Assembly: GCA_964354105.1 (NCBI GenBank) | Contig: CAYGXM010000004.1 | Span: 5,193-69,192, forward strand | DNA: 64,000 bases | Reading direction: 5' to 3' | DNA from: Candidatus Woesearchaeota archaeon | Lineage (GTDB): Archaea > Nanobdellota > Nanobdellia > UBA10117 | In this document: one piece after another, positions 1 through 64,000 of the stretch | Position numbering within the stretch: position 1 is the stretch's first letter | Layout: each line of letters opens with the position of its first letter | Notes under the pieces: model-generated | The model's database searches: none | Seen by the model: only the letters and a program-made list of their open reading frames with translations | What the model was told of the DNA's origin: nothing | Program-made: the position numbers and the translations under genes

Positions 1-1050
1 ATCAGGAAAGATGAAAGAGCGCCAACAGGCTATGAAATGCAAGTTGATTCGCTTGAAATTATTGGCCTAGCTGAAAGATTCCCTATTACAAAAGATTTAT
101 CTGAGGAATTTCTGCGAGATGTGCGGCATTTGTGGATAAGAAGCAGAAAACTGACAACTGTATTGCGAGTTCGCAGCGAAATCCTCCAAGCGATTCGTGA
201 TTTCTACCATAAAGAAGGCTATACTGAATATCAATCGCCAATATTAACAACACAAGCCTGCGAAGGTGGCTCAACTTTGTTTGAAGTCAAAGGCTTTCCT
301 GGCAAAAAAGTTTACCTATCTCAAAGCTGGCAATTGCATGCTGAAGCAGGAATCTTTGCTTTGGAAAAGATTTACACAATTGCTCCAATGTTCAGGGCTG
401 AAAAATCAAGGACAACAAGGCACTTAGCAGAGGCCTGGCTGGCTGAAATGGAAGCTGCGTGGATGGGCTTTGATGAATTATTGAAACATGAAGAGGATTT
501 GATTATTTATGTTATACAACACGTTCTCAAAACCTGCAAGAAAGAAATGAAAGAGCTTGGCAGAGACACAACAGATTTAGAAAAACTAAAAGCACCTTTT
601 GCCAGAATAAAATATGCTGATGCTGTCAAAAAGCTGGGAAAGAAATGGGGTTATGATCTAACAGATAAAGATGAGCGCGAGTTAGTTACACAATTTGGCA
701 AGCCAGTTTTCCTGACACACTTCCCAAGAGAAATGAAAGCATTCTACATGAAGCCAGACCCAAAAGATCCCAAGACTGTTTTGGGAGCAGACTTGCTGGC
801 TCCTGGAATAGGCGAGATTACGGGCGGAAGCGAAAGAATTGCAGATGAGAAAGAGCTCCTGAAATCAATGAAAATCTACAAACTAAAGCCAGAAGACTAT
901 GGCTGGTACATGGACCTGCGCAAATTTGGTTCTATCCCTCATAGTGGAATGGGCTTAGGCATAGAACGTTTGGTGATGTGGCTGACAGGGATGCAACACA
1001 TCATGGATACCATTCCATTCCCAAGGACTATGTATAGGTTATCACCATGA
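1..1050 (+). CDS. asnS: asparaginyl-tRNA synthetase (class II), 5'-truncated at window edge
   Basis: Frame 1 is open from nt 1 (IRKDERAPTGYEMQV...), so the gene starts upstream of the window. Class II motifs 'FRAEKSRTTRHLAEAWLAEMEAAW', 'GGSERI' and the C-terminal 'YGWYMDLRKFGSIPHSGMGLGIERLVMWLTG...IPFPR' are typical of AsnRS rather than AspRS. Confidence 0.85.
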   Translation: MRKDERAPTGYEMQVDSLEIIGLAERFPITKDLSEEFLRDVRHLWIRSRKLTTVLRVRSEILQAIRDFYHKEGYTEYQSPILTTQACEGGSTLFEVKGFPGKKVYLSQSWQLHAEAGIFALEKIYTIAPMFRAEKSRTTRHLAEAWLAEMEAAWMGFDELLKHEEDLIIYVIQHVLKTCKKEMKELGRDTTDLEKLKAPFARIKYADAVKKLGKKWGYDLTDKDERELVTQFGKPVFLTHFPREMKAFYMKPDPKDPKTVLGADLLAPGIGEITGGSERIADEKELLKSMKIYKLKPEDYGWYMDLRKFGSIPHSGMGLGIERLVMWLTGMQHIMDTIPFPRTMYRLSP

Positions 1051-1511
1051 TTAACATCAGATTTGCCAAACCAGGCGAAATTAAGATAGTTAAGAAAATA
1101 TATGGAAATAGTTTTAGTGCAGATAAAGGAACAAAGCCTTTCAATTATTTCATAAAGTTCTTAACCGAAGATAGAATAAAGCAAAAAGAGATTATCTTAG
1201 CATTTGATGGGAAAAAGCCAGTAGGTTTTTGCTCATTTTATCACAAGCCAATCATTCTTACGCTCGCAGCGTATTTGGATGATATTGCGATTGTAAAAGA
1301 CTACCAACGCAAAGGTATTGGCGAACTTTTGATGAATAAACTTCTCAACGTGCTAAAAGCTAAAGGCGTACGAAGAGTCTTCTCGGATACTTGGCCTGGA
1401 AATGACGCTTCGATACAATTACACAAGAAAATGGGCTTCAAATACTGTGGTAAGATAACTAAATCTGATGGCGAAAACGCGGATTTCATCTTTTTCTCAA
1501 GAAAACCTTAG
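1047..1511 (+). CDS. GNAT-family N-acetyltransferase
   Basis: 154 aa. Acetyl-CoA binding motif A 'QRKGIGELLMNKLL'. ATGA start/stop overlap with asnS. Confidence 0.75.
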   Translation: MINIRFAKPGEIKIVKKIYGNSFSADKGTKPFNYFIKFLTEDRIKQKEIILAFDGKKPVGFCSFYHKPIILTLAAYLDDIAIVKDYQRKGIGELLMNKLLNVLKAKGVRRVFSDTWPGNDASIQLHKKMGFKYCGKITKSDGENADFIFFSRKP

Positions 1512-2326
1512 AACTTTTCAATTATTTTTTTCATCGATAGCGCATCTTGTTCTAGCAATGGAGTCTCAGAGATAAGTGTTATGTTTGTTTTTCTTTTTAC
1601 TAGCAATTTTGCCAGCTCTGCAAAATCTGGATGCTTTTCTGCTATTGGCGTATGAACATCAACCCATTGTTTTGATGCTGATGAGAACTTTACAGAATTA
1701 AAATGTGAATTTATGTGTTCTATGTGTAAAGATTTCATATGCTCTAGGATAGCTTCATAATCAATTTTGCCTTGCTCTCTTACATAAAGATGGCCCCAAT
1801 CCAGATATGGAATTACTCTTGAGCCAAACTTCTTGCGCAGGGCAGAAATCTCATCAAGGCTCCCCCATTGTGAAGCTTTTCCCATAGTTTCATATCCTAA
1901 TTTAACTTTCTTAATACCTAATTTGTCAGCTTTTTCTAAAATCTCTTTTGTAACATCTTCCATCTGCTTTTGTGCTTCCTCTTTTGATAACTTGCCGTAA
2001 TAAGCAGCATGAACAGCAATTGCATCAGCACCCATTCTCTCAGCCCTGTCTAAAGTATCAATAACTCTTTGGATAGATGCATGAACTATCGATTTCTTGT
2101 CAGAAAGCTGGTTTATGTAGTAAGGCGCATGTGCAGAAAGCCTAATTCCCAGCTCTTTGGCAACTTTGCCAACCTCTTCAGCCAGTTCTTTGCTCATATT
2201 TACACCCCTGACAAATTCAACCTCCATCGCATTCAGGCCCATTTTCTTGCAGTGTTTAATTCCGCCAATTGTAGATCTTTCAGAAGAAGTAAAGGGAACC
2301 CCGCCAGGGCCTATGAATATAGCCAT
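1508..2326 (-). CDS. endonuclease IV-like / AP endonuclease family 2 (xylose-isomerase-like TIM barrel)
   Basis: 272 aa. 'LSAHAPYYINQLS', 'AIAVHAAYYG' and 'KLGYETMG' resemble the metal-ligand blocks of Nfo-type AP endonucleases. Confidence 0.55.
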   Translation of the reverse strand: MAIFIGPGGVPFTSSERSTIGGIKHCKKMGLNAMEVEFVRGVNMSKELAEEVGKVAKELGIRLSAHAPYYINQLSDKKSIVHASIQRVIDTLDRAERMGADAIAVHAAYYGKLSKEEAQKQMEDVTKEILEKADKLGIKKVKLGYETMGKASQWGSLDEISALRKKFGSRVIPYLDWGHLYVREQGKIDYEAILEHMKSLHIEHINSHFNSVKFSSASKQWVDVHTPIAEKHPDFAELAKLLVKRKTNITLISETPLLEQDALSMKKIIEKF

Positions 2327-2359
2327 ACCAAAGATTAATAATTATAGATATTAAACTTA

Positions 2360-3043
2360 TTGCTGGCCATGGGCAAGCTCAAAGAAATAAAAACTCCGCC
2401 GCTTAGTGACCCTCTGCTTGCATATGAAACTGGCGTTCATATTGGTGATGGCACTCTTGGGCATTACAAAACCAAACACGATTACAGAATAGCATATTAT
2501 GGTAATTTAGCAACAGATTACGAGTTCTTTGCTAAAATTTTGCCCGACATAATCTATAAGTTATATGGACTCAAACCTACAATAACTAAACGATTGAATA
2601 GAACCTCTATAGAGCTAAGCATTCGCAGTAAAATGCTTTTTGAATTCAAGAAAGATCTTGGCTTACCAGTAGGAAATAAAAATATAATGCTAAATTTACC
2701 CAAAAAGTTGGTCTCTATTGGTGAAGGTAGCGTCAGAAATATTATTGCGGGTTTGTTTGATACAGATGGTTGTTTTAAAGTAACAAAACAGGCAGGTAAA
2801 CCTTACCCAAAAATAACAATTGCTAACAAAAGCGCTATTTTAACTGAGGTCAAACAACTTCTGCTAGAGCGTTGTATTGGCTGTAATTTATCTATAGATA
2901 GAATAACAAAAGTCAATAAGCTTGATATAAATGGGATTAAAAACACAGATTTATTCTTCCAGATAATACCTTCCAAGAATATTAAGCATTTAAATAGGTA
3001 TAAAAACTGGAAACTTAACGGGCGCTTAGCTCAGTCAGGATAG
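2360..3043 (+). CDS. free-standing LAGLIDADG-type homing-endonuclease-like protein
   Basis: Two LAGLIDADG-like motifs: 'GVHIGDGTLG' and 'IIAGLFDTDGCF'. The track start at 2360 is TTG; the first ATG is at 2369. The last 24 nt and the stop codon lie inside tRNA-Arg. Confidence 0.6.
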   Translation: MLAMGKLKEIKTPPLSDPLLAYETGVHIGDGTLGHYKTKHDYRIAYYGNLATDYEFFAKILPDIIYKLYGLKPTITKRLNRTSIELSIRSKMLFEFKKDLGLPVGNKNIMLNLPKKLVSIGEGSVRNIIAGLFDTDGCFKVTKQAGKPYPKITIANKSAILTEVKQLLLERCIGCNLSIDRITKVNKLDINGIKNTDLFFQIIPSKNIKHLNRYKNWKLNGRLAQSG

Positions 3044-3109
3044 AGCGGTTGGCTTCGGCTCTTCAGAGAAGACACCAACAGGTCGGGGGTTCAAATCCTT
3101 CAGCGCCCG
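3020..3109 (+). tRNA. tRNA-Arg(TCG) with 15-nt canonical (37/38) intron
   Basis: Acceptor GGGCGCT/AGCGCCC plus G73. D-arm GCTC..GAGC. Anticodon stem GTTGG/CCAAC. Loop CTTCGG|intron 3059-3073|A. T-arm GGGGG-TTCAAAT-CCTTC. Confidence 0.85.
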
Positions 3110-3148
3110 CTTGATAAATCTTAATAGCTTATTTGCTCATAAATTAAT

Positions 3149-4189
3149 ATGAACTTCGATGCTAAATACAAATCCTTAATGAAGGACGTTGAAGCCAAAA
3201 TCGTTGAATTTTTCGAGCGCGAACGACAAACCAATGTCAACAAAACCTCAATCGATAGCATTAAAGAGTTCTCCTTGCGGGGCGGCAAAAGATTAAGACC
3301 TATTGCGATCATCGAAGGCTACAAGGCTTGCGGCGGCAAAGATGTTGAAGAAGTAACAAAAGCCTCAATTTCTCTGGAGCTTTTGCATAACTATTTCTTA
3401 ATGCATGATGACGTAATGGATGAGGATCCAATTAGACGAAATAAGCCAACAGTTCATAAAAAATATGAAGAGCTATTTATTCAAAAATATAATGCTCCTA
3501 AGAAACTTGCTAAAAAAGAGGGAGAAAATTTTGCCATAACTGACGGCGATATTACTTCTGCGCTGGCCAGAAAAGCTATTCTTAATTCGCGCTTTCCAGT
3601 AGAAACAAAATGCGCTGCATTAGAGGAATTAGTAGACATTGAATTAAGAACGGCATACGGACAAACCCTTGATGAATCTTCAAAACTTAAGCCTGTTGGT
3701 GTAAATAGCGTATTAGACATACACCTATACAAAACAGCGTGGTATACTTTAGCGGGACCGCTTAGAATTGGCGCTATTTTTGCAAATGCAACTGAAAACC
3801 AAATTGCATCACTAACAGATTACGGGATTAATGCAGGATTAGCATTCCAGATTAAAGATGACATGATGGGTGTCCTGTCGCCAAAAGAATTATGCAAGGC
3901 TAAAAATGATGTTTCTGAAGGCAAAACAACAATGCCTTTGGCATTTCTTTATACTTGTGGGACCTGTAAGCAAATAGATATAGTCCAGAGCTACAGAGGC
4001 AAACCTATGACTGAGGAAGATACTGAAAAAGTCATCTCAATTCTTACTGAATCTGGTGCGTTAGAAAATTGTGAAGAATTAGCCAACAAATACACCACGA
4101 AGGCCAAAAAAGCCTTAGATAAAGCTAATCTGGCAAATAAGGAATTCTTGTATAGTTTAGCTGATTTTGCATCAAAGCGCAGTCGCTAG
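3149..4189 (+). CDS. idsA: geranylgeranyl diphosphate synthase (trans-polyprenyl synthetase)
   Basis: First Asp-rich motif 'LMHDDVMDED' and second 'FQIKDDMMG'. 346 aa. Confidence 0.85.
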   Translation: MNFDAKYKSLMKDVEAKIVEFFERERQTNVNKTSIDSIKEFSLRGGKRLRPIAIIEGYKACGGKDVEEVTKASISLELLHNYFLMHDDVMDEDPIRRNKPTVHKKYEELFIQKYNAPKKLAKKEGENFAITDGDITSALARKAILNSRFPVETKCAALEELVDIELRTAYGQTLDESSKLKPVGVNSVLDIHLYKTAWYTLAGPLRIGAIFANATENQIASLTDYGINAGLAFQIKDDMMGVLSPKELCKAKNDVSEGKTTMPLAFLYTCGTCKQIDIVQSYRGKPMTEEDTEKVISILTESGALENCEELANKYTTKAKKALDKANLANKEFLYSLADFASKRSR

Positions 4190-4276
4190 TTGCTAACTGA
4201 AAACAGCGATTTTCAGTGGCACAATTGAAAGCTCTGCTTTCAATATGTTTTTAAATCAAAATTTCAGCTTTATTTT

Positions 4277-4472
4277 GCTCCCGTCGTCTAGCCCGGTTAT
4301 CAGCAGGCAAGAGCCTGGCTCTGCTTGCGCAGACCGAGAGGATCGCGGATTCTCACGCGCTGAAACTCGGCGAGTTTCGCTGGGTTCCGCTGGAAACATC
4401 CGCTGGCACGAGTTCAAACAGAGCGAAACTAGTTTCGCTAGTTTCTCTGCTGAGGAAATCTCGTCGGGAGCA
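4277..4472 (+). tRNA. tRNA-Glu(CTC) interrupted three times (D-loop, 37/38, T-loop)
   Basis: Acceptor GCTCCCG/CGGGAGC plus A73. D-stem GTCT(4286-89)/GGAT(4340-43), giving the U13-G22 pair typical of tRNA-Glu. Anticodon stem GCGGA(4345-49)/TCCGC(4399-4403). Loop TTCTCA|...|A. T-stem ACGAG(4408-12)/CTCGT(4460-64), with TTCAAAT split. Removing about 39, 42 and 40 nt leaves 75 nt. Exact junctions are uncertain. Confidence 0.7.
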
Positions 4473-4504
4473 TTTATACTAACATTTTTAGCAGAAAATA
4501 AAAA

Positions 4505-5110
4505 CTATTGAGCTGGAGAATTTCTAATTAATTCCTTGGCTATATCTTTCTTAAGCAAAACTATTTGGTCTTCATACTTTTGCCCGGTAGGCTTCAAACC
4601 AAACTTTTCAAACAGGCGGCTCTCATAATTACTCCTGCCCATCGCCTGCGTACTTTCTAGTAACGGCGGAATAAAATCCCAAGTCGTATTATCCCATATT
4701 TGCTTCACCTTATCAGCATACATAATATCTAAAAATTTCTGTTTTTCAGGATCTGTAATAGATTGTGCATTCTTTGTGCATCGGGCATAGTCGTTAGCTA
4801 GTTCTACACATTTCTCTATAGTTTCCTGCGGCAAATTAATTGTGCCATATCCGCAAATCTCGCCTTTCTTGTAAATCTTAATCTTCCCTTCCAAATTTAA
4901 AAGAACAAAGGCCAGTTTGTCAAAATATTGTGTGTAGTATTGGGTTTTAAGCGGTTCTGCATAAGGTAATCTTGGAATCAGGCTTGCAAATCCTTCTTTT
5001 GCAATAATATCGTAATCATTCTGTCTAACAAAAATCTGCCCTACGTCTTTAAATTCGCTTAAAACGGAATCCAAAGTAGATACCTTAGCTGTCACAGCCT
5101 TCGCTTTCAT
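4505..5110 (-). CDS. hypothetical protein
   Basis: 201-aa ORF with an ATG start and no recognisable motif. Confidence 0.45.
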   Translation of the reverse strand: MKAKAVTAKVSTLDSVLSEFKDVGQIFVRQNDYDIIAKEGFASLIPRLPYAEPLKTQYYTQYFDKLAFVLLNLEGKIKIYKKGEICGYGTINLPQETIEKCVELANDYARCTKNAQSITDPEKQKFLDIMYADKVKQIWDNTTWDFIPPLLESTQAMGRSNYESRLFEKFGLKPTGQKYEDQIVLLKKDIAKELIRNSPAQ

Positions 5111-5200
5111 AATGGTAAAATTCTTGTTTGCTTTATAAGAATTTGTTCAGAAAAGCATACGGCATTTCTGGGCATCAGCTGAATTCTTTCAGCTTTATGT

Positions 5201-7378
5201 TCAGAACACTACACAATTGTAGCCTGCTGCCTGCCAAACTTCCTTGTACAAGTCTAAATCGATTTGGCCCAAGGCAGCATCGAATCTGCCTATAGTTCCT
5301 TCTCCAGCATTTTCAGGATTGGTCTTGATGAACTTTTCCAGATAGTAGGTTTTGTTAGGCTCGTTTTCGCCTAATCTGTGCCACTTTTTATCCTTGCAGT
5401 AAACAGCGTAGGCGGTCTCTCCTAATTTCAAGCCGAGCTGGCGGATTATCTGCTGCCTCAGCGTTTCTTCAGATTGTATTGATAGGTGCTCTTTATGCTT
5501 TGCAACTTTATACGCCAAATCCCTGTCAGAAACATTCCCGTTAGCAAGCTTAAGCAGTTTTTCTTTGTAGATAGCTCGAGCTTTTTCTGCCCCATAATCA
5601 AAAGCATCTAAAATTAAGCTTCGACTGGTTTCCCGCTCGAAGTCAGAGCGCAAACCATATCTGCCTTTAATGTCCACACCTTCAGAGAATAGCACGTCAT
5701 CAAGACGCCAGGCTATTTTGTTTATGCCGATAGAAAGCGCGCTGTCCGCAATCCCATAAAAAATACCAAATTCTTTGTCCAAATTGAATTGTTCCAGCGA
5801 AAGGTTATTCCTTTTAAGATAAAGGAATCTTGGCCCTATATTAATAACAGACGTATAATTGTTCATTAGGAAATCAGAAAGCTGCTTAAGTTTCGAATAA
5901 ATATTGCTACGCTCTGCTTCTGGAGTAAGTCCGTAGCGCCACTTGAAGTATTTGTCATTTTGCTGTAAATTATAGAGCTGTTCTGTGCATAAAGCATCCA
6001 AAAATTCAGCTCTTATTGTTCTTGTTTTGGGATCGCCTGTTTGAAGCATTTGCTCCAAGTTATTAATGCCTGCCAAGCCTTTAGGGGCCATTATAACTGG
6101 ATAAAATACCATTACATTTTTAATCAGACCGAACCGTGGCTCGAGTTTTAAATTGTCGCTTAGCAGCGTCATTTTTTCATCGGAGAAGCTGAAGTCTTGC
6201 CATTCTTCCCTTGTCTCCTCTTTGTGTTTGATTTGTTTTTTGAACCTCAGCGCCGGCGGACTTCTGTATGTTTTTAATACACCCCAGTACTCTACTGACC
6301 TTCTCTGCTGGGCCAAAGTCCGTTTAGAGACTGCGACCATATTGCCTAAAGATTTGCCAAAATAAATCGCGAATGGGGCGACTGCTTCGGCTTCCTTTTC
6401 CCCATTTCTCATTGCAATTTCAGAATCTACTCCGCAATAATTTCCAACAATTCTGTTGTTCTCAGGACTAGGATGGTTAATCGACCACTCTAACTCTTTC
6501 TCATGAAGAACTTTCTTCAGCTCCTCCTTCCAGAATCTTGACAAATCGTCTAAAGTATCAGATGCATTCGGCGTCAAAAGTTGGGAAAACTTGCAATTGT
6601 CTACAAAATCTATTTCTGGATGCCATACTCTCCTTACAAAACCAGAGCCGCGAACATGAGGCTCTATGCCGTCTAAACCTGTAAGTAATTTTTCAGAATT
6701 CTTTGTCTTTGTTGCCCTCAATTCAGAAACATCAAAGGGCGCATTATGTATGAAAACTGTGTTGTAAGGCTCAAGGGCTTTTGAAATTGATGTTGTTACT
6801 TCTTGTTCGCTTCCAACTTTATACACTTGAGTGCCTTCTAGATCTTCAGGTGCATTTTCTTCCAATACAAAAAGTTCCTTTTTAGAAGGTGAGGCTAATG
6901 AGCACATGGCTATTTCACCATAAATATCGCTGCCTTTTGCTTTCTTTTCGATGTCAATTGCGCAATACCTGCCTAGAATCTCCTGCGGCCTTGCCAGGCC
7001 GACTATAATTGGCTGGCTGTTATCAAACTCCAAAAGTGAATATACTGGAAAACGCAGAGCAACCATCTCCGGCTTGCTCGTGTTCAGCGATTCTTTGAAA
7101 AATTTGTGCCAGTGAACGCTAAGCCCTTTTTCAATTTCAGACCCACCCTTAACATGGAGAGTATATTTGTATTCAGACTTCTCGATTTTGCTTTCCAGAC
7201 CCAAACTCTGCAGAAGTTCTTGCTTCAGCTGGGTTATGGCTTCAAAATTGTCCCTTGCTGAAGCGAAAATATATTTTGCAGCTACAGAATGCATTTGTTT
7301 TTCGCCATTTTTCGTTGTGTAAAAATTTACAATATCCCTATGGCTGTCAACTCTAACGCCTCTAAGTATTTCAGACAT
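5201..7378 (-). CDS. family B DNA polymerase homolog with substituted polymerase catalytic residues
   Basis: Exo I 'AIDIE' (D142/E144), Exo II 'HNAPFDVSEL', Exo III 'NYCGVDSEIA'. Motif-A-like 'NVMVFYPVIM' (N where DxxSLYPSI has D). Motif-C-like 'FYGIADSAL' (YGDTDS with the first D replaced by I). Motif order and spacing fit an approximately 750-aa archaeal PolB. Confidence 0.65.
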   Translation of the reverse strand: MSEILRGVRVDSHRDIVNFYTTKNGEKQMHSVAAKYIFASARDNFEAITQLKQELLQSLGLESKIEKSEYKYTLHVKGGSEIEKGLSVHWHKFFKESLNTSKPEMVALRFPVYSLLEFDNSQPIIVGLARPQEILGRYCAIDIEKKAKGSDIYGEIAMCSLASPSKKELFVLEENAPEDLEGTQVYKVGSEQEVTTSISKALEPYNTVFIHNAPFDVSELRATKTKNSEKLLTGLDGIEPHVRGSGFVRRVWHPEIDFVDNCKFSQLLTPNASDTLDDLSRFWKEELKKVLHEKELEWSINHPSPENNRIVGNYCGVDSEIAMRNGEKEAEAVAPFAIYFGKSLGNMVAVSKRTLAQQRRSVEYWGVLKTYRSPPALRFKKQIKHKEETREEWQDFSFSDEKMTLLSDNLKLEPRFGLIKNVMVFYPVIMAPKGLAGINNLEQMLQTGDPKTRTIRAEFLDALCTEQLYNLQQNDKYFKWRYGLTPEAERSNIYSKLKQLSDFLMNNYTSVINIGPRFLYLKRNNLSLEQFNLDKEFGIFYGIADSALSIGINKIAWRLDDVLFSEGVDIKGRYGLRSDFERETSRSLILDAFDYGAEKARAIYKEKLLKLANGNVSDRDLAYKVAKHKEHLSIQSEETLRQQIIRQLGLKLGETAYAVYCKDKKWHRLGENEPNKTYYLEKFIKTNPENAGEGTIGRFDAALGQIDLDLYKEVWQAAGYNCVVF

Positions 7379-7429
7379 GACATAAAGCCAAAAGAAAGGA
7401 ATTTAAGACTTTACACGTTCTAGTGAAAA

Positions 7430-8581
7430 ATGCCGTATGTTCCAGACAAGCTAGTATCACCACTCAGCACGCCACCTACAGCATATATAACAAATACAGA
7501 TGAAAGCTGGCGCCCTGAAGGGAGGGGCAAATATTCTGCAGCTAATCTGCAGGAGATTTGGAACCGCATTAAAGTGGACTTGCATAACGCGCGAAGATTG
7601 GGCAGGGCGCACAGGCACAGCGTACATAATGCCTTCTGCTCAGAGGAAATCAAACGTAATGCTGACTTGCTTAGAACAGAGCACAAGAATGTTTTCATCA
7701 CATCATTGTCAGCTGATTTTACGCCAATAGATGAGCGCCTGAAATTTTATCCTGCGCATCCGACTGGCTGGGACCCTTTCTGTAATCTGGCAAAAGTTAA
7801 CGAAGAGATTGGCGATGCTATCCAGAAATATTCCGTCAAGTTCAAGGAAAAATATCACCAAAAACCAAAGTTAAAACATGTATTCTGGCCGATTTGTCCT
7901 TACCTTTTCGGTTATTGCTTCGAAGAGAGAGGCAATAAGATGGTTGTAAACCACATTTTCCCTGAAACAATAGACCGCACAAATGGCTTGATGACTGAAC
8001 ATGGCTACAGATGCTATGGTTCTTCAGAGAAAGAAGTTGGTTCTAACGAGCCGCAATTAGGGAATTTTGAGTGGTCTGAACTTTTAGTTTCGCCAGAAGC
8101 TGCAAAAAGGTCTAAAATCGGAATAATCCCCGGCAGAGGCTACGACTTGCGTTTTGTCTATAATTCAATTCCTTACATTTTGGATGCTGATGCAAGAGAA
8201 AAACTGGAAGTTTACAAAGCACAACACAAAATTGAACCTGGTGTTGCAAACATATTGGATATAGACTTTGCTAAAAAATTAAATTATGATAAAGTTTATG
8301 ACCAAGTCATAGACTGGTCTACTTTCATTAACAGGAATATTATTGCGAACTTTTTAGAAGACAGGATTTTGCAGCCTTTACAAATCAAAAAATTAGAAAT
8401 TATTGCGGAGAAATCCGGCTATGTAAAAGATATTACAAACTTTTACAGCTCAGGCTATTCACTTGACTGGTGGGATGTCATGGAAAATGCCGTAATGCCG
8501 CGCGATGGCATTGCCAACAAGTCTGCAATTAACAGGATAATGGGGGTGGTTTGGAATGATTGGCGAAGCTGGCTCGTCTGA
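7430..8581 (+). CDS. hypothetical protein
   Basis: 383-aa ORF, divergent from the PolB-like gene with a 51-nt intergenic spacer. No confident motif. Confidence 0.45.
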   Translation: MPYVPDKLVSPLSTPPTAYITNTDESWRPEGRGKYSAANLQEIWNRIKVDLHNARRLGRAHRHSVHNAFCSEEIKRNADLLRTEHKNVFITSLSADFTPIDERLKFYPAHPTGWDPFCNLAKVNEEIGDAIQKYSVKFKEKYHQKPKLKHVFWPICPYLFGYCFEERGNKMVVNHIFPETIDRTNGLMTEHGYRCYGSSEKEVGSNEPQLGNFEWSELLVSPEAAKRSKIGIIPGRGYDLRFVYNSIPYILDADAREKLEVYKAQHKIEPGVANILDIDFAKKLNYDKVYDQVIDWSTFINRNIIANFLEDRILQPLQIKKLEIIAEKSGYVKDITNFYSSGYSLDWWDVMENAVMPRDGIANKSAINRIMGVVWNDWRSWLV

Positions 8582-9698
8582 CAACAGATGCCCCATTAAG
8601 TTCTATTATTGCTTACGCAGAGATCAGTATGGAGATTGCCCGTTTGAGTATCCTTCGCTTCCTCCGGAATGCGAAAAACCTTGCGCCTTGGGTGTTTTTG
8701 AGACCCTCATACCTGCAGAAGACCGACGGTATCTGATGCAAGATACTTACGACAAGGGCTACAAGGCTGTTGCAATAGAATTTCATAATGTCTCGCTGAA
8801 TAAAGCCGACATGTTTATAGAATTGGAAAACGGCCTGACGCAGAGCTTGAAAAAAGAAACTAACAAGGGAAAATTTCTTCCACTTCCCTGCAAAAGCATT
8901 TCTCACAAATCTCAGCACAGGGCCAGCGAGTTCAATAAGATGCATCATTGCCAGAGAATCTTCTCTAAAATAGACCACAAAAAACTAGGCTTTCAAGATG
9001 GCATTTTATCTAGGGTTGGAACTGCGTACCATACAATATGCAACCAGCAACATCGTGATTGGATCCAGGAAAACGATCTTTTGAAGGAATTAGGCATAGG
9101 GCCTGTCAGCAGAAAGACACATTGCGAAATCGGTCTTAGATATCACTACAAAGATTTAGTGGTATCTGCACACGCAGATGAAATCCTGCAGTATTTGCCC
9201 AACACTTCCAAATTTGGCAGTGACATTGGTGCGCCTTGTGTTTTGGACATGAAGCGTAAGGCTTATTCTATCTACGAAGAATATAGCTATTTGATGCAAC
9301 TCACTGCAAATATACTTGGCGTAGAAGAAACGCACAAAACTGATTCCGAATATTTTTACTTAATCACAGCTAAAAGGCCGCGAAGAGAAGTCATAGGAAG
9401 ATACAGGCTGCCAGAATATCATATAACTAAAATAGCAAAGAATGGCTCGATTATTAAACAATTCCATTCCGAACTCATCGTAACAAATGCCGAGCAATCA
9501 GAGCTGCTAAACGACAAACTAAAATGGGAAAAGAACAAAATGCTGCTCACAGATGTTGGAGACTGTACAAGCTGTTTTGATAAAGATGTTTGCAATTACA
9601 CTACAAAAACTATGTGTGAGAAGAGAATAAATGCGCGGGAAACCCTTGAGGATGTATTAAAGGCTGTCCTGCCAAACAAGGAGCTTCCAGGAACTTAG
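8556..9698 (+). CDS. candidate Cas4/RecB-like PD-(D/E)xK nuclease with Fe-S cysteine signature
   Basis: C-terminal 'CTSCFDKDVC' (C-x2-C-x5-C, 9564-9593) plus N-terminal cysteines, as in Cas4/AddB-type 4Fe-4S nucleases. Candidate 'HADEIL ... VLDMKRK ... YLMQL' nuclease motifs. 26-nt overlap with the upstream ORF. Confidence 0.35.
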   Translation: MIGEAGSSDNRCPIKFYYCLRRDQYGDCPFEYPSLPPECEKPCALGVFETLIPAEDRRYLMQDTYDKGYKAVAIEFHNVSLNKADMFIELENGLTQSLKKETNKGKFLPLPCKSISHKSQHRASEFNKMHHCQRIFSKIDHKKLGFQDGILSRVGTAYHTICNQQHRDWIQENDLLKELGIGPVSRKTHCEIGLRYHYKDLVVSAHADEILQYLPNTSKFGSDIGAPCVLDMKRKAYSIYEEYSYLMQLTANILGVEETHKTDSEYFYLITAKRPRREVIGRYRLPEYHITKIAKNGSIIKQFHSELIVTNAEQSELLNDKLKWEKNKMLLTDVGDCTSCFDKDVCNYTTKTMCEKRINARETLEDVLKAVLPNKELPGT

Positions 9699-9733
9699 AA
9701 AACGCTTTAAAGCAAATTTTTACTCTTTTTCTA

Positions 9734-9748
9734 TGCGGGCAGCGCAAA
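9734..9748 (+). repeat. 15-nt leader repeat TGCGGGCAGCGCAAA (copy 1 of 2; second copy 9958-9972; imperfect inverted copy 10138-10148)
   Basis: The identical 15-mer occurs 79 nt upstream of tRNA-Leu(TAA) and 52 nt upstream of tRNA-Leu(CAG). Each copy is followed by a short hairpin (GCAAAAGC-TTA-GCTTTTGC, or GCAAAG..CTTTGC) and by 'GCTGGTCCGC' (9799-9808 and 9985-9994). Confidence 0.7.
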
Positions 9749-9812
9749 AGCTTAGCTTTTGCTGGTTTGCTGATGCAAGCAGCGCATAAGCAAGTTATGC
9801 TGGTCCGCTGAC

Positions 9813-9947
9813 GCGGGGATACCCAAGCGGTCAAACAACGGCTGATGCCGAAGATTGCGAATAGCAGCTTCAGACGTTGGTTCAGAGGGGATGGACTTAA
9901 GATCCATTGGCTTAGTGCCTTCAGAGGTTCGAATCCTCTTCCCCGCA
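9813..9947 (+). tRNA. tRNA-Leu(TAA) with approximately 51-nt insertion in the D-loop
   Basis: Acceptor GCGGGGA/TCCCCGC plus A73. D-stem CCC..GGG. Anticodon arm ATGGA-CTTAAGA-TCCAT. Long variable arm TGGCTTAGTGCCTTC. T-arm AGAGG-TTCGAAT-CCTCT. Relative to the 84-nt paralog at 10010, an extra approximately 9836-9886 lies between the D-loop and the 3' D-stem. Confidence 0.8.
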
Positions 9948-10009
9948 TCTACTCATTTGCGGGCAGCGCAAAGACTGGCGCTTTGCTGGTCCGCGCTCGC
10001 TTCGCTCAC

Positions 10010-10093
10010 GCGGGAGTAGCGAAGTGGTCAAACGTGCTAGACTCAGAATCTAGTGGCTTAGTGCCTTCAGAGGTTCGAATCCTCTCTCCCGCA
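10010..10093 (+). tRNA. tRNA-Leu(CAG), uninterrupted
   Basis: Acceptor GCGGGAG/CTCCCGC plus A73. Anticodon arm CTAGA-CTCAGAA-TCTAG. The variable arm and T-arm are identical to tRNA-Leu(TAA). Confidence 0.9.
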
Positions 10094-10188
10094 TTTTGCT
10101 GTGCAAAATGCGACCAGCGAAATTGCTTGTAATTTCAGCGCTGCCGCATTCGATAAACTTATATTGCTTTATTTCCAACTTTTATCAT

Positions 10189-10194
10189 AGGAGG
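10189..10194 (+). promoter_or_regulatory. Shine-Dalgarno-like AGGAGG, 5 nt before the ATG at 10200
   Basis: Direct reading of 'cataggaggcaaaaatg'. Confidence 0.55.
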
Positions 10195-10199
10195 CAAAA

Positions 10200-11096
10200 A
10201 TGAAAATGCTTGGAATTGTAATAGGAATCTTGGCATTGCTAGCCTTTGTGCCTTTGGTTCATGCAGAGGATGTAGAAAATGAAACTCCTTCCGGCGAGCC
10301 TTTGGTAATTGCTCCATTAACAAACGAGACAGTAGAAGATTTGAATGAAAGCGATGCTAGCGGCTTCAAGCCATTAATACAAGAGCTTAAGGTGTTGTTT
10401 GAGCCTAACCAGGAAAGAAAAGTGCGGCTGGAACTTGAGCTGGCCCGATTAAGATTAATACAGGCTAAAATAGCTGCAAAGCACAACAACACTGCTGCAA
10501 TGGAAAGGGCAATAGAAGCGCACAACAGGATAATGGACAGGGTCAGGGCGAGAATAGAGGCCATTTCAAATAAAGGCGGGAATCTTACTGGCTTAGACAG
10601 GGCAATACAGGTGCATGAACTAAGAATTGCCAAATTAAATGCGATATTAGCCAGTGAAAATCTGACTGCAGAGCAAAAAGCAAAGATTGAAGCCAAAATA
10701 GAGCATATAGAAAATGTAACTTGGAAGCTGCAAAATATTCAGGCAAAGCTGTTAAACAAGACAAAGGAAAACGAGCTTGAAGAAGAAGAGCTGGAATTAG
10801 AAGAGAATGAAACAGCTGAACAAAATTGTACTGATTCTGATGGTGGAAAAGATTATTATGTAAGCAGCGGATTCAGATACCCTTGTGCTGGACATGGAAC
10901 TGCAACTTGCGGTGTTTTTGGAGAATATTGTGATGGGTCAAGACTTCATGAAGAATGGTGTGAAGACGGACAATATAAGGAAGAATATTATGACTGCCCA
11001 AATGGTTGCAAAGATGGCGCATGCATTTCAAACAACACTGTAACTTCAAGCTGTGGTGCAACAGGCTGTACAAGCTGCGGATGCGGCAATAAGTAA
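10200..11096 (+). CDS. secreted coiled-coil protein with C-terminal Cys-rich 'CTDSDGG' module
   Basis: Signal peptide 'MKMLGIVIGILALLAFVPLVHA'. Helical, Ala/Lys/Glu-rich middle with several N-x-S/T sequons. The C-terminus 'CTDSDGGKDYYVSSG...EYCDGSRLHEEWC...YDCPNGCKDGAC' resembles modules in the giant proteins. Confidence 0.7.
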   Translation: MKMLGIVIGILALLAFVPLVHAEDVENETPSGEPLVIAPLTNETVEDLNESDASGFKPLIQELKVLFEPNQERKVRLELELARLRLIQAKIAAKHNNTAAMERAIEAHNRIMDRVRARIEAISNKGGNLTGLDRAIQVHELRIAKLNAILASENLTAEQKAKIEAKIEHIENVTWKLQNIQAKLLNKTKENELEEEELELEENETAEQNCTDSDGGKDYYVSSGFRYPCAGHGTATCGVFGEYCDGSRLHEEWCEDGQYKEEYYDCPNGCKDGACISNNTVTSSCGATGCTSCGCGNK

Positions 11097-11257
11097 ATTT
11101 TAATTTATTTCTTTTTTATTTTTCATTTAACTACTGGGTTTATCTCTTGGCATCAGGCTTCGCAGCGCATCATGCAGGCTCGAGAAAGTAATCTAACCTT
11201 AAGAGCTTCCCTTAGAGTTAGCTAAAACTTTTAAACCATAAAACTGCTTTCAGAATT

Positions 11258-11572
11258 ATGGCATTGAGAAAACCGACTGCACAGGATAAAATCGCATTCT
11301 TTACCCGCAGAATCCTTGGGGAGAAAGGAAAAGCAATGATTTGGCGCTTTGCGGATGAAGCTGAATTTAACATCGAATACACCTGCCCGCATTGTGGCAA
11401 GCCAGGAGAAAAGAGGATGTTGCTTGAGAGAAAGAAAGTATCTATAACAAACCCGACAACGGGCAAGAGAAAATCAAAGAAAGCATACTTAATTCCTTGC
11501 GAATCCTGCAAGCAAGACATTGTAATAGAGCAGTGGGCAAAAGCAGGCCCAGGCAAGAAGAAGGCAGCATAA
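11258..11572 (+). CDS. small zinc-ribbon protein
   Basis: 104 aa with 'CPHCG' and 'CESC' pairs. Its stop abuts the next ATG (TAAATG). Preferred over the antisense ORF 11218-11607. Confidence 0.5.
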   Translation: MALRKPTAQDKIAFFTRRILGEKGKAMIWRFADEAEFNIEYTCPHCGKPGEKRMLLERKKVSITNPTTGKRKSKKAYLIPCESCKQDIVIEQWAKAGPGKKKAA

Positions 11573-12199
11573 ATGATACCCAAAATTGAATTTGTACATT
11601 CCTTCATTTACGATAAAATTATAGTGGAGGAATTTTGGGAAGATAAATACGATTACGATAAATCCAACAAGCGCATTTCTAATTTCATCAAAAAAGTTGA
11701 GCCTAAATGGAGAAAAATCGAGGGGAAAATTTTAGCCGAACTTTCAAGGGTTTCAGGCCTAAAATGGTCTGAGCCTAAAATCAAATGCTATGTTACAACA
11801 CATCATCTGGACGCCCCTTTTTCAGATCCGCTGACGATTGGCATACTCTATGGGAAAAATGATGAGCACACAGCCCCTGCAGGTTATTTCTTAGACATAC
11901 TCGTGCATGAATTGATACATCAATTGTTCATCCAACAGGGACAGAATAAAAAATTCCAGTACGCTTATTGGAAGCAGATAAACAAACACAAAAAAGAACA
12001 TTTTAATGTGACAATTCACATTTTGCTTCACGCTTTGCTGAAGCACCTTTTGCTGAAATACTTCGGCAAAGAAATGCTAAAAAAGGAGTTTGAAGGCTCC
12101 AAAAAATTATGTGATTACAACCGTGCCTGGCAGATTGTTGAGAAAGAAGGCTATCAAAACATAATTTCCGAGTTTAGAAAATACTTAAAAAGCAAGTAA
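11573..12199 (+). CDS. hypothetical protein with HExxH motif (putative metallopeptidase)
   Basis: 'ILVHELIHQLF' in a 208-aa ORF. Confidence 0.45.
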   Translation: MIPKIEFVHSFIYDKIIVEEFWEDKYDYDKSNKRISNFIKKVEPKWRKIEGKILAELSRVSGLKWSEPKIKCYVTTHHLDAPFSDPLTIGILYGKNDEHTAPAGYFLDILVHELIHQLFIQQGQNKKFQYAYWKQINKHKKEHFNVTIHILLHALLKHLLLKYFGKEMLKKEFEGSKKLCDYNRAWQIVEKEGYQNIISEFRKYLKSK

Positions 12200-12215
12200 T
12201 TCTGCTTTAGATTAT

Positions 12216-12289
12216 GCCTCTGTAGCTCAGTTCGGTAGAGCGCTTGCCTTGTAAGCGGGAGGTCGGCGGTTCAAATCCGCCCGGGGGCA
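12216..12289 (+). tRNA. tRNA-Thr(TGT)
   Basis: Acceptor GCCTCTG/CGGGGGC (two G-U pairs) plus A73. D-arm GCTC..GAGC. Anticodon arm CTTGC-CTTGTAA-GCGGG. T-arm GGCGG-TTCAAAT-CCGCC. Confidence 0.88.
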
Positions 12290-12330
12290 TACTTTTTAAA
12301 ATCATAGTATGTGTATATTCGAGCAAACAA

Positions 12331-12750
12331 ATGGTCGTAACGCACAAAGAACTTACTAGTGTTCTGAAAGAGCGAATAGGCATGTCCGACGAAGATGCTG
12401 TAAAAACTGCTCAGGAAGTTTTGGCTAGGTTTGGTTTCAACACATACATAGTTGACAATGTGTTGGAGGCTGCAGCTCACGAGGGTGGCGAGCGCGATAT
12501 GTTCTATATGCTTGAAGAAAAGGGTATTCTAGGCACTGATCGGGAAGAAATCACATTGTATACTGGTAGACCTTGGCGCATCTTTTATTGGTTCGTTAGA
12601 ACTGATTGGAAAGAGCCTAAATCAAAGCCTGTTGAGAATCCTATTAATCAATCCGAATATGCTCCTGCCGAAAAGCTGTATAATAAGGAAATCCCTGAAG
12701 AAGCCTGGAAACAGCGCACAGCTGTTGAGGCACAGGCAATAGCTTTATAA
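12331..12750 (+). CDS. hypothetical protein
   Basis: The track ORF starts at 12244 inside tRNA-Thr. The first in-frame ATG outside the tRNA is 12331 (MVVTHKELTS...). Confidence 0.45.
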   Translation: MVVTHKELTSVLKERIGMSDEDAVKTAQEVLARFGFNTYIVDNVLEAAAHEGGERDMFYMLEEKGILGTDREEITLYTGRPWRIFYWFVRTDWKEPKSKPVENPINQSEYAPAEKLYNKEIPEEAWKQRTAVEAQAIAL

Positions 12751-12772
12751 ATATCTTTGCAATATTGAAGCT

Positions 12773-13246
12773 ATGGACGAAAACTATGATATGTCTATGC
12801 TTCATGTCTACTTAGATAGAACAAAGCAGGCCTTTGAAGATTTCAAGGAATTGGCTAAAGATGGCGGGCTTATTGCCAGCTGGAAAACCCCTGAACAACT
12901 AAAGAAACATTATAACATTGATATTGAAATTTGCAAACTGACATATGTAAGACTTGCAAATGAGGCCATATCCAATTCGTCAGAACAATCAATTCCATTC
13001 AGACCTGAGTATATTAAGCGAGAGTGTGGAAACTCTTGCGAAGCCAAAAAACCAATTTTAATTCACGGAATAGAGAGATTAGCGCATGATTCTGTTTCTT
13101 CTACTGTAGAATTTTTGTACATTTTGTCAGAGCTTTGCTTAAATCATAAAATTCCTATTTTAGTACCTATGAATAAAAGATTTTATATAGAAGAAGGACT
13201 AGAGAAGTATTTGAAAGAATACGTGGTAGAACATGACACAAATTAA
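12773..13246 (+). CDS. hypothetical protein
   Basis: 157-aa ORF with a 14-nt overlap onto the next ORF. Confidence 0.45.
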   Translation: MDENYDMSMLHVYLDRTKQAFEDFKELAKDGGLIASWKTPEQLKKHYNIDIEICKLTYVRLANEAISNSSEQSIPFRPEYIKRECGNSCEAKKPILIHGIERLAHDSVSSTVEFLYILSELCLNHKIPILVPMNKRFYIEEGLEKYLKEYVVEHDTN

Positions 13247-13574
13247 GGTCTTTGAAGTACCATCAGACAAGCTGAAAGCTGTAAAGCCAATTCTAGAAGG
13301 GCCTGACAAGAAAGATCCTGCTACAGGAAAATGGATAATTAATGAGTGGGTAACTCGCGGATACAAATTAAATGATGCCCGAGGTTTAGGTTTAGAGGGA
13401 GCAAATTATTTCCTATATGTAAAAGCAGATGATGCTTTCTTCAAGAAGAATGAGCGGGCAATTTTAGATGCCGGTGCCAAGGAATTACAAGGCCCGGAAT
13501 ATGAAAAAGTAAAAAGGAAATTTGAGGAAGCTGCAGAATCCGCAGAAGCTGGCCTTGGGGCTATTTTCGGCTGA
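13233..13574 (+). CDS. hypothetical protein with ribosomal-stalk-like C-terminal tail
   Basis: 113 aa ending 'EEAAESAEAGLGAIFG', which resembles the conserved aP1 stalk tail (...AGLSALFG). Confidence 0.5.
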   Translation: MTQIKVFEVPSDKLKAVKPILEGPDKKDPATGKWIINEWVTRGYKLNDARGLGLEGANYFLYVKADDAFFKKNERAILDAGAKELQGPEYEKVKRKFEEAAESAEAGLGAIFG

Positions 13575-13586
13575 TTATATTTTATT

Positions 13587-14096
13587 TCAAAACTTTATTT
13601 CAGGTACAACAATTAGTTCTATACCCGCTTCTCTAAGTAATTTTTCCGAAAGTTCAAAATTATATGCTTGTTTCTGCAATTTAGGCACTAATTCGTGTGT
13701 AATCTTACAAGCATAGATTTCATCAGGCGTCACTATTTTAATGATGTCTGCAGCAATTATTGATTTTGCACAATCTGCGCAGGGAAACCATTCATTCAAA
13801 TAAAGTGTGCTATTTTGAATTCCTATCCCATCCCGTGCAGCGTAAGAAATTGCTCTTCGCTCAGCATGAATTGAAGGGCAAAGATCTAAGCCTTCGCCTG
13901 AGGCGCAATTTTTTCTTAAACATTTATGGTCTTTTTCATTTGCTGGCGGGCCATTCCACCCCAAAATATAATTTTCTAAAGAATTTACAATAACTGCAGC
14001 AATCGGATGTTTACTGCAAACTGATTTTGATAATGCCTGCTGCAATAAATAGCACACATCTAATGGAGCACCTCCATCACCAGTTCCGCCACCCAT
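13587..14096 (-). CDS. dCMP (deoxycytidylate) deaminase
   Basis: Zinc-ligand motifs 'HAERRAI' and 'PCADCAKSII'. 169 aa. Confidence 0.8.
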   Translation of the reverse strand: MGGGTGDGGAPLDVCYLLQQALSKSVCSKHPIAAVIVNSLENYILGWNGPPANEKDHKCLRKNCASGEGLDLCPSIHAERRAISYAARDGIGIQNSTLYLNEWFPCADCAKSIIAADIIKIVTPDEIYACKITHELVPKLQKQAYNFELSEKLLREAGIELIVVPEIKF

Positions 14097-14120
14097 GCTT
14101 CGCCTTAAACCTAAAGTTTA

Positions 14121-14579
14121 TTAAGGCTTTTTCAAAAGCCTATTTTGGCTAATCACTTTTTTGTAGGTTTTGCGTAGCTCTTTATTTATAGAACTTAAAT
14201 AAATTCTTAATTCATCGTCATCTGCGAATGCCGACATAGCCATGAACCCAATCCCATCGATAAGTGGGTCTTTTTCGTAACTAGCGTCTCCCAAAATAAG
14301 GTGGACAGGCATATGCGAGGAACTTGTTACCTTTTTTAAATGCCCTCCATATCTAGTTGAAATTCTTTCAGCGCCATCAGGAGAATATTCGTATTCAATT
14401 TTTGTCTCCAGACACATTCGAGAACCTGTGTTTTTTGCAACTTCTTTTAAAATTTCACACAGTTGTGTTATTCGCACAGGCTTGACAAACTTATAGCCAA
14501 ATTCTTCAGCTGCAAGAACATCCCTTTTCTTTTTGGGGATTGTATTTTTGTTTTTGGCATTATAAATAAATTCAGACAT
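14121..14579 (-). CDS. hypothetical protein
   Basis: 152-aa ORF with an ATG start. Confidence 0.45.
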   Translation of the reverse strand: MSEFIYNAKNKNTIPKKKRDVLAAEEFGYKFVKPVRITQLCEILKEVAKNTGSRMCLETKIEYEYSPDGAERISTRYGGHLKKVTSSSHMPVHLILGDASYEKDPLIDGIGFMAMSAFADDDELRIYLSSINKELRKTYKKVISQNRLLKKP

Positions 14580-14629
14580 ATCTCTTTGATAACCTAAACT
14601 TTATTAAGCCTTTTCTGAAGGCTTTGTTT

Positions 14630-14715
14630 GGGCCCTTGGTCTAGCGGTATGACGTCACCCTTACACCATTAAGGAAGAAAGGTGGAGGTCGCCAGTTCGA
14701 ATCTGGCAGGGCCCA
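14630..14715 (+). tRNA. tRNA-Val(TAC) with 14-nt canonical intron
   Basis: Acceptor GGGCCCT/AGGGCCC plus A73. Anticodon stem TCACC/GGTGG. Loop CTTACA|CCATTAAGGAAGAA|A. T-arm GCCAG-TTCGAAT-CTGGC. Confidence 0.85.
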
Positions 14716-14729
14716 CTAAATTCTTAGAA

Positions 14730-15377
14730 CTATTTCATTTCTTCCAGCGGCAAGCTTCCAAGCTCAGACCACCAGACCATATCCAATTCCTGCAGAGATA
14801 TTCGCTGGAGGTTTGCAAATCTCTTTAATTGCTGTTCAATTTCCAAATAACGCTGTTTTGATATTGATTCTGGAATTTCTTTGATAATCTTATGATTTAA
14901 AGCACTTGTCAGAATGTGCCTGTCTATTATAGCAATGTCAGAGCCGTAGCCAATATTTCTCAAAAAGTGGCTGGCTTCCTTCATTCCCAGGCCTTTGACA
15001 TTATCTGCCAGCCAGTTTCTCAAACCTGTTATGTCGTCTGTGTTGAGCATTCCTTTGATTTTTATCTGGCCTGCCCTTGAAAACTGATTTCTCGCCGATA
15101 CAATAAAATTAGCCTTGTTATTATGAAAACGAACCCCTGTTTTTTCCAAAACAGGTGCTATGTCTTTGATATCTCCTGTAAACAGAATTCCTTTTTCTTG
15201 AAGCTCTTTTATGGCTTTATTGGCTGATAAAGCTCTCGTCTGTGGCGTACACAAGCAGAAGCAAAGCTCTGCAAAGATTCTCTCATTAGATTCGTATTTT
15301 ACTTTATCCAATTCCTCAAGCCTTTTTTTAATATCTGCTTTTTTGGAAGCATAAAGCAAGAATAAAGGTGATTCCAT
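14730..15377 (-). CDS. ogg: N-glycosylase/DNA lyase (archaeal Ogg2-type 8-oxoguanine glycosylase)
   Basis: HhH-GPD region 'GLGMKEASHFLRNIGYGSDIAIIDRHIL'. The track start 15383 is GTG; the ATG at 15377 is used here. Confidence 0.75.
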   Translation of the reverse strand: MESPLFLLYASKKADIKKRLEELDKVKYESNERIFAELCFCLCTPQTRALSANKAIKELQEKGILFTGDIKDIAPVLEKTGVRFHNNKANFIVSARNQFSRAGQIKIKGMLNTDDITGLRNWLADNVKGLGMKEASHFLRNIGYGSDIAIIDRHILTSALNHKIIKEIPESISKQRYLEIEQQLKRFANLQRISLQELDMVWWSELGSLPLEEMK

Positions 15378-15414
15378 CAACACAAAACAAATTGAAAGGA
15401 ATAAAAGGTTATTG

Positions 15415-15939
15415 CTAATACTGAATTCCTTTCTGCGCTTTGATGCCTGCTTTCAGCGGATGTTTTATATCTCTGATTTCGTTAACAAAATCTGCTTTCT
15501 TGATCAATTCTTTTGATGCATATCTTCCAGTTAGCACGACGACTGTCTTACTGGGTAAATCCCTAAGGGCTTTGAGAACTTCAGCTAATGTCAAGAGCTT
15601 GCAGTAAAGTGCTAAATTAATCTCATCAAGTATCAACAAATGTGGTTTTTTCTTCTTTGAGATATCAACAGCGAACTTCAGGGCGTTCCTTGCCAGCTTT
15701 TTGTCTTCATCCGTCAGATTCTTCAGGCCAATCCAGCCTTTCCTGCCGAATTGGTGGACTTCATAATAGGGCTTCAACATTTTCTGTATCTTGTATTCGC
15801 CTGTGTGCTTCCACCATTTCAAGAATTGAATTACAACAACACGATGCTTATGTCCGATAGAGCGCATAGCTAGGCCTAATGATGCTGTTGTCTTACCGGC
15901 ACCTTCACCTGTGTAGACAAAAATTTGTGGTCTAGCCAT
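15415..15939 (-). CDS. cobO: ATP:cob(I)alamin adenosyltransferase (CobA/CobO/BtuR family)
   Basis: 'VYTGEGAGKTTASLGLAMRSIGHKHRVVVIQFLK' and 'LLILDEINLAL'. The start is set at 'MARPQIF' (ATG 15939), giving an ATGGCTAG overlap with the upstream ORF. Confidence 0.75.
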   Translation of the reverse strand: MARPQIFVYTGEGAGKTTASLGLAMRSIGHKHRVVVIQFLKWWKHTGEYKIQKMLKPYYEVHQFGRKGWIGLKNLTDEDKKLARNALKFAVDISKKKKPHLLILDEINLALYCKLLTLAEVLKALRDLPSKTVVVLTGRYASKELIKKADFVNEIRDIKHPLKAGIKAQKGIQY

Positions 15940-16330
15940 GTTGCTCCCAGAACCAATCTTCAATCGGCTTTTCAAGCATGTAGTTCGGCTCTCTTTGTTC
16001 GCCTTTTGGAAAAGGCATATCTATAAGTTCTGCAAGATATGCATTAATCTCCAGTTCATAGCCTAAAGTTGGTTTTTCTTTGCCGGATCTGCAATTCTCA
16101 CAATAAGTTTTATGCCAATCATAAACTTTTTTTATTCTATCTCTAAGCTTAACATCGTCTTTGTCCTTAAGGTCGAAATGAATTATCATCTCAATTCCAT
16201 TTTCATATTTAGGAGGTCTCCTGCTATCCAGCTTAATGTAAGTATCAGTTAGCTCTATTATACGGAAAGAAGAGAAATGATGGTCTAAGGTTATTCCAGC
16301 ACCAAGATATTCCTCAATTCCTGTGGCCAT
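15932..16330 (-). CDS. hypothetical protein
   Basis: 132-aa ORF between lrp and cobO on the same strand. Confidence 0.4.
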   Translation of the reverse strand: MATGIEEYLGAGITLDHHFSSFRIIELTDTYIKLDSRRPPKYENGIEMIIHFDLKDKDDVKLRDRIKKVYDWHKTYCENCRSGKEKPTLGYELEINAYLAELIDMPFPKGEQREPNYMLEKPIEDWFWEQHG

Positions 16331-16367
16331 GCAATCAAATATAGTTTAGAATTTAAGTATCTTTTGT

Positions 16368-16874
16368 TTAGAATTTGTATACCTCATATTTATAGTATTC
16401 TGCAGTTACTGTTTCTTTCCAATCTGCAATCACATCTGGGAATTTCCCTCGGATTTCATTTTTCAGTGAGGCGAGCTCTGTAGCAGATTTCGAAAGTATG
16501 ACAAAGAAAAGATCATAATCGCCTATTACCGAAAATACAATTATGATTCTATCATGATTTTTCAAATAAGCTAGAAATCTTTTGAATGAGTCATCAGTTA
16601 TGTTCTTCAGCTTGACATAAACCTGCGAGTCAATCGGCAGGCCAAATTGTTGCGGATCTGGAATCGCGCAAAGCCTCATTATTGCGCCAGATTCAAGCAT
16701 CTTGTCCATCCTGCCCTTGACGCCATCGATGGACATACCTACTTGTCTCGCTATTTCCTTGAGTGTCGTTCGGCTGTTTTGACTCAATAAATTGAAGATT
16801 TTTTTGTCTTTCTCATCTATTTTCACTATTTTTTTGCTTTTTTTATCGGTTTTAGCTGTATTTTCTAGGGCCAT
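16368..16874 (-). CDS. Lrp/AsnC-family transcriptional regulator
   Basis: N-terminal wHTH 'IDEKDKKIFNLLSQNSRTTLKEIARQVGMSIDGVKGRMDKMLESGAI' plus a C-terminal RAM-like domain. Confidence 0.8.
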   Translation of the reverse strand: MALENTAKTDKKSKKIVKIDEKDKKIFNLLSQNSRTTLKEIARQVGMSIDGVKGRMDKMLESGAIMRLCAIPDPQQFGLPIDSQVYVKLKNITDDSFKRFLAYLKNHDRIIIVFSVIGDYDLFFVILSKSATELASLKNEIRGKFPDVIADWKETVTAEYYKYEVYKF

Positions 16875-16982
16875 ATTACCTTAAAAATACGCTGTAGTAT
16901 ATAAATTTACCGATTTAATCGTTAAATTTAGCAAAAAAGCTTATATAATATAACTGCTATATTGTAACATAAAGAATTGAAA

Positions 16983-17369
16983 ATGGGAAAACCGTTAACA
17001 CTTGAAGAAGCCTTGAAGCTGAAAGAAGGGGATGAAATATATTTCATTGAAGACCCTGCTTGGCAAAACCGACGCCTTACCGTTACTATGACTCGTACAA
17101 CTCCTGTAAGCATAGCACAAGTTACAGAACATACAAGGTCATTCGCAAAATATGCGGGAACTCCTATCGGCTCTAAGGACTACAAAAACCAGCTAAAACT
17201 CTTCATGAGCAGATTCATAGACGGCGTTGAAATAGCTGCTGACGATCTCACTAAGCCTTTACGAGAAAGAAAGGGCAAGACGGTGTACGCTGGAACAGAT
17301 TATTTTCCGCACACAAACTATTCGAAAACTCCTGGACCTGCAGAATCTGAAGAGGCGAAAAAATGGTAA
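16983..17369 (+). CDS. hypothetical protein
   Basis: The track start 16977 is TTG; the ATG is at 16983. ATGGTAA overlap with the next ORF. Confidence 0.4.
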   Translation: MGKPLTLEEALKLKEGDEIYFIEDPAWQNRRLTVTMTRTTPVSIAQVTEHTRSFAKYAGTPIGSKDYKNQLKLFMSRFIDGVEIAADDLTKPLRERKGKTVYAGTDYFPHTNYSKTPGPAESEEAKKW

Positions 17370-17935
17370 AATTCAAAGAACTGGCATGGGGCTTGGGGGA
17401 AGTGCGAAGCATAGGATTTACTCGCCATGGCCAAGATGAATATTATTTGCTAGCTGCTAGAGATATGCAAGGAGCTGCCTGGGGCGTTAACACTCCTAAA
17501 AGAATGCACTTCAATCCAAAGCGGGATGATAAATATCAGATTTATGACATTGACTTGGCCACGTTAATGAATGTCAACGTCCCTCTAGAAGATATCAAAA
17601 AAAAGAAAATTAGCATAGAAGACATTGAAATATTCGAAACTGAAGAGCTTGCAAATAAAGCAAGTGGCTGGGTAAAAGATCCAAAACTTAAGGAAATTGT
17701 ACCGCTATTCGACCCTATGGGAAAAGGAATTTACTTGCATTACAGAGAACAGCCCAAAGAGAGTTTACAATATTATTGCAACAGCTGCATAGCGAATAAC
17801 AAAGAACCTACTGGTGAAAACGACGAGCGCATTGATTGGCTAAAGAGCTACCTGAAAGCGCAGAAAATACCATTTGAAATCGAAAAGTCGACATTTAAAG
17901 ATGCACCACATCCTGATCGCATTACAGTTAAGTAA
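17363..17935 (+). CDS. hypothetical protein
   Basis: 190-aa ORF coupled to the previous one. Confidence 0.4.
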   Translation: MVKFKELAWGLGEVRSIGFTRHGQDEYYLLAARDMQGAAWGVNTPKRMHFNPKRDDKYQIYDIDLATLMNVNVPLEDIKKKKISIEDIEIFETEELANKASGWVKDPKLKEIVPLFDPMGKGIYLHYREQPKESLQYYCNSCIANNKEPTGENDERIDWLKSYLKAQKIPFEIEKSTFKDAPHPDRITVK

Positions 17936-17964
17936 AATACTGTAATTGCAAAGAATTTATTTTG

Positions 17965-20157
17965 TTAAGGAGTAGGGCAAAGTGTTGATGCACACCATCC
18001 TGCTGTTTCTGCATGAGCCACTACATATGGCTCTGCTTCTGGCTTTTCTTTCTGCTCTAACTCTCCGATGTAGAGAACTTGCTCTGCTTTGCTTCCATAA
18101 CGGTAGACTGTTATGCCCTTGCACTTTAATTTGAAGGCTAGCTCGTAAGCTTTCTTTACGTCTTCAACAGAAGCATTTGGCGGGAAATTAATTGTCTTGC
18201 TGACTGCATTGTCTGTATATTTCTGGAATGCTGCCTGCATCTTTACATGCCATTCTGGTTTTATATCAAGAGCTGTTACGAAAACATCTCTTACATCTTT
18301 TGGAATCTCCTTGAAGTTCTTTATGCTGCCTGTTTTTGCAATCTTGTTCATCAATTCTTCGCTGTAGAAGCCTCTTGCTTTGGCAACATCTTCAAAAATA
18401 TGGTTTGTTTCCAATAAACGCGTGCCTTCCAGCACATTTCTTACAAAAGAAACTGCAAATAACGGCTCAATTCCGGAACTGCAGTTTGCAATTATTGATA
18501 TTGTGCCTGTCGGAGCAATTGTTGTGCAGGTTGCATTCCTCATATTTTTGATTTTTTGCTTATCCCAGCTGCTGCCCTTGAAGTTCGGGAAACTTCCCCG
18601 ATCTCTACCGATTTTTTGTGAAGCTGCATGTGATTCATCATTTATGAATTTCATCAATCTCTCAGCTAACTTTAATGCAGCATCTGAATCATATCTGATT
18701 CCTAGCATGAGTAATAAATCAGCCCAGCCCATTATTCCTAAGCCTATTCTCCTGTTGGCTTTTGTCATCTGCTCTATCTCAGGAATAGGGAACCTGCTTG
18801 CATCAATAACATTATCCAAAAAGTGCACGGCCTTTTGTGTTATTTTCTTGAATTTCAGCCAATCAATCTCATATTTTCCATTTTTCAGCTTGTGTGTGAT
18901 CTTTGTTAGATTAATTGAACCTAAATTGCAGCTCTCATATGGATGCAGAGGCTGTTCTCCGCATGGGTTCGTTGCTTCAATTTCGCCTATTTGAGATGTT
19001 GGATTTTTTCTGTTGATTTCATCTATGAAAATAACCCCTGGATCTCCTGTTTTCCATGCATAATTTAAAATCAGCGACCAAATTTCCCTGGCTTTTACTT
19101 TCTGGACGGCTTTTCCTGTTCTCGGGTTTATCAATTCAAAGTCTTTGCCTTTTGCAACAGCTTCCATAAAAGCATCTGTTACTGCAACAGACAAATTGAA
19201 ATTAGTTAAAACATTCTGCTGGGCCTTTGCAGTTATAAATTCAACAATATCGGGATGATCAACACGCAAGATGCCCATGTTTGCGCCTCTGCGTTTTCCG
19301 CCCTGCTTGATTACATTTGTTGTCTGGTCAAAAATTGTTGCAAAAGTTACGGGCCCTGATGCTACTCCTTTTGTGCTTCTTACTAAATCTCCTTTTGGCC
19401 TCAACCTGCTGAAGCTAAAGCCTGTACCGCCAGCCTGCTGCTGGACAATTGCCATGTGCTTCAATGCAGTAAAGATGCCATCTAACGAATCTGGAATTGG
19501 AATTACATAACATGCTGATAAAAGTCCGAGATTTGTGCCTGCATTCATCAGTGTTGGAGTATTTGGCATGAATTCCCTGCTTGCAAGCATGTCATAGAAT
19601 TCTTCTTCGGCCAGCTTTGCGCCGGCAGCAGTTGCGCCATAATTCCTGTCGACATCTGATATGGCATGTGCAACTCTCTTGAAAAGCTGTGCAGGGTTTT
19701 CAATAACCTTGCCCTGCTCGTTTCTCAGCAGATATCTTCTTTGTAAAACAGTAAGGGCATTAAGGCCTAGTTTTAATTCATCTCTTATTCCAAGAAGAGA
19801 CTTTGCAGCCCTTTCCTCTGCTCTCTTTTGCCTGTAAAGAATGTAAGCTTTGGCTACTTTGGAGAAGCCTTTCTTCATCAAAGTTTCTTCAACTAAATCC
19901 TGGATATGCTCGACTGCAGGGGTTTTCCCGATAAATTTCTTCTCAAGGATTTTAACAACTTCATCAGCCACTTGCCTTGATTTAAGGCCATTTGGCTCTG
20001 CAACAGCCTCAAAAGCCTTCAAAATAGCACTTCTAATCTTCTCTGGCTGGAATTGCTCTAATTCTCCTGTTCTTTTCTTTACTTGAGAAATCGCGCTAGT
20101 TTTAGGTGCCTTGGATACGGCGACCTTAGTCGCTTTTGCCTTTTTCGGCTTCTTCAT
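17965..20157 (-). CDS. nrdJ: class II (adenosylcobalamin-dependent) ribonucleotide reductase with N-terminal ATP-cone
   Basis: ATP-cone 'VKKRTGELEQFQPEKIRSAILKAF'. 'MPNTPTLMNAG', 'LSACYV', 'NPCGEQPLHPYESCNLGSINL', 'TIAPTGTIS', and a C-terminal Cys pair 'CASTLC'. Confidence 0.9.
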   Translation of the reverse strand: MKKPKKAKATKVAVSKAPKTSAISQVKKRTGELEQFQPEKIRSAILKAFEAVAEPNGLKSRQVADEVVKILEKKFIGKTPAVEHIQDLVEETLMKKGFSKVAKAYILYRQKRAEERAAKSLLGIRDELKLGLNALTVLQRRYLLRNEQGKVIENPAQLFKRVAHAISDVDRNYGATAAGAKLAEEEFYDMLASREFMPNTPTLMNAGTNLGLLSACYVIPIPDSLDGIFTALKHMAIVQQQAGGTGFSFSRLRPKGDLVRSTKGVASGPVTFATIFDQTTNVIKQGGKRRGANMGILRVDHPDIVEFITAKAQQNVLTNFNLSVAVTDAFMEAVAKGKDFELINPRTGKAVQKVKAREIWSLILNYAWKTGDPGVIFIDEINRKNPTSQIGEIEATNPCGEQPLHPYESCNLGSINLTKITHKLKNGKYEIDWLKFKKITQKAVHFLDNVIDASRFPIPEIEQMTKANRRIGLGIMGWADLLLMLGIRYDSDAALKLAERLMKFINDESHAASQKIGRDRGSFPNFKGSSWDKQKIKNMRNATCTTIAPTGTISIIANCSSGIEPLFAVSFVRNVLEGTRLLETNHIFEDVAKARGFYSEELMNKIAKTGSIKNFKEIPKDVRDVFVTALDIKPEWHVKMQAAFQKYTDNAVSKTINFPPNASVEDVKKAYELAFKLKCKGITVYRYGSKAEQVLYIGELEQKEKPEAEPYVVAHAETAGWCASTLCPTP

Positions 20158-20273
20158 CCCTTAACTTTAAGGCAGCTTAGCGATATAAGTTTTCTGTGTT
20201 CACCTAAAGAATAGAAAACTAAAACAAGTTGCAATATTGAATTCAATATAGAATCTTTAAGCGCCAGTCAGTT

Positions 20274-20789
20274 CTATTCTCCTTCTACTTCTATGTACTG
20301 ATGAAGCTGAATATCCTTTTCTTTGAAGTTAAAGCCGTATTTGTTAATCATTTCCACAATCTTTGCTTTTTGGCTTAAGCCTTTTAGCAGCTTTTTTTCA
20401 CTGGCTTTTTCGTACCCCACCATCGTCGAATGATGCAATAAAGCTATGCCAAATAATTGATCATCGCCCAGCCAGGTATCATTGCTTATGAAACATAAGC
20501 GTTTAAGGTTGCAGTCAGCGTCAGATGCAAAAATATCACTATCTTCGAGGCTTTCAACAACATCTCCGCTAGGTAAAACATAGCCAAGCTGGAAGTCTTT
20601 ATCCATGTAGGCTTTTTCTCTATCGTCCATAGGCATGTCAGAGTATTCGTCTAATGTAGTTTTGGATAAAATATGACTTGGAATACTCTTATCCTTAAAA
20701 TCCTTCCATTTAGGATTAGATTCTATTACTTTTTGTTCTAGACTTAATTTAACGCCTAGTATCAACGTGTAGTTGGAATAGTTTCCCAT
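20274..20789 (-). CDS. hypothetical protein
   Basis: 171-aa ORF. Confidence 0.4.
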   Translation of the reverse strand: MGNYSNYTLILGVKLSLEQKVIESNPKWKDFKDKSIPSHILSKTTLDEYSDMPMDDREKAYMDKDFQLGYVLPSGDVVESLEDSDIFASDADCNLKRLCFISNDTWLGDDQLFGIALLHHSTMVGYEKASEKKLLKGLSQKAKIVEMINKYGFNFKEKDIQLHQYIEVEGE

Positions 20790-20840
20790 GTTCGTTAAGA
20801 TAAAAGATAGTGATTTAAAGCATCCGCAAAATTATTGATT

Positions 20841-21419
20841 TTATAGTTTATATTTTTTAATTACGTCTTCAGAAAGGCCAATTCCTGGCAAAAATGATGC
20901 GCACTCCCTGCTGCAAACATAATCTGTAAGCTGGACTATAAGCTCATTCGTTGTAGGTTTTAATGCCCTTTCTGCTTCTTCTGCTGGCTGGGACCACCTG
21001 CCCATATGATACCGCACACAATTACAAATAGCTTCTTTTTCAGGCTGTTTTAAAGGAAATTGCTGTAACCACACATAAGCAATAAGGCCATGAGCGCTAT
21101 GTGTTTTGTTTCCCCAGAGGATTCCATTTTTCCGAATATCGTGCAAGAGCCAACCTGAACCCACAATATCTGCATCTAATTCAGAAATATCATAAAAGCG
21201 CGCTAACTCTGGAACCACATAGGCGCCTTTTATTTTATGTCTGAGTATGCCTCCTTCGCCATTGTCCTCAGGAGGATGATGTTTCCCTGAACTGCTGCAG
21301 GGAGCTATCCAAAATTCAGGCGGCGCATTATCCAAGGCAAGTTTTGTAAATTTTTTAATGTCCGTATCATGAATCTTTTCAATTTGCTTATACAAGCTAC
21401 TAATCAAATCTCTATTCAT
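20841..21419 (-). CDS. HD-domain phosphohydrolase
   Basis: 'GKHHPPED' and 'LLHDIRK' (H...HD signature). 192 aa. Confidence 0.6.
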   Translation of the reverse strand: MNRDLISSLYKQIEKIHDTDIKKFTKLALDNAPPEFWIAPCSSSGKHHPPEDNGEGGILRHKIKGAYVVPELARFYDISELDADIVGSGWLLHDIRKNGILWGNKTHSAHGLIAYVWLQQFPLKQPEKEAICNCVRYHMGRWSQPAEEAERALKPTTNELIVQLTDYVCSRECASFLPGIGLSEDVIKKYKL

Positions 21420-21532
21420 AATTAAAATAAAAATGTTAAAGTTAAAAGAGTTGCTAAAGGAAATCTCTTAACATAGATTAAGCCTATGAACATGCGCATC
21501 CTAGGCGGCTTACAGACCTTAAGAACTTCAAA

Positions 21533-22147
21533 TCAGCCCAAGCCAATACTTCTCAAAAGCTTCTTTTTATCCCTGCCAGATACATGCTGGCCCCACATGA
21601 CAAAAACTCTGTTGATTTGGCCCCAACATTTCCTTGGGGCAATTTTCATTAATTCCCTTTCAGTTTGTTCTGGTGTCTTTGTCTTTACCAGGCCTAAAAC
21701 GTTTGAAAGCCTGTGAATGTGCGTGTCTACAGCAATAACTGATTTATTTTGAGATAGCAGGGCTATATTTGCAACTTTCCTGCCAACACCAGGAATCTTA
21801 AGCAAATCTTCGATTTTATCTGGAACTTTTCCCTTGAAATCTTTGATCAGTATCTTGGCAGCTAAAATAACATGCTTTGCTTTTGTTTTATTGTAGTTTA
21901 AACTCTTGAATGTCTTAAGGACATCAACGTATTTTGCATTCGCCAGTTTCTCGAGCGTATTGTATTTTCTAAATAGCTTTTCTGCAATTCTAATTGTTGT
22001 GGCATCCCTGCTTTGCGCAGACATTATTGTTGAAATCAAAGTCTGCCAATCGTGTTTCCAGCCTTCTGCAGCCAATCTTCTGTCCACGTGCCAGTATTTC
22101 TTTTTGGCTGCATTGAAAACATAAAGAAAATATTTTCGTTTGTCCAT
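21533..22147 (-). CDS. nth: endonuclease III-like HhH-GPD DNA glycosylase (no Fe-S cluster cysteines)
   Basis: 'LLKIPGVGRKVANIALL' and 'AVDTHIHRLSNVLGL' retain the catalytic K and D positions. The C-terminus has one Cys instead of the C-x6-C-x2-C-x5-C loop. Confidence 0.75.
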   Translation of the reverse strand: MDKRKYFLYVFNAAKKKYWHVDRRLAAEGWKHDWQTLISTIMSAQSRDATTIRIAEKLFRKYNTLEKLANAKYVDVLKTFKSLNYNKTKAKHVILAAKILIKDFKGKVPDKIEDLLKIPGVGRKVANIALLSQNKSVIAVDTHIHRLSNVLGLVKTKTPEQTERELMKIAPRKCWGQINRVFVMWGQHVSGRDKKKLLRSIGLG

Positions 22148-22251
22148 TTTCCAATTAGAACGCCTTTGTTTTTAAGTGTTAAGGCCATTAAGCTTTCTTC
22201 ACGAAACATAAGACATAAGAGCTTCCATGCGAGCAAAGCGAGCCATCCGCA

Positions 22252-22776
22252 TTATACAATCATAGGCGCTATTTGGGCAAAGCCTACGCCTACATAATAA
22301 GTTATGATTGCTGCTATCAGGCCGATTGCAGCTGTTCTAATGCCAGTCAGCATAATATTATTGCCTACAGATTTAGCCGCATAAGCGCCTACTGCGAACA
22401 AAAATATGGTGCTAAAAATAATTGATGCTGCTAAATGTGCTATGTGTGGTGTCAGGAATGGCACTAGTGGAATAAAGCCCCCACCCATTGTAGCCAGCCA
22501 GAACACTATGCCTTCGGATAGCGGTTTGTGAACTTTCTTTTTTGTGACTTCTTCCCTAAATTTGGCACCAGAATACGAAGAAAACCCCATTGAGATTGCT
22601 TCGGCCAGCATTGCAGAGAAGCCTGCAACCAATATCAGAAGATTATTATTTGTGGCGCCGTATACACCTGCTATCACAGCAAGGGTTGATATTGTTCCGT
22701 CTGTTGCGCCAAAGATTTCATCTCTAAGCCGCTCTGTCTTAACTCCTATCAATCGCTTGCTGAATAGCTTTACCAT
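22252..22776 (-). CDS. VIT1/CCC1-family Fe/Mn transporter-like membrane protein
   Basis: 'FGATDGTISTLAVIAGV' plus multiple hydrophobic helices. TAATG overlap with the upstream ZIP gene. Confidence 0.65.
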   Translation of the reverse strand: MVKLFSKRLIGVKTERLRDEIFGATDGTISTLAVIAGVYGATNNNLLILVAGFSAMLAEAISMGFSSYSGAKFREEVTKKKVHKPLSEGIVFWLATMGGGFIPLVPFLTPHIAHLAASIIFSTIFLFAVGAYAAKSVGNNIMLTGIRTAAIGLIAAIITYYVGVGFAQIAPMIV

Positions 22777-23549
22777 TATACTCCAAAGAATGCACTGAGA
22801 ATTACCATAATAGCAATGCCTAAAACCATTGTTGCTGTTTGTATAATGACGTGTTTTAGCTTGCTGGCCTCGTGCTTTAACTCTGGCATCAAGTCAGCTG
22901 CAGCAATGTAAATGAAGCCGCCTGCTGCAAAAGCTATCAATAGCGGAAGCTGCGGCTTTACGAAATCTGCGAAGAAGAACAGCCCAAGCGCGCCGACAAA
23001 TGTTGCAACTGCAGAAAGCACATTATAGCCTATAACTTGATATCTGGAATATCCTGCGCGTATTAGCACGCTGAAGTCTCCGATTTCCTGCGGTATTTCG
23101 TGGAAGAATACTGCAAGTGCTGTGATAAAGCCCAAAGGTATGCTAATGAGAAATGTTGCTGCAATAACAATGCCGTCTATAAAATTATGTATGCTGTCTC
23201 CAGCAATGACGAGCGGGCCATAGGGCTTTGTAGCTTTTGGATGCTCTTTGTAGTGATCTTCATGGTGATGGTGCCACACAAGCAAACGCTCAGTTATAGA
23301 AAATATAATTATGCTTATCAAAACCATAAGCCAGGCAGCTTGTGACGGTTCTGATAACTCCAGGGCTTCAGGCAGCAAATCAAAAAATGCAGCTCCAAGC
23401 AAAGCTCCTGCGGCAAAAGATATAAAAAAATCAGATAATCTTCTTGCCAGCTTCTCGCGCCAAAGCAAGACCACGCCGCCAATCAAGCCCAAGAAACTAC
23501 CTAATACACATAACCCTAATATGTATGGAAGTTGCGCCAAGTCAGCCAT
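22776..23549 (-). CDS. zupT: ZIP-family divalent metal (zinc) transporter
   Basis: 'HNFIDGIVIA', 'FFHEIPQEIGDFSVL' and a His-rich loop 'HHHHEDHYKEH'. Confidence 0.8.
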   Translation of the reverse strand: MADLAQLPYILGLCVLGSFLGLIGGVVLLWREKLARRLSDFFISFAAGALLGAAFFDLLPEALELSEPSQAAWLMVLISIIIFSITERLLVWHHHHEDHYKEHPKATKPYGPLVIAGDSIHNFIDGIVIAATFLISIPLGFITALAVFFHEIPQEIGDFSVLIRAGYSRYQVIGYNVLSAVATFVGALGLFFFADFVKPQLPLLIAFAAGGFIYIAAADLMPELKHEASKLKHVIIQTATMVLGIAIMVILSAFFGV

Positions 23550-23698
23550 AATTCAAACATTACATCGGCATATATAAAGTTTAAGCTAAAGGGTTATCTC
23601 TATGATTTTGTAAAGCATAGCTTGTAAGGTTTTATTGGATAACTAGCCTTAGTTCTGGCTATCATCCAATAACGATTGCAGACTTTGAGAGCTATCCC

Positions 23699-26176
23699 TT
23701 ATCCACACTTAGAGAAACCACAGTTATGGCAAATCATGCAGCCTTCACTTATTTCCAGGATGCCTTGGCATTCTGGGCATTCCGGCAGGACGCCTGCATC
23801 TGCAACTGAAATCTTATTGTTGTTAATTTCCTTTTCTTTTGCAATTAATTGCGTCTGGTTTTGCGCCTCTGCGAATTCTGTCAGCTGTGTCTGGCCAAGA
23901 TTTGCGTGGACAGTCAATATTTTTGCTATTGCATCAGGAATAGAATGCACTACTCCAAGTTTGGAGATGGTAGGCATTGGCCCTCTTATGCCCCTCAACT
24001 GTTCAATTATATTGTCCACTGGCATTCCTGCTCTCAAAGCAAGAGAAACTAATCTGGATATGGATTCGCATTTTGCTGCAAGAACTCCGCCGCTTTTCCC
24101 TATTGTGGAGAATAATTCAAATGGCTTACCTGCAGCGTCGTCATTAATTGTGACGTATAAATTGCCGTATCCTGTTTTTATTTTGTAAGTTTTCCCCTCT
24201 AGCGATTCTGGCCTGCTCTTTGGCGTAACAACTGTTGTCATTGGTTGCGGCATAACTACAGTTTGAGCGGCCGGCTCTTTTTTTACATTTATGACTTGAA
24301 TTTGCCGAGAGCCATCACGGTAAACTGTAAGGCCTTTGCAGCCTGTTTCCCAGGCCAGCCAGTATGCAGCAAGAATTTCTTCCTTGCTGGCTGAATTCGG
24401 GAAGTTTATTGTTTTTGAAACTGCATTATCAGTGTATTTCTGGAAAACTGCCTGCATTCTGATATGATCTTCAGGCGTCAAATCATGCGCAGTTACAAAA
24501 ATTTTCCTGACATCATCTGGAATTTCTTTCATCTCAGCTATACTGAACTTCTTTGACAGCTGCTGCATCAATTCTTCGCTGTAAAAACCGCGCTCCTTTG
24601 CAATTCTTTCAAAATAAGGATTGCATTCATACAATGTAAATGTCGGCGTGTGCCTCTCGTAAGCAATTGCAAAAAGTGGTTCAATTCCTTGGGATGCATT
24701 TGCAATTACAGCAATAGTGCCTGTTGGCGCAATTGTTGTGCAGGCAGCATTTCTGGTGCCATGTTTCTGCGCTTCGCTCCTTACCAAATTCCAATCTAGC
24801 TGGGAATCTTCTCTTCTGTACATGTCTTTCGCAATTTCAGGATTCTGCCAGACCGATATCTTGAAGTTCGGGAAAGGGCCGCGCTCTTTTGCCAAATCTA
24901 TAGATGCCAGATGGCTGTGATAATTGATAAACTCCATAACTCTTTCCGCTAATTTCAGAGCCTTGTCAGAGTTGTATGGTACTCCTAATAAAATAAGCAT
25001 GTCCGCCCAGCCCATTATTCCCAAGCCGATTTTTCTATTGCCTCTGGTCATGGCAGCTATCATGGAAAGAGGATAATTGTTCATGTCAACAACATTATCT
25101 AAAAATCTTGCAGCAAGATGCACTGCTTCTTTCAGCTTGTCCCAGTTAATTGTTCCATCTTCTACAAATTTTCCAAGGTTTATGCTGCCTAAATTGCATG
25201 ATTCGTATGGCTGCAAGGGCTGCTCGCCGCAAGGATTTGTGCTTTCGATAAGGCCCAAGGCAGGAACGACATTCGTTTCAGGGCAATTCATCCTGTCGAT
25301 AAAAACTATGCCGGGCTCGCCATTCAGCCATGCATTCTCAGCAAGCACCTTAAACATGGCTTTTGCCCTTCTCTTGCCAACAGCTTCTTTTGTGTGCGGT
25401 GCAATTAATTCATATTCTTCATCTTTTTCAAAAGCACCCATGAATTTGTCCGTGACTGCGACAGATAAATTAAAGTTGGAAATTTGGCCTTCTACATTCT
25501 TGCAGTGAATCCATTCCTCTACATCAGGATGGTCAATGCGTAGAATTCCCATGTTTGCTCCGCGTCTTGTTCCTCCCTGTTTAATCGATTCTGTGCCTTC
25601 ATTCAAGACTTTCAGCCATGAGACAGGTCCTGATGCTTCCCTTCCTGTTGACTTTACAACAGCTCCACGATGCCGACATCTTGAAAAACTAAAACCAGTG
25701 CCTCCTCCAGTCTTGTGTATTATCGCAGTATTTTTTACAGCATCAAAAATTGAATCCCTTGAGTGTTCATCCCCTATAGAATCTTCAATCGGAAGGACAA
25801 AGCAGGCAGAAAGCTGTTGGAGTTTGCGGCCGGCATTCATCAATGTTGGGGAATTTGGCATGAATTCTATGGATATCATCATTTTATGGAATTTATCTGC
25901 CCATTCTTTCACCAGAGTTTTCTTTTTCTCGTCTTTCTCTATTAAGCCATACAATTCTTCTTTAGAAATATCTGTAGAAATATTAAATTTATAGAAAACT
26001 TCTGCGCAGGCAGTATTCCAGGCAACGCGCCAGAACATTTCTTCAGGCGTCTCTATAACTTCGCCATTATCATTTCTCGCCAAGTATCTCTTTTCGAGAA
26101 CGGTAATAGAAGATGGGGACAATCCTAGCAGATTTTCATATGTTTCGACACTAAAGGCCAAGCCACGCACCTCCAA
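23699..26176 (-). CDS. nrdJ: class II ribonucleotide reductase, long form with C-terminal zinc-ribbon tail
   Basis: 'MPNSPTLMNAG', 'LSACFV', 'NPCGEQPLQPYESCNLGSINL', 'TIAPTGTIA', C-terminal 'CPECQG...CHNCGFSKCG'. No ATP-cone. The apparent start is TTG, with no ATG in the open frame upstream of the conserved core. Confidence 0.88.
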   Translation of the reverse strand: MEVRGLAFSVETYENLLGLSPSSITVLEKRYLARNDNGEVIETPEEMFWRVAWNTACAEVFYKFNISTDISKEELYGLIEKDEKKKTLVKEWADKFHKMMISIEFMPNSPTLMNAGRKLQQLSACFVLPIEDSIGDEHSRDSIFDAVKNTAIIHKTGGGTGFSFSRCRHRGAVVKSTGREASGPVSWLKVLNEGTESIKQGGTRRGANMGILRIDHPDVEEWIHCKNVEGQISNFNLSVAVTDKFMGAFEKDEEYELIAPHTKEAVGKRRAKAMFKVLAENAWLNGEPGIVFIDRMNCPETNVVPALGLIESTNPCGEQPLQPYESCNLGSINLGKFVEDGTINWDKLKEAVHLAARFLDNVVDMNNYPLSMIAAMTRGNRKIGLGIMGWADMLILLGVPYNSDKALKLAERVMEFINYHSHLASIDLAKERGPFPNFKISVWQNPEIAKDMYRREDSQLDWNLVRSEAQKHGTRNAACTTIAPTGTIAVIANASQGIEPLFAIAYERHTPTFTLYECNPYFERIAKERGFYSEELMQQLSKKFSIAEMKEIPDDVRKIFVTAHDLTPEDHIRMQAVFQKYTDNAVSKTINFPNSASKEEILAAYWLAWETGCKGLTVYRDGSRQIQVINVKKEPAAQTVVMPQPMTTVVTPKSRPESLEGKTYKIKTGYGNLYVTINDDAAGKPFELFSTIGKSGGVLAAKCESISRLVSLALRAGMPVDNIIEQLRGIRGPMPTISKLGVVHSIPDAIAKILTVHANLGQTQLTEFAEAQNQTQLIAKEKEINNNKISVADAGVLPECPECQGILEISEGCMICHNCGFSKCG

Positions 26177-26234
26177 AGTGCAATTACTTTGTTGAAGATT
26201 TTGTTTAACGCAAAAAATTTTATTTTTTGCGGGA

Positions 26235-26302
26235 TAGCTGAATAAATTCAGCTATAAAAACATTTATTCACTCGAGTAAATGTTTGCTTGAGTAAACATT
26301 TA
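26235..26302 (-). promoter_or_regulatory. nrdJ(long) 5' region: palindrome plus mutually exclusive hairpin arms
   Basis: TAGCTGAAT-AA-ATTCAGCTA (26235-26254). AAACATTTA occurs at 26258-66 and again at 26294-302, either side of the complementary TAAATGTTT (26277-85). Confidence 0.35.
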
Positions 26303-26319
26303 ACAAAGGCGATGTTATG

Positions 26320-26345
26320 CGATTTTATTTCCAAAAATAAAATCG
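26320..26345 (-). terminator. hairpin downstream of rps10 (CGATTTTATTT-CCAA-AAATAAAATCG)
   Basis: Perfect 11-bp inverted repeat about 40 nt after the rps10 stop, in a T-rich context on the transcribed strand. Confidence 0.35.
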
Positions 26346-26383
26346 GACAAGGGGAATCTGTTATGGCTTGTAAATCACAATAA

Positions 26384-26692
26384 CTACTCAATTATCTGTA
26401 TTTCTATATTAACATCAGCAGGTATAGGAACTCTCATCACTAGATGTAAAGCACGCTCATCAGCTGCTATATCCAACAATCTTTTATGAATGCGCATTTC
26501 CCACCTGTCGTAAGTTTCTGAGCCTTCTCCGCTGGGGGCTTTTCTTGTACTTATGACTAGTTTTTTAGTTGGCAAATGAATAGGTCCAGAAAAAGCAACG
26601 CCGACTCTTTTAGCTATGTCTGTTATCTGCTGAATTACAGAATTCAGCTGGTCTATGTTTGTGCTGTACAGTTTTATTCTTGCTTTCGGCAT
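26384..26692 (-). CDS. rps10: 30S ribosomal protein S10 (uS10)
   Basis: 102 aa. 'RIKLYSTN...[40 protein letters not shown]'. Confidence 0.9.
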
Positions 26693-26800
26693 CGTCGTTA
26701 ACTACGCGTATCCCTACACGAAGCTAAAAATAGGTTAAAAATTCGTTTTAAAAGGTTTGCTGTTAAGTAGATTTAAATAATCTTAAATGTTAAATTAGCT

Positions 26801-27232
26801 ATGGATGTAGAAATTGATTACAATCCTTCGCCTAAAAAGTCTTTCTTTATCTCTGTTGGGATTACTGCAAAAGAAGCTATCTCGTTTGATTATACCTCTA
26901 AGGGACACAGAGTTATAAAGCAAGTTTTGGTTGAAAAGAAGTCATTTCCAAAAAATAAAAGACCAACTTCAGAATGGGATACTTTGGTTATAGAAGGTGG
27001 AAAATTCAAGAAGAGATATCACGTTAAGTGGATTGATATGAATAATAAGGATTGGGTTAATAATAAAATATGGGAAACTATATGGAGAAAGCAAATATCC
27101 AAATCATTAGCAAAGAAACTATTATATTATTCACAATTTTTTTCTGATAATTATGATAAATTAGACCACCATAAAAAAGATTGGAACGAATTTGAAGAAT
27201 TGTTAAAAAAGGAAATTAGTAAGATAATTTAA
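26801..27232 (+). CDS. hypothetical protein
   Basis: 143-aa Lys/Trp-rich ORF on the opposite strand, between rps10 and tuf. Confidence 0.4.
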   Translation: MDVEIDYNPSPKKSFFISVGITAKEAISFDYTSKGHRVIKQVLVEKKSFPKNKRPTSEWDTLVIEGGKFKKRYHVKWIDMNNKDWVNNKIWETIWRKQISKSLAKKLLYYSQFFSDNYDKLDHHKKDWNEFEELLKKEISKII

Positions 27233-27274
27233 TTAGCACTAGCTTAAATAAATTAAAATAAAAGAAATAATTGC

Positions 27275-28549
27275 TTATTTCTTCACTATATCCATTACCA
27301 TGCCAGCTGCAACTGTTCTTCCCATGTCCCTAATTGCAAACTTTGCCATCTGCGGGAATTCGCTGTATTTTTCAATGCAGAAAGGCTGCAATGGTTCAAC
27401 AACAATCTCTGCCATGTCACCAGTCTTGATGAAGTCTGGCTTTTCCGCTAATGTTTGTCCAGTTCTAGGATCAAGTTTCTTCTTGATTTCCTTTATCTTG
27501 CAGGAAACTTGCGCTGTGTGGCAGTGGAATACAGGGCTGTATCCTACTGTAATAACAGTCGGATGGTTTAGAACTGCGATTTTTGCAGTGAATTCCTTTA
27601 CAACAGAAGGAGGGTTAGCTGGATGTCCAATTACATCTCCGCGTCTCATGTCTTCTTTAGTCAAACCTCTGACGTTAATGCCTACATTGTCGCCTGGCTC
27701 TGCCTGAGTCATCTGTTCGTGGTGCATTTCAATTGATTTTACTTCACCCTGCTTGCCACTTGGCATAACTATTATCTTGTCGTTAGTTTTCATGATTCCA
27801 GTTTCAATTCTTCCAACTGGAACTGTTCCAATTCCAGTTATTGTGTAAACATCCTGGACTGGCATTCTCAACGGCAAGTTTGTTGGCTTTACCGGAGGAG
27901 CCAATAAATCAAAAGCTGCCAACAGAGTTGGGCCTTTGTACCAAGGCATCTGTGTTGATGGCTTGTCTATGTTCTCGCCAAACTGTGCAGATATTGGTAT
28001 GATCGGGACTTTTGTTATGTCAAAGCCGACTGTCTTCAATAATTTCTCTACTTCTGCCTTGACTTCCAAATATCTTTTTTCCTCGTATTTTGCCATGTCC
28101 ATCTTGTTTGCAGCAACAATCAATTGTGCAACACCTAATGTCTTGGCTAGGAAAACATGCTCTCGAGTTTGCTCCATAACACCTTCACCAGGGTTAGAAC
28201 TAACTACAAGCAAAGCAGCATCTGCCTGTGATGTTCCAGTAATCATGTTTTTAACAAAATCCTTGTGGCCGGGAGCATCTATGATTGTAAAGTAATATTT
28301 TGCAGTTTCAAATTCCTGGTATGACAAATCTATTGTAACACCACGTTCCCTTTCCTCTTTAACTTTATCCATTACGAAAGCGAATTCGAAGCCTACTTTT
28401 CCATATTCAGCAGCTAATTTCTTCAAGTCAGATAGTTCCTTTTCAGTCAATTTGCCTGAGTTGAATAGAATTCGACCGACAGTGGTTGATTTTCCATGGT
28501 CTACGTGACCTATTACTACAAGATTTACGTGTGGTTTTCCTCTTGCCAT
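27275..28549 (-). CDS. tuf: translation elongation factor EF-1 alpha
   Basis: 'GHVDHGKST', 'DAPGHKDF', 'NKMD'. 424 aa. Confidence 0.95.
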
Positions 28550-28608
28550 CTTTAATCAAAAGTGGACTCAGGATGAGCTTTTTTAAGCTTTTCTGTTATA
28601 TTATTAAC

Positions 28609-28974
28609 ATGACTGACGAAAAGCACGATTTTGTAGGCAGGGAAAAAGAACTCGAGAAGCTGCTAAAAGCGTGGGAAGATGCCAAGGCAGGCAACAGCCG
28701 AATTGCCCTTATTGGCGGCGAGATAGGCATAGGCAAGACCGCTTTAATTGAAGAATTCATCAAAAAAGCAAAAGAAGGCTCTGTAGAAATTGTGGTTTTA
28801 AGGGCAAGATGCATGGAAGATTCAATACCTTATTACCCATTCAAGGAGTTTTTTGATGATTATCTGAATAAAAGACCGGATGCAAAAGAAATAGAACAAT
28901 CTGAAGATTTGCCGTTATCGATAGCAATTATTTACGGCAATAATAAAAAGGAAGAATATTCTAGTCAAAAATAG
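28609..28974 (+). CDS. short P-loop ORF resembling the N-terminal part of AAA_16/STAND ATPases (possible gene fragment)
   Basis: 'FVGREKELEKLLKAWEDAKAGNSRIALIGGEIGIGKTALIEEF...VLRARCMEDSIPYYPFKEFF'. Only 121 aa from the ATG at 28609; the track start 28486 overlaps tuf. It ends before any Walker B or TPR region. Confidence 0.45.
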   Translation: MTDEKHDFVGREKELEKLLKAWEDAKAGNSRIALIGGEIGIGKTALIEEFIKKAKEGSVEIVVLRARCMEDSIPYYPFKEFFDDYLNKRPDAKEIEQSEDLPLSIAIIYGNNKKEEYSSQK

Positions 28975-31168
28975 GTTTTGGTATTTCCTTGGACATGCCT
29001 TTTCTTTCCCTGATCCGCATTATTGTCGGCAGCTGCAAGTCTGTAGGCAGTTTCTTGTATTTTACATCTACCAAAGACTGGAATCCTCTTCCTGCAGAAG
29101 CTGACTTTAGTGCAGCTTCAAAGCCGAACATTTCAGAAACAGGAATCTCTGCTATGACTACAAAACGAGTGCCTTGCTGTGTTGTTTCCAGCAATAAGCC
29201 ACGCCTGCCTGCGATTAGGTTGGAGACTTCTGTCAGATATTCCCTAGGAGTGTCAATTCTTGTTGTCTGTACAGGCTCGAACAAAACATCTCCTGCCAAA
29301 AGCATTGCATTTGTGACTGCTTGCCTCATGCAAGGAATCATCTGCCCTGGGCCTCTGTGAATGGAATCCTCGTGCAATTTTGCATCTGTCAAAATGACTT
29401 TCAAACCATAGCAGGGCTCTTTTGCTATGGGCCCCTGGTCGCAAATTTCCTCAAAGGACTGCATTACCATCTCAATGATTTCGCCTATGTGCACTATTCC
29501 TCTTGTTGCTTCAACCAAAACATTTCCGCCATAAATTTCAACAACTTGTTTGGCTTCATCCCTGTCCATGCCAGCTGCTGCCAGGCCGTCGATTATGTCT
29601 TTCTTTACTTTCTTTATCTTGCCCGCAGGAATTTTTCCGGATTTTATTGCAGCATAGACGCCTGCTTCCAAAGGCTCTACCTTTACAAAAAGAAGATTAT
29701 GCCTGTTAGGAGATTTTCCTTCTATGTCTTCGGTTGATTTCTTTGCAACAGTCTCTACATAAACTACAACGGGCGGAGATACAATTATGTCAAGGCCTTT
29801 TTCCCGAATTTTTCTTTCAACTTTAGCATCTAAATGCAATTCTCCTAAACCCGAAACAAGAGTTTCTCCCGTGTCAGGGCTGATTTTAATCTTGAGAGTA
29901 GGGTCCTCAGCTGCCAAAATCTTGAGGATTTCAATCAATTTAGGCAGATCCTGCGGATTCTTCGGCTCAATTGCTTTTGTAACAACAGGTTCGAAGATGT
30001 GTTTTATAGACTCAAATGGCTCAATCTCTTTTCCAACTTCGCAAAGTGTTTCTCCAACTGCAACACCGCTTAGCCCGACAATTCCAACGACATTGCCAGC
30101 TACTGAACTTTGGATTGGAATTCTTCGAGATGCAATAAATGTGCTTAATTGTTGCACTTTAGAATCATGTTTTGCTTTAATCATGGAAACAATTTGGCCT
30201 TCTGATACTTTTCCAGAAAAAATTCTTGCTGTTGCAATCATACCGGCGTGCTGGTCATAAACAACTTTTGTTATTCCTATAGCCAAATCGCCCTTTGGAT
30301 CGCATTTCAACAAAGATTTCCCAATTTCGGAATCTGCATCACCACGCCACAATCTCGGAATCCTGTATTTTTGGGCTTCAAGAGGCGACGGTAAATGTTC
30401 ACCAACCATGTCGAGAACAACAACATGCAATGGAGCTTTCTTTGCAAGCTCTTCATCCCTGTCTGCTGCACAAAGGTCGATTATATCTTTAAACGTGACG
30501 CCGAATTTTTTCATGGAAGGCACAGAGATTGCCCACTTTTTCAATGCAGAGCCAAAAGCAACTGTTCCTTTTTCAACAGAGAGCATCCACTCGTCCTTGA
30601 ATTCGGGCTCGACATTTTTCAGGATGAAATTATTAATTTCTATAACTAAATCCAGTAATCTTTTCTGCAGTGCCTGCGGAGTTAATTTCAATTCTTTGAT
30701 TGCACGATCAACTTTATTTATGAAAAGTATAGGCTTGACCCTTTCTTGTAAAGCCTGAAACAGAACAGTTTCTGTCTGGGGCATCATCCCTTCAACAGCG
30801 CAGGCCATTACAACAGCGCCGTCTACCGCACGAAGGGCCTGGGTGACATCTGCGCCAAAATCAACGTGCCCGGGAGTATCCAGCAAATTAATCAGGTAAT
30901 CCTCGCCTCTATACTTGTGGCCCATTGTAACAGTTGCACCATAAATTGTCATAAGGCGTTCATGTTCCTGCTTGTCAATCCATGTCAACATTCTTTCACC
31001 AACTAATTCTGAAGACATCATGCCAGCTTCTGCCGCCAAATTATCAGTCAAAGTGGTTTTGCCGTGATGTATATGCGCAACAATTCCTATATTTCTGATG
31101 CATTTCTGATTAAGCATGAGTTTCTGCACATTTTCCGCATGCTGAATTTCCTTTCCTGTTGCTGCCAT
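28961..31168 (-). CDS. fusA: translation elongation factor EF-2
   Basis: 'IRNIGIVAHIHHGKTTLTDNL', 'DTPGHVDF', 'NKVDR'. The start is set at 'MAATGKE' (ATG 31168) by the usual distance to the G1 motif. Confidence 0.93.
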   Translation of the reverse strand: MAATGKEIQHAENVQKLMLNQKCIRNIGIVAHIHHGKTTLTDNLAAEAGMMSSELVGERMLTWIDKQEHERLMTIYGATVTMGHKYRGEDYLINLLDTPGHVDFGADVTQALRAVDGAVVMACAVEGMMPQTETVLFQALQERVKPILFINKVDRAIKELKLTPQALQKRLLDLVIEINNFILKNVEPEFKDEWMLSVEKGTVAFGSALKKWAISVPSMKKFGVTFKDIIDLCAADRDEELAKKAPLHVVVLDMVGEHLPSPLEAQKYRIPRLWRGDADSEIGKSLLKCDPKGDLAIGITKVVYDQHAGMIATARIFSGKVSEGQIVSMIKAKHDSKVQQLSTFIASRRIPIQSSVAGNVVGIVGLSGVAVGETLCEVGKEIEPFESIKHIFEPVVTKAIEPKNPQDLPKLIEILKILAAEDPTLKIKISPDTGETLVSGLGELHLDAKVERKIREKGLDIIVSPPVVVYVETVAKKSTEDIEGKSPNRHNLLFVKVEPLEAGVYAAIKSGKIPAGKIKKVKKDIIDGLAAAGMDRDEAKQVVEIYGGNVLVEATRGIVHIGEIIEMVMQSFEEICDQGPIAKEPCYGLKVILTDAKLHEDSIHRGPGQMIPCMRQAVTNAMLLAGDVLFEPVQTTRIDTPREYLTEVSNLIAGRRGLLLETTQQGTRFVVIAEIPVSEMFGFEAALKSASAGRGFQSLVDVKYKKLPTDLQLPTIMRIRERKGMSKEIPKPIFD

Positions 31169-31258
31169 AATGATGCCTTCTAAAAATGATTTATAAGTGT
31201 TTTGCAAGGTAAATCTGTTGACGTCGCAGAAAGTTTTCCAGCAGAATATTTGGCTTTT

Positions 31259-31990
31259 TCAGGCTCTTAGAGATTTTCTCTTTTTCTTAACCATGAAACT
31301 TGCAGCTACAAGCAATATGCCAACTATAGTTAAAGCTGTGAAAACCGGCTTTGCTGTTTGGTTTAGGTTTTCGACTAGCGCTGCCGCTGTTTGCGGCATA
31401 TTTTTGAACAGCAATGGCAGCACAAAAAAGCTAGCCCCTGTGATTAAAATCGGCCAGCCAAGGGATTTTAATTTATCTGAAAGGTCTTTTGCAAAAAATA
31501 GAATTCCCAATCCTGAAATTGCTGTCAACATAAGCAACGGCATAAATATGCTATTGTAAAATTTATTTGCAGTAGAACTCATCATTACCATCAATTTATC
31601 TGTGCCCTCGAGAGTTCTCAAACAAGTTATGAAATCGCAGCCATAATCTTTGTAATACATGGAGTCAAAAAGGCTTGCTGCAATTAATGTTGGGAGCTGC
31701 TCGGAGTTTGAATTTCTGATTTCATCGCAGCTTAATGTCGCAGCCTGGGGCTCTGTCGGAATTGTAATTGTATTTTGATACGTGCAATTTTGCAAATATG
31801 CTTTGTGCGCAACAGAAAGCTGCTCGCTCGTTAAATTTTCAGACATGCCTTTTGCAATCATCGGGGTAAAAAATGATTTTAGGTTCTCAGCTTTTGTCGC
31901 TTCTGCTTCCATGTATGCAAAAAGAGCCAGGCTTAATAATACGAAAAACAATCCTACAGAAATTTTTTTCAAAAATTTATTGTTTGGCAT
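31259..31990 (-). CDS. hypothetical membrane protein
   Basis: N-terminal and C-terminal hydrophobic helices. The track start 32011 is GTG; the ATG at 31990 (MPNNKF...) is used. 14-nt overlap with the glyS stop. Confidence 0.45.
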   Translation of the reverse strand: MPNNKFLKKISVGLFFVLLSLALFAYMEAEATKAENLKSFFTPMIAKGMSENLTSEQLSVAHKAYLQNCTYQNTITIPTEPQAATLSCDEIRNSNSEQLPTLIAASLFDSMYYKDYGCDFITCLRTLEGTDKLMVMMSSTANKFYNSIFMPLLMLTAISGLGILFFAKDLSDKLKSLGWPILITGASFFVLPLLFKNMPQTAAALVENLNQTAKPVFTALTIVGILLVAASFMVKKKRKSLRA

Positions 31991-33452
31991 ATTTCTTGTA
32001 CAAATAATCACACAGATCTTTTATTTTGATGCGTTCCTGTTTCATTGTATCCCTGTTTCTTACTGTAACGTCTTTCTTCTTCAATGAATCATAATCAATT
32101 GTTATGCAGAATGGCGTTCCAATCTCGTCCATTCTCCTGTATCTTTTTCCGATGCTTCCAGACTCGTCATAAAAGCATTTGTAACAGCATTTTAATTCGT
32201 CATGGACTTTTTTTGCCAGCCCAGGAATCTTATCTTTATTGACTAATGGGAAAACTGCAACATAATATGGCGCAATCTTTGGATTTAATTTCAAAACAGT
32301 TCTAGTTTCATCTTTTACTTTTTCTTCTGCATAGGCATTGTCCAAAACTGCAAACACGCTTCTGTCGACGCCAAAAGAGTCTTCCCAGACCCACGGCAAA
32401 ACTTTTTCCTCCCCGTCAATCACAGACAAATCCTGGCCGCTTCCATTTGTGTGAGATTTCAAATCATGGTCGCTTCTATAGTGGTTTGCAACTATTTCTG
32501 TCCAGCCCAGTGATGTCAGGATTTCAAAATCCCATGCTGATTTTGCATAAAATGGTTTTTCTTCAGGCCCTATTTCACGCAAACGCATGTTTTGTTTTTT
32601 AACTCCAAGCGATTCATAAAATTGCATCAACAGAGCAAGATAATATGCTTCGATTTTGCTCTTGAAAATTTTCTTCTTAACTGCTTCCTCTAATGTTAAT
32701 GTTATGGTTTTGTTTTCTTTCCCCAGCAAAGCCAAGCGGACTTTGTACTTCTTGTATTTATCATATTTTTCAAACTTGTCTTCATTCTTTGGATTGAAGA
32801 AGACCTCTGCTTCCATCTGTGTTGCCTGCCTCATTCGAAAGAGTCCCTGCCTTGGGGATATCTCATTGCGACACATCAAACCGACCTGCGCAAACCCTAT
32901 TGGAAGCTTTGCTCTCATTATATTGTAGATTTTCTGGAAATCAACAAAGATTGACTGGCAAGTTTCCGGCCTTATGTACATTAATTCATTGTCTTTTGGC
33001 CCGAAATATGTCTTTACCATCAAGTTTGACATTTTTACTTTTGCCAGCTCGCCTTTGCACTTCGTGCAGTGAATTTTATTTTGTTTTATTAATTTGTCAA
33101 ACTCCTCAGGCTTCATAGCTTCAGGAACTATTTTTTTAGTAACATCATGTATTAACTTGTCTGCCCTGTAGATTGATTTGCATTTAATGCATTCCACTAA
33201 TGGATCCTGGAAGCTTGACAAATGCCCAGATGCTTCGAAAACTTTTGGAGGCATTATTGGGGAGCCGTCTATTTCCAACATGCCATCAGCCTCAGCGAAA
33301 TTTTTCCTCCACATCTCTATAATATTTCGTTTAAGCGCTGCTCCCAGAGGGCCGTAATCATAAAAACCAGCAGGGCCCTTGTAAATTTCAGAGGAAGGGA
33401 ACCAAAAACCCTTTCTTGTCGCAAGCTCGATAATTTTTTCGTATTGTGGCAT
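31977..33452 (-). CDS. glyS: glycyl-tRNA synthetase (archaeal/eukaryotic-type class II)
   Basis: 'ATRKGFWFPSSEIYKGPAGFYDYGPLGAALKRNI', 'FRNEISPRQGLFRMRQATQME'. 491 aa. Confidence 0.9.
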   Translation of the reverse strand: MPQYEKIIELATRKGFWFPSSEIYKGPAGFYDYGPLGAALKRNIIEMWRKNFAEADGMLEIDGSPIMPPKVFEASGHLSSFQDPLVECIKCKSIYRADKLIHDVTKKIVPEAMKPEEFDKLIKQNKIHCTKCKGELAKVKMSNLMVKTYFGPKDNELMYIRPETCQSIFVDFQKIYNIMRAKLPIGFAQVGLMCRNEISPRQGLFRMRQATQMEAEVFFNPKNEDKFEKYDKYKKYKVRLALLGKENKTITLTLEEAVKKKIFKSKIEAYYLALLMQFYESLGVKKQNMRLREIGPEEKPFYAKSAWDFEILTSLGWTEIVANHYRSDHDLKSHTNGSGQDLSVIDGEEKVLPWVWEDSFGVDRSVFAVLDNAYAEEKVKDETRTVLKLNPKIAPYYVAVFPLVNKDKIPGLAKKVHDELKCCYKCFYDESGSIGKRYRRMDEIGTPFCITIDYDSLKKKDVTVRNRDTMKQERIKIKDLCDYLYKKYAKQ

Positions 33453-33796
33453 ATTAATTCCTGCATTTGGAGATTTATAACTTTAACCCGCTACTAATGG
33501 AAGCTCTTATGGCAGGCAAGCCAGAACAGCTTTCTTGGAAAATTAATACGCTCTCTAAGACATTCCACAGCTTTAAATGAGCTTCAAATAGACAATAGAA
33601 ATTAAAAATAGTGTTCCAAAGGTTAGTGTTGCCACCCAGAGCTCTTTTTCAAAATTGCTGCTTTCTTCCCCCAAGTGCCTCACCAGTTAAACAACAGAGA
33701 AAAGAGATAAAAGCCGTTTGAAAAATAGTTTTTTAAGCTTGCCTGCTAGAAACGCTCGTGAACATCTTTTAACTCTGAGACTTATCAATTTAGCAA

Positions 33797-34501
33797 TTAG
33801 CAAGTCTCGTAGTAGCCTTTTGCTGGCTTGTGGAAGTTTATTCGCAGCCAGCTGCCGACGTAATATTTGAGTGCAATCCTGTGGAAGCTTTTCCTGAATC
33901 TCCTGTCTGAGGTAGGCATTTTCAGCCTGTAGTCAAACTTCATTTTCCCGGAATGGCCTGCCCTGAGGTAGACCCTTATCCTGCTTCCAATCTCATAATC
34001 TTCCAAAAACCTGCCCTGGAAATGGAATTTCTTCAAAACCTCTTTTCTAAAAGCCATATGTGCGCCCCAAAGGTTATGATGGCCAAAAGCTGCAAAAATG
34101 GCAGGGAAAAGTTCAGCCCAAAGCTTGAACGCCATTCTTAGTTTTAGCCTGCTTTTGCCGCTTAAAATTAGAGGGCCTGACAGGGCTAAAAGCTTAGGGT
34201 CTGTGAAATGTTTTGCAATTCTAGCTGTCCAGTCCTTATTAGGAAGATTATCTGCATCGCAGTATGCAATTATATCCCCTGTGCTATGCCTCCAGCCGAT
34301 ATTTCTAGCCGCCGTTAAGCCTGTTCCGTCATCCTTAGCTATGACATCTGCATACCTTTTTGCTATCCTTACAGTATCGTCTGTTGACTTGCCGTAAACA
34401 ACGACGATTTCAGGCCTCAGGACTTGTTTTTTAAGTGCAGAGAGGCATTTTTTCAGATAGAAAGCATCGTTTTTAGCGCACACCACGACGCTGATTTTCA
34501 T
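33797..34501 (-). CDS. family 2 glycosyltransferase
   Basis: 'ISVVVCAKNDAFYLKKCLSAL', 'DADN' (DxD). Directly downstream of, and co-directional with, the giant surface-protein genes. Confidence 0.78.
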   Translation of the reverse strand: MKISVVVCAKNDAFYLKKCLSALKKQVLRPEIVVVYGKSTDDTVRIAKRYADVIAKDDGTGLTAARNIGWRHSTGDIIAYCDADNLPNKDWTARIAKHFTDPKLLALSGPLILSGKSRLKLRMAFKLWAELFPAIFAAFGHHNLWGAHMAFRKEVLKKFHFQGRFLEDYEIGSRIRVYLRAGHSGKMKFDYRLKMPTSDRRFRKSFHRIALKYYVGSWLRINFHKPAKGYYETC

Positions 34502-34552
34502 GGTAAAAATAAAGAAATAAAGTGTTTTAAGCGTTCTGCTGCCAAAAGGTCT

Positions 34553-37500
34553 TTACTGCCTTTTCCGCCTTTCTAGGTATATGAACAGCGCTGCTATTCC
34601 TATCAGTATGAATGCTGCAACTACTGTGTTCTGCACGCCTGCAGCTCCGAATACAGCTGGCAATTTGCCTGTTGCTGCCTGTTGCTGTTTCTTCAGGATT
34701 ACTGCTGCAGCCTTCTGCTTCTCTTCCGCTATCTTTGCCTGGATTTCTGCAACCTTGGCGTTTACAGGAGCTTCCAATGCAGGCTCATTTACAGCCCTCA
34801 AGCCGCCAACTTCCTGCTTTATTTCAGTGGTCTGGCCTTCGTGCTCTGCTGTCAGTGTAAAGCTCATGTTTGGTTCTGGGCTACCCGTTTCAAGCACTCT
34901 GAATAGAATGACTTTATCTTCGCCTGCAATAATTGCCTGCACGCAATCAGATGTAGCCAATACATTGCCGTCTGCATCTAATATGCCTGCTATTTCATAG
35001 CCTTCTGGCACTTGTACGCAGACATCAACTGTCCAGTTTTCTGTGGAGCTAAATACAAATGGGTACAGCTCTTCATTTTCTTCCCATAAGACATAATCAG
35101 CAGATACGACATTTAACTCAGAGCCGATAATGATTTGCCTGTTGCCTGCTTCATACTTCACAGAGCCATACTTGTTGATTATCTTTACAATTCTGAGGTT
35201 CTTTGTCTTGACTATTTCATTTTCTCCTAATGTTACTGAGTCTGAATCATCTTCTTCCTCGTCCTTGCAGCTTCCTTCGCAGCCCCACTCATCGCGGTTG
35301 CAGTCTTTTACCTTGAAGTTCTTCAATCTTCCCTGATAGATTGTTATGCCATTTACAGTGTCAGCATATTTGCCAATTACGAGGAACTTGCCTCCGTATG
35401 CTTCCGGAGCCAAGCAGGCGCCGTCTGCTGCTGTTGTGCATCCGCCGACTAAACCAATGTCTGCTTCAAAGATATTATCATACAAATTCTTTGAAGGATT
35501 GCTTCCATATGTAGATTTGAATAAAGCATCGTTTCTGTCATAGATTTTTACATCCATACCCTCTATTGGAACAGTGCACGTCTCTTTTGCCCTTCCATTC
35601 GAGCCGTAACCGCATATGCCAGATTTCTTCTGGTCCACAATATGCATTACTGCATTTGTTATATCTCCGTATGGGCATCCCTGCAAGTCATAGAATGTTA
35701 TCTTCATGTAATCTGATGAAGGCCTTACACTTGCTTCTGCAAGTATTGACATCACATTAGTTCCTTCTGTTGCAACTGTAAATTCATCCTGGTTGATATT
35801 GCCTTTTACAGCTATGCCATCGCCCTGTTTCTCAAATTTGGCGTTAGCTGTGTTTCTTACCACAACATCTCCATCCAGAGTGGCTTTTGTCTTGTAATAT
35901 ACATATGTGTTTGATGGCAGGCCGTCTCCTTTTACACCAACAACAATTACGCCTGCATTCTTCATGTTGTCATAGCAGCCACCATGTCCGTCATGTCCGC
36001 CACCAGCACATGAAGTGCCTATGCCTGTTGCTTCAACAGCGCCCTGCCTGTCAACTACCCAGACGCCTTTCGGCAATGTGTTGTAGTTTGTATTGTCATC
36101 TATGAAATTGCCTGATGAGTCTTTCAATGGTATGTGGTATTTGCCATCAGCTGATGCAAATACTTCTGTATTTCCAGCGAAGACTCTTTGTGTTGTAACA
36201 GTTGAAGCTGTGCTTGCAAAGTCAAGTATTTCAAGCACGTATTCTGTTGGAGCTGTGAATCCAGGCACGCCTGGGCAATAATCTCCAGTGTCAGTTTGTG
36301 ATTTGGCAATTTCTGTATTGCCTACATTATCAACACTGTAATAATTAATTGTGTGAATTCCTTCAGGTATTGTAACCTGCCCGGTATACGCAACATAAGC
36401 TCCACTGTCAATTGAATAGTAAGTTATATTTACGCCGGATAATGCATCAGTAGCAGCAAGCGTAAATGCATCTGCAAACCCATCATTATCTGAATCAATT
36501 AGAGTCTTTGTTGTAGTTGGAGCGGTAGCATCAACAATAAATATGCCAGAGGCTGTTGCACTATTTCCTGCCTTATCGGTTGCTGCTACAGTTTCAGTGT
36601 GATTGCCTTCTGGCAGAGCAGTTGTCTGGCTGAATGTCCAAGTTCCGGTTTCTCCTGGCAATAGTGAGCCTGTGAATGATGTTAGTGTTGCAGGTATTCC
36701 GGCTGTTCCGTCTTTAGCAATAACAGAATCCTGGCTTGCAAATCCGCTCGTTGCATCACTTGCTTCAGTTATGATTGTAACAGTTCCGCTTGGCGCTACA
36801 TAATTTGGCGTGATTGAAGTTATCATAACTAATGGGCCTGTCCTGTCCAACAGGACTGAGCCGTCTGTATACATTGCAGCATTACCAGCTGCATCTTTAG
36901 CTATATCATAAATAGTGTAAGTGCCGTCTGCAGTACTGCTATCAAATGTGAATGTGCCTTGCCACACGCCGTTATAAGCGTCTCCAGATATCAATGTTAG
37001 CGGTATTTTTCCTACTCCACCTCCTGAGCTATCTTGGACTCCAGCGTCAACACTAGCAACTCCTGCAAGGTTGTCTGTTACAGTCTTTGTAATAGTAATT
37101 GTTGCAGTCTGGCCAACTAAGTCAGGTGTTACAGTTGCATCTACTATAGTTGGAACAGATTTATCTACGCTAATAGTGTCGCATTTTGCAGGAGTTTCTG
37201 TATTGCCTGCCGCATCAATGGAATAATAGCAGATTGTTGTTGCTCCTTCGCTTGATACTGTAAATGGCGTTGATGCTATTTCAAAAGTGCCGCCATTTAT
37301 GTTATAATATGTTGTTGCACAGCCACTGATATCATCTGTGCAAGATAATGTAACTTGAACATCTGAAGTGTACCAATTATTATTGCCCATTGTTCCTACA
37401 TAGGTTGCAGTTGTTACTGGAGGAGTTGTATCGCAGTATGGGCTAGTCAAACAGGCAGAATCATCGCAGTCTGTATAGCCGTCACAGCTGTCATCTATGC

Positions 37501-39979
37501 CGTTATTGCAGATTTCAGTTATTGGGAAAACCGTCTGGCTGCAGCTTAATGAGCCGCTAGAGCAGATGTACTCGCCAATTGCACAAGCACCAGGCAGGCC
37601 AGTATCACAAGCAGTGCCTTGCTCTGGGAATGTTTCATCTATTTGAATATCACAATCATCATCTACACCATTGCAAACTTCTGTTGCACCTGGATAAATG
37701 CTTGGATTATTATCATTACAATCAGTTGTTCCGCAGGCAAGTGTTGCCTGTGGTTTAAACGTGGCTGCACCTGAGACTGAACTTATTGGAAGCCCGCAAG
37801 CATTATTTCTGCAGATTGTGCGTGGATCATCGGAATTTTGGCAGTTGTACTGCGTAGAAAGCATTGTAGTGCCTGAGCAATAATATTCAGTTAGCATGTA
37901 ATTTGATGTGCAGATATCGCATTTTGTTGTCCCACTCGCTGTGGTACAACCGGCGACAGGATAATCAATACCGAGATCAGTTTCTGTACAAGTTGGTGCT
38001 ATGCAAACACCATTTGAGCAAGTCCATCCAGGGCCAAATTCGACATCACAGTCGATATCCTGGTATAGCCTGCTTCCCCCGCTGCAGTAATATTCTCTCA
38101 AGTCTATGTTGCCATCGACGATGCAGCCATCACCCAAACAGTCCCCATCGATGCAAGTTTTTCCTTTAACAATATAATTAAGACCGCCATCTGTATCTGT
38201 ACAAGTTACTGGGCAGTCGCTTGGGCAAGTTGCATAAGTTTCATATGGAGAATTGCAGATGCCGTCTCCGCAATATGCGCTTATGTTGCTGCCATTATAA
38301 CTATCTCCATCGTTATCGATGCAGGCAGCTCCGCATAAGTCATCATACTCGCAGTTAGGATCGTTGCAATCATACAAGCCATCACAGTCATTATCTATAT
38401 GATCGCCGCAATTGTTAGTTTCTATGCCTGGTGGCAATGGCGTGCAGTGGTCAACATATGTTCCGCCTTCGCATGCCTTGTATCCAGTATTTTCACAAGC
38501 GCCAATTCCGCAAGTGATTGTTTGTGTTGGTATGCCTTCATCAATCTCTGCAGGTACATCGCAATCATCATCTATTCCATTACAGGTTTCTGAAGTTGGC
38601 GCGCATGACAAACTAGGAATCCAGGCAACATTTTGACTATCTATTCCTCTACATGATGTTCCAGGATCGCAAGTCATGCTGCAGTCTGTTGGTGTTTGTG
38701 CTGGACAGGTATCACTATAACCAGTGCAATATGCTGTAGGCAGGTAAGTTCCCACTAAAGTACACAGATTCTGGCAGAAAGTATATGCACAATCAGTAGA
38801 TGAAGCACATATTACATCTGAATTTTGATAAGCATCTGTCGGGCAATATGCGTTTGAGCCCGTACATGTTTCAGCTATGTCACAAGCGCCTGCAGCTGCT
38901 CTGCAAACATTGCCTGTGCTGAAAGTACATTCATTTGGCTGGCCTGCAGGTATACAACAAACCTCGCCATCACACTGCTCTGTTCCTTCAACTAGGTCGT
39001 TTCCGCAGACTTGTGCAGGTGGTGTAGTGTAAAATGGAAGGTAAGCATTAGTTGTTGCCAGGGAGCTGTGCAATCCGCGAACGAAATTATACAGGCCCTG
39101 CGCATTTACATTTGCAAAAACAGCTGTTGGCAGTCTGCCCCATGATGATGCAGATACAGTAGGGTTAATGCTCGTCCAGAAGCTATTGGTTCTTACGGAT
39201 GCACGCTGAAATTGACTTACAGTGCTGAAAGAGTATGTATCCCAGCAGTTACCGGAGAATGTTACGCCTGTAAACTTCAGTTCATTTTCGTTGTAAGTGG
39301 TTAATACCAACTTATTCTTGACGCCAGCCTGGCTTCCTGCAACAATATCATCTGCCGGCGGTGTTGCATCTGGGTTTATTGAAGAGCCTGCATATAACCG
39401 CGGGTAATCGATGCCTTGTACAATAGAAGGGGAATTGGAAACATAAAGCTGATTTGGAACTCCAGGAATATAATCTGTTCCGAGCTTCAGCTTGCCTTCA
39501 TTTGGTATTGTGCCCTGGAAATTGGCAAAATAAATTGTTGGCGCATACGAGCCTGTTACGCCATCTGCTGTCTTGAACCATGCGTTTCCGAGCAGATAGT
39601 CCCAAGCTTTAAGAGATTCATCTTCCGGATTAATTGCTGCGCAAATTATATACCCTGGCTTGTTTGGTATAAGCTCGCTGATGTCTGCTATGTTCTTTGG
39701 CGTATTTGGCATTAAATTATAATCAACACTATTTTGCATGCACTGTGTGCCATCACTATAGATAAAGACGCATCTTACTGTTACGGAATCTGTCAAATGT
39801 GTATTATGCAGCACTATCTTTGTATTTTGTATTGCGAGATTATTGGAGTCTGTTGTGAATATAGGAAATAGCAATCCGCTACCCGGCCTGTCAAAAGGAG
39901 CGGCGGTTGCGGCTGGCATGAATGCGAGGGCTGCAGCTAACAAAACGAAGACTGCCAGTAATAATATTTTGGTTTTCAT
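34553..39979 (-). CDS. 1808-aa secreted, C-terminally anchored Cys-rich surface protein (N-terminal 'Y' domain)
   Basis: Signal peptide 'MKTKILLLAVFVLLAAALAFMPAATA'. Y domain at approximately aa 27-320. Cys-rich modules include 'CNGIDDDCD' and 'CNGVDDDCD', plus 'CTDTDGG' modules. Ig-like repeats ('T.YYSID..GN.E'). C-terminal TM 'VVAAFILIGIAALFIYLERRKRQ'. Confidence 0.85.
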   Translation of the reverse strand: MKTKILLLAVFVLLAAALAFMPAATAAPFDRPGSGLLFPIFTTDSNNLAIQNTKIVLHNTHLTDSVTVRCVFIYSDGTQCMQNSVDYNLMPNTPKNIADISELIPNKPGYIICAAINPEDESLKAWDYLLGNAWFKTADGVTGSYAPTIYFANFQGTIPNEGKLKLGTDYIPGVPNQLYVSNSPSIVQGIDYPRLYAGSSINPDATPPADDIVAGSQAGVKNKLVLTTYNENELKFTGVTFSGNCWDTYSFSTVSQFQRASVRTNSFWTSINPTVSASSWGRLPTAVFANVNAQGLYNFVRGLHSSLATTNAYLPFYTTPPAQVCGNDLVEGTEQCDGEVCCIPAGQPNECTFSTGNVCRAAAGACDIAETCTGSNAYCPTDAYQNSDVICASSTDCAYTFCQNLCTLVGTYLPTAYCTGYSDTCPAQTPTDCSMTCDPGTSCRGIDSQNVAWIPSLSCAPTSETCNGIDDDCDVPAEIDEGIPTQTITCGIGACENTGYKACEGGTYVDHCTPLPPGIETNNCGDHIDNDCDGLYDCNDPNCEYDDLCGAACIDNDGDSYNGSNISAYCGDGICNSPYETYATCPSDCPVTCTDTDGGLNYIVKGKTCIDGDCLGDGCIVDGNIDLREYYCSGGSRLYQDIDCDVEFGPGWTCSNGVCIAPTCTETDLGIDYPVAGCTTASGTTKCDICTSNYMLTEYYCSGTTMLSTQYNCQNSDDPRTICRNNACGLPISSVSGAATFKPQATLACGTTDCNDNNPSIYPGATEVCNGVDDDCDIQIDETFPEQGTACDTGLPGACAIGEYICSSGSLSCSQTVFPITEICNNGIDDSCDGYTDCDDSACLTSPYCDTTPPVTTATYVGTMGNNNWYTSDVQVTLSCTDDISGCATTYYNINGGTFEIASTPFTVSSEGATTICYYSIDAAGNTETPAKCDTISVDKSVPTIVDATVTPDLVGQTATITITKTVTDNLAGVASVDAGVQDSSGGGVGKIPLTLISGDAYNGVWQGTFTFDSSTADGTYTIYDIAKDAAGNAAMYTDGSVLLDRTGPLVMITSITPNYVAPSGTVTIITEASDATSGFASQDSVIAKDGTAGIPATLTSFTGSLLPGETGTWTFSQTTALPEGNHTETVAATDKAGNSATASGIFIVDATAPTTTKTLIDSDNDGFADAFTLAATDALSGVNITYYSIDSGAYVAYTGQVTIPEGIHTINYYSVDNVGNTEIAKSQTDTGDYCPGVPGFTAPTEYVLEILDFASTASTVTTQRVFAGNTEVFASADGKYHIPLKDSSGNFIDDNTNYNTLPKGVWVVDRQGAVEATGIGTSCAGGGHDGHGGCYDNMKNAGVIVVGVKGDGLPSNTYVYYKTKATLDGDVVVRNTANAKFEKQGDGIAVKGNINQDEFTVATEGTNVMSILAEASVRPSSDYMKITFYDLQGCPYGDITNAVMHIVDQKKSGICGYGSNGRAKETCTVPIEGMDVKIYDRNDALFKSTYGSNPSKNLYDNIFEADIGLVGGCTTAADGACLAPEAYGGKFLVIGKYADTVNGITIYQGRLKNFKVKDCNRDEWGCEGSCKDEEEDDSDSVTLGENEIVKTKNLRIVKIINKYGSVKYEAGNRQIIIGSELNVVSADYVLWEENEELYPFVFSSTENWTVDVCVQVPEGYEIAGILDADGNVLATSDCVQAIIAGEDKVILFRVLETGSPEPNMSFTLTAEHEGQTTEIKQEVGGLRAVNEPALEAPVNAKVAEIQAKIAEEKQKAAAVILKKQQQAATGKLPAVFGAAGVQNTVVAAFILIGIAALFIYLERRKRQ
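37994..38203 (-). repeat. 'CTDTDGG...' Cys-rich module, approximately 90% nt identity to 42153-42362 in the neighbouring gene
   Basis: A by-eye alignment shows identical runs of 23, 66, 40 and 14 nt, e.g. 'atatcctggtatagcctgcttcccccgctgcagtaatattctctcaagtctatgttgccatcgac' in both copies. Confidence 0.85.
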
Positions 39980-39980
39980 C

Positions 39981-42900
39981 TTAAGCCTCCTCTCCTGGAT
40001 AGTTGATGATTACGGTTGGACATCCTCCGGTGCAAGTGCCTGCCAGCACATTGACTCCGCTGTATGCATTCGGCAAGCTGCGTTCATTTACATCATAGTG
40101 CACATACGCGCCTAAGATTGCCGGCGTAGTCCCTGAAGCCTGAATCTTGATTGTTCCTGTTTCAGAACCTAGGTCGTTGCGCGAGAATGCAGAAGATATG
40201 CTGTTGAGCGGCGTGTACAGGTAACAGGAGTTAAGAGTTTGGGCTATAGATTGCCCACTTCCACTTTCGCTGTATGCTGTGAAAACATTTGTAACTGGCG
40301 TAAAGCTTGAACCGTCAGCCAAATTTGTAAGCGGGGACATGAGCGCAAGATTGTTGTCTGAGTCTGTGTCTGATGCTAGATAGCCTGGCATGAGCAGTGT
40401 GTTTGGCCATTTTTCAAGATATACTCCATCAAATCGCAAGCTTCCTGTCGGGCCTGCCAGGCCGTTCAGTGACCTGAAGCCAATCATATTATAGCTGCCA
40501 TAATGTCCTGTGTCTTCTTCCTTGAATTCTACACTTCCAATCAAAGTGTTGTGGCCTAGTGCATTTCCATTCATATCACTTGTATAAGCAATCATGTAGC
40601 CTGTTGTTCCTGGCGCTATGTCTGAAACTAAGAAAGGAGGATATGGCTGATTCCTTGTGAGAGTAAATGACATATCAGATACAAAACAGCCGTCAGCGCT
40701 AATGAAATATGCTTTTACATATTCCGTAATTGTACCAGTGTTAGTTAGTATGATTGTCGTGTCTCCAGCGCTTGTTGTATAGAAAGGTGCAATCAGCACT
40801 GCAGCTGGGAGGTTTGTTGCGTCTCTTGAAGGTATTGTAACAGCGCATACAGGATCTTGTGCACAATCACTGTCTGCACAGTCAATTAGGTCATCTCTAT
40901 CATCATCCTTGTTATTATTGCATACTTCAGGCACAGGCGGACAGCTTTGTGAGCAAGTCAGGCCTGTATTTGCATCGTCATCCCGCAAGTAATCGCAAGT
41001 ATTGTCACTTCCGGAATTGCCAGTTGAGTCTTGAGTTAGGAATATATCATTATTGCGATTCGCGCAAGCTATATTATCTGTTAGGTTATTATTGTTAGAC
41101 CCGGCCATAACGATTATGCCGTCGAGATTATAACTAATGTTATTGTTATAAATGGAATTCAGCCCAGACTGCATACCAATAGAAAGGCCACCTCCAACAT
41201 TCGAGCTTATAGTATTGCCGTCTATTGTGTTATAAGAAGACGATTGATCAAACCTAATACCTTGCTGATTATCGTATATGTTATTATTAGTCAGCCTGCT
41301 ATTGCTGATATGCCTTAGAGAAATTGCAGTTCCCCAATCTCGTATTACGCAATTCTTTATCAAGACATTATTTCTTGATTGTGCCATTATGCCTGTCCAG
41401 CCGGTGCTCACACCTGGTCCTATTAACGACTGGTCGTTGCAGTCTAAAACAACATTATCTGCTAGTATGGTAATGCAAGGCTCCCTAGATGGTTGTGTTA
41501 TGTCAGTCTGCAATTGGTACGTCTTTCCTGCTTGGTCTAGGGACTGGCATTCCGTTATGATAATAGGCAGGCAATATGGATCTTGTGCACAATCGCTGTC
41601 TGCACAGTCAATTAATTGATCACCATCATCATCAATTTGGTTGTTGCAGATTTCTGGAACTGGGCAGGGCGTGCAGGTCAATTGCGGATTATCACCTGTG
41701 TCGCCTGATGGACCATTACAGATATTGACTCCTATGTTTGACGCACTTCCTTCTATAACGATGTTGTTATCATATTCATTATTGCAGACATGGTTATTAC
41801 TCACCAGGTTGTCGTTTGAGTTGTAATAAAGGAAAATGCCAGCCTGCCAATTGTCATGGACTGTGTTATTGATCAGATTGCTGTTCTGCACAGAGTTGAA
41901 TTGGATGCCGTTATCGAAATTAGTTATGATGCAATTCTTTACTGTGATTCCATTTACGGACTCAGCATATATGCCATTACCACTGCCATAGCCTGTGCCT
42001 GCTATTGTATGCCCACCACAATCTAAAATGATATTACTTGCGTAGAAGCTGAAGCACTGGTCATATCCATCATCAATGTTATTCTGCAGGATGTACGTAG
42101 CTCCTGCTTGGTCTAGGGACTGGCAGCCATAAACTGGGATCTCTGTTGGCTGAGGTGCTACGCAGGCACCATTTAAGCAAGTCCATCCAGGGCCAAATTC
42201 GACTTCGCAGAGGATATCCTGGTATAGCCTGCTTCCCCCGCTGCAGTAATATTCTCTCAAGTCTATGTTGCCATCGACTATGCAACCATCTGCCATGCAG
42301 TCCCCATCGATGCAAGTTTTTCCTTTAACAATATAATTAATACCGCCGTCTGTATCTGTACAAGCTGTTGGAGTTATGCAGGCAGTGCAGTCAGCATTGC
42401 AAACAAGATTTGGCTCATATGATGGGCTGAATGAATTTCCATTAAAGCAGCCATTTGTTCCGCCTGGAGGATCGCAAAGCTCTCCAGCTTCAATGATTTC
42501 GTTTCCGCAGAATGCTGCTTGCACATTTACATTAACAGTCCTTGTTGCAGACATGCCTGTTCTGCTGTATGAGTCTGTTGCTGTCGCGTAATAGCTATGC
42601 CAGCCATTTGCTATGTTATTTATTGTAACTGTACAGTCTGCTGTTGTCGGATCTATCTGCGTGCAAGGCATTGTATAAGGATTGCTGTCAAAGTATAATG
42701 TTGCGGATGTTATGGAAGATGCACCAAAAGTCTTTGTTGCAGAGCCTGAGGTTGAAATCCCCTGACCTCCTACACAAGCTCCTTCGTCGCAAACATATCC
42801 CTTTGGACAATAAGTGTCATAATAAACTGCAGTGCTGCCACTGCAAATTGCCTCGCGGATAGGACTTGGGCCTGTTGCGCTTACACCCATATAATTTAGC

Positions 42901-45900
42901 CCGCAGTCATCACACAACTGTTGGCCTTCTGATGTGCTTACACAAGTAGCAGTATACAAATTAGTTCCATCAGGGTCTGTACAAGTTGGTGCTGGAGGCG
43001 TGCAAGAAGTGCAGTCCGTGCAAGTGTAGCCAGATGGACATCCATTTGGTGTTGCACTTTGGTCGCAGACTTCTCCTGCATCCACTATTTGATTGCCGCA
43101 TACTGGCGGAGGAGGAGCCTGTTCAGTTACTTGGATTTGGAAAGTTATGGAATCAGTTGCTACAGTTGCTCCATCAAAAGGTGTTGGAGGTTCTGTGAAT
43201 GTGATAGCAGGGACTATTGGTGCACAAATAGGGTTTTGTGCACAGTCAGGGTCTGCGCAGTCAATTAATTGATCAGCATCATTATCTATCAAGTCATTAC
43301 ACATAAATTCTACCGGCGGTACTTGCTGGAAGCTGTTGTTGTGTATGGAATTGACTTCTCCGCATATGCCTTGTGAATAATCGCATACAAACGGAGTTAC
43401 TACGTAATAAACTGTGTTGTACGTAACCGTATTATCAATAGATTCTGAAAGCACAATTCCTGTGTTGACATTATTCAAGATGTTGTTTGTAATGTCTGTT
43501 GCATCTGTACTATCAAGGGTTATGCCGACATCTGCATAATTTATGACGTTGTCTTCAATCGGGTCGGTCCCGCTGACACTGCCATATACTGCGTATGTTG
43601 TATAAGAGATGGCATTGCCTTTCTTGGTTGCGCCGTATGTATTATATGAATAAATTCCATAATAGCTGTTTGTTATATTGTTATAGTCGATTTTAATATT
43701 GTTCGAGGACATTGCAGAAATGCCTTTGCCGTCGCTAATACCAAGTCCATTGAGCTCTACATCGTTGAACATGACTGAAGCATTGTCTGAATAAGTTCCC
43801 AAGTTGATTCCAGTCCAATTGTTGTAAGCAATGGTGTTGCTAATTATGTTATTATAATCTGAGTCAAGCGTCGTAATGCCTGATTGCGAATTGTATTCGA
43901 TATAATTATTAATTAAATTATTCCCGGGGCTGCTATTAAGGTATATGCCGTCCTGGCTATTCTGGACGACTGAGTTGCCTATTAAGTTTGTTAGCCCACC
44001 ATTTTCCAGGATAATTCCATTGTTCTTGTTATTCTCTGCATGGTTGTTTGTTATATTCGCATTGGCAATGCTATAATTAGCGGCAGCTCCAAAATAAAGC
44101 CCGCTCAAGTTATTATTGTTAAACACATTGTTGTCTATTGTGCCAGTTATACCTCCGGTTACGCCACTAAAGGAAGCGCCGTATTGATTGTTGTAGCTGA
44201 CAATGTTATTTGTAAAGTTGCCCATCCATGGTGTTGCATTAAAGCCGCTTAGGCCATTGTAATTAATATTATTATTGCTGATGTTGTCCAGGAAGCCCTT
44301 GAATATATATACACCATAGCCTTTGTTATAGCTTGCATTGTTGTTCAATAAAATGTTTTGAGGGTGCGGATATGCGAGGTAATAGATGTCAAAGTTTATG
44401 CCTGATTGATTGTTATAAACTGCTGTATTGTCCTGAAGATAGCAATTGGTATATGCAGAGCGATAACAATATATTCCATTCTTATTGTTGTACTCTACAA
44501 TATTATTGGAGAGGTATGTGTTAAGTAAACTACCAGTGTCTGTGCCCGCCCAGTTAAAGAAAATGCCGTGCTCTCCGTTGTTAAATGCGCTATTGCCTGT
44601 AAAGATATTATTAACGCTTTTCGCGGTTACGAAGCCGCTGAGGCCGTTATAGCTGGCATTGTTGTTATTCAAAGTATTATTATTAGAGCCAGCTGATAAG
44701 ATATAGCTAGGAGTGTTAGGATATATGATTATACCCCAGTAATTATACAGCCATATTCCATACTGTGCATTGTTGTTGAATGTGTTGAATGCTATGTTGC
44801 TATACGAAACATTAATGAGCAATGCTCCTTGCTGGTAATTGTTGCTGAATGTATTGTAAAGAATTTGATCGGATGTGCTGTCATTGATGGCCAGGCCATA
44901 CAGTTGTGCATTGCGGGCATCATTAAACGATATATTGTTGTTCGAAGAGATGTCGTACGACCCTATGCCTATCCGGCCATATCTGATGGTATTATTGTAG
45001 ATTGTGCTTGAGCTGACTTTTGAGAGCGCAAGGCCATAATCACCATAAGGACTCGCATCTATGTAATTGCCTGCCACATAATCATTCACGCCGTTAAGCA
45101 CAATGCCGTGGCCGTAGCCTCCACTTCTTGTAATACCTAATACTTTGTTATTTGTTATGCTGCTGCCGTTTATGTTTGACGCATAAATGCCATGAGCATT
45201 TTGGCCTGCTGCATTAGCTTTGAATGTATTGTTGTTAAACGTACAGGCATTTGCATTTAGAACGTATATGCCATGCTCCATGCCTGTGATAAAGCAATTA
45301 TTGACAGTGATATTTGCCCTGTTAGCTATGTTTACGCCTTTGTCTGCATAAATGTAATCTTTGTTGATTGCATAACCCACGCAGTCAAGCTCTACATTAT
45401 CTGCCTGTATATCAATGCAACTGCCGCTGCCAGTCGCAGTCAGGTTATTTGCCAAAATATAATAGTCCGGCACTGTTATTATGCCGCAGCTGTATAAGGG
45501 CTTGCCGCATCTCTTGCTGCAAGTCACTGAGTTGCTGTCGAGGTCCTGCAGGTTCTTGCAGGTATTGTCTCCTGAATTGCCATTTGAGTCTGCTGATAAT
45601 AAAATATCTTTAACTATATTCTTGCAGGCAGTGTTGTTTAAAATTACGCCGTTATCGCTGTTGCTGAATTTAATGCCATAATACCATTCTGTTACAGCGC
45701 AGTTCTTTATGGTGACATTATTTCTGTTTTCTGCATAAACTCCTATCGAGTCGAGTTTGGTAATGCCGTCAATCATATAGTTCTGGCAGTTCAGTTCGAC
45801 ATTGCTAGTCTGTACATTTATGCAAATGTCTGCTGTTGAATTAGCTATATTATTAGCCAGCACGTAACTGCCTGGCATAGTTATGTTCTTGCAGCCTGTT

Positions 45901-48900
45901 ATTGCTGATAATGCAACATAAACAGTCCTCTGCTCCGTATAGCCCATATTTCCTGCGGTGTCATCAGCCTTTACCTTGAACGTGTATGTGCCGTCTGCCA
46001 GGCTTGTTTTTGACTTCTCGCAGACCACGGAGCTTGTTCCTGCTCCTGAAGTTATTGTCATTGACTCGTCGATGCCATTCCAGGTTAAAGTGCATGAAGA
46101 AATGGCCAGCCTTGCATCATTTGCAGTTACATTTACAGCTATTGTTGCAGTTCTTATTATTGCGCCGTCTGAAGGTGTTGGAGGTACAAATGAAACTGTC
46201 GGGATTGTTGTATCTGCTGTAACAGTTATTGTCCTCTGTTCCGTATAGCCTATATTCCCTGAATTATCATTAGCCTTTGCCTTGAATGTGTACGTACCTG
46301 GTAACAGGCCTGTCTTTGTCTTCCCACACATAACGTGGCTTGTTCCATCGCCCATAGTTATTGGCAACGGCTCTTCTATGCCATTCCATATCAAAGTGCA
46401 TGAAGTTACTATTCCTGAATTTATTGCATCAACATTTATGTCAATTGTTGCCGGGGGCAGGAAGTCGGCGCCATTTGCAGGTGTAGGCGGTGTTACAAAC
46501 GTAACAATTGGGGCTGTTACATCCGGACAGCTTCCTATTGTGCAAGTCAACCCAGTATTTGCATCGTCATCCTGCTTATTTGTACAGGTATTATCTCCTG
46601 AATTGCCTGTTGAATCTGAAGTAAGATAAATATCTTTATTTTTATTTGCGCAGGCAGTGTTGCTTGTTAGCGTGTTGCTATCAGCATTATCGATAACGAT
46701 GCCACGATCCGTATTATTAGTTGCTGTATTTCCTGTTAGTATGTTATTAGTAGTAGATTGGATTCGAATGCCCTCCTGGCGGTTGTTGTTAGCTGTGTTG
46801 TTTGTTAATCTACTGTTAGCAGAGTCGTAGATGTAAATACCAAACAAATTACTGTCAGCTGTATTGTTGATTATTTTGCCATTTGGAGAAAACTGAAAAT
46901 ATATTCCACGAGTAAAGTCTGTAATTATGCAATTCCTTACTGTTACGCCTGTTTTACCATTCGCAAAAATACCATGCTCCCCGCCCGCAATGCTTGCTAT
47001 GGTATGACCATTGCAGTCCAAAACAACACCATCAGCTTTTATGTTAAAGCAAACCGAACCTGCGCCGCTACCACTATACGCAATATCATTTTGCAGGCTA
47101 TATGTGCCTGGTGTTGTTATATTCATGCAGTTTGTTATTAGCACTGGAGCTGTTACTAATGGAGCATAATCTCCGCCAACAGTTATTCCTCCTAGAGAAG
47201 TGAAAGGCAAGTCTGTATCGCCGATTAAGTCGCCATTCAAGTCTTCGCCACCATAGGTTGGCCAGTAATTGCCTGCAATATATGGCCCGCCGATTATATT
47301 CGGGCCTGATGTCTTTGTCGTGTTCCATGAATTTGTGGCTGTGCTTGTCACGCCGTACATGAATTTATTATCATAAATCGAATTGCCGCTTCCACCGCCG
47401 AGTTTTAATTGCGTGTTGAAAATATTATGCGCTATTGTACTGCTTGATGGGTTGAACCACTGCGTGCCGTAGATCGTGCCGCAGTTCGTTATATTGTTGC
47501 GCTCGAAAATTACATTTGAACCACTGCCTTCCAAGCAGCGGCCGTCACTATCTACTACATTATTTCTTACTATGGTATTGCTCGGAATATAAATATCCTG
47601 GCCTCCATTGCCATCATTAGGGTTGCTGTTATGGAAGTAATTGTCCAATATCATATTGCCAGTTCCAAGATTATTTATGCCTGCATAGCTGTGGTATTCG
47701 AAAGTATTGCCCACAATGACGCTTCCGGTCATGCCGCCTGCTTCTATGGCAGTGCCGCCAATAGCGCCACCTATGGCCGCGCCGTTGTTGTAGAAATAGT
47801 TGCTGTAAATTGAAATATAAGTGCCATAAACTGACATGCCTGCAGCCTCAGCGCCACCTTCCGTAGTTATTCTTTGCCCATTATTGGATATATTATTTCC
47901 ACGTACTACAATACCTGTGCTTGGATAGCCGCCTTCAAAGCCTATCGCAATACCAAGTCCGCTATTATTCCAGATTGTATTTGTTTCGAAGAAATTATTT
48001 GACCCGCCGTTTTCCAGGGTAATTCCTCGTACACCATTCGAATTAAACGTATTATTAGTTACATTATTATTCGAAGCTGCTGTAAGATATATGCCATGCT
48101 GATTGTTACTTGCAACGTTGTTGATTATGGTATTGTTGTTTGAATAAATCGCAATGCCATAATAATTATTGCTTGCGGTATTCGAAGTTAAGGTATTTAG
48201 ATTGCAATTTGCATCAATGGTAAATCCGTTGTCTGAATTTATGGCTGTGTTTCCTGTCAAGACATTGCCGCTGCTGATTAATACAGGATAGATTTGTCCA
48301 TAAATGTTGAAGCCGCCATTATTTGCAGTGTTCTGTATCAGCATATTATTGGAGCTGTTGAAGAGGCCGAAAGAGTTGGCTGTGTTTCCTGTCAATGTGT
48401 TGTGTGATGAATAAGCTAACTCCATGCCAACATCATTATCAGCTGTTACTAGATTGTTTGTTATGGTAAGATAAATGCTGTTGTAAGCTGAAAAACCAAC
48501 AAAATTGCTGCTAAACGTATTATTTATTATTTCACTGCTAGCACTATTGGCGTTGATATACATGCCATATCTCCAGTCAGAAGTGACGCAGTTCTTTATT
48601 GTTATGTACTGGCGCCCGTCTGCAACAATGCCTTTTGCAGCCCCCGAATCAATACCATCAATAGTGTGGCCCCCGCAATCAAGGGTAACATCATTTGCCC
48701 GTATATCAATGCAAGAAGAAGTTACAGGGGAATTGATTATGTTCTGTGTTAATCTATACACTCCAGGTGACGTGATATTTTGGCAGCCAGAGATTGGCGT
48801 CGCACAGATTCTTGAGCAGGTTAAGAGGTATTCACCAGATTCGTCATTCAAAGTTGTACAAATATTATCGCCTGAGTTGCCATATGAACCGCCAAAAATG

Positions 48901-51425
48901 TAAATATCCCAGCCATTGCCGCAGGCTGTGTTGTTTACTAATATATTATTAGAACCCACGACAAGGTATATGCCCGCATTATTATTATTGAATGTGTTTC
49001 CATACAGAGCGTTGTAGTCTGAGTTGGAGGCGAAGTAGATGCCATCATTCGAATTGTTGCTGGCTGTGTTGTTTCTTAAATCGTTGTGCGAGCTTGTCTT
49101 GAGATGGATGCCATGATTTAAATTGTTATTAAATGTGTTTCCTGCCACCCAATTATTAGAGCTGGAGTTGAGCAAGATGCCATACTGATTATTGCTGGCT
49201 GTGTTGGAGGATATATTATTATAGGTACCAGAGTGGAGGGAGACGCCATAGTAAAAGTTGTTTAATATGCAATTTTTGACTGTTGCCCCGCCATAATTTA
49301 CCAGCTTGACGCCGCTATAAGGGCTTCCTATATGAGCGCCGGTTATTGTATGGCCAGTGCAGTCTATTGTAGTGTCATTTGCAGCTATTGTGAAGCAATC
49401 TCCTGGTACACCAGTTATATTATTTGTTAAAGCGTAATAGCCCCCTTCGGTGTTTAAAGTCTGGCAGTCAGAGATTAAAGTTGCTGTGATAGGCACGCAA
49501 ATCAATTGCGGACTGTAGCTTAACAGCTTTTCACATCTGTTAATTCCCGTATTATTCCCATATAGTGTATCTGAGATATCATGACCATAACCTCCGTAGG
49601 CCAGGTTATTGTTTAGTACATTGTTATATGAGCTTTCGAGCCAGATGTTGCCGTTCGAATTGTTAGTGACTGTGTTACCTGTCAACAAATTATTATCGCT
49701 GGAGTCGAGCATGACGCCGTATCTGCCGTTGCTGACTATATTATTAATAATACTATTACTGCTGGAATCCATGCCCATGTAGAGGCCGTAAGTAAAGTTG
49801 TATACGCCGCAATTTTTGATTGTCGCGCCACTAACAGCGTTTCCCACCTTGATGCCTTCAGTATAGTAGTCACCACCTGTTATTGAATGGCCCATGCAGT
49901 CTAGTGTGATATCATTTGCGGATATTGTGAAACAATCTCCTGTTATGCCAGTTATGTCATTCATTAAAGTGTAATAGGCTCCTGTAGTGTTTAAATCCTG
50001 GCAATTGGTTAGGTTAAAAGGATTGTAAGGGGTTAAGGTGAGGGCAGTTCTAGTTTCTGAATGGCCTATGTTGCCTGCAGCATCATCGGCGTATGCAGTA
50101 TAGGTGTGCGTGCCCAAAGACAAGCTAGTTGTGTAATCGCAGGTTACAGAATTTCCAGTGCCTATTTTTGTCATTGAATAAGTTGAACCATCGATGTCGA
50201 GCCAGCAGGAATTTATTGATGAATTGGCGTCTACTGCAGAAACATTAACAGTTATTGTATATGGAGGCAATACAAATGTACCATTAGCAGGCGTAGGGTC
50301 TATAAAATATACTGTAGGAATAATCATGTCAGAGCTATTGTAATAAGGCGTGACATCTGCTACAGTCAGGCCGCTGAGCTTTACAGGATCCGGTGCTCCG
50401 CCCCAATAATTGTAAGTCAGGTCATTGTTTGTGCTGCCGGTGCTTTGGGCATTGTATAATACATTGTCGTATATGAGGTTTTGCTTTGCACTATTATTAT
50501 AAGAATTGTTAAGTGTAAGGCCATATTGATTGTACTGTATCCTATTTGTGATAATATTATTATACCTGCTTTCGTTAAAATAAATGCCCCGGGTATTATT
50601 TTGAATTGTGTTATCAGTAATGTTAGAGGCGTCTACACCCATAAATTTGATTCCGTATGCCCCAAACTTTATCGTGTTTCCTGCTATGCTGAAATCATGA
50701 ACCGGGTGAACAAATTCGTGGTCGATAAGAATATTTTCATTGGTGGCTCCGCCTAATATGTCATTGTAGTCTATTATGACGTATGAAGAATCATATGTAT
50801 AAATGTTTTTACCGTTATTGGCAAAGGTATTATGGGTTATACTGCTATTGGCGCTAAAAAGACTTTGAAAGAAAACGCCTTGCTGGCTCCAAGAAATTGT
50901 GTTATCAGAGATTCTTATATTTGACGCTCCGTATGCGTGAATACCATCATACCACTTTGTTATGTTGCAGTTTTTAATTTCGATATTTTGTATTTCAGTT
51001 GTAAGTGGCCATATGAGTATCGCAACTTGCTGCGGATCGGCTGTATCCAATCTATATCTGCCTTCGATTGCAAATCCATTACAATCGAAAGTAACATCGC
51101 TTGCTTGAATAGTAATGCAATAGCCAGCTGAGCTGTTAAGTATGTTCCCACTTAACGAATAAGAACCGGAAGAAGAAATTGTTTGGCAGCTTGAAACTTC
51201 TACACCGCCGCCGCCAGGCAAGCCGCCGATGCCTAAACTTTGCGGCGCAGGTTCTGGAGGCTGCATCTGTGGCTGCTCAGGAGCAGAATTTTCCGGTGCA
51301 TTTGCATCCGGCAGATCAACGCTGAAAAGCCCTGTGAGATTTGCACTTGACGCTACTACAACTAGCGCACCTACTGCAACTAGCACTAGGACTAGAATAC
51401 TAACTTGGCCTTGCCTCCTACACAT
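39981..51425 (-). CDS. 3814-aa surface protein with nine parallel-beta-helix (PbH1/NosD-like) modules and C-terminal 'X' domain
   Basis: N-terminal anchor or signal 'VSILVLVLVAVGALVVVASSA'. Nine caps of the form 'C..I...G.Y.L..NI....C..I.A..V.LDC.GH.I.G', each followed by runs of approximately 22-aa 'NNTA.NN..GI.L..S..N.L' repeats. Interspersed Ig-like and Cys-rich modules. X domain in the last 284 aa. Confidence 0.85.
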   Translation of the reverse strand: MCRRQGQVSILVLVLVAVGALVVVASSANLTGLFSVDLPDANAPENSAPEQPQMQPPEPAPQSLGIGGLPGGGGVEVSSCQTISSSGSYSLSGNILNSSAGYCITIQASDVTFDCNGFAIEGRYRLDTADPQQVAILIWPLTTEIQNIEIKNCNITKWYDGIHAYGASNIRISDNTISWSQQGVFFQSLFSANSSITHNTFANNGKNIYTYDSSYVIIDYNDILGGATNENILIDHEFVHPVHDFSIAGNTIKFGAYGIKFMGVDASNITDNTIQNNTRGIYFNESRYNNIITNRIQYNQYGLTLNNSYNNSAKQNLIYDNVLYNAQSTGSTNNDLTYNYWGGAPDPVKLSGLTVADVTPYYNSSDMIIPTVYFIDPTPANGTFVLPPYTITVNVSAVDANSSINSCWLDIDGSTYSMTKIGTGNSVTCDYTTSLSLGTHTYTAYADDAAGNIGHSETRTALTLTPYNPFNLTNCQDLNTTGAYYTLMNDITGITGDCFTISANDITLDCMGHSITGGDYYTEGIKVGNAVSGATIKNCGVYNFTYGLYMGMDSSSNSIINNIVSNGRYGVMLDSSDNNLLTGNTVTNNSNGNIWLESSYNNVLNNNLAYGGYGHDISDTLYGNNTGINRCEKLLSYSPQLICVPITATLISDCQTLNTEGGYYALTNNITGVPGDCFTIAANDTTIDCTGHTITGAHIGSPYSGVKLVNYGGATVKNCILNNFYYGVSLHSGTYNNISSNTASNNQYGILLNSSSNNWVAGNTFNNNLNHGIHLKTSSHNDLRNNTASNNSNDGIYFASNSDYNALYGNTFNNNNAGIYLVVGSNNILVNNTACGNGWDIYIFGGSYGNSGDNICTTLNDESGEYLLTCSRICATPISGCQNITSPGVYRLTQNIINSPVTSSCIDIRANDVTLDCGGHTIDGIDSGAAKGIVADGRQYITIKNCVTSDWRYGMYINANSASSEIINNTFSSNFVGFSAYNSIYLTITNNLVTADNDVGMELAYSSHNTLTGNTANSFGLFNSSNNMLIQNTANNGGFNIYGQIYPVLISSGNVLTGNTAINSDNGFTIDANCNLNTLTSNTASNNYYGIAIYSNNNTIINNVASNNQHGIYLTAASNNNVTNNTFNSNGVRGITLENGGSNNFFETNTIWNNSGLGIAIGFEGGYPSTGIVVRGNNISNNGQRITTEGGAEAAGMSVYGTYISIYSNYFYNNGAAIGGAIGGTAIEAGGMTGSVIVGNTFEYHSYAGINNLGTGNMILDNYFHNSNPNDGNGGQDIYIPSNTIVRNNVVDSDGRCLEGSGSNVIFERNNITNCGTIYGTQWFNPSSSTIAHNIFNTQLKLGGGSGNSIYDNKFMYGVTSTATNSWNTTKTSGPNIIGGPYIAGNYWPTYGGEDLNGDLIGDTDLPFTSLGGITVGGDYAPLVTAPVLITNCMNITTPGTYSLQNDIAYSGSGAGSVCFNIKADGVVLDCNGHTIASIAGGEHGIFANGKTGVTVRNCIITDFTRGIYFQFSPNGKIINNTADSNLFGIYIYDSANSRLTNNTANNNRQEGIRIQSTTNNILTGNTATNNTDRGIVIDNADSNTLTSNTACANKNKDIYLTSDSTGNSGDNTCTNKQDDDANTGLTCTIGSCPDVTAPIVTFVTPPTPANGADFLPPATIDINVDAINSGIVTSCTLIWNGIEEPLPITMGDGTSHVMCGKTKTGLLPGTYTFKAKANDNSGNIGYTEQRTITVTADTTIPTVSFVPPTPSDGAIIRTATIAVNVTANDARLAISSCTLTWNGIDESMTITSGAGTSSVVCEKSKTSLADGTYTFKVKADDTAGNMGYTEQRTVYVALSAITGCKNITMPGSYVLANNIANSTADICINVQTSNVELNCQNYMIDGITKLDSIGVYAENRNNVTIKNCAVTEWYYGIKFSNSDNGVILNNTACKNIVKDILLSADSNGNSGDNTCKNLQDLDSNSVTCSKRCGKPLYSCGIITVPDYYILANNLTATGSGSCIDIQADNVELDCVGYAINKDYIYADKGVNIANRANITVNNCFITGMEHGIYVLNANACTFNNNTFKANAAGQNAHGIYASNINGSSITNNKVLGITRSGGYGHGIVLNGVNDYVAGNYIDASPYGDYGLALSKVSSSTIYNNTIRYGRIGIGSYDISSNNNISFNDARNAQLYGLAINDSTSDQILYNTFSNNYQQGALLINVSYSNIAFNTFNNNAQYGIWLYNYWGIIIYPNTPSYILSAGSNNNTLNNNNASYNGLSGFVTAKSVNNIFTGNSAFNNGEHGIFFNWAGTDTGSLLNTYLSNNIVEYNNKNGIYCYRSAYTNCYLQDNTAVYNNQSGINFDIYYLAYPHPQNILLNNNASYNKGYGVYIFKGFLDNISNNNINYNGLSGFNATPWMGNFTNNIVSYNNQYGASFSGVTGGITGTIDNNVFNNNNLSGLYFGAAANYSIANANITNNHAENNKNNGIILENGGLTNLIGNSVVQNSQDGIYLNSSPGNNLINNYIEYNSQSGITTLDSDYNNIISNTIAYNNWTGINLGTYSDNASVMFNDVELNGLGISDGKGISAMSSNNIKIDYNNITNSYYGIYSYNTYGATKKGNAISYTTYAVYGSVSGTDPIEDNVINYADVGITLDSTDATDITNNILNNVNTGIVLSESIDNTVTYNTVYYVVTPFVCDYSQGICGEVNSIHNNSFQQVPPVEFMCNDLIDNDADQLIDCADPDCAQNPICAPIVPAITFTEPPTPFDGATVATDSITFQIQVTEQAPPPPVCGNQIVDAGEVCDQSATPNGCPSGYTCTDCTSCTPPAPTCTDPDGTNLYTATCVSTSEGQQLCDDCGLNYMGVSATGPSPIREAICSGSTAVYYDTYCPKGYVCDEGACVGGQGISTSGSATKTFGASSITSATLYFDSNPYTMPCTQIDPTTADCTVTINNIANGWHSYYATATDSYSRTGMSATRTVNVNVQAAFCGNEIIEAGELCDPPGGTNGCFNGNSFSPSYEPNLVCNADCTACITPTACTDTDGGINYIVKGKTCIDGDCMADGCIVDGNIDLREYYCSGGSRLYQDILCEVEFGPGWTCLNGACVAPQPTEIPVYGCQSLDQAGATYILQNNIDDGYDQCFSFYASNIILDCGGHTIAGTGYGSGNGIYAESVNGITVKNCIITNFDNGIQFNSVQNSNLINNTVHDNWQAGIFLYYNSNDNLVSNNHVCNNEYDNNIVIEGSASNIGVNICNGPSGDTGDNPQLTCTPCPVPEICNNQIDDDGDQLIDCADSDCAQDPYCLPIIITECQSLDQAGKTYQLQTDITQPSREPCITILADNVVLDCNDQSLIGPGVSTGWTGIMAQSRNNVLIKNCVIRDWGTAISLRHISNSRLTNNNIYDNQQGIRFDQSSSYNTIDGNTISSNVGGGLSIGMQSGLNSIYNNNISYNLDGIIVMAGSNNNNLTDNIACANRNNDIFLTQDSTGNSGSDNTCDYLRDDDANTGLTCSQSCPPVPEVCNNNKDDDRDDLIDCADSDCAQDPVCAVTIPSRDATNLPAAVLIAPFYTTSAGDTTIILTNTGTITEYVKAYFISADGCFVSDMSFTLTRNQPYPPFLVSDIAPGTTGYMIAYTSDMNGNALGHNTLIGSVEFKEEDTGHYGSYNMIGFRSLNGLAGPTGSLRFDGVYLEKWPNTLLMPGYLASDTDSDNNLALMSPLTNLADGSSFTPVTNVFTAYSESGSGQSIAQTLNSCYLYTPLNSISSAFSRNDLGSETGTIKIQASGTTPAILGAYVHYDVNERSLPNAYSGVNVLAGTCTGGCPTVIINYPGEEA
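39986..39990 (-). promoter_or_regulatory. GGAGG Shine-Dalgarno inside the last codons of the 3814-aa ORF, 6 nt before the ATG of the 1808-aa ORF
   Basis: The minus strand reads ...GGAGAGGAGGCTTAAGATGAAAACC. The TAA stop (39981-83) and the ATG (39977-79) are separated by 1 nt. Confidence 0.55.
45925..46530 (-). repeat. tandem duplication of an approximately 100-aa Ig-like domain inside the 3814-aa ORF
   Basis: 'TAPIVTFVTPPTPANGADF...SCTLIWNGIEE...GTYTFKAKANDNSGNIGYTEQRTITV' is followed by 'TIPTVSFVPPTPSDGAII...SCTLTWNGIDE...GTYTFKVKADDTAGNMGYTEQRTVYV'. Confidence 0.8.
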
Positions 51426-51449
51426 ATCTCTTATTTAGCTAATATGTAA

Positions 51450-51457
51450 TATATAAA
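51450..51457 (-). promoter_or_regulatory. TATA-box-like TTTATATA about 27 nt upstream of the giant-gene ATG (suggests a leaderless or short-leader mRNA)
   Basis: The reverse complement of 'tatataaa' at 51450-51457 matches the archaeal TTTAWATA consensus. The ATG is at 51425. Confidence 0.4.
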
Positions 51458-51537
51458 TCTTTGCAAAATTAAGAATTAGTGAAAATCTCAGTTTTGTTGT
51501 CCATTTAATTTTGGGGACAATCAAAACTGCTTGGCCA

Positions 51538-51569
51538 AATTAATTCCTCAACTAAAATGGAATTAATTT
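51538..51569 (-). terminator. 11-bp perfect inverted repeat (AAATTAATTCC-N10-GGAATTAATTT) just downstream of the TPR gene stop
   Basis: Read directly from the sequence. It lies between the stop at 51609 and the giant-gene promoter region. Confidence 0.3.
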
Positions 51570-51608
51570 GACAGATTTTCACCGAGCAAAAATTATTTTT
51601 AAAGAAAA

Positions 51609-54038
51609 TTAGTTATTTTTAGATAAATCTTCAATTATGGCTTTAATTTTCTCTTCACAGTTTAAATTTTTAGCGAAAGCCAGCCATCTTTTAATATCTT
51701 CTGTTACTTCTTCCTCGACAGATTTTGTTAAAGGCGCTGCCTCGTTGCTTTTTAAAGGATGCTTTTGTAATATTTCTGCAGTTTCCTCAAAAAATTTTCC
51801 CCTTTCCTTCCCGCCGCTATACACGCCTTGAGAATATTTGGCAAATGCGGCTATTTTTGTATTGCCTATACGTGTCGCATACTCATCTGCACGAACAAAT
51901 GTTTCTTTGGCTTTTAAAGAATTGCCCAACTCTTCATACGCTGCGCCTAATGTCTGCAACAATGCAGGTACGGGCAGCAAATAGTTTACTTCAGAAAGTT
52001 TTCTAAATCCTTCCTCTCCAATTTCAATTGCCTTTTTAAAATTTTTAGTGTTCATGTGCAAACTCGCCAGATTATTCAGAATTTTTCCTACATCTGCAAA
52101 GTCTTTTATTTCTTCAAAAGTCTCTTTGGCAGCAAGAAATGTTTTTTCTGCCTCTGCATAGTTTTTTTCAGATTTGTATATGAGTCCGCGCTGGTTCAAG
52201 ACATTTCCAAGCATTTTTTTGCTGTTTGTTTCTCTGGCAAAATACTCTGCTTTTTCTAGCTCTCTGGTGGCTTCGCTGTTTTTGCCAATGTGTGTAAAAC
52301 TGCCTGCTCTGTGATAATGAGCTTCGGCTAAGCCATTTTTTTGATTTAGTTCCGTTAAAAGTATGATTGCTTCATCTAGTTTAGGAAATGCAGAATCGTT
52401 GCGGTATTTGTCCTTTATTGCCTTACCCCATACCAAAAGAGCTTTTGCTTGCAGCCTTTTGTCTTGAAGTTCTTTTGCCAGATTGTATGCTTTTTCTCCG
52501 TCTTCCTCGAGCAAGTTTGAATTGCCGTGCGCGCTTTCGACATCCAGTTTTTTCTCCAGGGTTTCGAGCTGCGCGGACTTGTCTTTCAAAAGATCAAGGA
52601 CCTGCTGGTATTTCCTTATGGCGCTTTCAAAGTTTGATGTATCCGTGAACTGTTCTGCAGCAACCTTTGCCCAGTCTATAACTTTTGCTTCATCTTTTGC
52701 AGATTCGTAAAGTTCTGCCAGCAACGGGCTGAACTGCTTGGCTCGTCCTTTGTAAACAAATTCTATTGCTTCCGCAATGGTTTTGTAAAACTCCGGCTGG
52801 TCTTTATAAGATTCCAGGGCTTTCTTGGCAATTTTGGAATTTGCGGGCTTCAAGTCTTTCAAAAGCTTGTTCTCGATAAGATAAGACATGCAGTTCATTA
52901 TTGTTTTTCCATCAATGCCGAGGGTCTCTGCTGCCTTGCTTAGAACTTCGCTGTCTGCTGCAGATTTTGCTGCAGCAGCTATGGCAAGAAATTGCGCGGC
53001 AGATTCGGGCGCATCCTTAAATTTATTTTGCAAATCTTTTTCAAAGCCTTCTGGAGAATATAAAGGCAGATACTGAATCTTATCTTGGTGTTCATCTCTG
53101 ATTTCGCGTAAATTATCGTTTCCGAGCTCTTCTTCCAAGCCTAATTTATCAACTTCATATGACCCAACAATAAATATTTTGGATTTTGGCGCGCTTCTGA
53201 TTATGTGCTCCAGGGCTGCAGCGTTTGTCTCGTCAAGCTGCTCTAGATTCTCTAAATACAATACAATTGGCTTGCCTGCAGACCTTTTTTCCAATATCTG
53301 CAAGGTCTTGTCGTTTCGCCTGGCTTGCTCATACTTGAAGCTGTCGAGGTCGCGCTCTCCGCTGTATCTTTTATCAGAAGTTATCTCCTGGAGTTTCCCG
53401 TTCAGGTAATTGATAAGAGGGTGTGTCTCATCAACAGTATTGTCCCACTCCACTATCTCCTGTTTTTTCTCGCTTTCAATGTCGCCTGTAATCTTGTACA
53501 AAATTTCTTTTATACTATTATCTTCAGTGGGAGATTCGTACATTATGGACGCTGCAATATGCGGTCTTGCCACAACTGCAAATTTTAAATCGCCGTCTCC
53601 TAAAATGTTGTCTGCGCTGCCTTCGCGGCCCAGTTTTTGTACAGTGTCCTTTATGAAAGATACAACCGCCTGCGTCATGCCGGTGTGCAATTCAGAGTCT
53701 AATGTGCTCTCTAAGCCCAGGCGCTCATATTTAGCCATAAGCACTCCCGAAGTATCGCTTATATAACCGCCCAGGATCTTTGAGGGCCTTTCTATCCTCA
53801 AATGTTTTGCATCTTCTGGCAAAATCTGCTCGCCGAAATGGCCCGGCTTTGCAACATCTGCAGTTCTGAAATCATAACCTAGAGCCTCTGCTTGTTTCTT
53901 CAAATATGCTAAAGGTTCTTTATTTGCGCCTGCTTCTATAGGAATAAACAAGGTGGCTTTTCTGTCCTTTTCACCCAGGCTTGAAAGATAGCTATCTAAA
54001 GTGCTTTCATAATCCTTCTTTGCTTCAGGAGTTGCCAT
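51609..54038 (-). CDS. TPR-repeat protein with degenerate STAND/AAA_16-like N-terminal region
   Basis: C-terminal approximately 350 aa of TPR-like repeats ('AEAHYHRAGSF...', 'GNVLNQRGLIYKSEKNYAEAEKTF', 'LNNLASLHMNTKNFKKAIEI'). P-loop-like 'LFIPIEAGANKEPL' (GxxK kept, S/T lost). Walker-B-like 'PIVLYLENLEQLDE'. Confidence 0.65.
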   Translation of the reverse strand: MATPEAKKDYESTLDSYLSSLGEKDRKATLFIPIEAGANKEPLAYLKKQAEALGYDFRTADVAKPGHFGEQILPEDAKHLRIERPSKILGGYISDTSGVLMAKYERLGLESTLDSELHTGMTQAVVSFIKDTVQKLGREGSADNILGDGDLKFAVVARPHIAASIMYESPTEDNSIKEILYKITGDIESEKKQEIVEWDNTVDETHPLINYLNGKLQEITSDKRYSGERDLDSFKYEQARRNDKTLQILEKRSAGKPIVLYLENLEQLDETNAAALEHIIRSAPKSKIFIVGSYEVDKLGLEEELGNDNLREIRDEHQDKIQYLPLYSPEGFEKDLQNKFKDAPESAAQFLAIAAAAKSAADSEVLSKAAETLGIDGKTIMNCMSYLIENKLLKDLKPANSKIAKKALESYKDQPEFYKTIAEAIEFVYKGRAKQFSPLLAELYESAKDEAKVIDWAKVAAEQFTDTSNFESAIRKYQQVLDLLKDKSAQLETLEKKLDVESAHGNSNLLEEDGEKAYNLAKELQDKRLQAKALLVWGKAIKDKYRNDSAFPKLDEAIILLTELNQKNGLAEAHYHRAGSFTHIGKNSEATRELEKAEYFARETNSKKMLGNVLNQRGLIYKSEKNYAEAEKTFLAAKETFEEIKDFADVGKILNNLASLHMNTKNFKKAIEIGEEGFRKLSEVNYLLPVPALLQTLGAAYEELGNSLKAKETFVRADEYATRIGNTKIAAFAKYSQGVYSGGKERGKFFEETAEILQKHPLKSNEAAPLTKSVEEEVTEDIKRWLAFAKNLNCEEKIKAIIEDLSKNN

Positions 54039-54040
54039 TA

Positions 54041-54280
54041 TTATCTCTCCAGGAATAATGTATTAAGAGTAATTTTAACTACCTTTTCGTCCCCGCTTTT
54101 CTTGGCATCTGCAAGCCTTTCTTCAGGAGGTAATTTGTTATATGTATTTACCAAAGCTTCAGCATCTCCAAACTTAAAGAATTGGGCAAACCTTTGTTCA
54201 AGCTCTTTGGGCGTATAATCTGGCCTAGATTTGAAGTATTCAGGTATATCCACGCCTTCATAGATTTGTCCAGTTACCAT
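54041..54280 (-). CDS. small hypothetical protein (79 aa)
   Basis: ATG start. Its stop lies 2 nt before the ATG of the TPR gene. TATA-like box upstream. Confidence 0.45.
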   Translation of the reverse strand: MVTGQIYEGVDIPEYFKSRPDYTPKELEQRFAQFFKFGDAEALVNTYNKLPPEERLADAKKSGDEKVVKITLNTLFLER

Positions 54281-54303
54281 ATAGATAGAATATGTTTTAG
54301 CTA

Positions 54304-54311
54304 TATATAAA
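54304..54311 (-). promoter_or_regulatory. TATA-box-like TTTATATA about 27 nt upstream of the ATG at 54280
   Basis: Reverse complement of 'tatataaa'. Flanked by palindromes TAGCGAAC-AATA-GTTCGCTA and GTCAAATTA-GGCT-TAATTTGAC (54322-54371). Confidence 0.4.
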
Positions 54312-54383
54312 GCTTACTATATAGCGAACAATAGTTCGCTATCGTCAAATTAGGCTTAATTTGACATATAGCATTTAAGGGCT

Positions 54384-55223
54384 TTATAAATATCTTTTCT
54401 TATGCACGGTTAAATATCGCCTTATGAAATAATCCACAAAGCCCTTCTCTTTCCTGTGAAATGCCCTGTAATAAGACTTTCTTTTTGCATATTCAATAAT
54501 CAACATTGGATAACAATTATGCCAAAGGATGTAATTCATTATCAGCCGCCCTACTCTGCCATTTCCATCCCCAAAGGGATGTACTGTTTCAAATCGATAG
54601 TGCGCCCTTGCGGCTAATTCTACAGGGTTCATACCACTATCATTAACGAATTCTATAAAACCTGTCATAAGCCACTCTACATCCTGCCAGTCCGGAGCAA
54701 TATAAGTTCCAACTCTGACTAGAAAATCCCGAAAACGGCCTGCAATATCGGGCTTAGTTTCACTAAATATCTCTTTGTGCCATTTTAACAGTAAATCTTT
54801 TGATATTTTCTCTTTTGTTGCCAACATTTCTAAAAATACTTTAAAATGCGCTTCAGTCTCTCTAATGTCTTTTAATGGCTTGTTCGGTGCTGTCTTGTCA
54901 ACTATTATCCCCCTAGTTTCATCTAAAGTAATGGTTGAGCCTTCAATAGCATTTGTGTTATAAGTAAACGCTATCGCTATCTCTTCATTTTCCCTTTGCT
55001 TGGCGCTTTCGGGAGATCTTTTCCATTCTTTCTGAAAATTATCATGTATCTTTTGCAGCTTATCATATAGTGCCTTTTGCCCTTCTTTTCTCAGTTCTTG
55101 TTTTATTTCCTCGATGTTCTTAGGGACGCTCTTTCCAAGGTACTTCTCTCGCGTCACTATTTTGCCGTCTTCTCTAAATGAGTGCTTTAGGTAAAAATAA
55201 CCATTCCTCTCGACGATTCTCAT
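54384..55223 (-). CDS. Fic/DOC-family protein (probable AMPylase) with intramolecular inhibitory motif
   Basis: Fic motif 'HPFGDGNGRVGR' (HxFx[D/E]GNGRxxR). Upstream 'TNAIEG' matches the [S/T]xxxE[G/N] inhibitory-helix motif. Confidence 0.85.
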   Translation of the reverse strand: MRIVERNGYFYLKHSFREDGKIVTREKYLGKSVPKNIEEIKQELRKEGQKALYDKLQKIHDNFQKEWKRSPESAKQRENEEIAIAFTYNTNAIEGSTITLDETRGIIVDKTAPNKPLKDIRETEAHFKVFLEMLATKEKISKDLLLKWHKEIFSETKPDIAGRFRDFLVRVGTYIAPDWQDVEWLMTGFIEFVNDSGMNPVELAARAHYRFETVHPFGDGNGRVGRLIMNYILWHNCYPMLIIEYAKRKSYYRAFHRKEKGFVDYFIRRYLTVHKKRYL

Positions 55224-55302
55224 AAGAATCTATACCCTTACAAGTATTTAAATATTTCGCTTCTATTGTATTTTGTAAGGGTAAGCCTAATAAGCTGCAT
55301 AA

Positions 55303-55500
55303 TTATTCAACATCAGCATTCGGCAGCTTGCCTTCGAATCTTTTCTGTTCCTGCAGGTAATGTCTTCTGCAGAGATAACTCCACCCTCTATCTTCATACT
55401 TTTTCCCTTTTAATAAGCAAGGATAAACTTCTCTGTAAGCTTTATTCTTGCATTTTCTGTCAGAGTCACATTTAGGCATTTCGGTTAGGGCTTCTTCCAC
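55303..55500 (-). CDS. small Cys-containing ORF (65 aa), uncertain
   Basis: Overlaps the endA stop by 16 nt. 'CDSDRKC...C...CRRH'. No recognisable family. Confidence 0.25.
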   Translation of the reverse strand: MEEALTEMPKCDSDRKCKNKAYREVYPCLLKGKKYEDRGWSYLCRRHYLQEQKRFEGKLPNADVE

Positions 55501-56162
55501 CTTATTTCATAATAAGTTACTTCGCCTTCAGCGTCTACTATTCCAACCAGAAGCCTTTTCCTTGTGCTATGCGCTACCCTGTTCATGGCTGCAAACTGCC
55601 TCCATGTCAAGGAATCGCCTTCGGCTGTCGCGAAAATCACCCATTTGGCGTGATCCTGGCCGGGCTTAATGCCCCTTGGATAAATCCTGTAATCTGCTCC
55701 AAACTTCAATGCAGTTTTAGTGATGTATCCGCGAGTCCTGATATCCTTATAAACCTGATAACGAGTCCAGAAGTTCTTTTCTGCCTTCTCTGCCTTCTTG
55801 CAGAACTGCTCAAAGTTCAGCTGTTTCTTGTTGTCAAAAACAATAAGCTTTCCCCTTTCTATCAGATAAAGAGCTTCATCCAGGGCCAGCTCAAGCCTCT
55901 TTTCCTTTATTCCATGAAGTTCTCCAAAAGAGCTCCTGTCATAGAACTGCTGGGCCAGCTGGAAATCCTCAGTAATAGCAACCCGGTTTCCAATAAGATG
56001 CCCTCTTATTGGCTCTTTAAGCTTGATTTCCTCAATAACAGTATTTGCAGATTCGGGCTTGTGCTGTTCTAAATCTATTTTTTCTACTTCTGCATCCTCT
56101 TCAGATTCTGCTATCTCTTTAAATGTTTCAGGCTTTTCTTTATGCTTATGCTTTTTTCCCAT
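55485..56162 (-). CDS. endA: tRNA-splicing endonuclease (EndA)
   Basis: Catalytic C-terminal domain 'ALKFGADYRIYPRG...DHAKWVIFA...AHSTRKRLLVGIVD' (Y/H/K triad context). N-terminal approximately 50-aa Lys/Glu-rich extension. Confidence 0.8.
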   Translation of the reverse strand: MGKKHKHKEKPETFKEIAESEEDAEVEKIDLEQHKPESANTVIEEIKLKEPIRGHLIGNRVAITEDFQLAQQFYDRSSFGELHGIKEKRLELALDEALYLIERGKLIVFDNKKQLNFEQFCKKAEKAEKNFWTRYQVYKDIRTRGYITKTALKFGADYRIYPRGIKPGQDHAKWVIFATAEGDSLTWRQFAAMNRVAHSTRKRLLVGIVDAEGEVTYYEIRWKKP

Positions 56163-56329
56163 TTTTTAGCTCCTGTATACTATACCGCTTGCGCAGCTGT
56201 ATTTTGCTCATCCGTATGCGAAGCATATGTGCTTGGTTTGTTGTAGAACTACGCGCCTTCCTCAAAATTGAGAAAGACAATGCGTGTTCCTACACAAAGA
56301 CTTTAATATTGGTTTAAATATCTTTTGTT

Positions 56330-57226
56330 ATGAGAGTTATAATTTTGGGAACTGCATCAGCATTCCCAACAAAAGAAAGAGCCCATTCGGCAGCATTGCT
56401 AGATATAGGACCAGAAAGCATTTTGTTTGATTGTGGAGAATCAGTACAGAGGCAGATTCAGATAGCTGGTGCTAAGCCTTTCAAAATTTCAAAAATCTTC
56501 ATAACGCACTGGCATGGAGACCATGTTCTAGGATTAGGCGGACTGCTTCAGAGTTTTGGCATGCTGAAACGCAAAACTCCTGTTGAAATCTACGGCCCTA
56601 AAGGAACTTTTGAAAGATTCCAGCATCTGAGAAAAGCGTTCGAGCTTAGAATGAGCTTTCCTGTCAAGATTATAGAGATTCCACTAAAAACAATCAGAGT
56701 CATAGATGCAGAAAAATATGAAATCTGGGCTGCAAAGGCAAAACATGACATAGATTGTTTGGCTTTGTCATATATAGAAAAGCCGAAACGAAGAATCAAC
56801 ATAAAATATCTGAAGAAATTCAATCTAATTAACAATCCAATAATCGGAAAACTCGCTGAAGGCAAAGATATTACCTGGAAAAATAAAAAAATCAAAGCAA
56901 AAGATGCAACCTACATCCAACCTGGAAAGAAATTAACATACATAATTGATTCTGCATATTCAGACGAGCTTGTAAAGTTTGCAAAAGACTCTGATATTTT
57001 AATCTGCGAGGCAACTTTCACATCAGAATTAAAATCAGAAGCAAAAGAATATGGCCATATGACCGCAGCTGATGCCGCAATGCTGGCAAAGAAAGCTCAC
57101 GTGCAGAAATTGGTAATAACGCACTTCAGCCAGAGATATAAAACCTCTGATGACTTGCTGACAGAAGCAAAAAAGATTTTCAAAAACACGACTGCTGCGA
57201 AGGATTTCTTAGAACTACAACTTTAG
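56330..57226 (+). CDS. rnz: ribonuclease Z (tRNA 3' endonuclease, metallo-beta-lactamase fold)
   Basis: 'ITHWHGDHVLGLGGLL' (HxHxDH), C-terminal 'ITHFSQRY'. 298 aa. Confidence 0.85.
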   Translation: MRVIILGTASAFPTKERAHSAALLDIGPESILFDCGESVQRQIQIAGAKPFKISKIFITHWHGDHVLGLGGLLQSFGMLKRKTPVEIYGPKGTFERFQHLRKAFELRMSFPVKIIEIPLKTIRVIDAEKYEIWAAKAKHDIDCLALSYIEKPKRRINIKYLKKFNLINNPIIGKLAEGKDITWKNKKIKAKDATYIQPGKKLTYIIDSAYSDELVKFAKDSDILICEATFTSELKSEAKEYGHMTAADAAMLAKKAHVQKLVITHFSQRYKTSDDLLTEAKKIFKNTTAAKDFLELQL

Positions 57227-57331
57227 ATGACGAGGGGAAGCTCCTAACATCAGATAAAACTTCTCACTGCAAAGAAGGCTCTACAAACCTTAAGAGATAA
57301 CCCTTGATTAAAATAAAAATAAAGAAAGAGT

Positions 57332-59779
57332 TTATTTCTTCTTTGCTTTTCTTCTGGCAGGCTTTTTCTTTTCCTTGCTTACTTCATCTAAGATGTCTTG
57401 TGCCTCTGGTTTCTTCTCTTCTTTTACTTCTGTATCTTCCTCGAGGAATTCATTGAACTTCTTTGCAAAATCTTTCTTTCTTAACACATAACTCAAGATT
57501 GCTACAATCACTATTACAACTATGATGAAAAGCCAGTTAGGAACATAGTATGTGCTCTCCATTAGGAAATCTTTTGCAAATCCCAGAGAGGGCATTGAAA
57601 CTGATGGTATGGAAAGCTTTGGCAGATTTAATTTTGGTATCTTGCTTTCTTTTCCTGTTTCTTCAATTTCTTCTTCAGTTTCGTTTCCTGATAGTTTTGC
57701 TGCAGCTTCTGGCGATAAGAATTGTGAAATGTTCTCTGGAGCTTCTGTAAGGTTTTCTGTTAAGTTCTGCTCTTCTGTCTGATTTTCTTCTATAGTTATG
57801 TTTTCTTCAGTTGTGGCGTTTTCTTCTGGGAAAACTGTCTCGTTAGTTTTCCATTCTGTCTCGTTGGTTTCATTTAGGATTATCTCTTCTGTTTGGTTTT
57901 CTTCTTCAGCTACTGTGATGTTCTCCTCAGTAGTCTCGTTTCCAGTTTCATTAACTTCTGCTGCTTCTTCTTTTTCAGCTCCGAATTTTGGCAGTGAAAT
58001 TGATGGAATATTCAGTTTTGGAGCTTCCAATTTCGGCATTTGGATTGATTTAATTTTCTCAGGGATTGATTTGAAGAATGCAACAATCCTGTCCTTAGCC
58101 GCGATTAATTTTTCCCGCGGAGTTTCTGCTGTTATTTTTTCTTCAGCTTGCTGTTCTTCAGCAGCCCCAAGTACTATATCAAAAGTTGTTGTTGATGAAA
58201 CAGTGCCGTCAGCTAATCTTGCAGACACAGTTACTTTATAGGAATTTTCAGCAGTTTGTTCTGGAACTGCTACATATGCATAAATTGTCTTTGCAGATTT
58301 CCCGTTTAATTCCAGGGATGCGGGATTCAGCTGTACAAATTGCGCTCCTGTTCCGCTTACATCTAAGTTGTAAGTTGAATTTTCAAGGCCCTTGTTTTCG
58401 ATTACAACTGGAACAACTGCAGGCTCTCCTGCTGCAACATGAACTTTTGTTATCGCTGCTGTTGCCTGAACGCCGTAGCAATCAGTCATAGGCGCTATGT
58501 TTAATTTTAATTCAGAAGTTGCAGATGCCTTGCTTGTGCCCTGCGCTTCTGCCCTTATTACAATAGTCTTAGTTTCTGCAGGAGAATCTTTCGGCTCTAA
58601 TAGAAGATTGAATTCAGTTGAATTTCCAGGTTCCAGCTCTACAAAATCTTTATCCAGGGATGCAAAGTCAGCTCCTGTCACAGTTACTGAATATTTTTCT
58701 GTAAACTCTCCATTATTTACTAAAGAAACTGCATATACTTTGGACGTGTGCGGGCATATGGTATCTTCTACAGATGCCAATTCCAGGGATATGTCATGAC
58801 AGCTTCTTACATTTGCCAGGATTGTCTGCTCCTGTGATTCTCCAGTCTTGGGGTTTGTTATGACATTAATCTTGAAATCGCCGGCCACCCCGTAGCCTGG
58901 GAATAAAACTACATTTGTAAATTTTGCTTGTCCTGCAGGTATTTCCAGATTTTTATTTTCAATTGTTGACCACACAGGGCCTTCAACATTTATTTCATAA
59001 GAATTGTCAACAGAACCTCTGTTCTCTACGGCAAGAGGAATCTTTGCTTCTGAATTTTCGCAGAAGCTGACATAATTGGTATCCGCAGCTGCAGAAAAGT
59101 CATAGCAGCCTTTTGATGTTAATTTAAGATCCGCAGATGCCAATGCTCTTGAGTTCTGCGATGCAGCTGTAATTGTCAGTGCGAAGTTTCCGGTTTGGTC
59201 AGCAGGCGGCGTGCTGTATGCTATAATATTTTTGACCTGGCCAGCTTCCAATCTTACAAGCTCTTCTGACAATGTTGTCCATTTTGCTGGCACGCCAGAT
59301 ACTGATAGCGCGAAATTTTCTGTATACTTTCCTGTATTTTGTAACGTCAGGGGATAAAGTGCTTCAGTTGCAGAGCAGACTTCTGCTGTAGAAGCATTCG
59401 TTATTAAAGAAGCAGAATGGCAGTCTTTCACAGTTACCTTTGCAGTTGTTGTTTCCGTGCCTGCCAAAGAGCTCAAAGTGATTTTTAAAGAATAAATTCC
59501 TGGATTTGCAGAAATGCTCGGGGTTACATAGACATAAACTGTTTCAGATTCGCCTTTTTTTAGATTAAAGCCTGCAGGGGCAGCAATTGCCCACTTTCCT
59601 GCAGAATCAGACATGCTTACGGTATAAGAATTTTCATAGTTTTCATTGTTTGCTACAGAAAAGATGAAAACTGACGTGTCTGTAGCGCAAGTTTCAGTGC
59701 CATTTTCGTTCAACGTCAGTGCGTTTACACCTGCAAATGCAAACAGAAAAACTAGCAAGATTATTATCTTTTTTACCAT
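57332..59779 (-). CDS. S-layer-like / surface protein with about 5 beta-sandwich repeats, sequon-rich acidic stalk and TM anchor
   Basis: Signal peptide 'MVKKIIILLVFLFAFAGVNA' (ATG 59779; the track start 59785 is GTG). Approximately 100-aa repeats with '..L.L.N.G...E.Y.V.V.G' strands, each opening with Cys. Sequon-rich region at aa 611-702. TM 'WLFIIVVIVIVAILSYVL'. Lys/Glu-rich tail. Confidence 0.7.
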   Translation of the reverse strand: MVKKIIILLVFLFAFAGVNALTLNENGTETCATDTSVFIFSVANNENYENSYTVSMSDSAGKWAIAAPAGFNLKKGESETVYVYVTPSISANPGIYSLKITLSSLAGTETTTAKVTVKDCHSASLITNASTAEVCSATEALYPLTLQNTGKYTENFALSVSGVPAKWTTLSEELVRLEAGQVKNIIAYSTPPADQTGNFALTITAASQNSRALASADLKLTSKGCYDFSAAADTNYVSFCENSEAKIPLAVENRGSVDNSYEINVEGPVWSTIENKNLEIPAGQAKFTNVVLFPGYGVAGDFKINVITNPKTGESQEQTILANVRSCHDISLELASVEDTICPHTSKVYAVSLVNNGEFTEKYSVTVTGADFASLDKDFVELEPGNSTEFNLLLEPKDSPAETKTIVIRAEAQGTSKASATSELKLNIAPMTDCYGVQATAAITKVHVAAGEPAVVPVVIENKGLENSTYNLDVSGTGAQFVQLNPASLELNGKSAKTIYAYVAVPEQTAENSYKVTVSARLADGTVSSTTTFDIVLGAAEEQQAEEKITAETPREKLIAAKDRIVAFFKSIPEKIKSIQMPKLEAPKLNIPSISLPKFGAEKEEAAEVNETGNETTEENITVAEEENQTEEIILNETNETEWKTNETVFPEENATTEENITIEENQTEEQNLTENLTEAPENISQFLSPEAAAKLSGNETEEEIEETGKESKIPKLNLPKLSIPSVSMPSLGFAKDFLMESTYYVPNWLFIIVVIVIVAILSYVLRKKDFAKKFNEFLEEDTEVKEEKKPEAQDILDEVSKEKKKPARRKAKKK

Positions 59780-59887
59780 GTGCACCTCTATTTACTACTT
59801 CTCACGGACATCAGCATATAAGCATTTCTTTACTGGAATGTATATATTAAAAGAAACAGGATTTTCCCAACTTTTTGAATCTCCAAA

Positions 59888-62176
59888 TTATTTCTTTTTT
59901 ATCCTTCTATGCAAATGTTTGCTTTCCTGCCAGATTACATAAATAATTGAAGCAATTAGCATAATAACTACCAAAGTAACCAAAGATCCACCTTGCCTGT
60001 TGAACATAGCTGTCGGGCTTGTATATCTGATTGCTTCTGCGCAGTCAGCAGAACAGCTTATAGCAGTCTCGCCATTTGCACAGGTTCCATCACCGCAGTA
60101 AGTATAAATTGCAGGTGTTGGAGCAGCTGGCAAAGATTCCTGCAATGGTGTCAGCTTTATTCTGGCGCCATCAGGCAACAATATCTGCAGCAATTCAACT
60201 CTCAAATCATTCAAATCATTTCCATTTGTATCAATGTCTTTTGACTCGCCCTCTCTTAAGGTTAAAGTAATTGGCGATGAATAAATCTCAATAGTCGCGT
60301 AGCCGGATGTTACTGTTTTTAATTTTGCTGAGTGGCATTCGCCTTGAGATACAAAATTAATTGTGCCACCAACAAATAGGTTAAATGTTCCTCCTCCAAA
60401 TGCTTCTGTAATCGTTGTGGCTGCTGAAGGAGCCCCTCTTAGTGTCGGCGGGCCTGGCACTTGTATAGCAAAAAACCATGTGCCATTTCTGCCCATATTT
60501 CCAAGAGTATCATTTGCATAAACTGTGAAGTTATGCAATGTTCTGTCAAGCAATGTCTTTGTTGCTTTGCATAACACAGACTTTCCAGAACCATCTTTAG
60601 TCATTGTTTCATTTACGCCGTCAAACTCCAAGATGCAGACATTTACATTAGACGTACTGTCTGTTACATTAGCGTGCAGCTCCAATGTCTTTGATGTCTG
60701 TACGGAATTATTCTCCGGAGAAGGCGGGATTAGAATTCTTATTGTTGGGGGTCTTGCATCATAAACTGTAAAGTCTACTCCAGATGCATTATTTAATGAG
60801 CCATCTGAACAGTTTACATTCCAAATGTAATCGCCAACTAAATCTGAACGGTATATGCTTGAAAGGGGAATGAACCAAGGCGTATTATTTTGCAAGGATA
60901 AATTAAAGCCCGTTGAGGCGCGACCATTAAGATAAAATGCAAAATGGCAATCAAGCGGCGAAGTTTGGTCATCTGTTACTGTAACGTTGAGTATGATGTT
61001 TTGTGCATTGCCTAATTGCGAGCCGTTTGCAGGCGAGGTTATGTTTATCTGAGGAGGCAGATTACTAATGCAGTCACCCGTATCAAATGCGTCGCAAACT
61101 AGGTTGCAAGCAAGTGTTCCGCCAGTATAACCTTGCGTTATGCAAGTCTCTCCTGCTAAATCAGTCCCATCGCAGACTTCACTTGGCTGGTTAACAATAT
61201 TATCACCACAGAGCGGGCTAAGTGGTTCTGCTGAGAATGGCAAATATACGTTAAAAGTATTAATAGGTCTGTGAGTTTCGCGCACTGAAATAAAGGAATC
61301 TGCATCTGTTGTCGTATTAGGATTAAAATTAGTAAAGATGCCTCCAATTAAATTGCCAAATGACGTTCCTACTGGTGCGCCAGATCTTTTGGCAATATTT
61401 GCCCATATAAGATCACCCGACCGTGCAAACGTATCGTTAATAAAATACTTATCAACGCAATTTCCCAATAGGTCTTTTGAAAACATTAGTTCATCTTGAT
61501 TAGTTAAACGTAAAGTTAGGTCGTTCTTGACACCGTTCTGGCTTGCATTTATTATGTCTGTTGCAGGCCAGATCGCATCTGTTGCTATTGATGAGCTAAA
61601 ATAAGTAATTGGGACATTTCCATAGGAAGAAGCTACAGAAAAAATACTTGCAACATAAACTTGCTGGGGCGCTCCAGGAGTGTAATCTGTCCCTAATTTA
61701 AGCTGACCATTGTTGGAAATATTGCCTGAAAAGTTTGCTTGGTATATTAGAGGCATGTACGAACCCTTTGCGCCATCTGCTGCCTTAAACCAAGCAGTGC
61801 CGAGAAGATAATTCCAATTCATAAGATATCCGCCCATATTAACTGCTGCGCAAATTAAGTATCCTTGTTTGTCTGGTGCAAGGTCGCTCGTGTTTAAAGG
61901 TATTGGAGCAAACCCTGGCAATACCACATCTGTATAATTTTGGGCACATTGTGAATCATTTTCATATATAAGAGTGCATCTCACAATAACATTAGAATTG
62001 TAAGTATTAAGCAGTACAATTTTTGTGTTCTCTGCTGACAAATTGCTTGAGTTGCTTGCAAATACAGGAAAGACCAAAGCGCTGCCTGGCCGCGTGTATG
62101 GCAGGGCGCTTGCGATAGGAATAGCTACGAGAAACAATACAAAGAATGCCAGTAAAAATTTACAAGGGTACGCCAT
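59888..62176 (-). CDS. surface protein with N-terminal 'Y' domain, Ig-like domains and C-terminal TM anchor
   Basis: The start is taken at 'MAYPCKFLLAFFVLFLVAIPIASA' (ATG 62176; the track ORF extends to 62290). Y domain 61235-62104, paralogous to the 1808-aa N-terminus. C-terminal 'CGDGTCANGE...SCSADC' plus TM 'LVTLVVIMLIASIIYVIW'. Confidence 0.75.
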   Translation of the reverse strand: MAYPCKFLLAFFVLFLVAIPIASALPYTRPGSALVFPVFASNSSNLSAENTKIVLLNTYNSNVIVRCTLIYENDSQCAQNYTDVVLPGFAPIPLNTSDLAPDKQGYLICAAVNMGGYLMNWNYLLGTAWFKAADGAKGSYMPLIYQANFSGNISNNGQLKLGTDYTPGAPQQVYVASIFSVASSYGNVPITYFSSSIATDAIWPATDIINASQNGVKNDLTLRLTNQDELMFSKDLLGNCVDKYFINDTFARSGDLIWANIAKRSGAPVGTSFGNLIGGIFTNFNPNTTTDADSFISVRETHRPINTFNVYLPFSAEPLSPLCGDNIVNQPSEVCDGTDLAGETCITQGYTGGTLACNLVCDAFDTGDCISNLPPQINITSPANGSQLGNAQNIILNVTVTDDQTSPLDCHFAFYLNGRASTGFNLSLQNNTPWFIPLSSIYRSDLVGDYIWNVNCSDGSLNNASGVDFTVYDARPPTIRILIPPSPENNSVQTSKTLELHANVTDSTSNVNVCILEFDGVNETMTKDGSGKSVLCKATKTLLDRTLHNFTVYANDTLGNMGRNGTWFFAIQVPGPPTLRGAPSAATTITEAFGGGTFNLFVGGTINFVSQGECHSAKLKTVTSGYATIEIYSSPITLTLREGESKDIDTNGNDLNDLRVELLQILLPDGARIKLTPLQESLPAAPTPAIYTYCGDGTCANGETAISCSADCAEAIRYTSPTAMFNRQGGSLVTLVVIMLIASIIYVIWQESKHLHRRIKKK

Positions 62177-63230
62177 AGGTAATATTAAAAGATGCGCAGC
62201 TTGTCTGGCATTTAGCAGCTGCCAATTGAACTCCGCTGTAGGCATTTGCATCAGTGCCCTCATTTGAATCATAGCGCATATATAATCCAATAATCGGACA
62301 GTTTGGACAATCGCCGCCGACAGGACTTATGAGAGCGTCGCCAAATTCTGTGCCAGTTATGTTGCGTGAAAATATCGACTCTGCGGGGTTATCTGTGTCT
62401 ATTCTGTTAAGAGAAGATTCAAAATAACAAGAACTCATTGGTTCAGATGTGGAGAAATTTTGTGCATAGCTGTTATAGACTAATATTTGATTTGTAAATC
62501 CTGTAAATGTTCCTGCCCAAACATCAGATGGCGGAGATACAAATATTATTCTATTTGAATCATCATCTGCAGTTAGGAATTGGGGCATCATATAGTTTGG
62601 CCATTGCTCAAGATTCACGCCATCAAATGTTAAAGTTCCTGCTGGACCGGTATTTCCATTTAGCGATCGAAAGCCAGCCATGTTGTAACCGCCATAATGG
62701 CCTGTTGATGCCTTGAATTCCACACTTCCAAGCAGAGTGTTATGGCCAATTGCATTTTCATCTCCGTCAATTGTAAAGGCCAACATCCATCCCCTGCCAC
62801 TGCTAAGGCCGGGGTTTGCAGGTGTAAAAGAAAATATTTGATCGCGGCTGAGCACTATAGCGCAATCCATCATTTTTACGCAAGAATCGTTTGTAAAGAA
62901 AAACAATTTTACGGTTTCACTACTGCGGCCAGTATTTGTTATGGTAAAGCGGGTATTTTCAGTTTCAGGAACAGTATCATCATATACCCAAAATGGCGCG
63001 ATAAGAACTGCTGCTGGAAGATTTGTTGCATCCGATGGAACTTCTGAGATTTGAAAATTTTGTGGCTGGGCTTGAAATGCTAGTTGTTCAATCGGCATTT
63101 GCTCTTCAACTGGCTGAATGTTAAAGCTTGAAAATCCTGACAAAGATGTCAGGGCTGCCAAAACAAGGACTGATACAGCTACAACTAACGCTATTGATAA
63201 TGCACTTGCCTGGCCAGACTGCCCCTTCAT
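62160..63230 (-). CDS. 356-aa membrane-anchored or secreted protein consisting essentially of the 'X' domain
   Basis: N-terminal TM 'ALSIALVVAVSVLVLAALTSL'. Residues approximately 66-356 are paralogous to the last 284 aa of the 3814-aa protein. 17-nt overlap with the downstream Y-gene ATG. Confidence 0.7.
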   Translation of the reverse strand: MKGQSGQASALSIALVVAVSVLVLAALTSLSGFSSFNIQPVEEQMPIEQLAFQAQPQNFQISEVPSDATNLPAAVLIAPFWVYDDTVPETENTRFTITNTGRSSETVKLFFFTNDSCVKMMDCAIVLSRDQIFSFTPANPGLSSGRGWMLAFTIDGDENAIGHNTLLGSVEFKASTGHYGGYNMAGFRSLNGNTGPAGTLTFDGVNLEQWPNYMMPQFLTADDDSNRIIFVSPPSDVWAGTFTGFTNQILVYNSYAQNFSTSEPMSSCYFESSLNRIDTDNPAESIFSRNITGTEFGDALISPVGGDCPNCPIIGLYMRYDSNEGTDANAYSGVQLAAAKCQTSCASFNITYGVPL

Positions 63231-63286
63231 GAGTGAGATTAAACTGTTTTGGCTTAAAAATGTTTGTAGAAGAGAATCTCTCAGAA

Positions 63287-64000
63287 TTACTTCCGAAGTT
63301 CTTTCTTTAATCTTGCCAGTCTCCTGGAAAGCTCCTTTGACTCCCTTTCCAGAGATTTATGGCCTTTTTCTTTTTTGACCCTGAAATCCCTTGCGCCTTT
63401 TTTGACTTTGAACTCCTTTATTGGAGGTGGCAGTTTTATCGGTTTTACTGCTTTTACTTTCCTCTTTTCTGGCCTTGGAATTTCTTTAATTGCAGATACA
63501 GCCATTGCGGGTTTTCTCTTGGCCAGCGGTGCCCTCAGCTGATAACGCAGGTACACTTTATGCCATGCCACATAAGCTATTGCAGCTAAAAGCATAATTA
63601 TCAAGAATGTTATGATTGAACCGCTTTGTTTTGTGAACAATGCCAGTGGAGCTGCATAGGCAATTGTTTCTTTGCAGTCATCAGGGCAGTTCTCGGCATT
63701 TTCAGAATTCTCGCAGACGCCGTCTCCGCATACAGATATTTTTATAGGCGCAGGAGCCGCTGGGAGCCTTTCTGGCAAGACAGTAAACTTGATTACTGCG
63801 CCATTAGGCGGGATTATTTCCATTAATTCAACGCGCAAATCATTTATGTCGTTTCCAGTTACGTCAACTTCTTTTACTTCACCTTTCCCCAAAGTCAATG
63901 TGAGAGGAGACATTATATCAATCGTGACAAAACCAGATGTCACTGTTGTAAGCTTGATTTTATGGACCTCCCCTATTATTACAAGTTCTATAGTGTCTCC
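63287..64000 (-). CDS. C-terminal part of a further surface protein (paralog of the 59888-62176 product), 5'-truncated at window edge
   Basis: The frame is open to nt 64000 (GDTIELVIIGEVHKIKLTTV...). The track 'start' at 63943 is an internal GTG. The module 'GNDINDLRVELMEIIPPNGAVIKF...CGDGVCENSE...CPDDC' plus TM and Lys-rich tail matches the C-terminus of the 800-aa protein. Confidence 0.65.
   Translation of the reverse strand, partial: GDTIELVIIGEVHKIKLTTVTSGFVTIDIMSPLTLTLGKGEVKEVDVTGNDINDLRVELMEIIPPNGAVIKFTVLPERLPAAPAPIKISVCGDGVCENSENAENCPDDCKETIAYAAPLALFTKQSGSIITFLIIMLLAAIAYVAWHKVYLRYQLRAPLAKRKPAMAVSAIKEIPRPEKRKVKAVKPIKLPPPIKEFKVKKGARDFRVKKEKGHKSLERESKELSRRLARLKKELRK

Follow-up and report, generated by a model that had tools for sequence, protein, structure and literature searches.

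For the terminal domain analyzed here, the ASRT/ASRAH family (Anabaena sensory rhodopsin transducer; TM1070, PDB 1nc7; Pfam DUF1362) was the only solved structure found to match with good overlap. ASRAH domains have also been described in secreted proteins that carry several copies (PMC2739507). The giant archaeal and bacterial surface proteins with beta-helix repeats (NosD/CASH, PF05048/PF13229) are a further point of comparison, as such repeats dominate the giant X-type gene of the analyzed locus, its partial ORF P3 and the related proteins P0004, P0006, P0012 and P0034. Like most large envelope or adhesin proteins, they additionally contain Ig-like domains, a signal or anchor segment and a membrane-spanning helix. 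Archaeal class III signal peptides, which are found in type IV pilins, EppA/PibD substrates and bindosome proteins, carry G, A or S at position −1 immediately before the hydrophobic domain, and the substrates of EppA are processed at KGQV/KGQL sites with Gln at +1, ahead of the H-domain (PMC4371748). A charged residue at position −2 was reported to be critical in archaea.

The window, i.e., the whole stretch of 64 kb that was analyzed, originates from an archaeon which is poorly represented in databases. Judged by its sequence, the region 59888-63230 is a second, compact copy of a conserved archaeal two-gene cell-surface module, in which an X-type gene is directly followed by a Y-type gene. 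The X-type gene X2 (62160..63230, minus strand), identified in the ORF list, encodes 356 aa and consists of an N-terminal anchor, a linker of about 35 aa and the X domain (62163..63041, minus strand; residues ~64-356), which comprises two beta-sandwiches and conserved Cys residues. The Y-type gene Y2 (59888..62176, minus strand) encodes 762 aa, with a signal peptide, the Y head domain (61223..62104, minus strand; residues ~25-318), a Cys-rich segment, Ig-like domains, a C-terminal module, a transmembrane helix and a basic tail. Both ORFs are intact. The Pfam match in Y2 was Big_7, and 23 N-glycosylation sequons and 20 Cys residues were counted. From the signal peptide or anchors, the conserved Cys residues and the high sequon density, we infer an extracellular location for both proteins. 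In contrast to the NosD/CASH giants, X2 and Y2 contain no beta-helix. What defines the present proteins, a pair of terminal domains encoded by two neighbouring genes, does not appear in the NosD/CASH family descriptions.

In cassette 1, the X-type gene (39981..51425, minus strand) encodes a giant protein of 3814 aa, which starts with the anchor MCRRQGQVSIL, followed by ~3400 aa of beta-helix and Ig domains, an acidic double-disulfide repeat and the X1 domain as its tail (~39984-40835, minus strand). It matches NF033662 and NosD (3e-156). The Y-type gene Y1 (34553..39979, minus strand; 1808 aa; Y head ~38966-39919) starts 1 nt past the stop of the giant gene, with GGAGAGGAGG in front of it. X2 shares 44% identity with the tail of the giant protein (297 aa, E 9e-66) and the Y2 head 43% with the Y1 head (328 aa, E 3e-68). 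Both similarities, and that of P3 to Y2 described below, greatly exceed what chance would give. The second copy of the X/Y cassette proposed in the first-pass annotation, whose coordinates and quoted sequences were all correct, is thus genuine, whereas the tandem array described there was overstated, since the two cassettes of the window lie ~8.5 kb apart with housekeeping genes in between. In a collection of 15 billion proteins, X2 forms a singleton cluster.

The stop codon of X2 overlaps the start of Y2 by 17 nt (62160..62176, minus strand), in agreement with the first-pass annotation. The overlapping sequence ATGGCGTACCCTTGTAA, which was read directly, contains the ATG of Y2 (62176) and the X2 stop in different frames. 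The Y2 start is backed by three further Y proteins, each of which opens with a signal peptide at the aligned position. Judging from this overlap, translational coupling of the two genes is likely. X was found directly before Y in five of five loci (cassettes 1 and 2 of the window, L002, L005 and L006), with junctions ranging from the 17-nt overlap to a spacing of 1-7 nt (X stop at 4048 and Y start at 4050 in L002; gaps of 4 nt in L005 and 7 nt in L006). The same adjacency and coupling would also be expected from two co-expressed, independent adhesins.

Overlapping ORFs in different frames would also be seen if X2 and Y2 were one gene broken in two by a frameshift or through misassembly, in which case the cassette would be meaningless. 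The single-chain protein P0034 could serve as the model of such a gene, and a possible frameshift in a related gene was observed in L004. However, the X2/Y2 junction is base-for-base the same in an independent assembly, contig L001 (Logan run ERR4334736), which is identical to positions 58443-64000 of the window (100% over 5558 nt). Moreover, the conserved C-terminal motif of the family, C...C...N-I-T-Y, is complete at the end of X2. Y2, like each of the four other Y genes, opens with its own signal peptide right behind the X stop, and two domain copies are not expected from a split gene. A split gene is therefore highly improbable.

X2 and the partial ORF P3 are separated by a spacer of 56 nt (63231..63286, minus strand) with a TATA-like TTTTTAA at 63254-63260, which precedes the ATG of X2 by 24-30 nt. 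As read from this spacer, an own promoter and a leaderless mRNA of X2 are possible.

The AlphaFold model of X2 has a mean pLDDT of 80.3 and residues 7-30 form a helix. The N-terminal anchor MKGQSGQASALSIALVVAVSVLVLAALTSL (63141..63230, minus strand) shows a Gly-Gln motif ahead of this hydrophobic helix, in the style of a class III (prepilin-like) signal peptide. The motif G-Q-(A/V)-S is common to X2, the giant gene, the X of L002, P0003, P0004 and P0034, and the G-Q is kept in these proteins while the remaining N-terminal region diverges. X2 had been annotated as a stand-alone protein with its own anchor; it is an intact gene of 356 aa, but its anchor is of the same type as that of the giant gene. 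Given this shared N-terminus, the free and the fused state correspond to the absence or presence of a beta-helix insert of 3400 aa between anchor and X, which is found in the giant gene and missing in X2, L002 and L005.

The predicted signal peptide, with G at −1 before the hydrophobic helix and Gln at +1, is the starting point for a pilus-type explanation. X-type proteins would act as class III substrates, with cleavage behind the Gly of G-Q, the helix would enter a type IV pilus-like fibre or a bindosome-like array, and Y would be the membrane-anchored partner or receptor of the X, along with any beta-helix, displayed on the filament. The sequence K/R..G-Q-(A/V/S)-S before the helix in the six proteins named above agrees with the +1 Gln of the EppA sites KGQV/KGQL and with the position of the site before the H-domain (PMC4371748). 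P0003 and P0034 (R-G-Q) have the charged −2 residue, as does X2 at its first G-Q (K-G-Q-S), but it is missing from the better-placed motif of the giant gene (Q), P0004 (P), the X of L002 (T) and X2 (S at its second G-Q). The X of L005 has an ordinary signal-anchor without a G-Q motif. X-type proteins are far larger than class III pilins, and to our knowledge a pilin of 3814 aa is without precedent. Pilus machinery was not seen nearby: neither a prepilin peptidase nor a PilB/PilC-like ATPase or a platform gene was among the scanned ORFs of the 64-kb window. Overall, a pilus-type system is improbable.

X and the Y head are paralogues of one two-beta-sandwich domain of ~290 residues, as indicated by alignments and structure models. 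X2 and the Y2 head share 25% identity over 114 aa (E 2e-6), several X/Y pairs were detected by BLASTP with E-values of 2e-6 to 4e-12, and a broad X profile scored 62-80 bits on the Y heads (79.6 bits for the Y2 head), so that the Y2 head is regarded as a diverged paralogue of X. This homology had been overlooked in the earlier annotation. Both models show two sandwiches and have 1nc7 as their common top PDB match, with a target-normalised TM of 0.70-0.73. The first sandwich, modelled with a pLDDT >90 in the Y2 head, was matched to TM1070 with a Foldseek probability of 1.00, a target-normalised TM of 0.68-0.73 and an rmsd of 3.1-3.8 Å for X and Y head.

The predicted similarity to ASRT/ASRAH, an eight-stranded beta-sandwich of TM1070 topology in both X and Y head, is at the level of the fold only. 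As in ASRAH, a near-invariant Asn (N99 in X2, ...ITN) closes the second strand. The SHEshChhN signature of this strand with the pocket His and Cys is, however, absent; only its terminal Asn is kept in the consensus NT-x-I-x-I-T-N-T, and the Trp of strand 1 is not conserved. X further differs by a second, different sandwich of ~150 aa, conserved disulfide Cys residues and its placement at the termini of giant surface proteins. Sequence searches with the X/Y domain gave no match in Pfam (E up to 0.1), including the ASRT model, in NCBIfam, or among the PDB chains (profile of 30 sequences, E up to 10). The domain is thus uncatalogued, without an entry in Pfam or NCBIfam.

The family comprises 798 cluster representatives, which by the look of their sequences appear to be mostly bacterial, and the domain is usually located at protein termini. 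In the relatives judged bacterial, it occurs on both the N- and the C-terminus of one protein (P0010, P0015, P0018, P0021), in tandem, or in secreted stand-alone forms of ~330 aa. In the clustering, the copies grouped by terminus, N-terminal ones apart from C-terminal ones. X was closest to the C copies in two of four cases, and Y heads to the N copies in three of four.

These data also bear on the explanation that X and the Y head are independent, lectin-like tips which would bind a glycan or another ligand, either on a host cell or on the own envelope, and whose genes are adjacent through duplication as a unit and co-expression, with no contact between X and Y. TM1070 belongs to the ASRT-family beta-sandwiches and is a predicted sugar binder, and in X-type as well as Y-type proteins the domain is placed at the far end from the membrane anchor, like the head of an adhesin. 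The stand-alone secreted forms and the GT2 glycosyltransferase gene located after Y1 would also fit. On the other hand, neither ASRT nor any carbohydrate-binding module was matched in Pfam at E up to 0.1, and X carries T-I-T-N-T-G on the strand where the His/Cys pocket signature of ASRT would be expected. Independent heads would leave the constant gene order and the C-end/N-end placement unexplained, as well as the separate N-type and C-type lineages and the single-chain form of both halves. We regard this explanation as somewhat unlikely.

The constant order is accompanied by a parallel divergence of X and Y, with matched identities of 44 vs. 43%, 39 vs. 40% and 41 vs. 40%. This signal of co-divergence is weak, because only five cassettes from few related lineages are known and the three lineages are about equidistant. 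At 90% identity between the free X of L002 and the fused X1, the fused and free states switch among close relatives. The claim of the first-pass annotation that X is tied to Y, whether fused or free, is supported.

Both halves were also found in a single chain. P0034 (1752 aa) combines an X2-like anchor (residues 2-64), a beta-helix, one X-like domain (605-881) and a Y2-like back, which matches residues 353-761 of Y2 at 38% identity and includes the C-terminal transmembrane helix. The first ORF of L005 is laid out in the same way. As P0034 carries one domain copy and not two, it indicates that the halves belong together, but does not imply a pairing of two copies. A similar anchor-to-anchor protein without an X or Y domain was found in L004.

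Upstream of X2, the partial ORF P3 (63287..64000, minus strand) leaves the window. It is the 3′ end of a gene for a large beta-helix surface protein, with the same C-terminal module as Y2, a transmembrane helix and a long Lys-rich tail. In Y2 this module (59891..60370, minus strand) consists of a beta-sandwich, an LPAAPTP linker, a CGDGxC...C..DC motif, the transmembrane helix and the basic tail, and it was also found in L004 and P0034. P3 is 54% identical to residues 603-751 of Y2 (149 aa, E 3e-54). Contig L001 lengthens P3 by 2.7 kb to at least 1137 aa, and the extended sequence matches the Pfam families Beta_helix (1e-98) and NosD (2e-81). From these matches, P3 is read as the final part of a further large beta-helix surface protein, anchored by the same C-terminal module as Y2. 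Within the window and the 2.7-kb extension, only beta-helix and C-terminal module were found, and no Y head or gene start. Indirect support for a Y-type start and an X partner of P3 comes from L002, where a gene with 94% nucleotide identity to the P3 beta-helix (700 nt) has a Y domain at its start and a free X gene in front of it. P3 had been proposed as a third family member. The shared module was confirmed, but the proposed membership is based only on an anchor module, of which Y1 has no more than a Cys motif of 24 residues, and not on the N-terminal domain that defines Y.

Downstream of Y2, a gene of 817 aa (57332..59785, minus strand) encodes Ig-like repeats, an acidic N-x-T-rich region, a transmembrane helix and a Lys-rich tail. 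Pfam matches were FixG_C (2e-16) and NPCBM_assoc (7e-7), and 18 sequons were counted. The term S-layer-like is a description of this predicted envelope protein by its Ig-like domain matches, transmembrane helix and high sequon density. The same gene is located downstream in L004 as well. L002 and L004 share 80-94% nucleotide identity with the window and have differing module combinations between conserved flanking genes. Judged by these alignments, the locus is a surface-protein island of mosaic build that changes fast and in which modules are exchanged between paralogues and strains. The module variation between conserved flanks is similar to that in variable cell-surface islands of other archaea, such as the cell-wall-associated island of Haloquadratum walsbyi (PMC4535781); this comparison is conceptual only.

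The facing ends of the two proteins, the tail of the first and the head of the second, carry diverged copies of one domain, which suggests end-to-end docking. In our preferred explanation, to which we assign a probability of roughly 45%, the pair would be co-transcribed and translationally coupled and would form a two-chain surface structure joined by putative X:Y docking. The X-type gene encodes a protein with an N-terminal hydrophobic anchor, Gly-Gln before the helix and a C-terminal X domain of ~290 aa. The product of the Y-type gene carries a cleavable-looking signal peptide, at once followed by the Y domain. Its middle part varies, with Cys-rich, Ig or beta-helix modules, and it closes with a transmembrane helix and a basic tail. 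After export, the C-terminal X of the first protein would dock on the N-terminal Y of the second as a heterotypic pair, so that an N-anchored and a C-anchored polypeptide would become one continuous, doubly anchored loop or arch, the size of which would be governed by the inserted modules. Given the ASRT/TM1070-like fold of the first sandwich, glycan binding would be a further possible role of the joined head.

A more far-reaching and, at present, unlikely proposal is that X (C-type) and the Y head (N-type) are the two parts of a dedicated, ancient heterotypic clasp that links separately exported polypeptides outside the cell. In bacteria, where one giant protein carries an N-type copy at one end and a C-type copy at the other, the clasp would either chain subunits head to tail into surface fibres or close them into loops. 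The archaeal lineage studied here would have divided it between two coupled genes, so that stalk modules of any size could be swapped while the assembly is kept. If true, the clasp would represent a widespread, previously unrecognised assembly principle of giant prokaryotic surface proteins.

All genes discussed here lie on the minus strand. The first-pass annotation had described X2 as a stand-alone gene of 356 aa whose stop overlaps the ATG of the Y2 gene, and both points were confirmed. The X2 gene is an ATG-to-stop ORF at 62160..63230, the Y2 gene (762 aa) extends over 59888..62176, and the sequence ATGGCGTACCCTTGTAA holds both the X2 stop codon TAA (62160-62162) and the Y2 ATG (62176), resulting in an overlap of 17 nt. 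A mechanical ORF list also offers a TTG at 62290 as an alternative Y2 start. The real start was set to the ATG at 62176 by the alignment of the Y proteins, since Y2 and three other Y proteins align from there. All four start with M-(K/A)-x-K, followed by a hydrophobic signal peptide, an A-x-P/F motif and the sequence "RPGS.L.FP.F". That the two ORFs represent the artefact of a split gene is highly improbable: L001, a Logan contig assembled independently from run ERR4334736, is 100% identical to the window at 58443-64000 (5,558 nt), including the X2/Y2 junction, and an assembly artefact at this position is therefore ruled out.

A TATA-like TTTTTAA was found at 63254-63260 (minus strand), 24-30 nt upstream of the X2 ATG and within the 56-nt spacer after the partial ORF, which suggests that X2 may possess its own promoter and a leaderless mRNA. 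Ahead of the Y2 ATG no Shine-Dalgarno-like motif is present; the genes overlap instead. The number of sequons per 100 aa is 3.0 in Y2 and 1.8 in the giant gene, compared to 0-0.7 in the cytoplasmic proteins of the window, and the Cys content of 2-4.7% is, alongside the sequon density, a trait of surface proteins. The anchoring is opposite in the two types: X-type proteins carry an N-terminal helix, whereas Y-type proteins carry a signal peptide and a C-terminal transmembrane helix with a basic tail.

The likeness of cassette 2 to cassette 1 (the giant 3,814-aa gene at 39981..51425, whose tail is X1, and the Y1 gene at 34553..39979) also held. X2 aligns with the C-terminal 300 residues of the giant protein with 44% identity over 297 aa (E 9e-66), and residues 19-337 of Y2 match residues 21-338 of Y1 with 43% identity (E 3e-68). 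In addition, X and the Y head are homologous to each other. X2 and the Y2 head share 25% identity over 114 aa (E 2e-6), cross-comparisons of X and Y in four cassettes reach down to E 4e-12, and the four Y heads score 62-80 bits against a profile from 30 diverse X-type sequences. Therefore, one domain is present in the cassette as two paralogues, which occupy the non-anchored, facing ends of consecutive gene products.

In the AlphaFold models, residues 72-351 of X2 form two beta-sandwiches (mean pLDDT 80.3; 166 residues at >=90). The Y2 head is likewise rich in strands and built of two parts, with a pLDDT above 90 in sandwich 1 and of 66-91 in sandwich 2, the full-length Y2 model being good for the head domain only (pLDDT below 50 for residues 337-597). 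The top PDB match of both models is TM1070 (1nc7), which covers the first sandwich with a target-normalised TM of 0.68-0.73. Other PDB matches (arrestin, the Spy0128 pilin, ClfB and GH2 sandwiches) had a TM <=0.27 and were discarded as generic two-sandwich noise. In the viral structure library no match with a TM above 0.23 was found, and a search with the 30-sequence X profile up to E 10 gave no PDB chain. Conservation falls on residues of a structural kind: N164 and G168 are invariant, and L, Y, T-N, Q, P, G-W and Cys are conserved as well. Among the roles considered, a C-terminal sorting signal was dropped because the domain is N-terminal in Y, and an intramolecular chaperone for beta-helix folding because X2 and Y2 have no beta-helix. 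An enzymatic role was dropped as well, the conserved residues being only N, G, L, P, W and Cys and none of catalytic type.

Wherever both genes were visible the order was kept: the gene ending in X comes first, and the gene starting with Y overlaps it or follows at a minimal distance. Besides the 17-nt overlap of cassette 2, the gap was found to be 1 nt in cassette 1 (TAA, 1 nt, ATG; GGAGAGGAGG just upstream) and 1, 4 and 7 nt in the related contigs L002, L005 and L006, respectively. The sequence GGAGAGGAGG is a strong Shine-Dalgarno-like motif in the last codons of the 3,814-aa gene (39980-40000, minus strand), before its TAA and the Y1 ATG. L005 repeats the layout of the window, with a gene for a C-anchored protein, a free X gene (437 aa) and a giant Y gene of more than 2,270 aa. 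X and Y copies diverged to a similar extent: the identity is 44% (X) and 43% (Y) between the two cassettes of the window, 39% and 40% between cassette 1 and L005, and 41% and 40% between cassette 2 and L005. This fits an X/Y pair that duplicated and diverged as a unit, although three lineages at roughly equal distances allow no strong test of co-evolution. The term tandem array, used for the locus in the first-pass annotation, is only partly apt, as about 8.5 kb holding the S-layer-like gene and housekeeping genes lie between the cassettes.

The reading we prefer, at a probability of roughly 0.45, is that X docks onto the Y head and thereby joins two surface proteins. X2 and Y2 would be co-transcribed from the TATA-like TTTTTAA upstream of the X2 ATG with translational coupling, and after docking both proteins would make up a single uninterrupted structure with an anchor at either end. 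Sugar binding has been predicted for the ASRT-like fold (PMC2739507), and the joined X/Y head might accordingly bind a glycan. In the main rival explanation, which is possible and somewhat unlikely, X and Y heads would be independent and lectin-like and their genes merely co-expressed. A bearing on the joining of both proteins comes from P0034, a metagenomic protein of 1,752 aa (N-terminus MRRGQASILIIVLI...). It starts with an X2-like anchor (residues 2-64 against X2 4-63, 37.5% identity) and continues with a beta-helix, one X-like domain at 605-881 (31% identity with X2) and further beta-helix. Its end shares 38% identity with Y2 353-761, a stretch that comprises Ig-like domains, C-terminal module and transmembrane helix. 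P0034 is a fusion of the "Rosetta stone" type: X- and Y-type proteins correspond to the front and the back of what can be a single chain with two anchors, joined at the X/Y domain. In L005, the first ORF (22-3195) is apparently a second single-chain protein of this kind and matches the back half of the P0034 architecture; it has no signal peptide and begins just after a stop near the contig start.

X had been described as occurring both fused and free, the free form having its own N-terminal anchor. Both forms do exist, but the anchor is not distinctive, as the giant gene shows the same N-terminal design. The N-terminus is MKGQSGQASALSIALVV... for X2 (63141-63230, minus strand), MCRRQGQVSILVLVLV... 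for the giant gene (51336-51425, minus strand), MRRTGQASALLMVII... for the X of L002 (L002 2894-2980) and MRRPGQASILSIALVV... for the related protein P0004 (L004 1539-1620), and the N-terminal region of another relative, P0003, reads ...MRRGQANIILLVV... What distinguishes the fused from the free form is an insert of about 3,400 aa of beta-helix and Ig modules that separates the anchor from X. Between the free X of L002 and the fused X1 the identity is 90%, and over the X/Y junction L002 and cassette 1 share 87% identity at the DNA level, so that the insert was gained or lost between close relatives. Just ahead of X1, at 40836-40930 (minus strand), an acidic double-disulfide repeat was identified (NCBIfam NF033662, E 5e-7; CxDxxDDDxDxLIDCADxDC). 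It recurs within the giant gene, ahead of the free X of L002 (about 3100-3200 of that contig) and after the L002 Y head, and may be a linker at module junctions.

Directly before the N-terminal hydrophobic helix, X-type proteins carry the motif G-Q-(A/V/S)-S within an otherwise diverged region; the X gene of L005 lacks the G-Q motif. Class III signal peptides are processed before the H-domain with G/A/S at position -1, and the sites of EppA substrates, KGQV/KGQL, require Gln at +1 (PMC4371748). The X-type proteins resemble the EppA-type (prepilin-like) signal peptides in the G-Q before the helix, with Gln at +1, whereas the charged residue at -2, reported to be critical for archaeal class III signal peptides, is often missing. 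Prepilin-type processing is a lead only, and a pilus-type system displaying these proteins is improbable.

The partial ORF at 63287..64000 had been presented as a third family member. It does share the C-terminal module of Y2 (Y2 603-751, 54% identity over 149 aa, E 3e-54), consisting of a small beta-sandwich, an LPAAP(A/T)P linker, the motif CGDGxC...C..DC, a transmembrane helix and a basic tail. The sharing of this module confers no membership in the Y family, since the family is defined by its N-terminal domain and Y1 is devoid of the module, with a weak match only over a 24-residue Cys motif. By means of L001 the ORF could be followed past 64000 in part: 2,701 nt were added, resulting in an ORF of at least 1,137 aa with the 5' end still open, and the added part consists entirely of right-handed beta-helix repeats (Pfam Beta_helix 1e-98, NosD 2e-81). 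The NCBI contig carrying the window has a length of 72,641 bp.

That the partial ORF may nevertheless have a Y-type start and an X partner is supported indirectly by the JGI metagenome contig L002. It contains a free X gene of 384 aa, counted from its first ATG, and, 1 nt past the stop of this gene, a gene of more than 2,180 aa that begins with a Y head and continues as a beta-helix. The last 700 nt of the latter are 94% identical to the beta-helix region of the partial ORF in L001. Upstream of this stretch the similarity falls to the level of repeats (~67%), and the relation of the two sequences is therefore mosaic and not simple orthology. On L004 (ENA k141_4274411), positions 1539-3865 encode an X2-like anchor and a beta-helix (P0004), and an overlapping ORF of 409 aa ends in a C-terminal module of the Y2 type; neither an X nor a Y domain is present. 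The arrangement represents a single gene with a frameshift or else another combination of modules. The upstream flanking gene is the one found in L002 and the downstream flanking gene is the S-layer-like gene of the window. With such module variants between the same flanking genes, the locus is a mosaic surface-protein island.

For the size of the family, a four-sequence X profile was run in a full HMMER scan against 1.84 billion cluster representatives. The number of proteins found was 798 at a cutoff of E 1e-3, 548 at 1e-10 and 56 at 1e-30. Among the best 150 of the 798, 118 qualifying domain copies form the very C-terminus of larger proteins, 23 are located in proteins of less than 420 aa, 14 are N-terminal and 11 internal. 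Partner domains are DUF11 repeats, He_PIG, LTD and the NosD beta-helix. Most members look bacterial by their sequences, the library carrying no taxonomy. Many bacterial-looking members among the top matches (P0040, P0054, P0065, P0122 and P0143, for example) start with M-R-T-(S/T)-H-T before the N-terminal hydrophobic segment. No model in Pfam or NCBIfam covers the domain in its archaeal or bacterial members.

The archaeal X clade is very sparsely sampled. No relative was found in 185,579 GTDB species genomes by two scans with X alignments, JGI gave one locus, and in a collection of 15 billion proteins X2, Y2, Y1 and the giant protein each form a singleton cluster. A word-indexed protein search returned three relatives of the archaeal X and, with the four-sequence Y alignment, one protein. 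Since this search evidently misses long proteins (the Y2 head alone retrieved nothing, not even Y2), its low counts are no sign of rarity, and the count to rely on is that of the full HMMER scan.

In the bacterial proteins P0010, P0015, P0018 and P0021 one copy is present at each end, and P0013, P0017, P0026 and P0133 carry tandem copies. In an all-against-all comparison C-terminal copies group with the C-terminal copies of other proteins and N-terminal with N-terminal ones. The best bacterial matches are C copies for 2 of 4 archaeal X and N copies for 3 of 4 archaeal Y heads, at low scores (57-102 bits). This suggests that the split into N-type and C-type copies is old and the position conserved. 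That the domain is a general extracellular clasp, by which bacteria and archaea assemble their giant surface proteins end to end, is a speculative and rather unlikely extension.

The window is archaeal, encodes aEF-1alpha and aEF-2 and has a G+C content of about 40%. Further genes encode a tRNA-splicing endonuclease, an RNase Z-like metallo-beta-lactamase and a Fic protein. The large subunit of ribonucleotide reductase is encoded twice, 3.5 kb apart (17965-20157 and 23699-26176, minus strand); one copy has an ATP-cone domain and the other a C-terminal TSCPD domain. A free-standing LAGLIDADG-like ORF (2360-3043, plus strand; Pfam E 2e-6) lies between an AP-endonuclease-like and a polyprenyl synthetase gene. 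ORFs of 725, 383, 380, 298 and 208 aa in the regions 5201-7378 (minus), 7430-9698 (plus) and 10200-12199 (plus) had no Pfam match at E up to 1e-3. The gene that immediately follows Y1 in the same orientation (33797-34501, minus) encodes a GT2 family glycosyltransferase, which could glycosylate the sequon-rich surface proteins.

Giant surface proteins rich in beta-helix and Ig modules and variable surface islands are of already known kinds. For the terminal domain there is no family entry in Pfam or NCBIfam and no solved relative at sequence level in the PDB. As far as our searches show, the pairing of a C-end and an N-end copy over two coupled genes is undescribed, and the literature on DPANN giant surface proteins yielded nothing describing the X/Y domain. 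Such proteins are poorly understood in small, likely host-dependent archaea and in many uncultured bacteria, where they are usually annotated as repeats. Here a strict rule applies, with a C-terminal domain copy on one protein and an N-terminal copy on the next, which makes the vague class of "large adhesin-like proteins" a testable hypothesis of cell-surface assembly. The minimal pair of X2 (356 aa) and the Y2 head (~300 aa) is suited for expression, binding tests and complex modelling, unlike the 3,814-aa version, which is too large. If the docking model is true, the domain would merit its own family entry, and partner proteins would become predictable in metagenomes.
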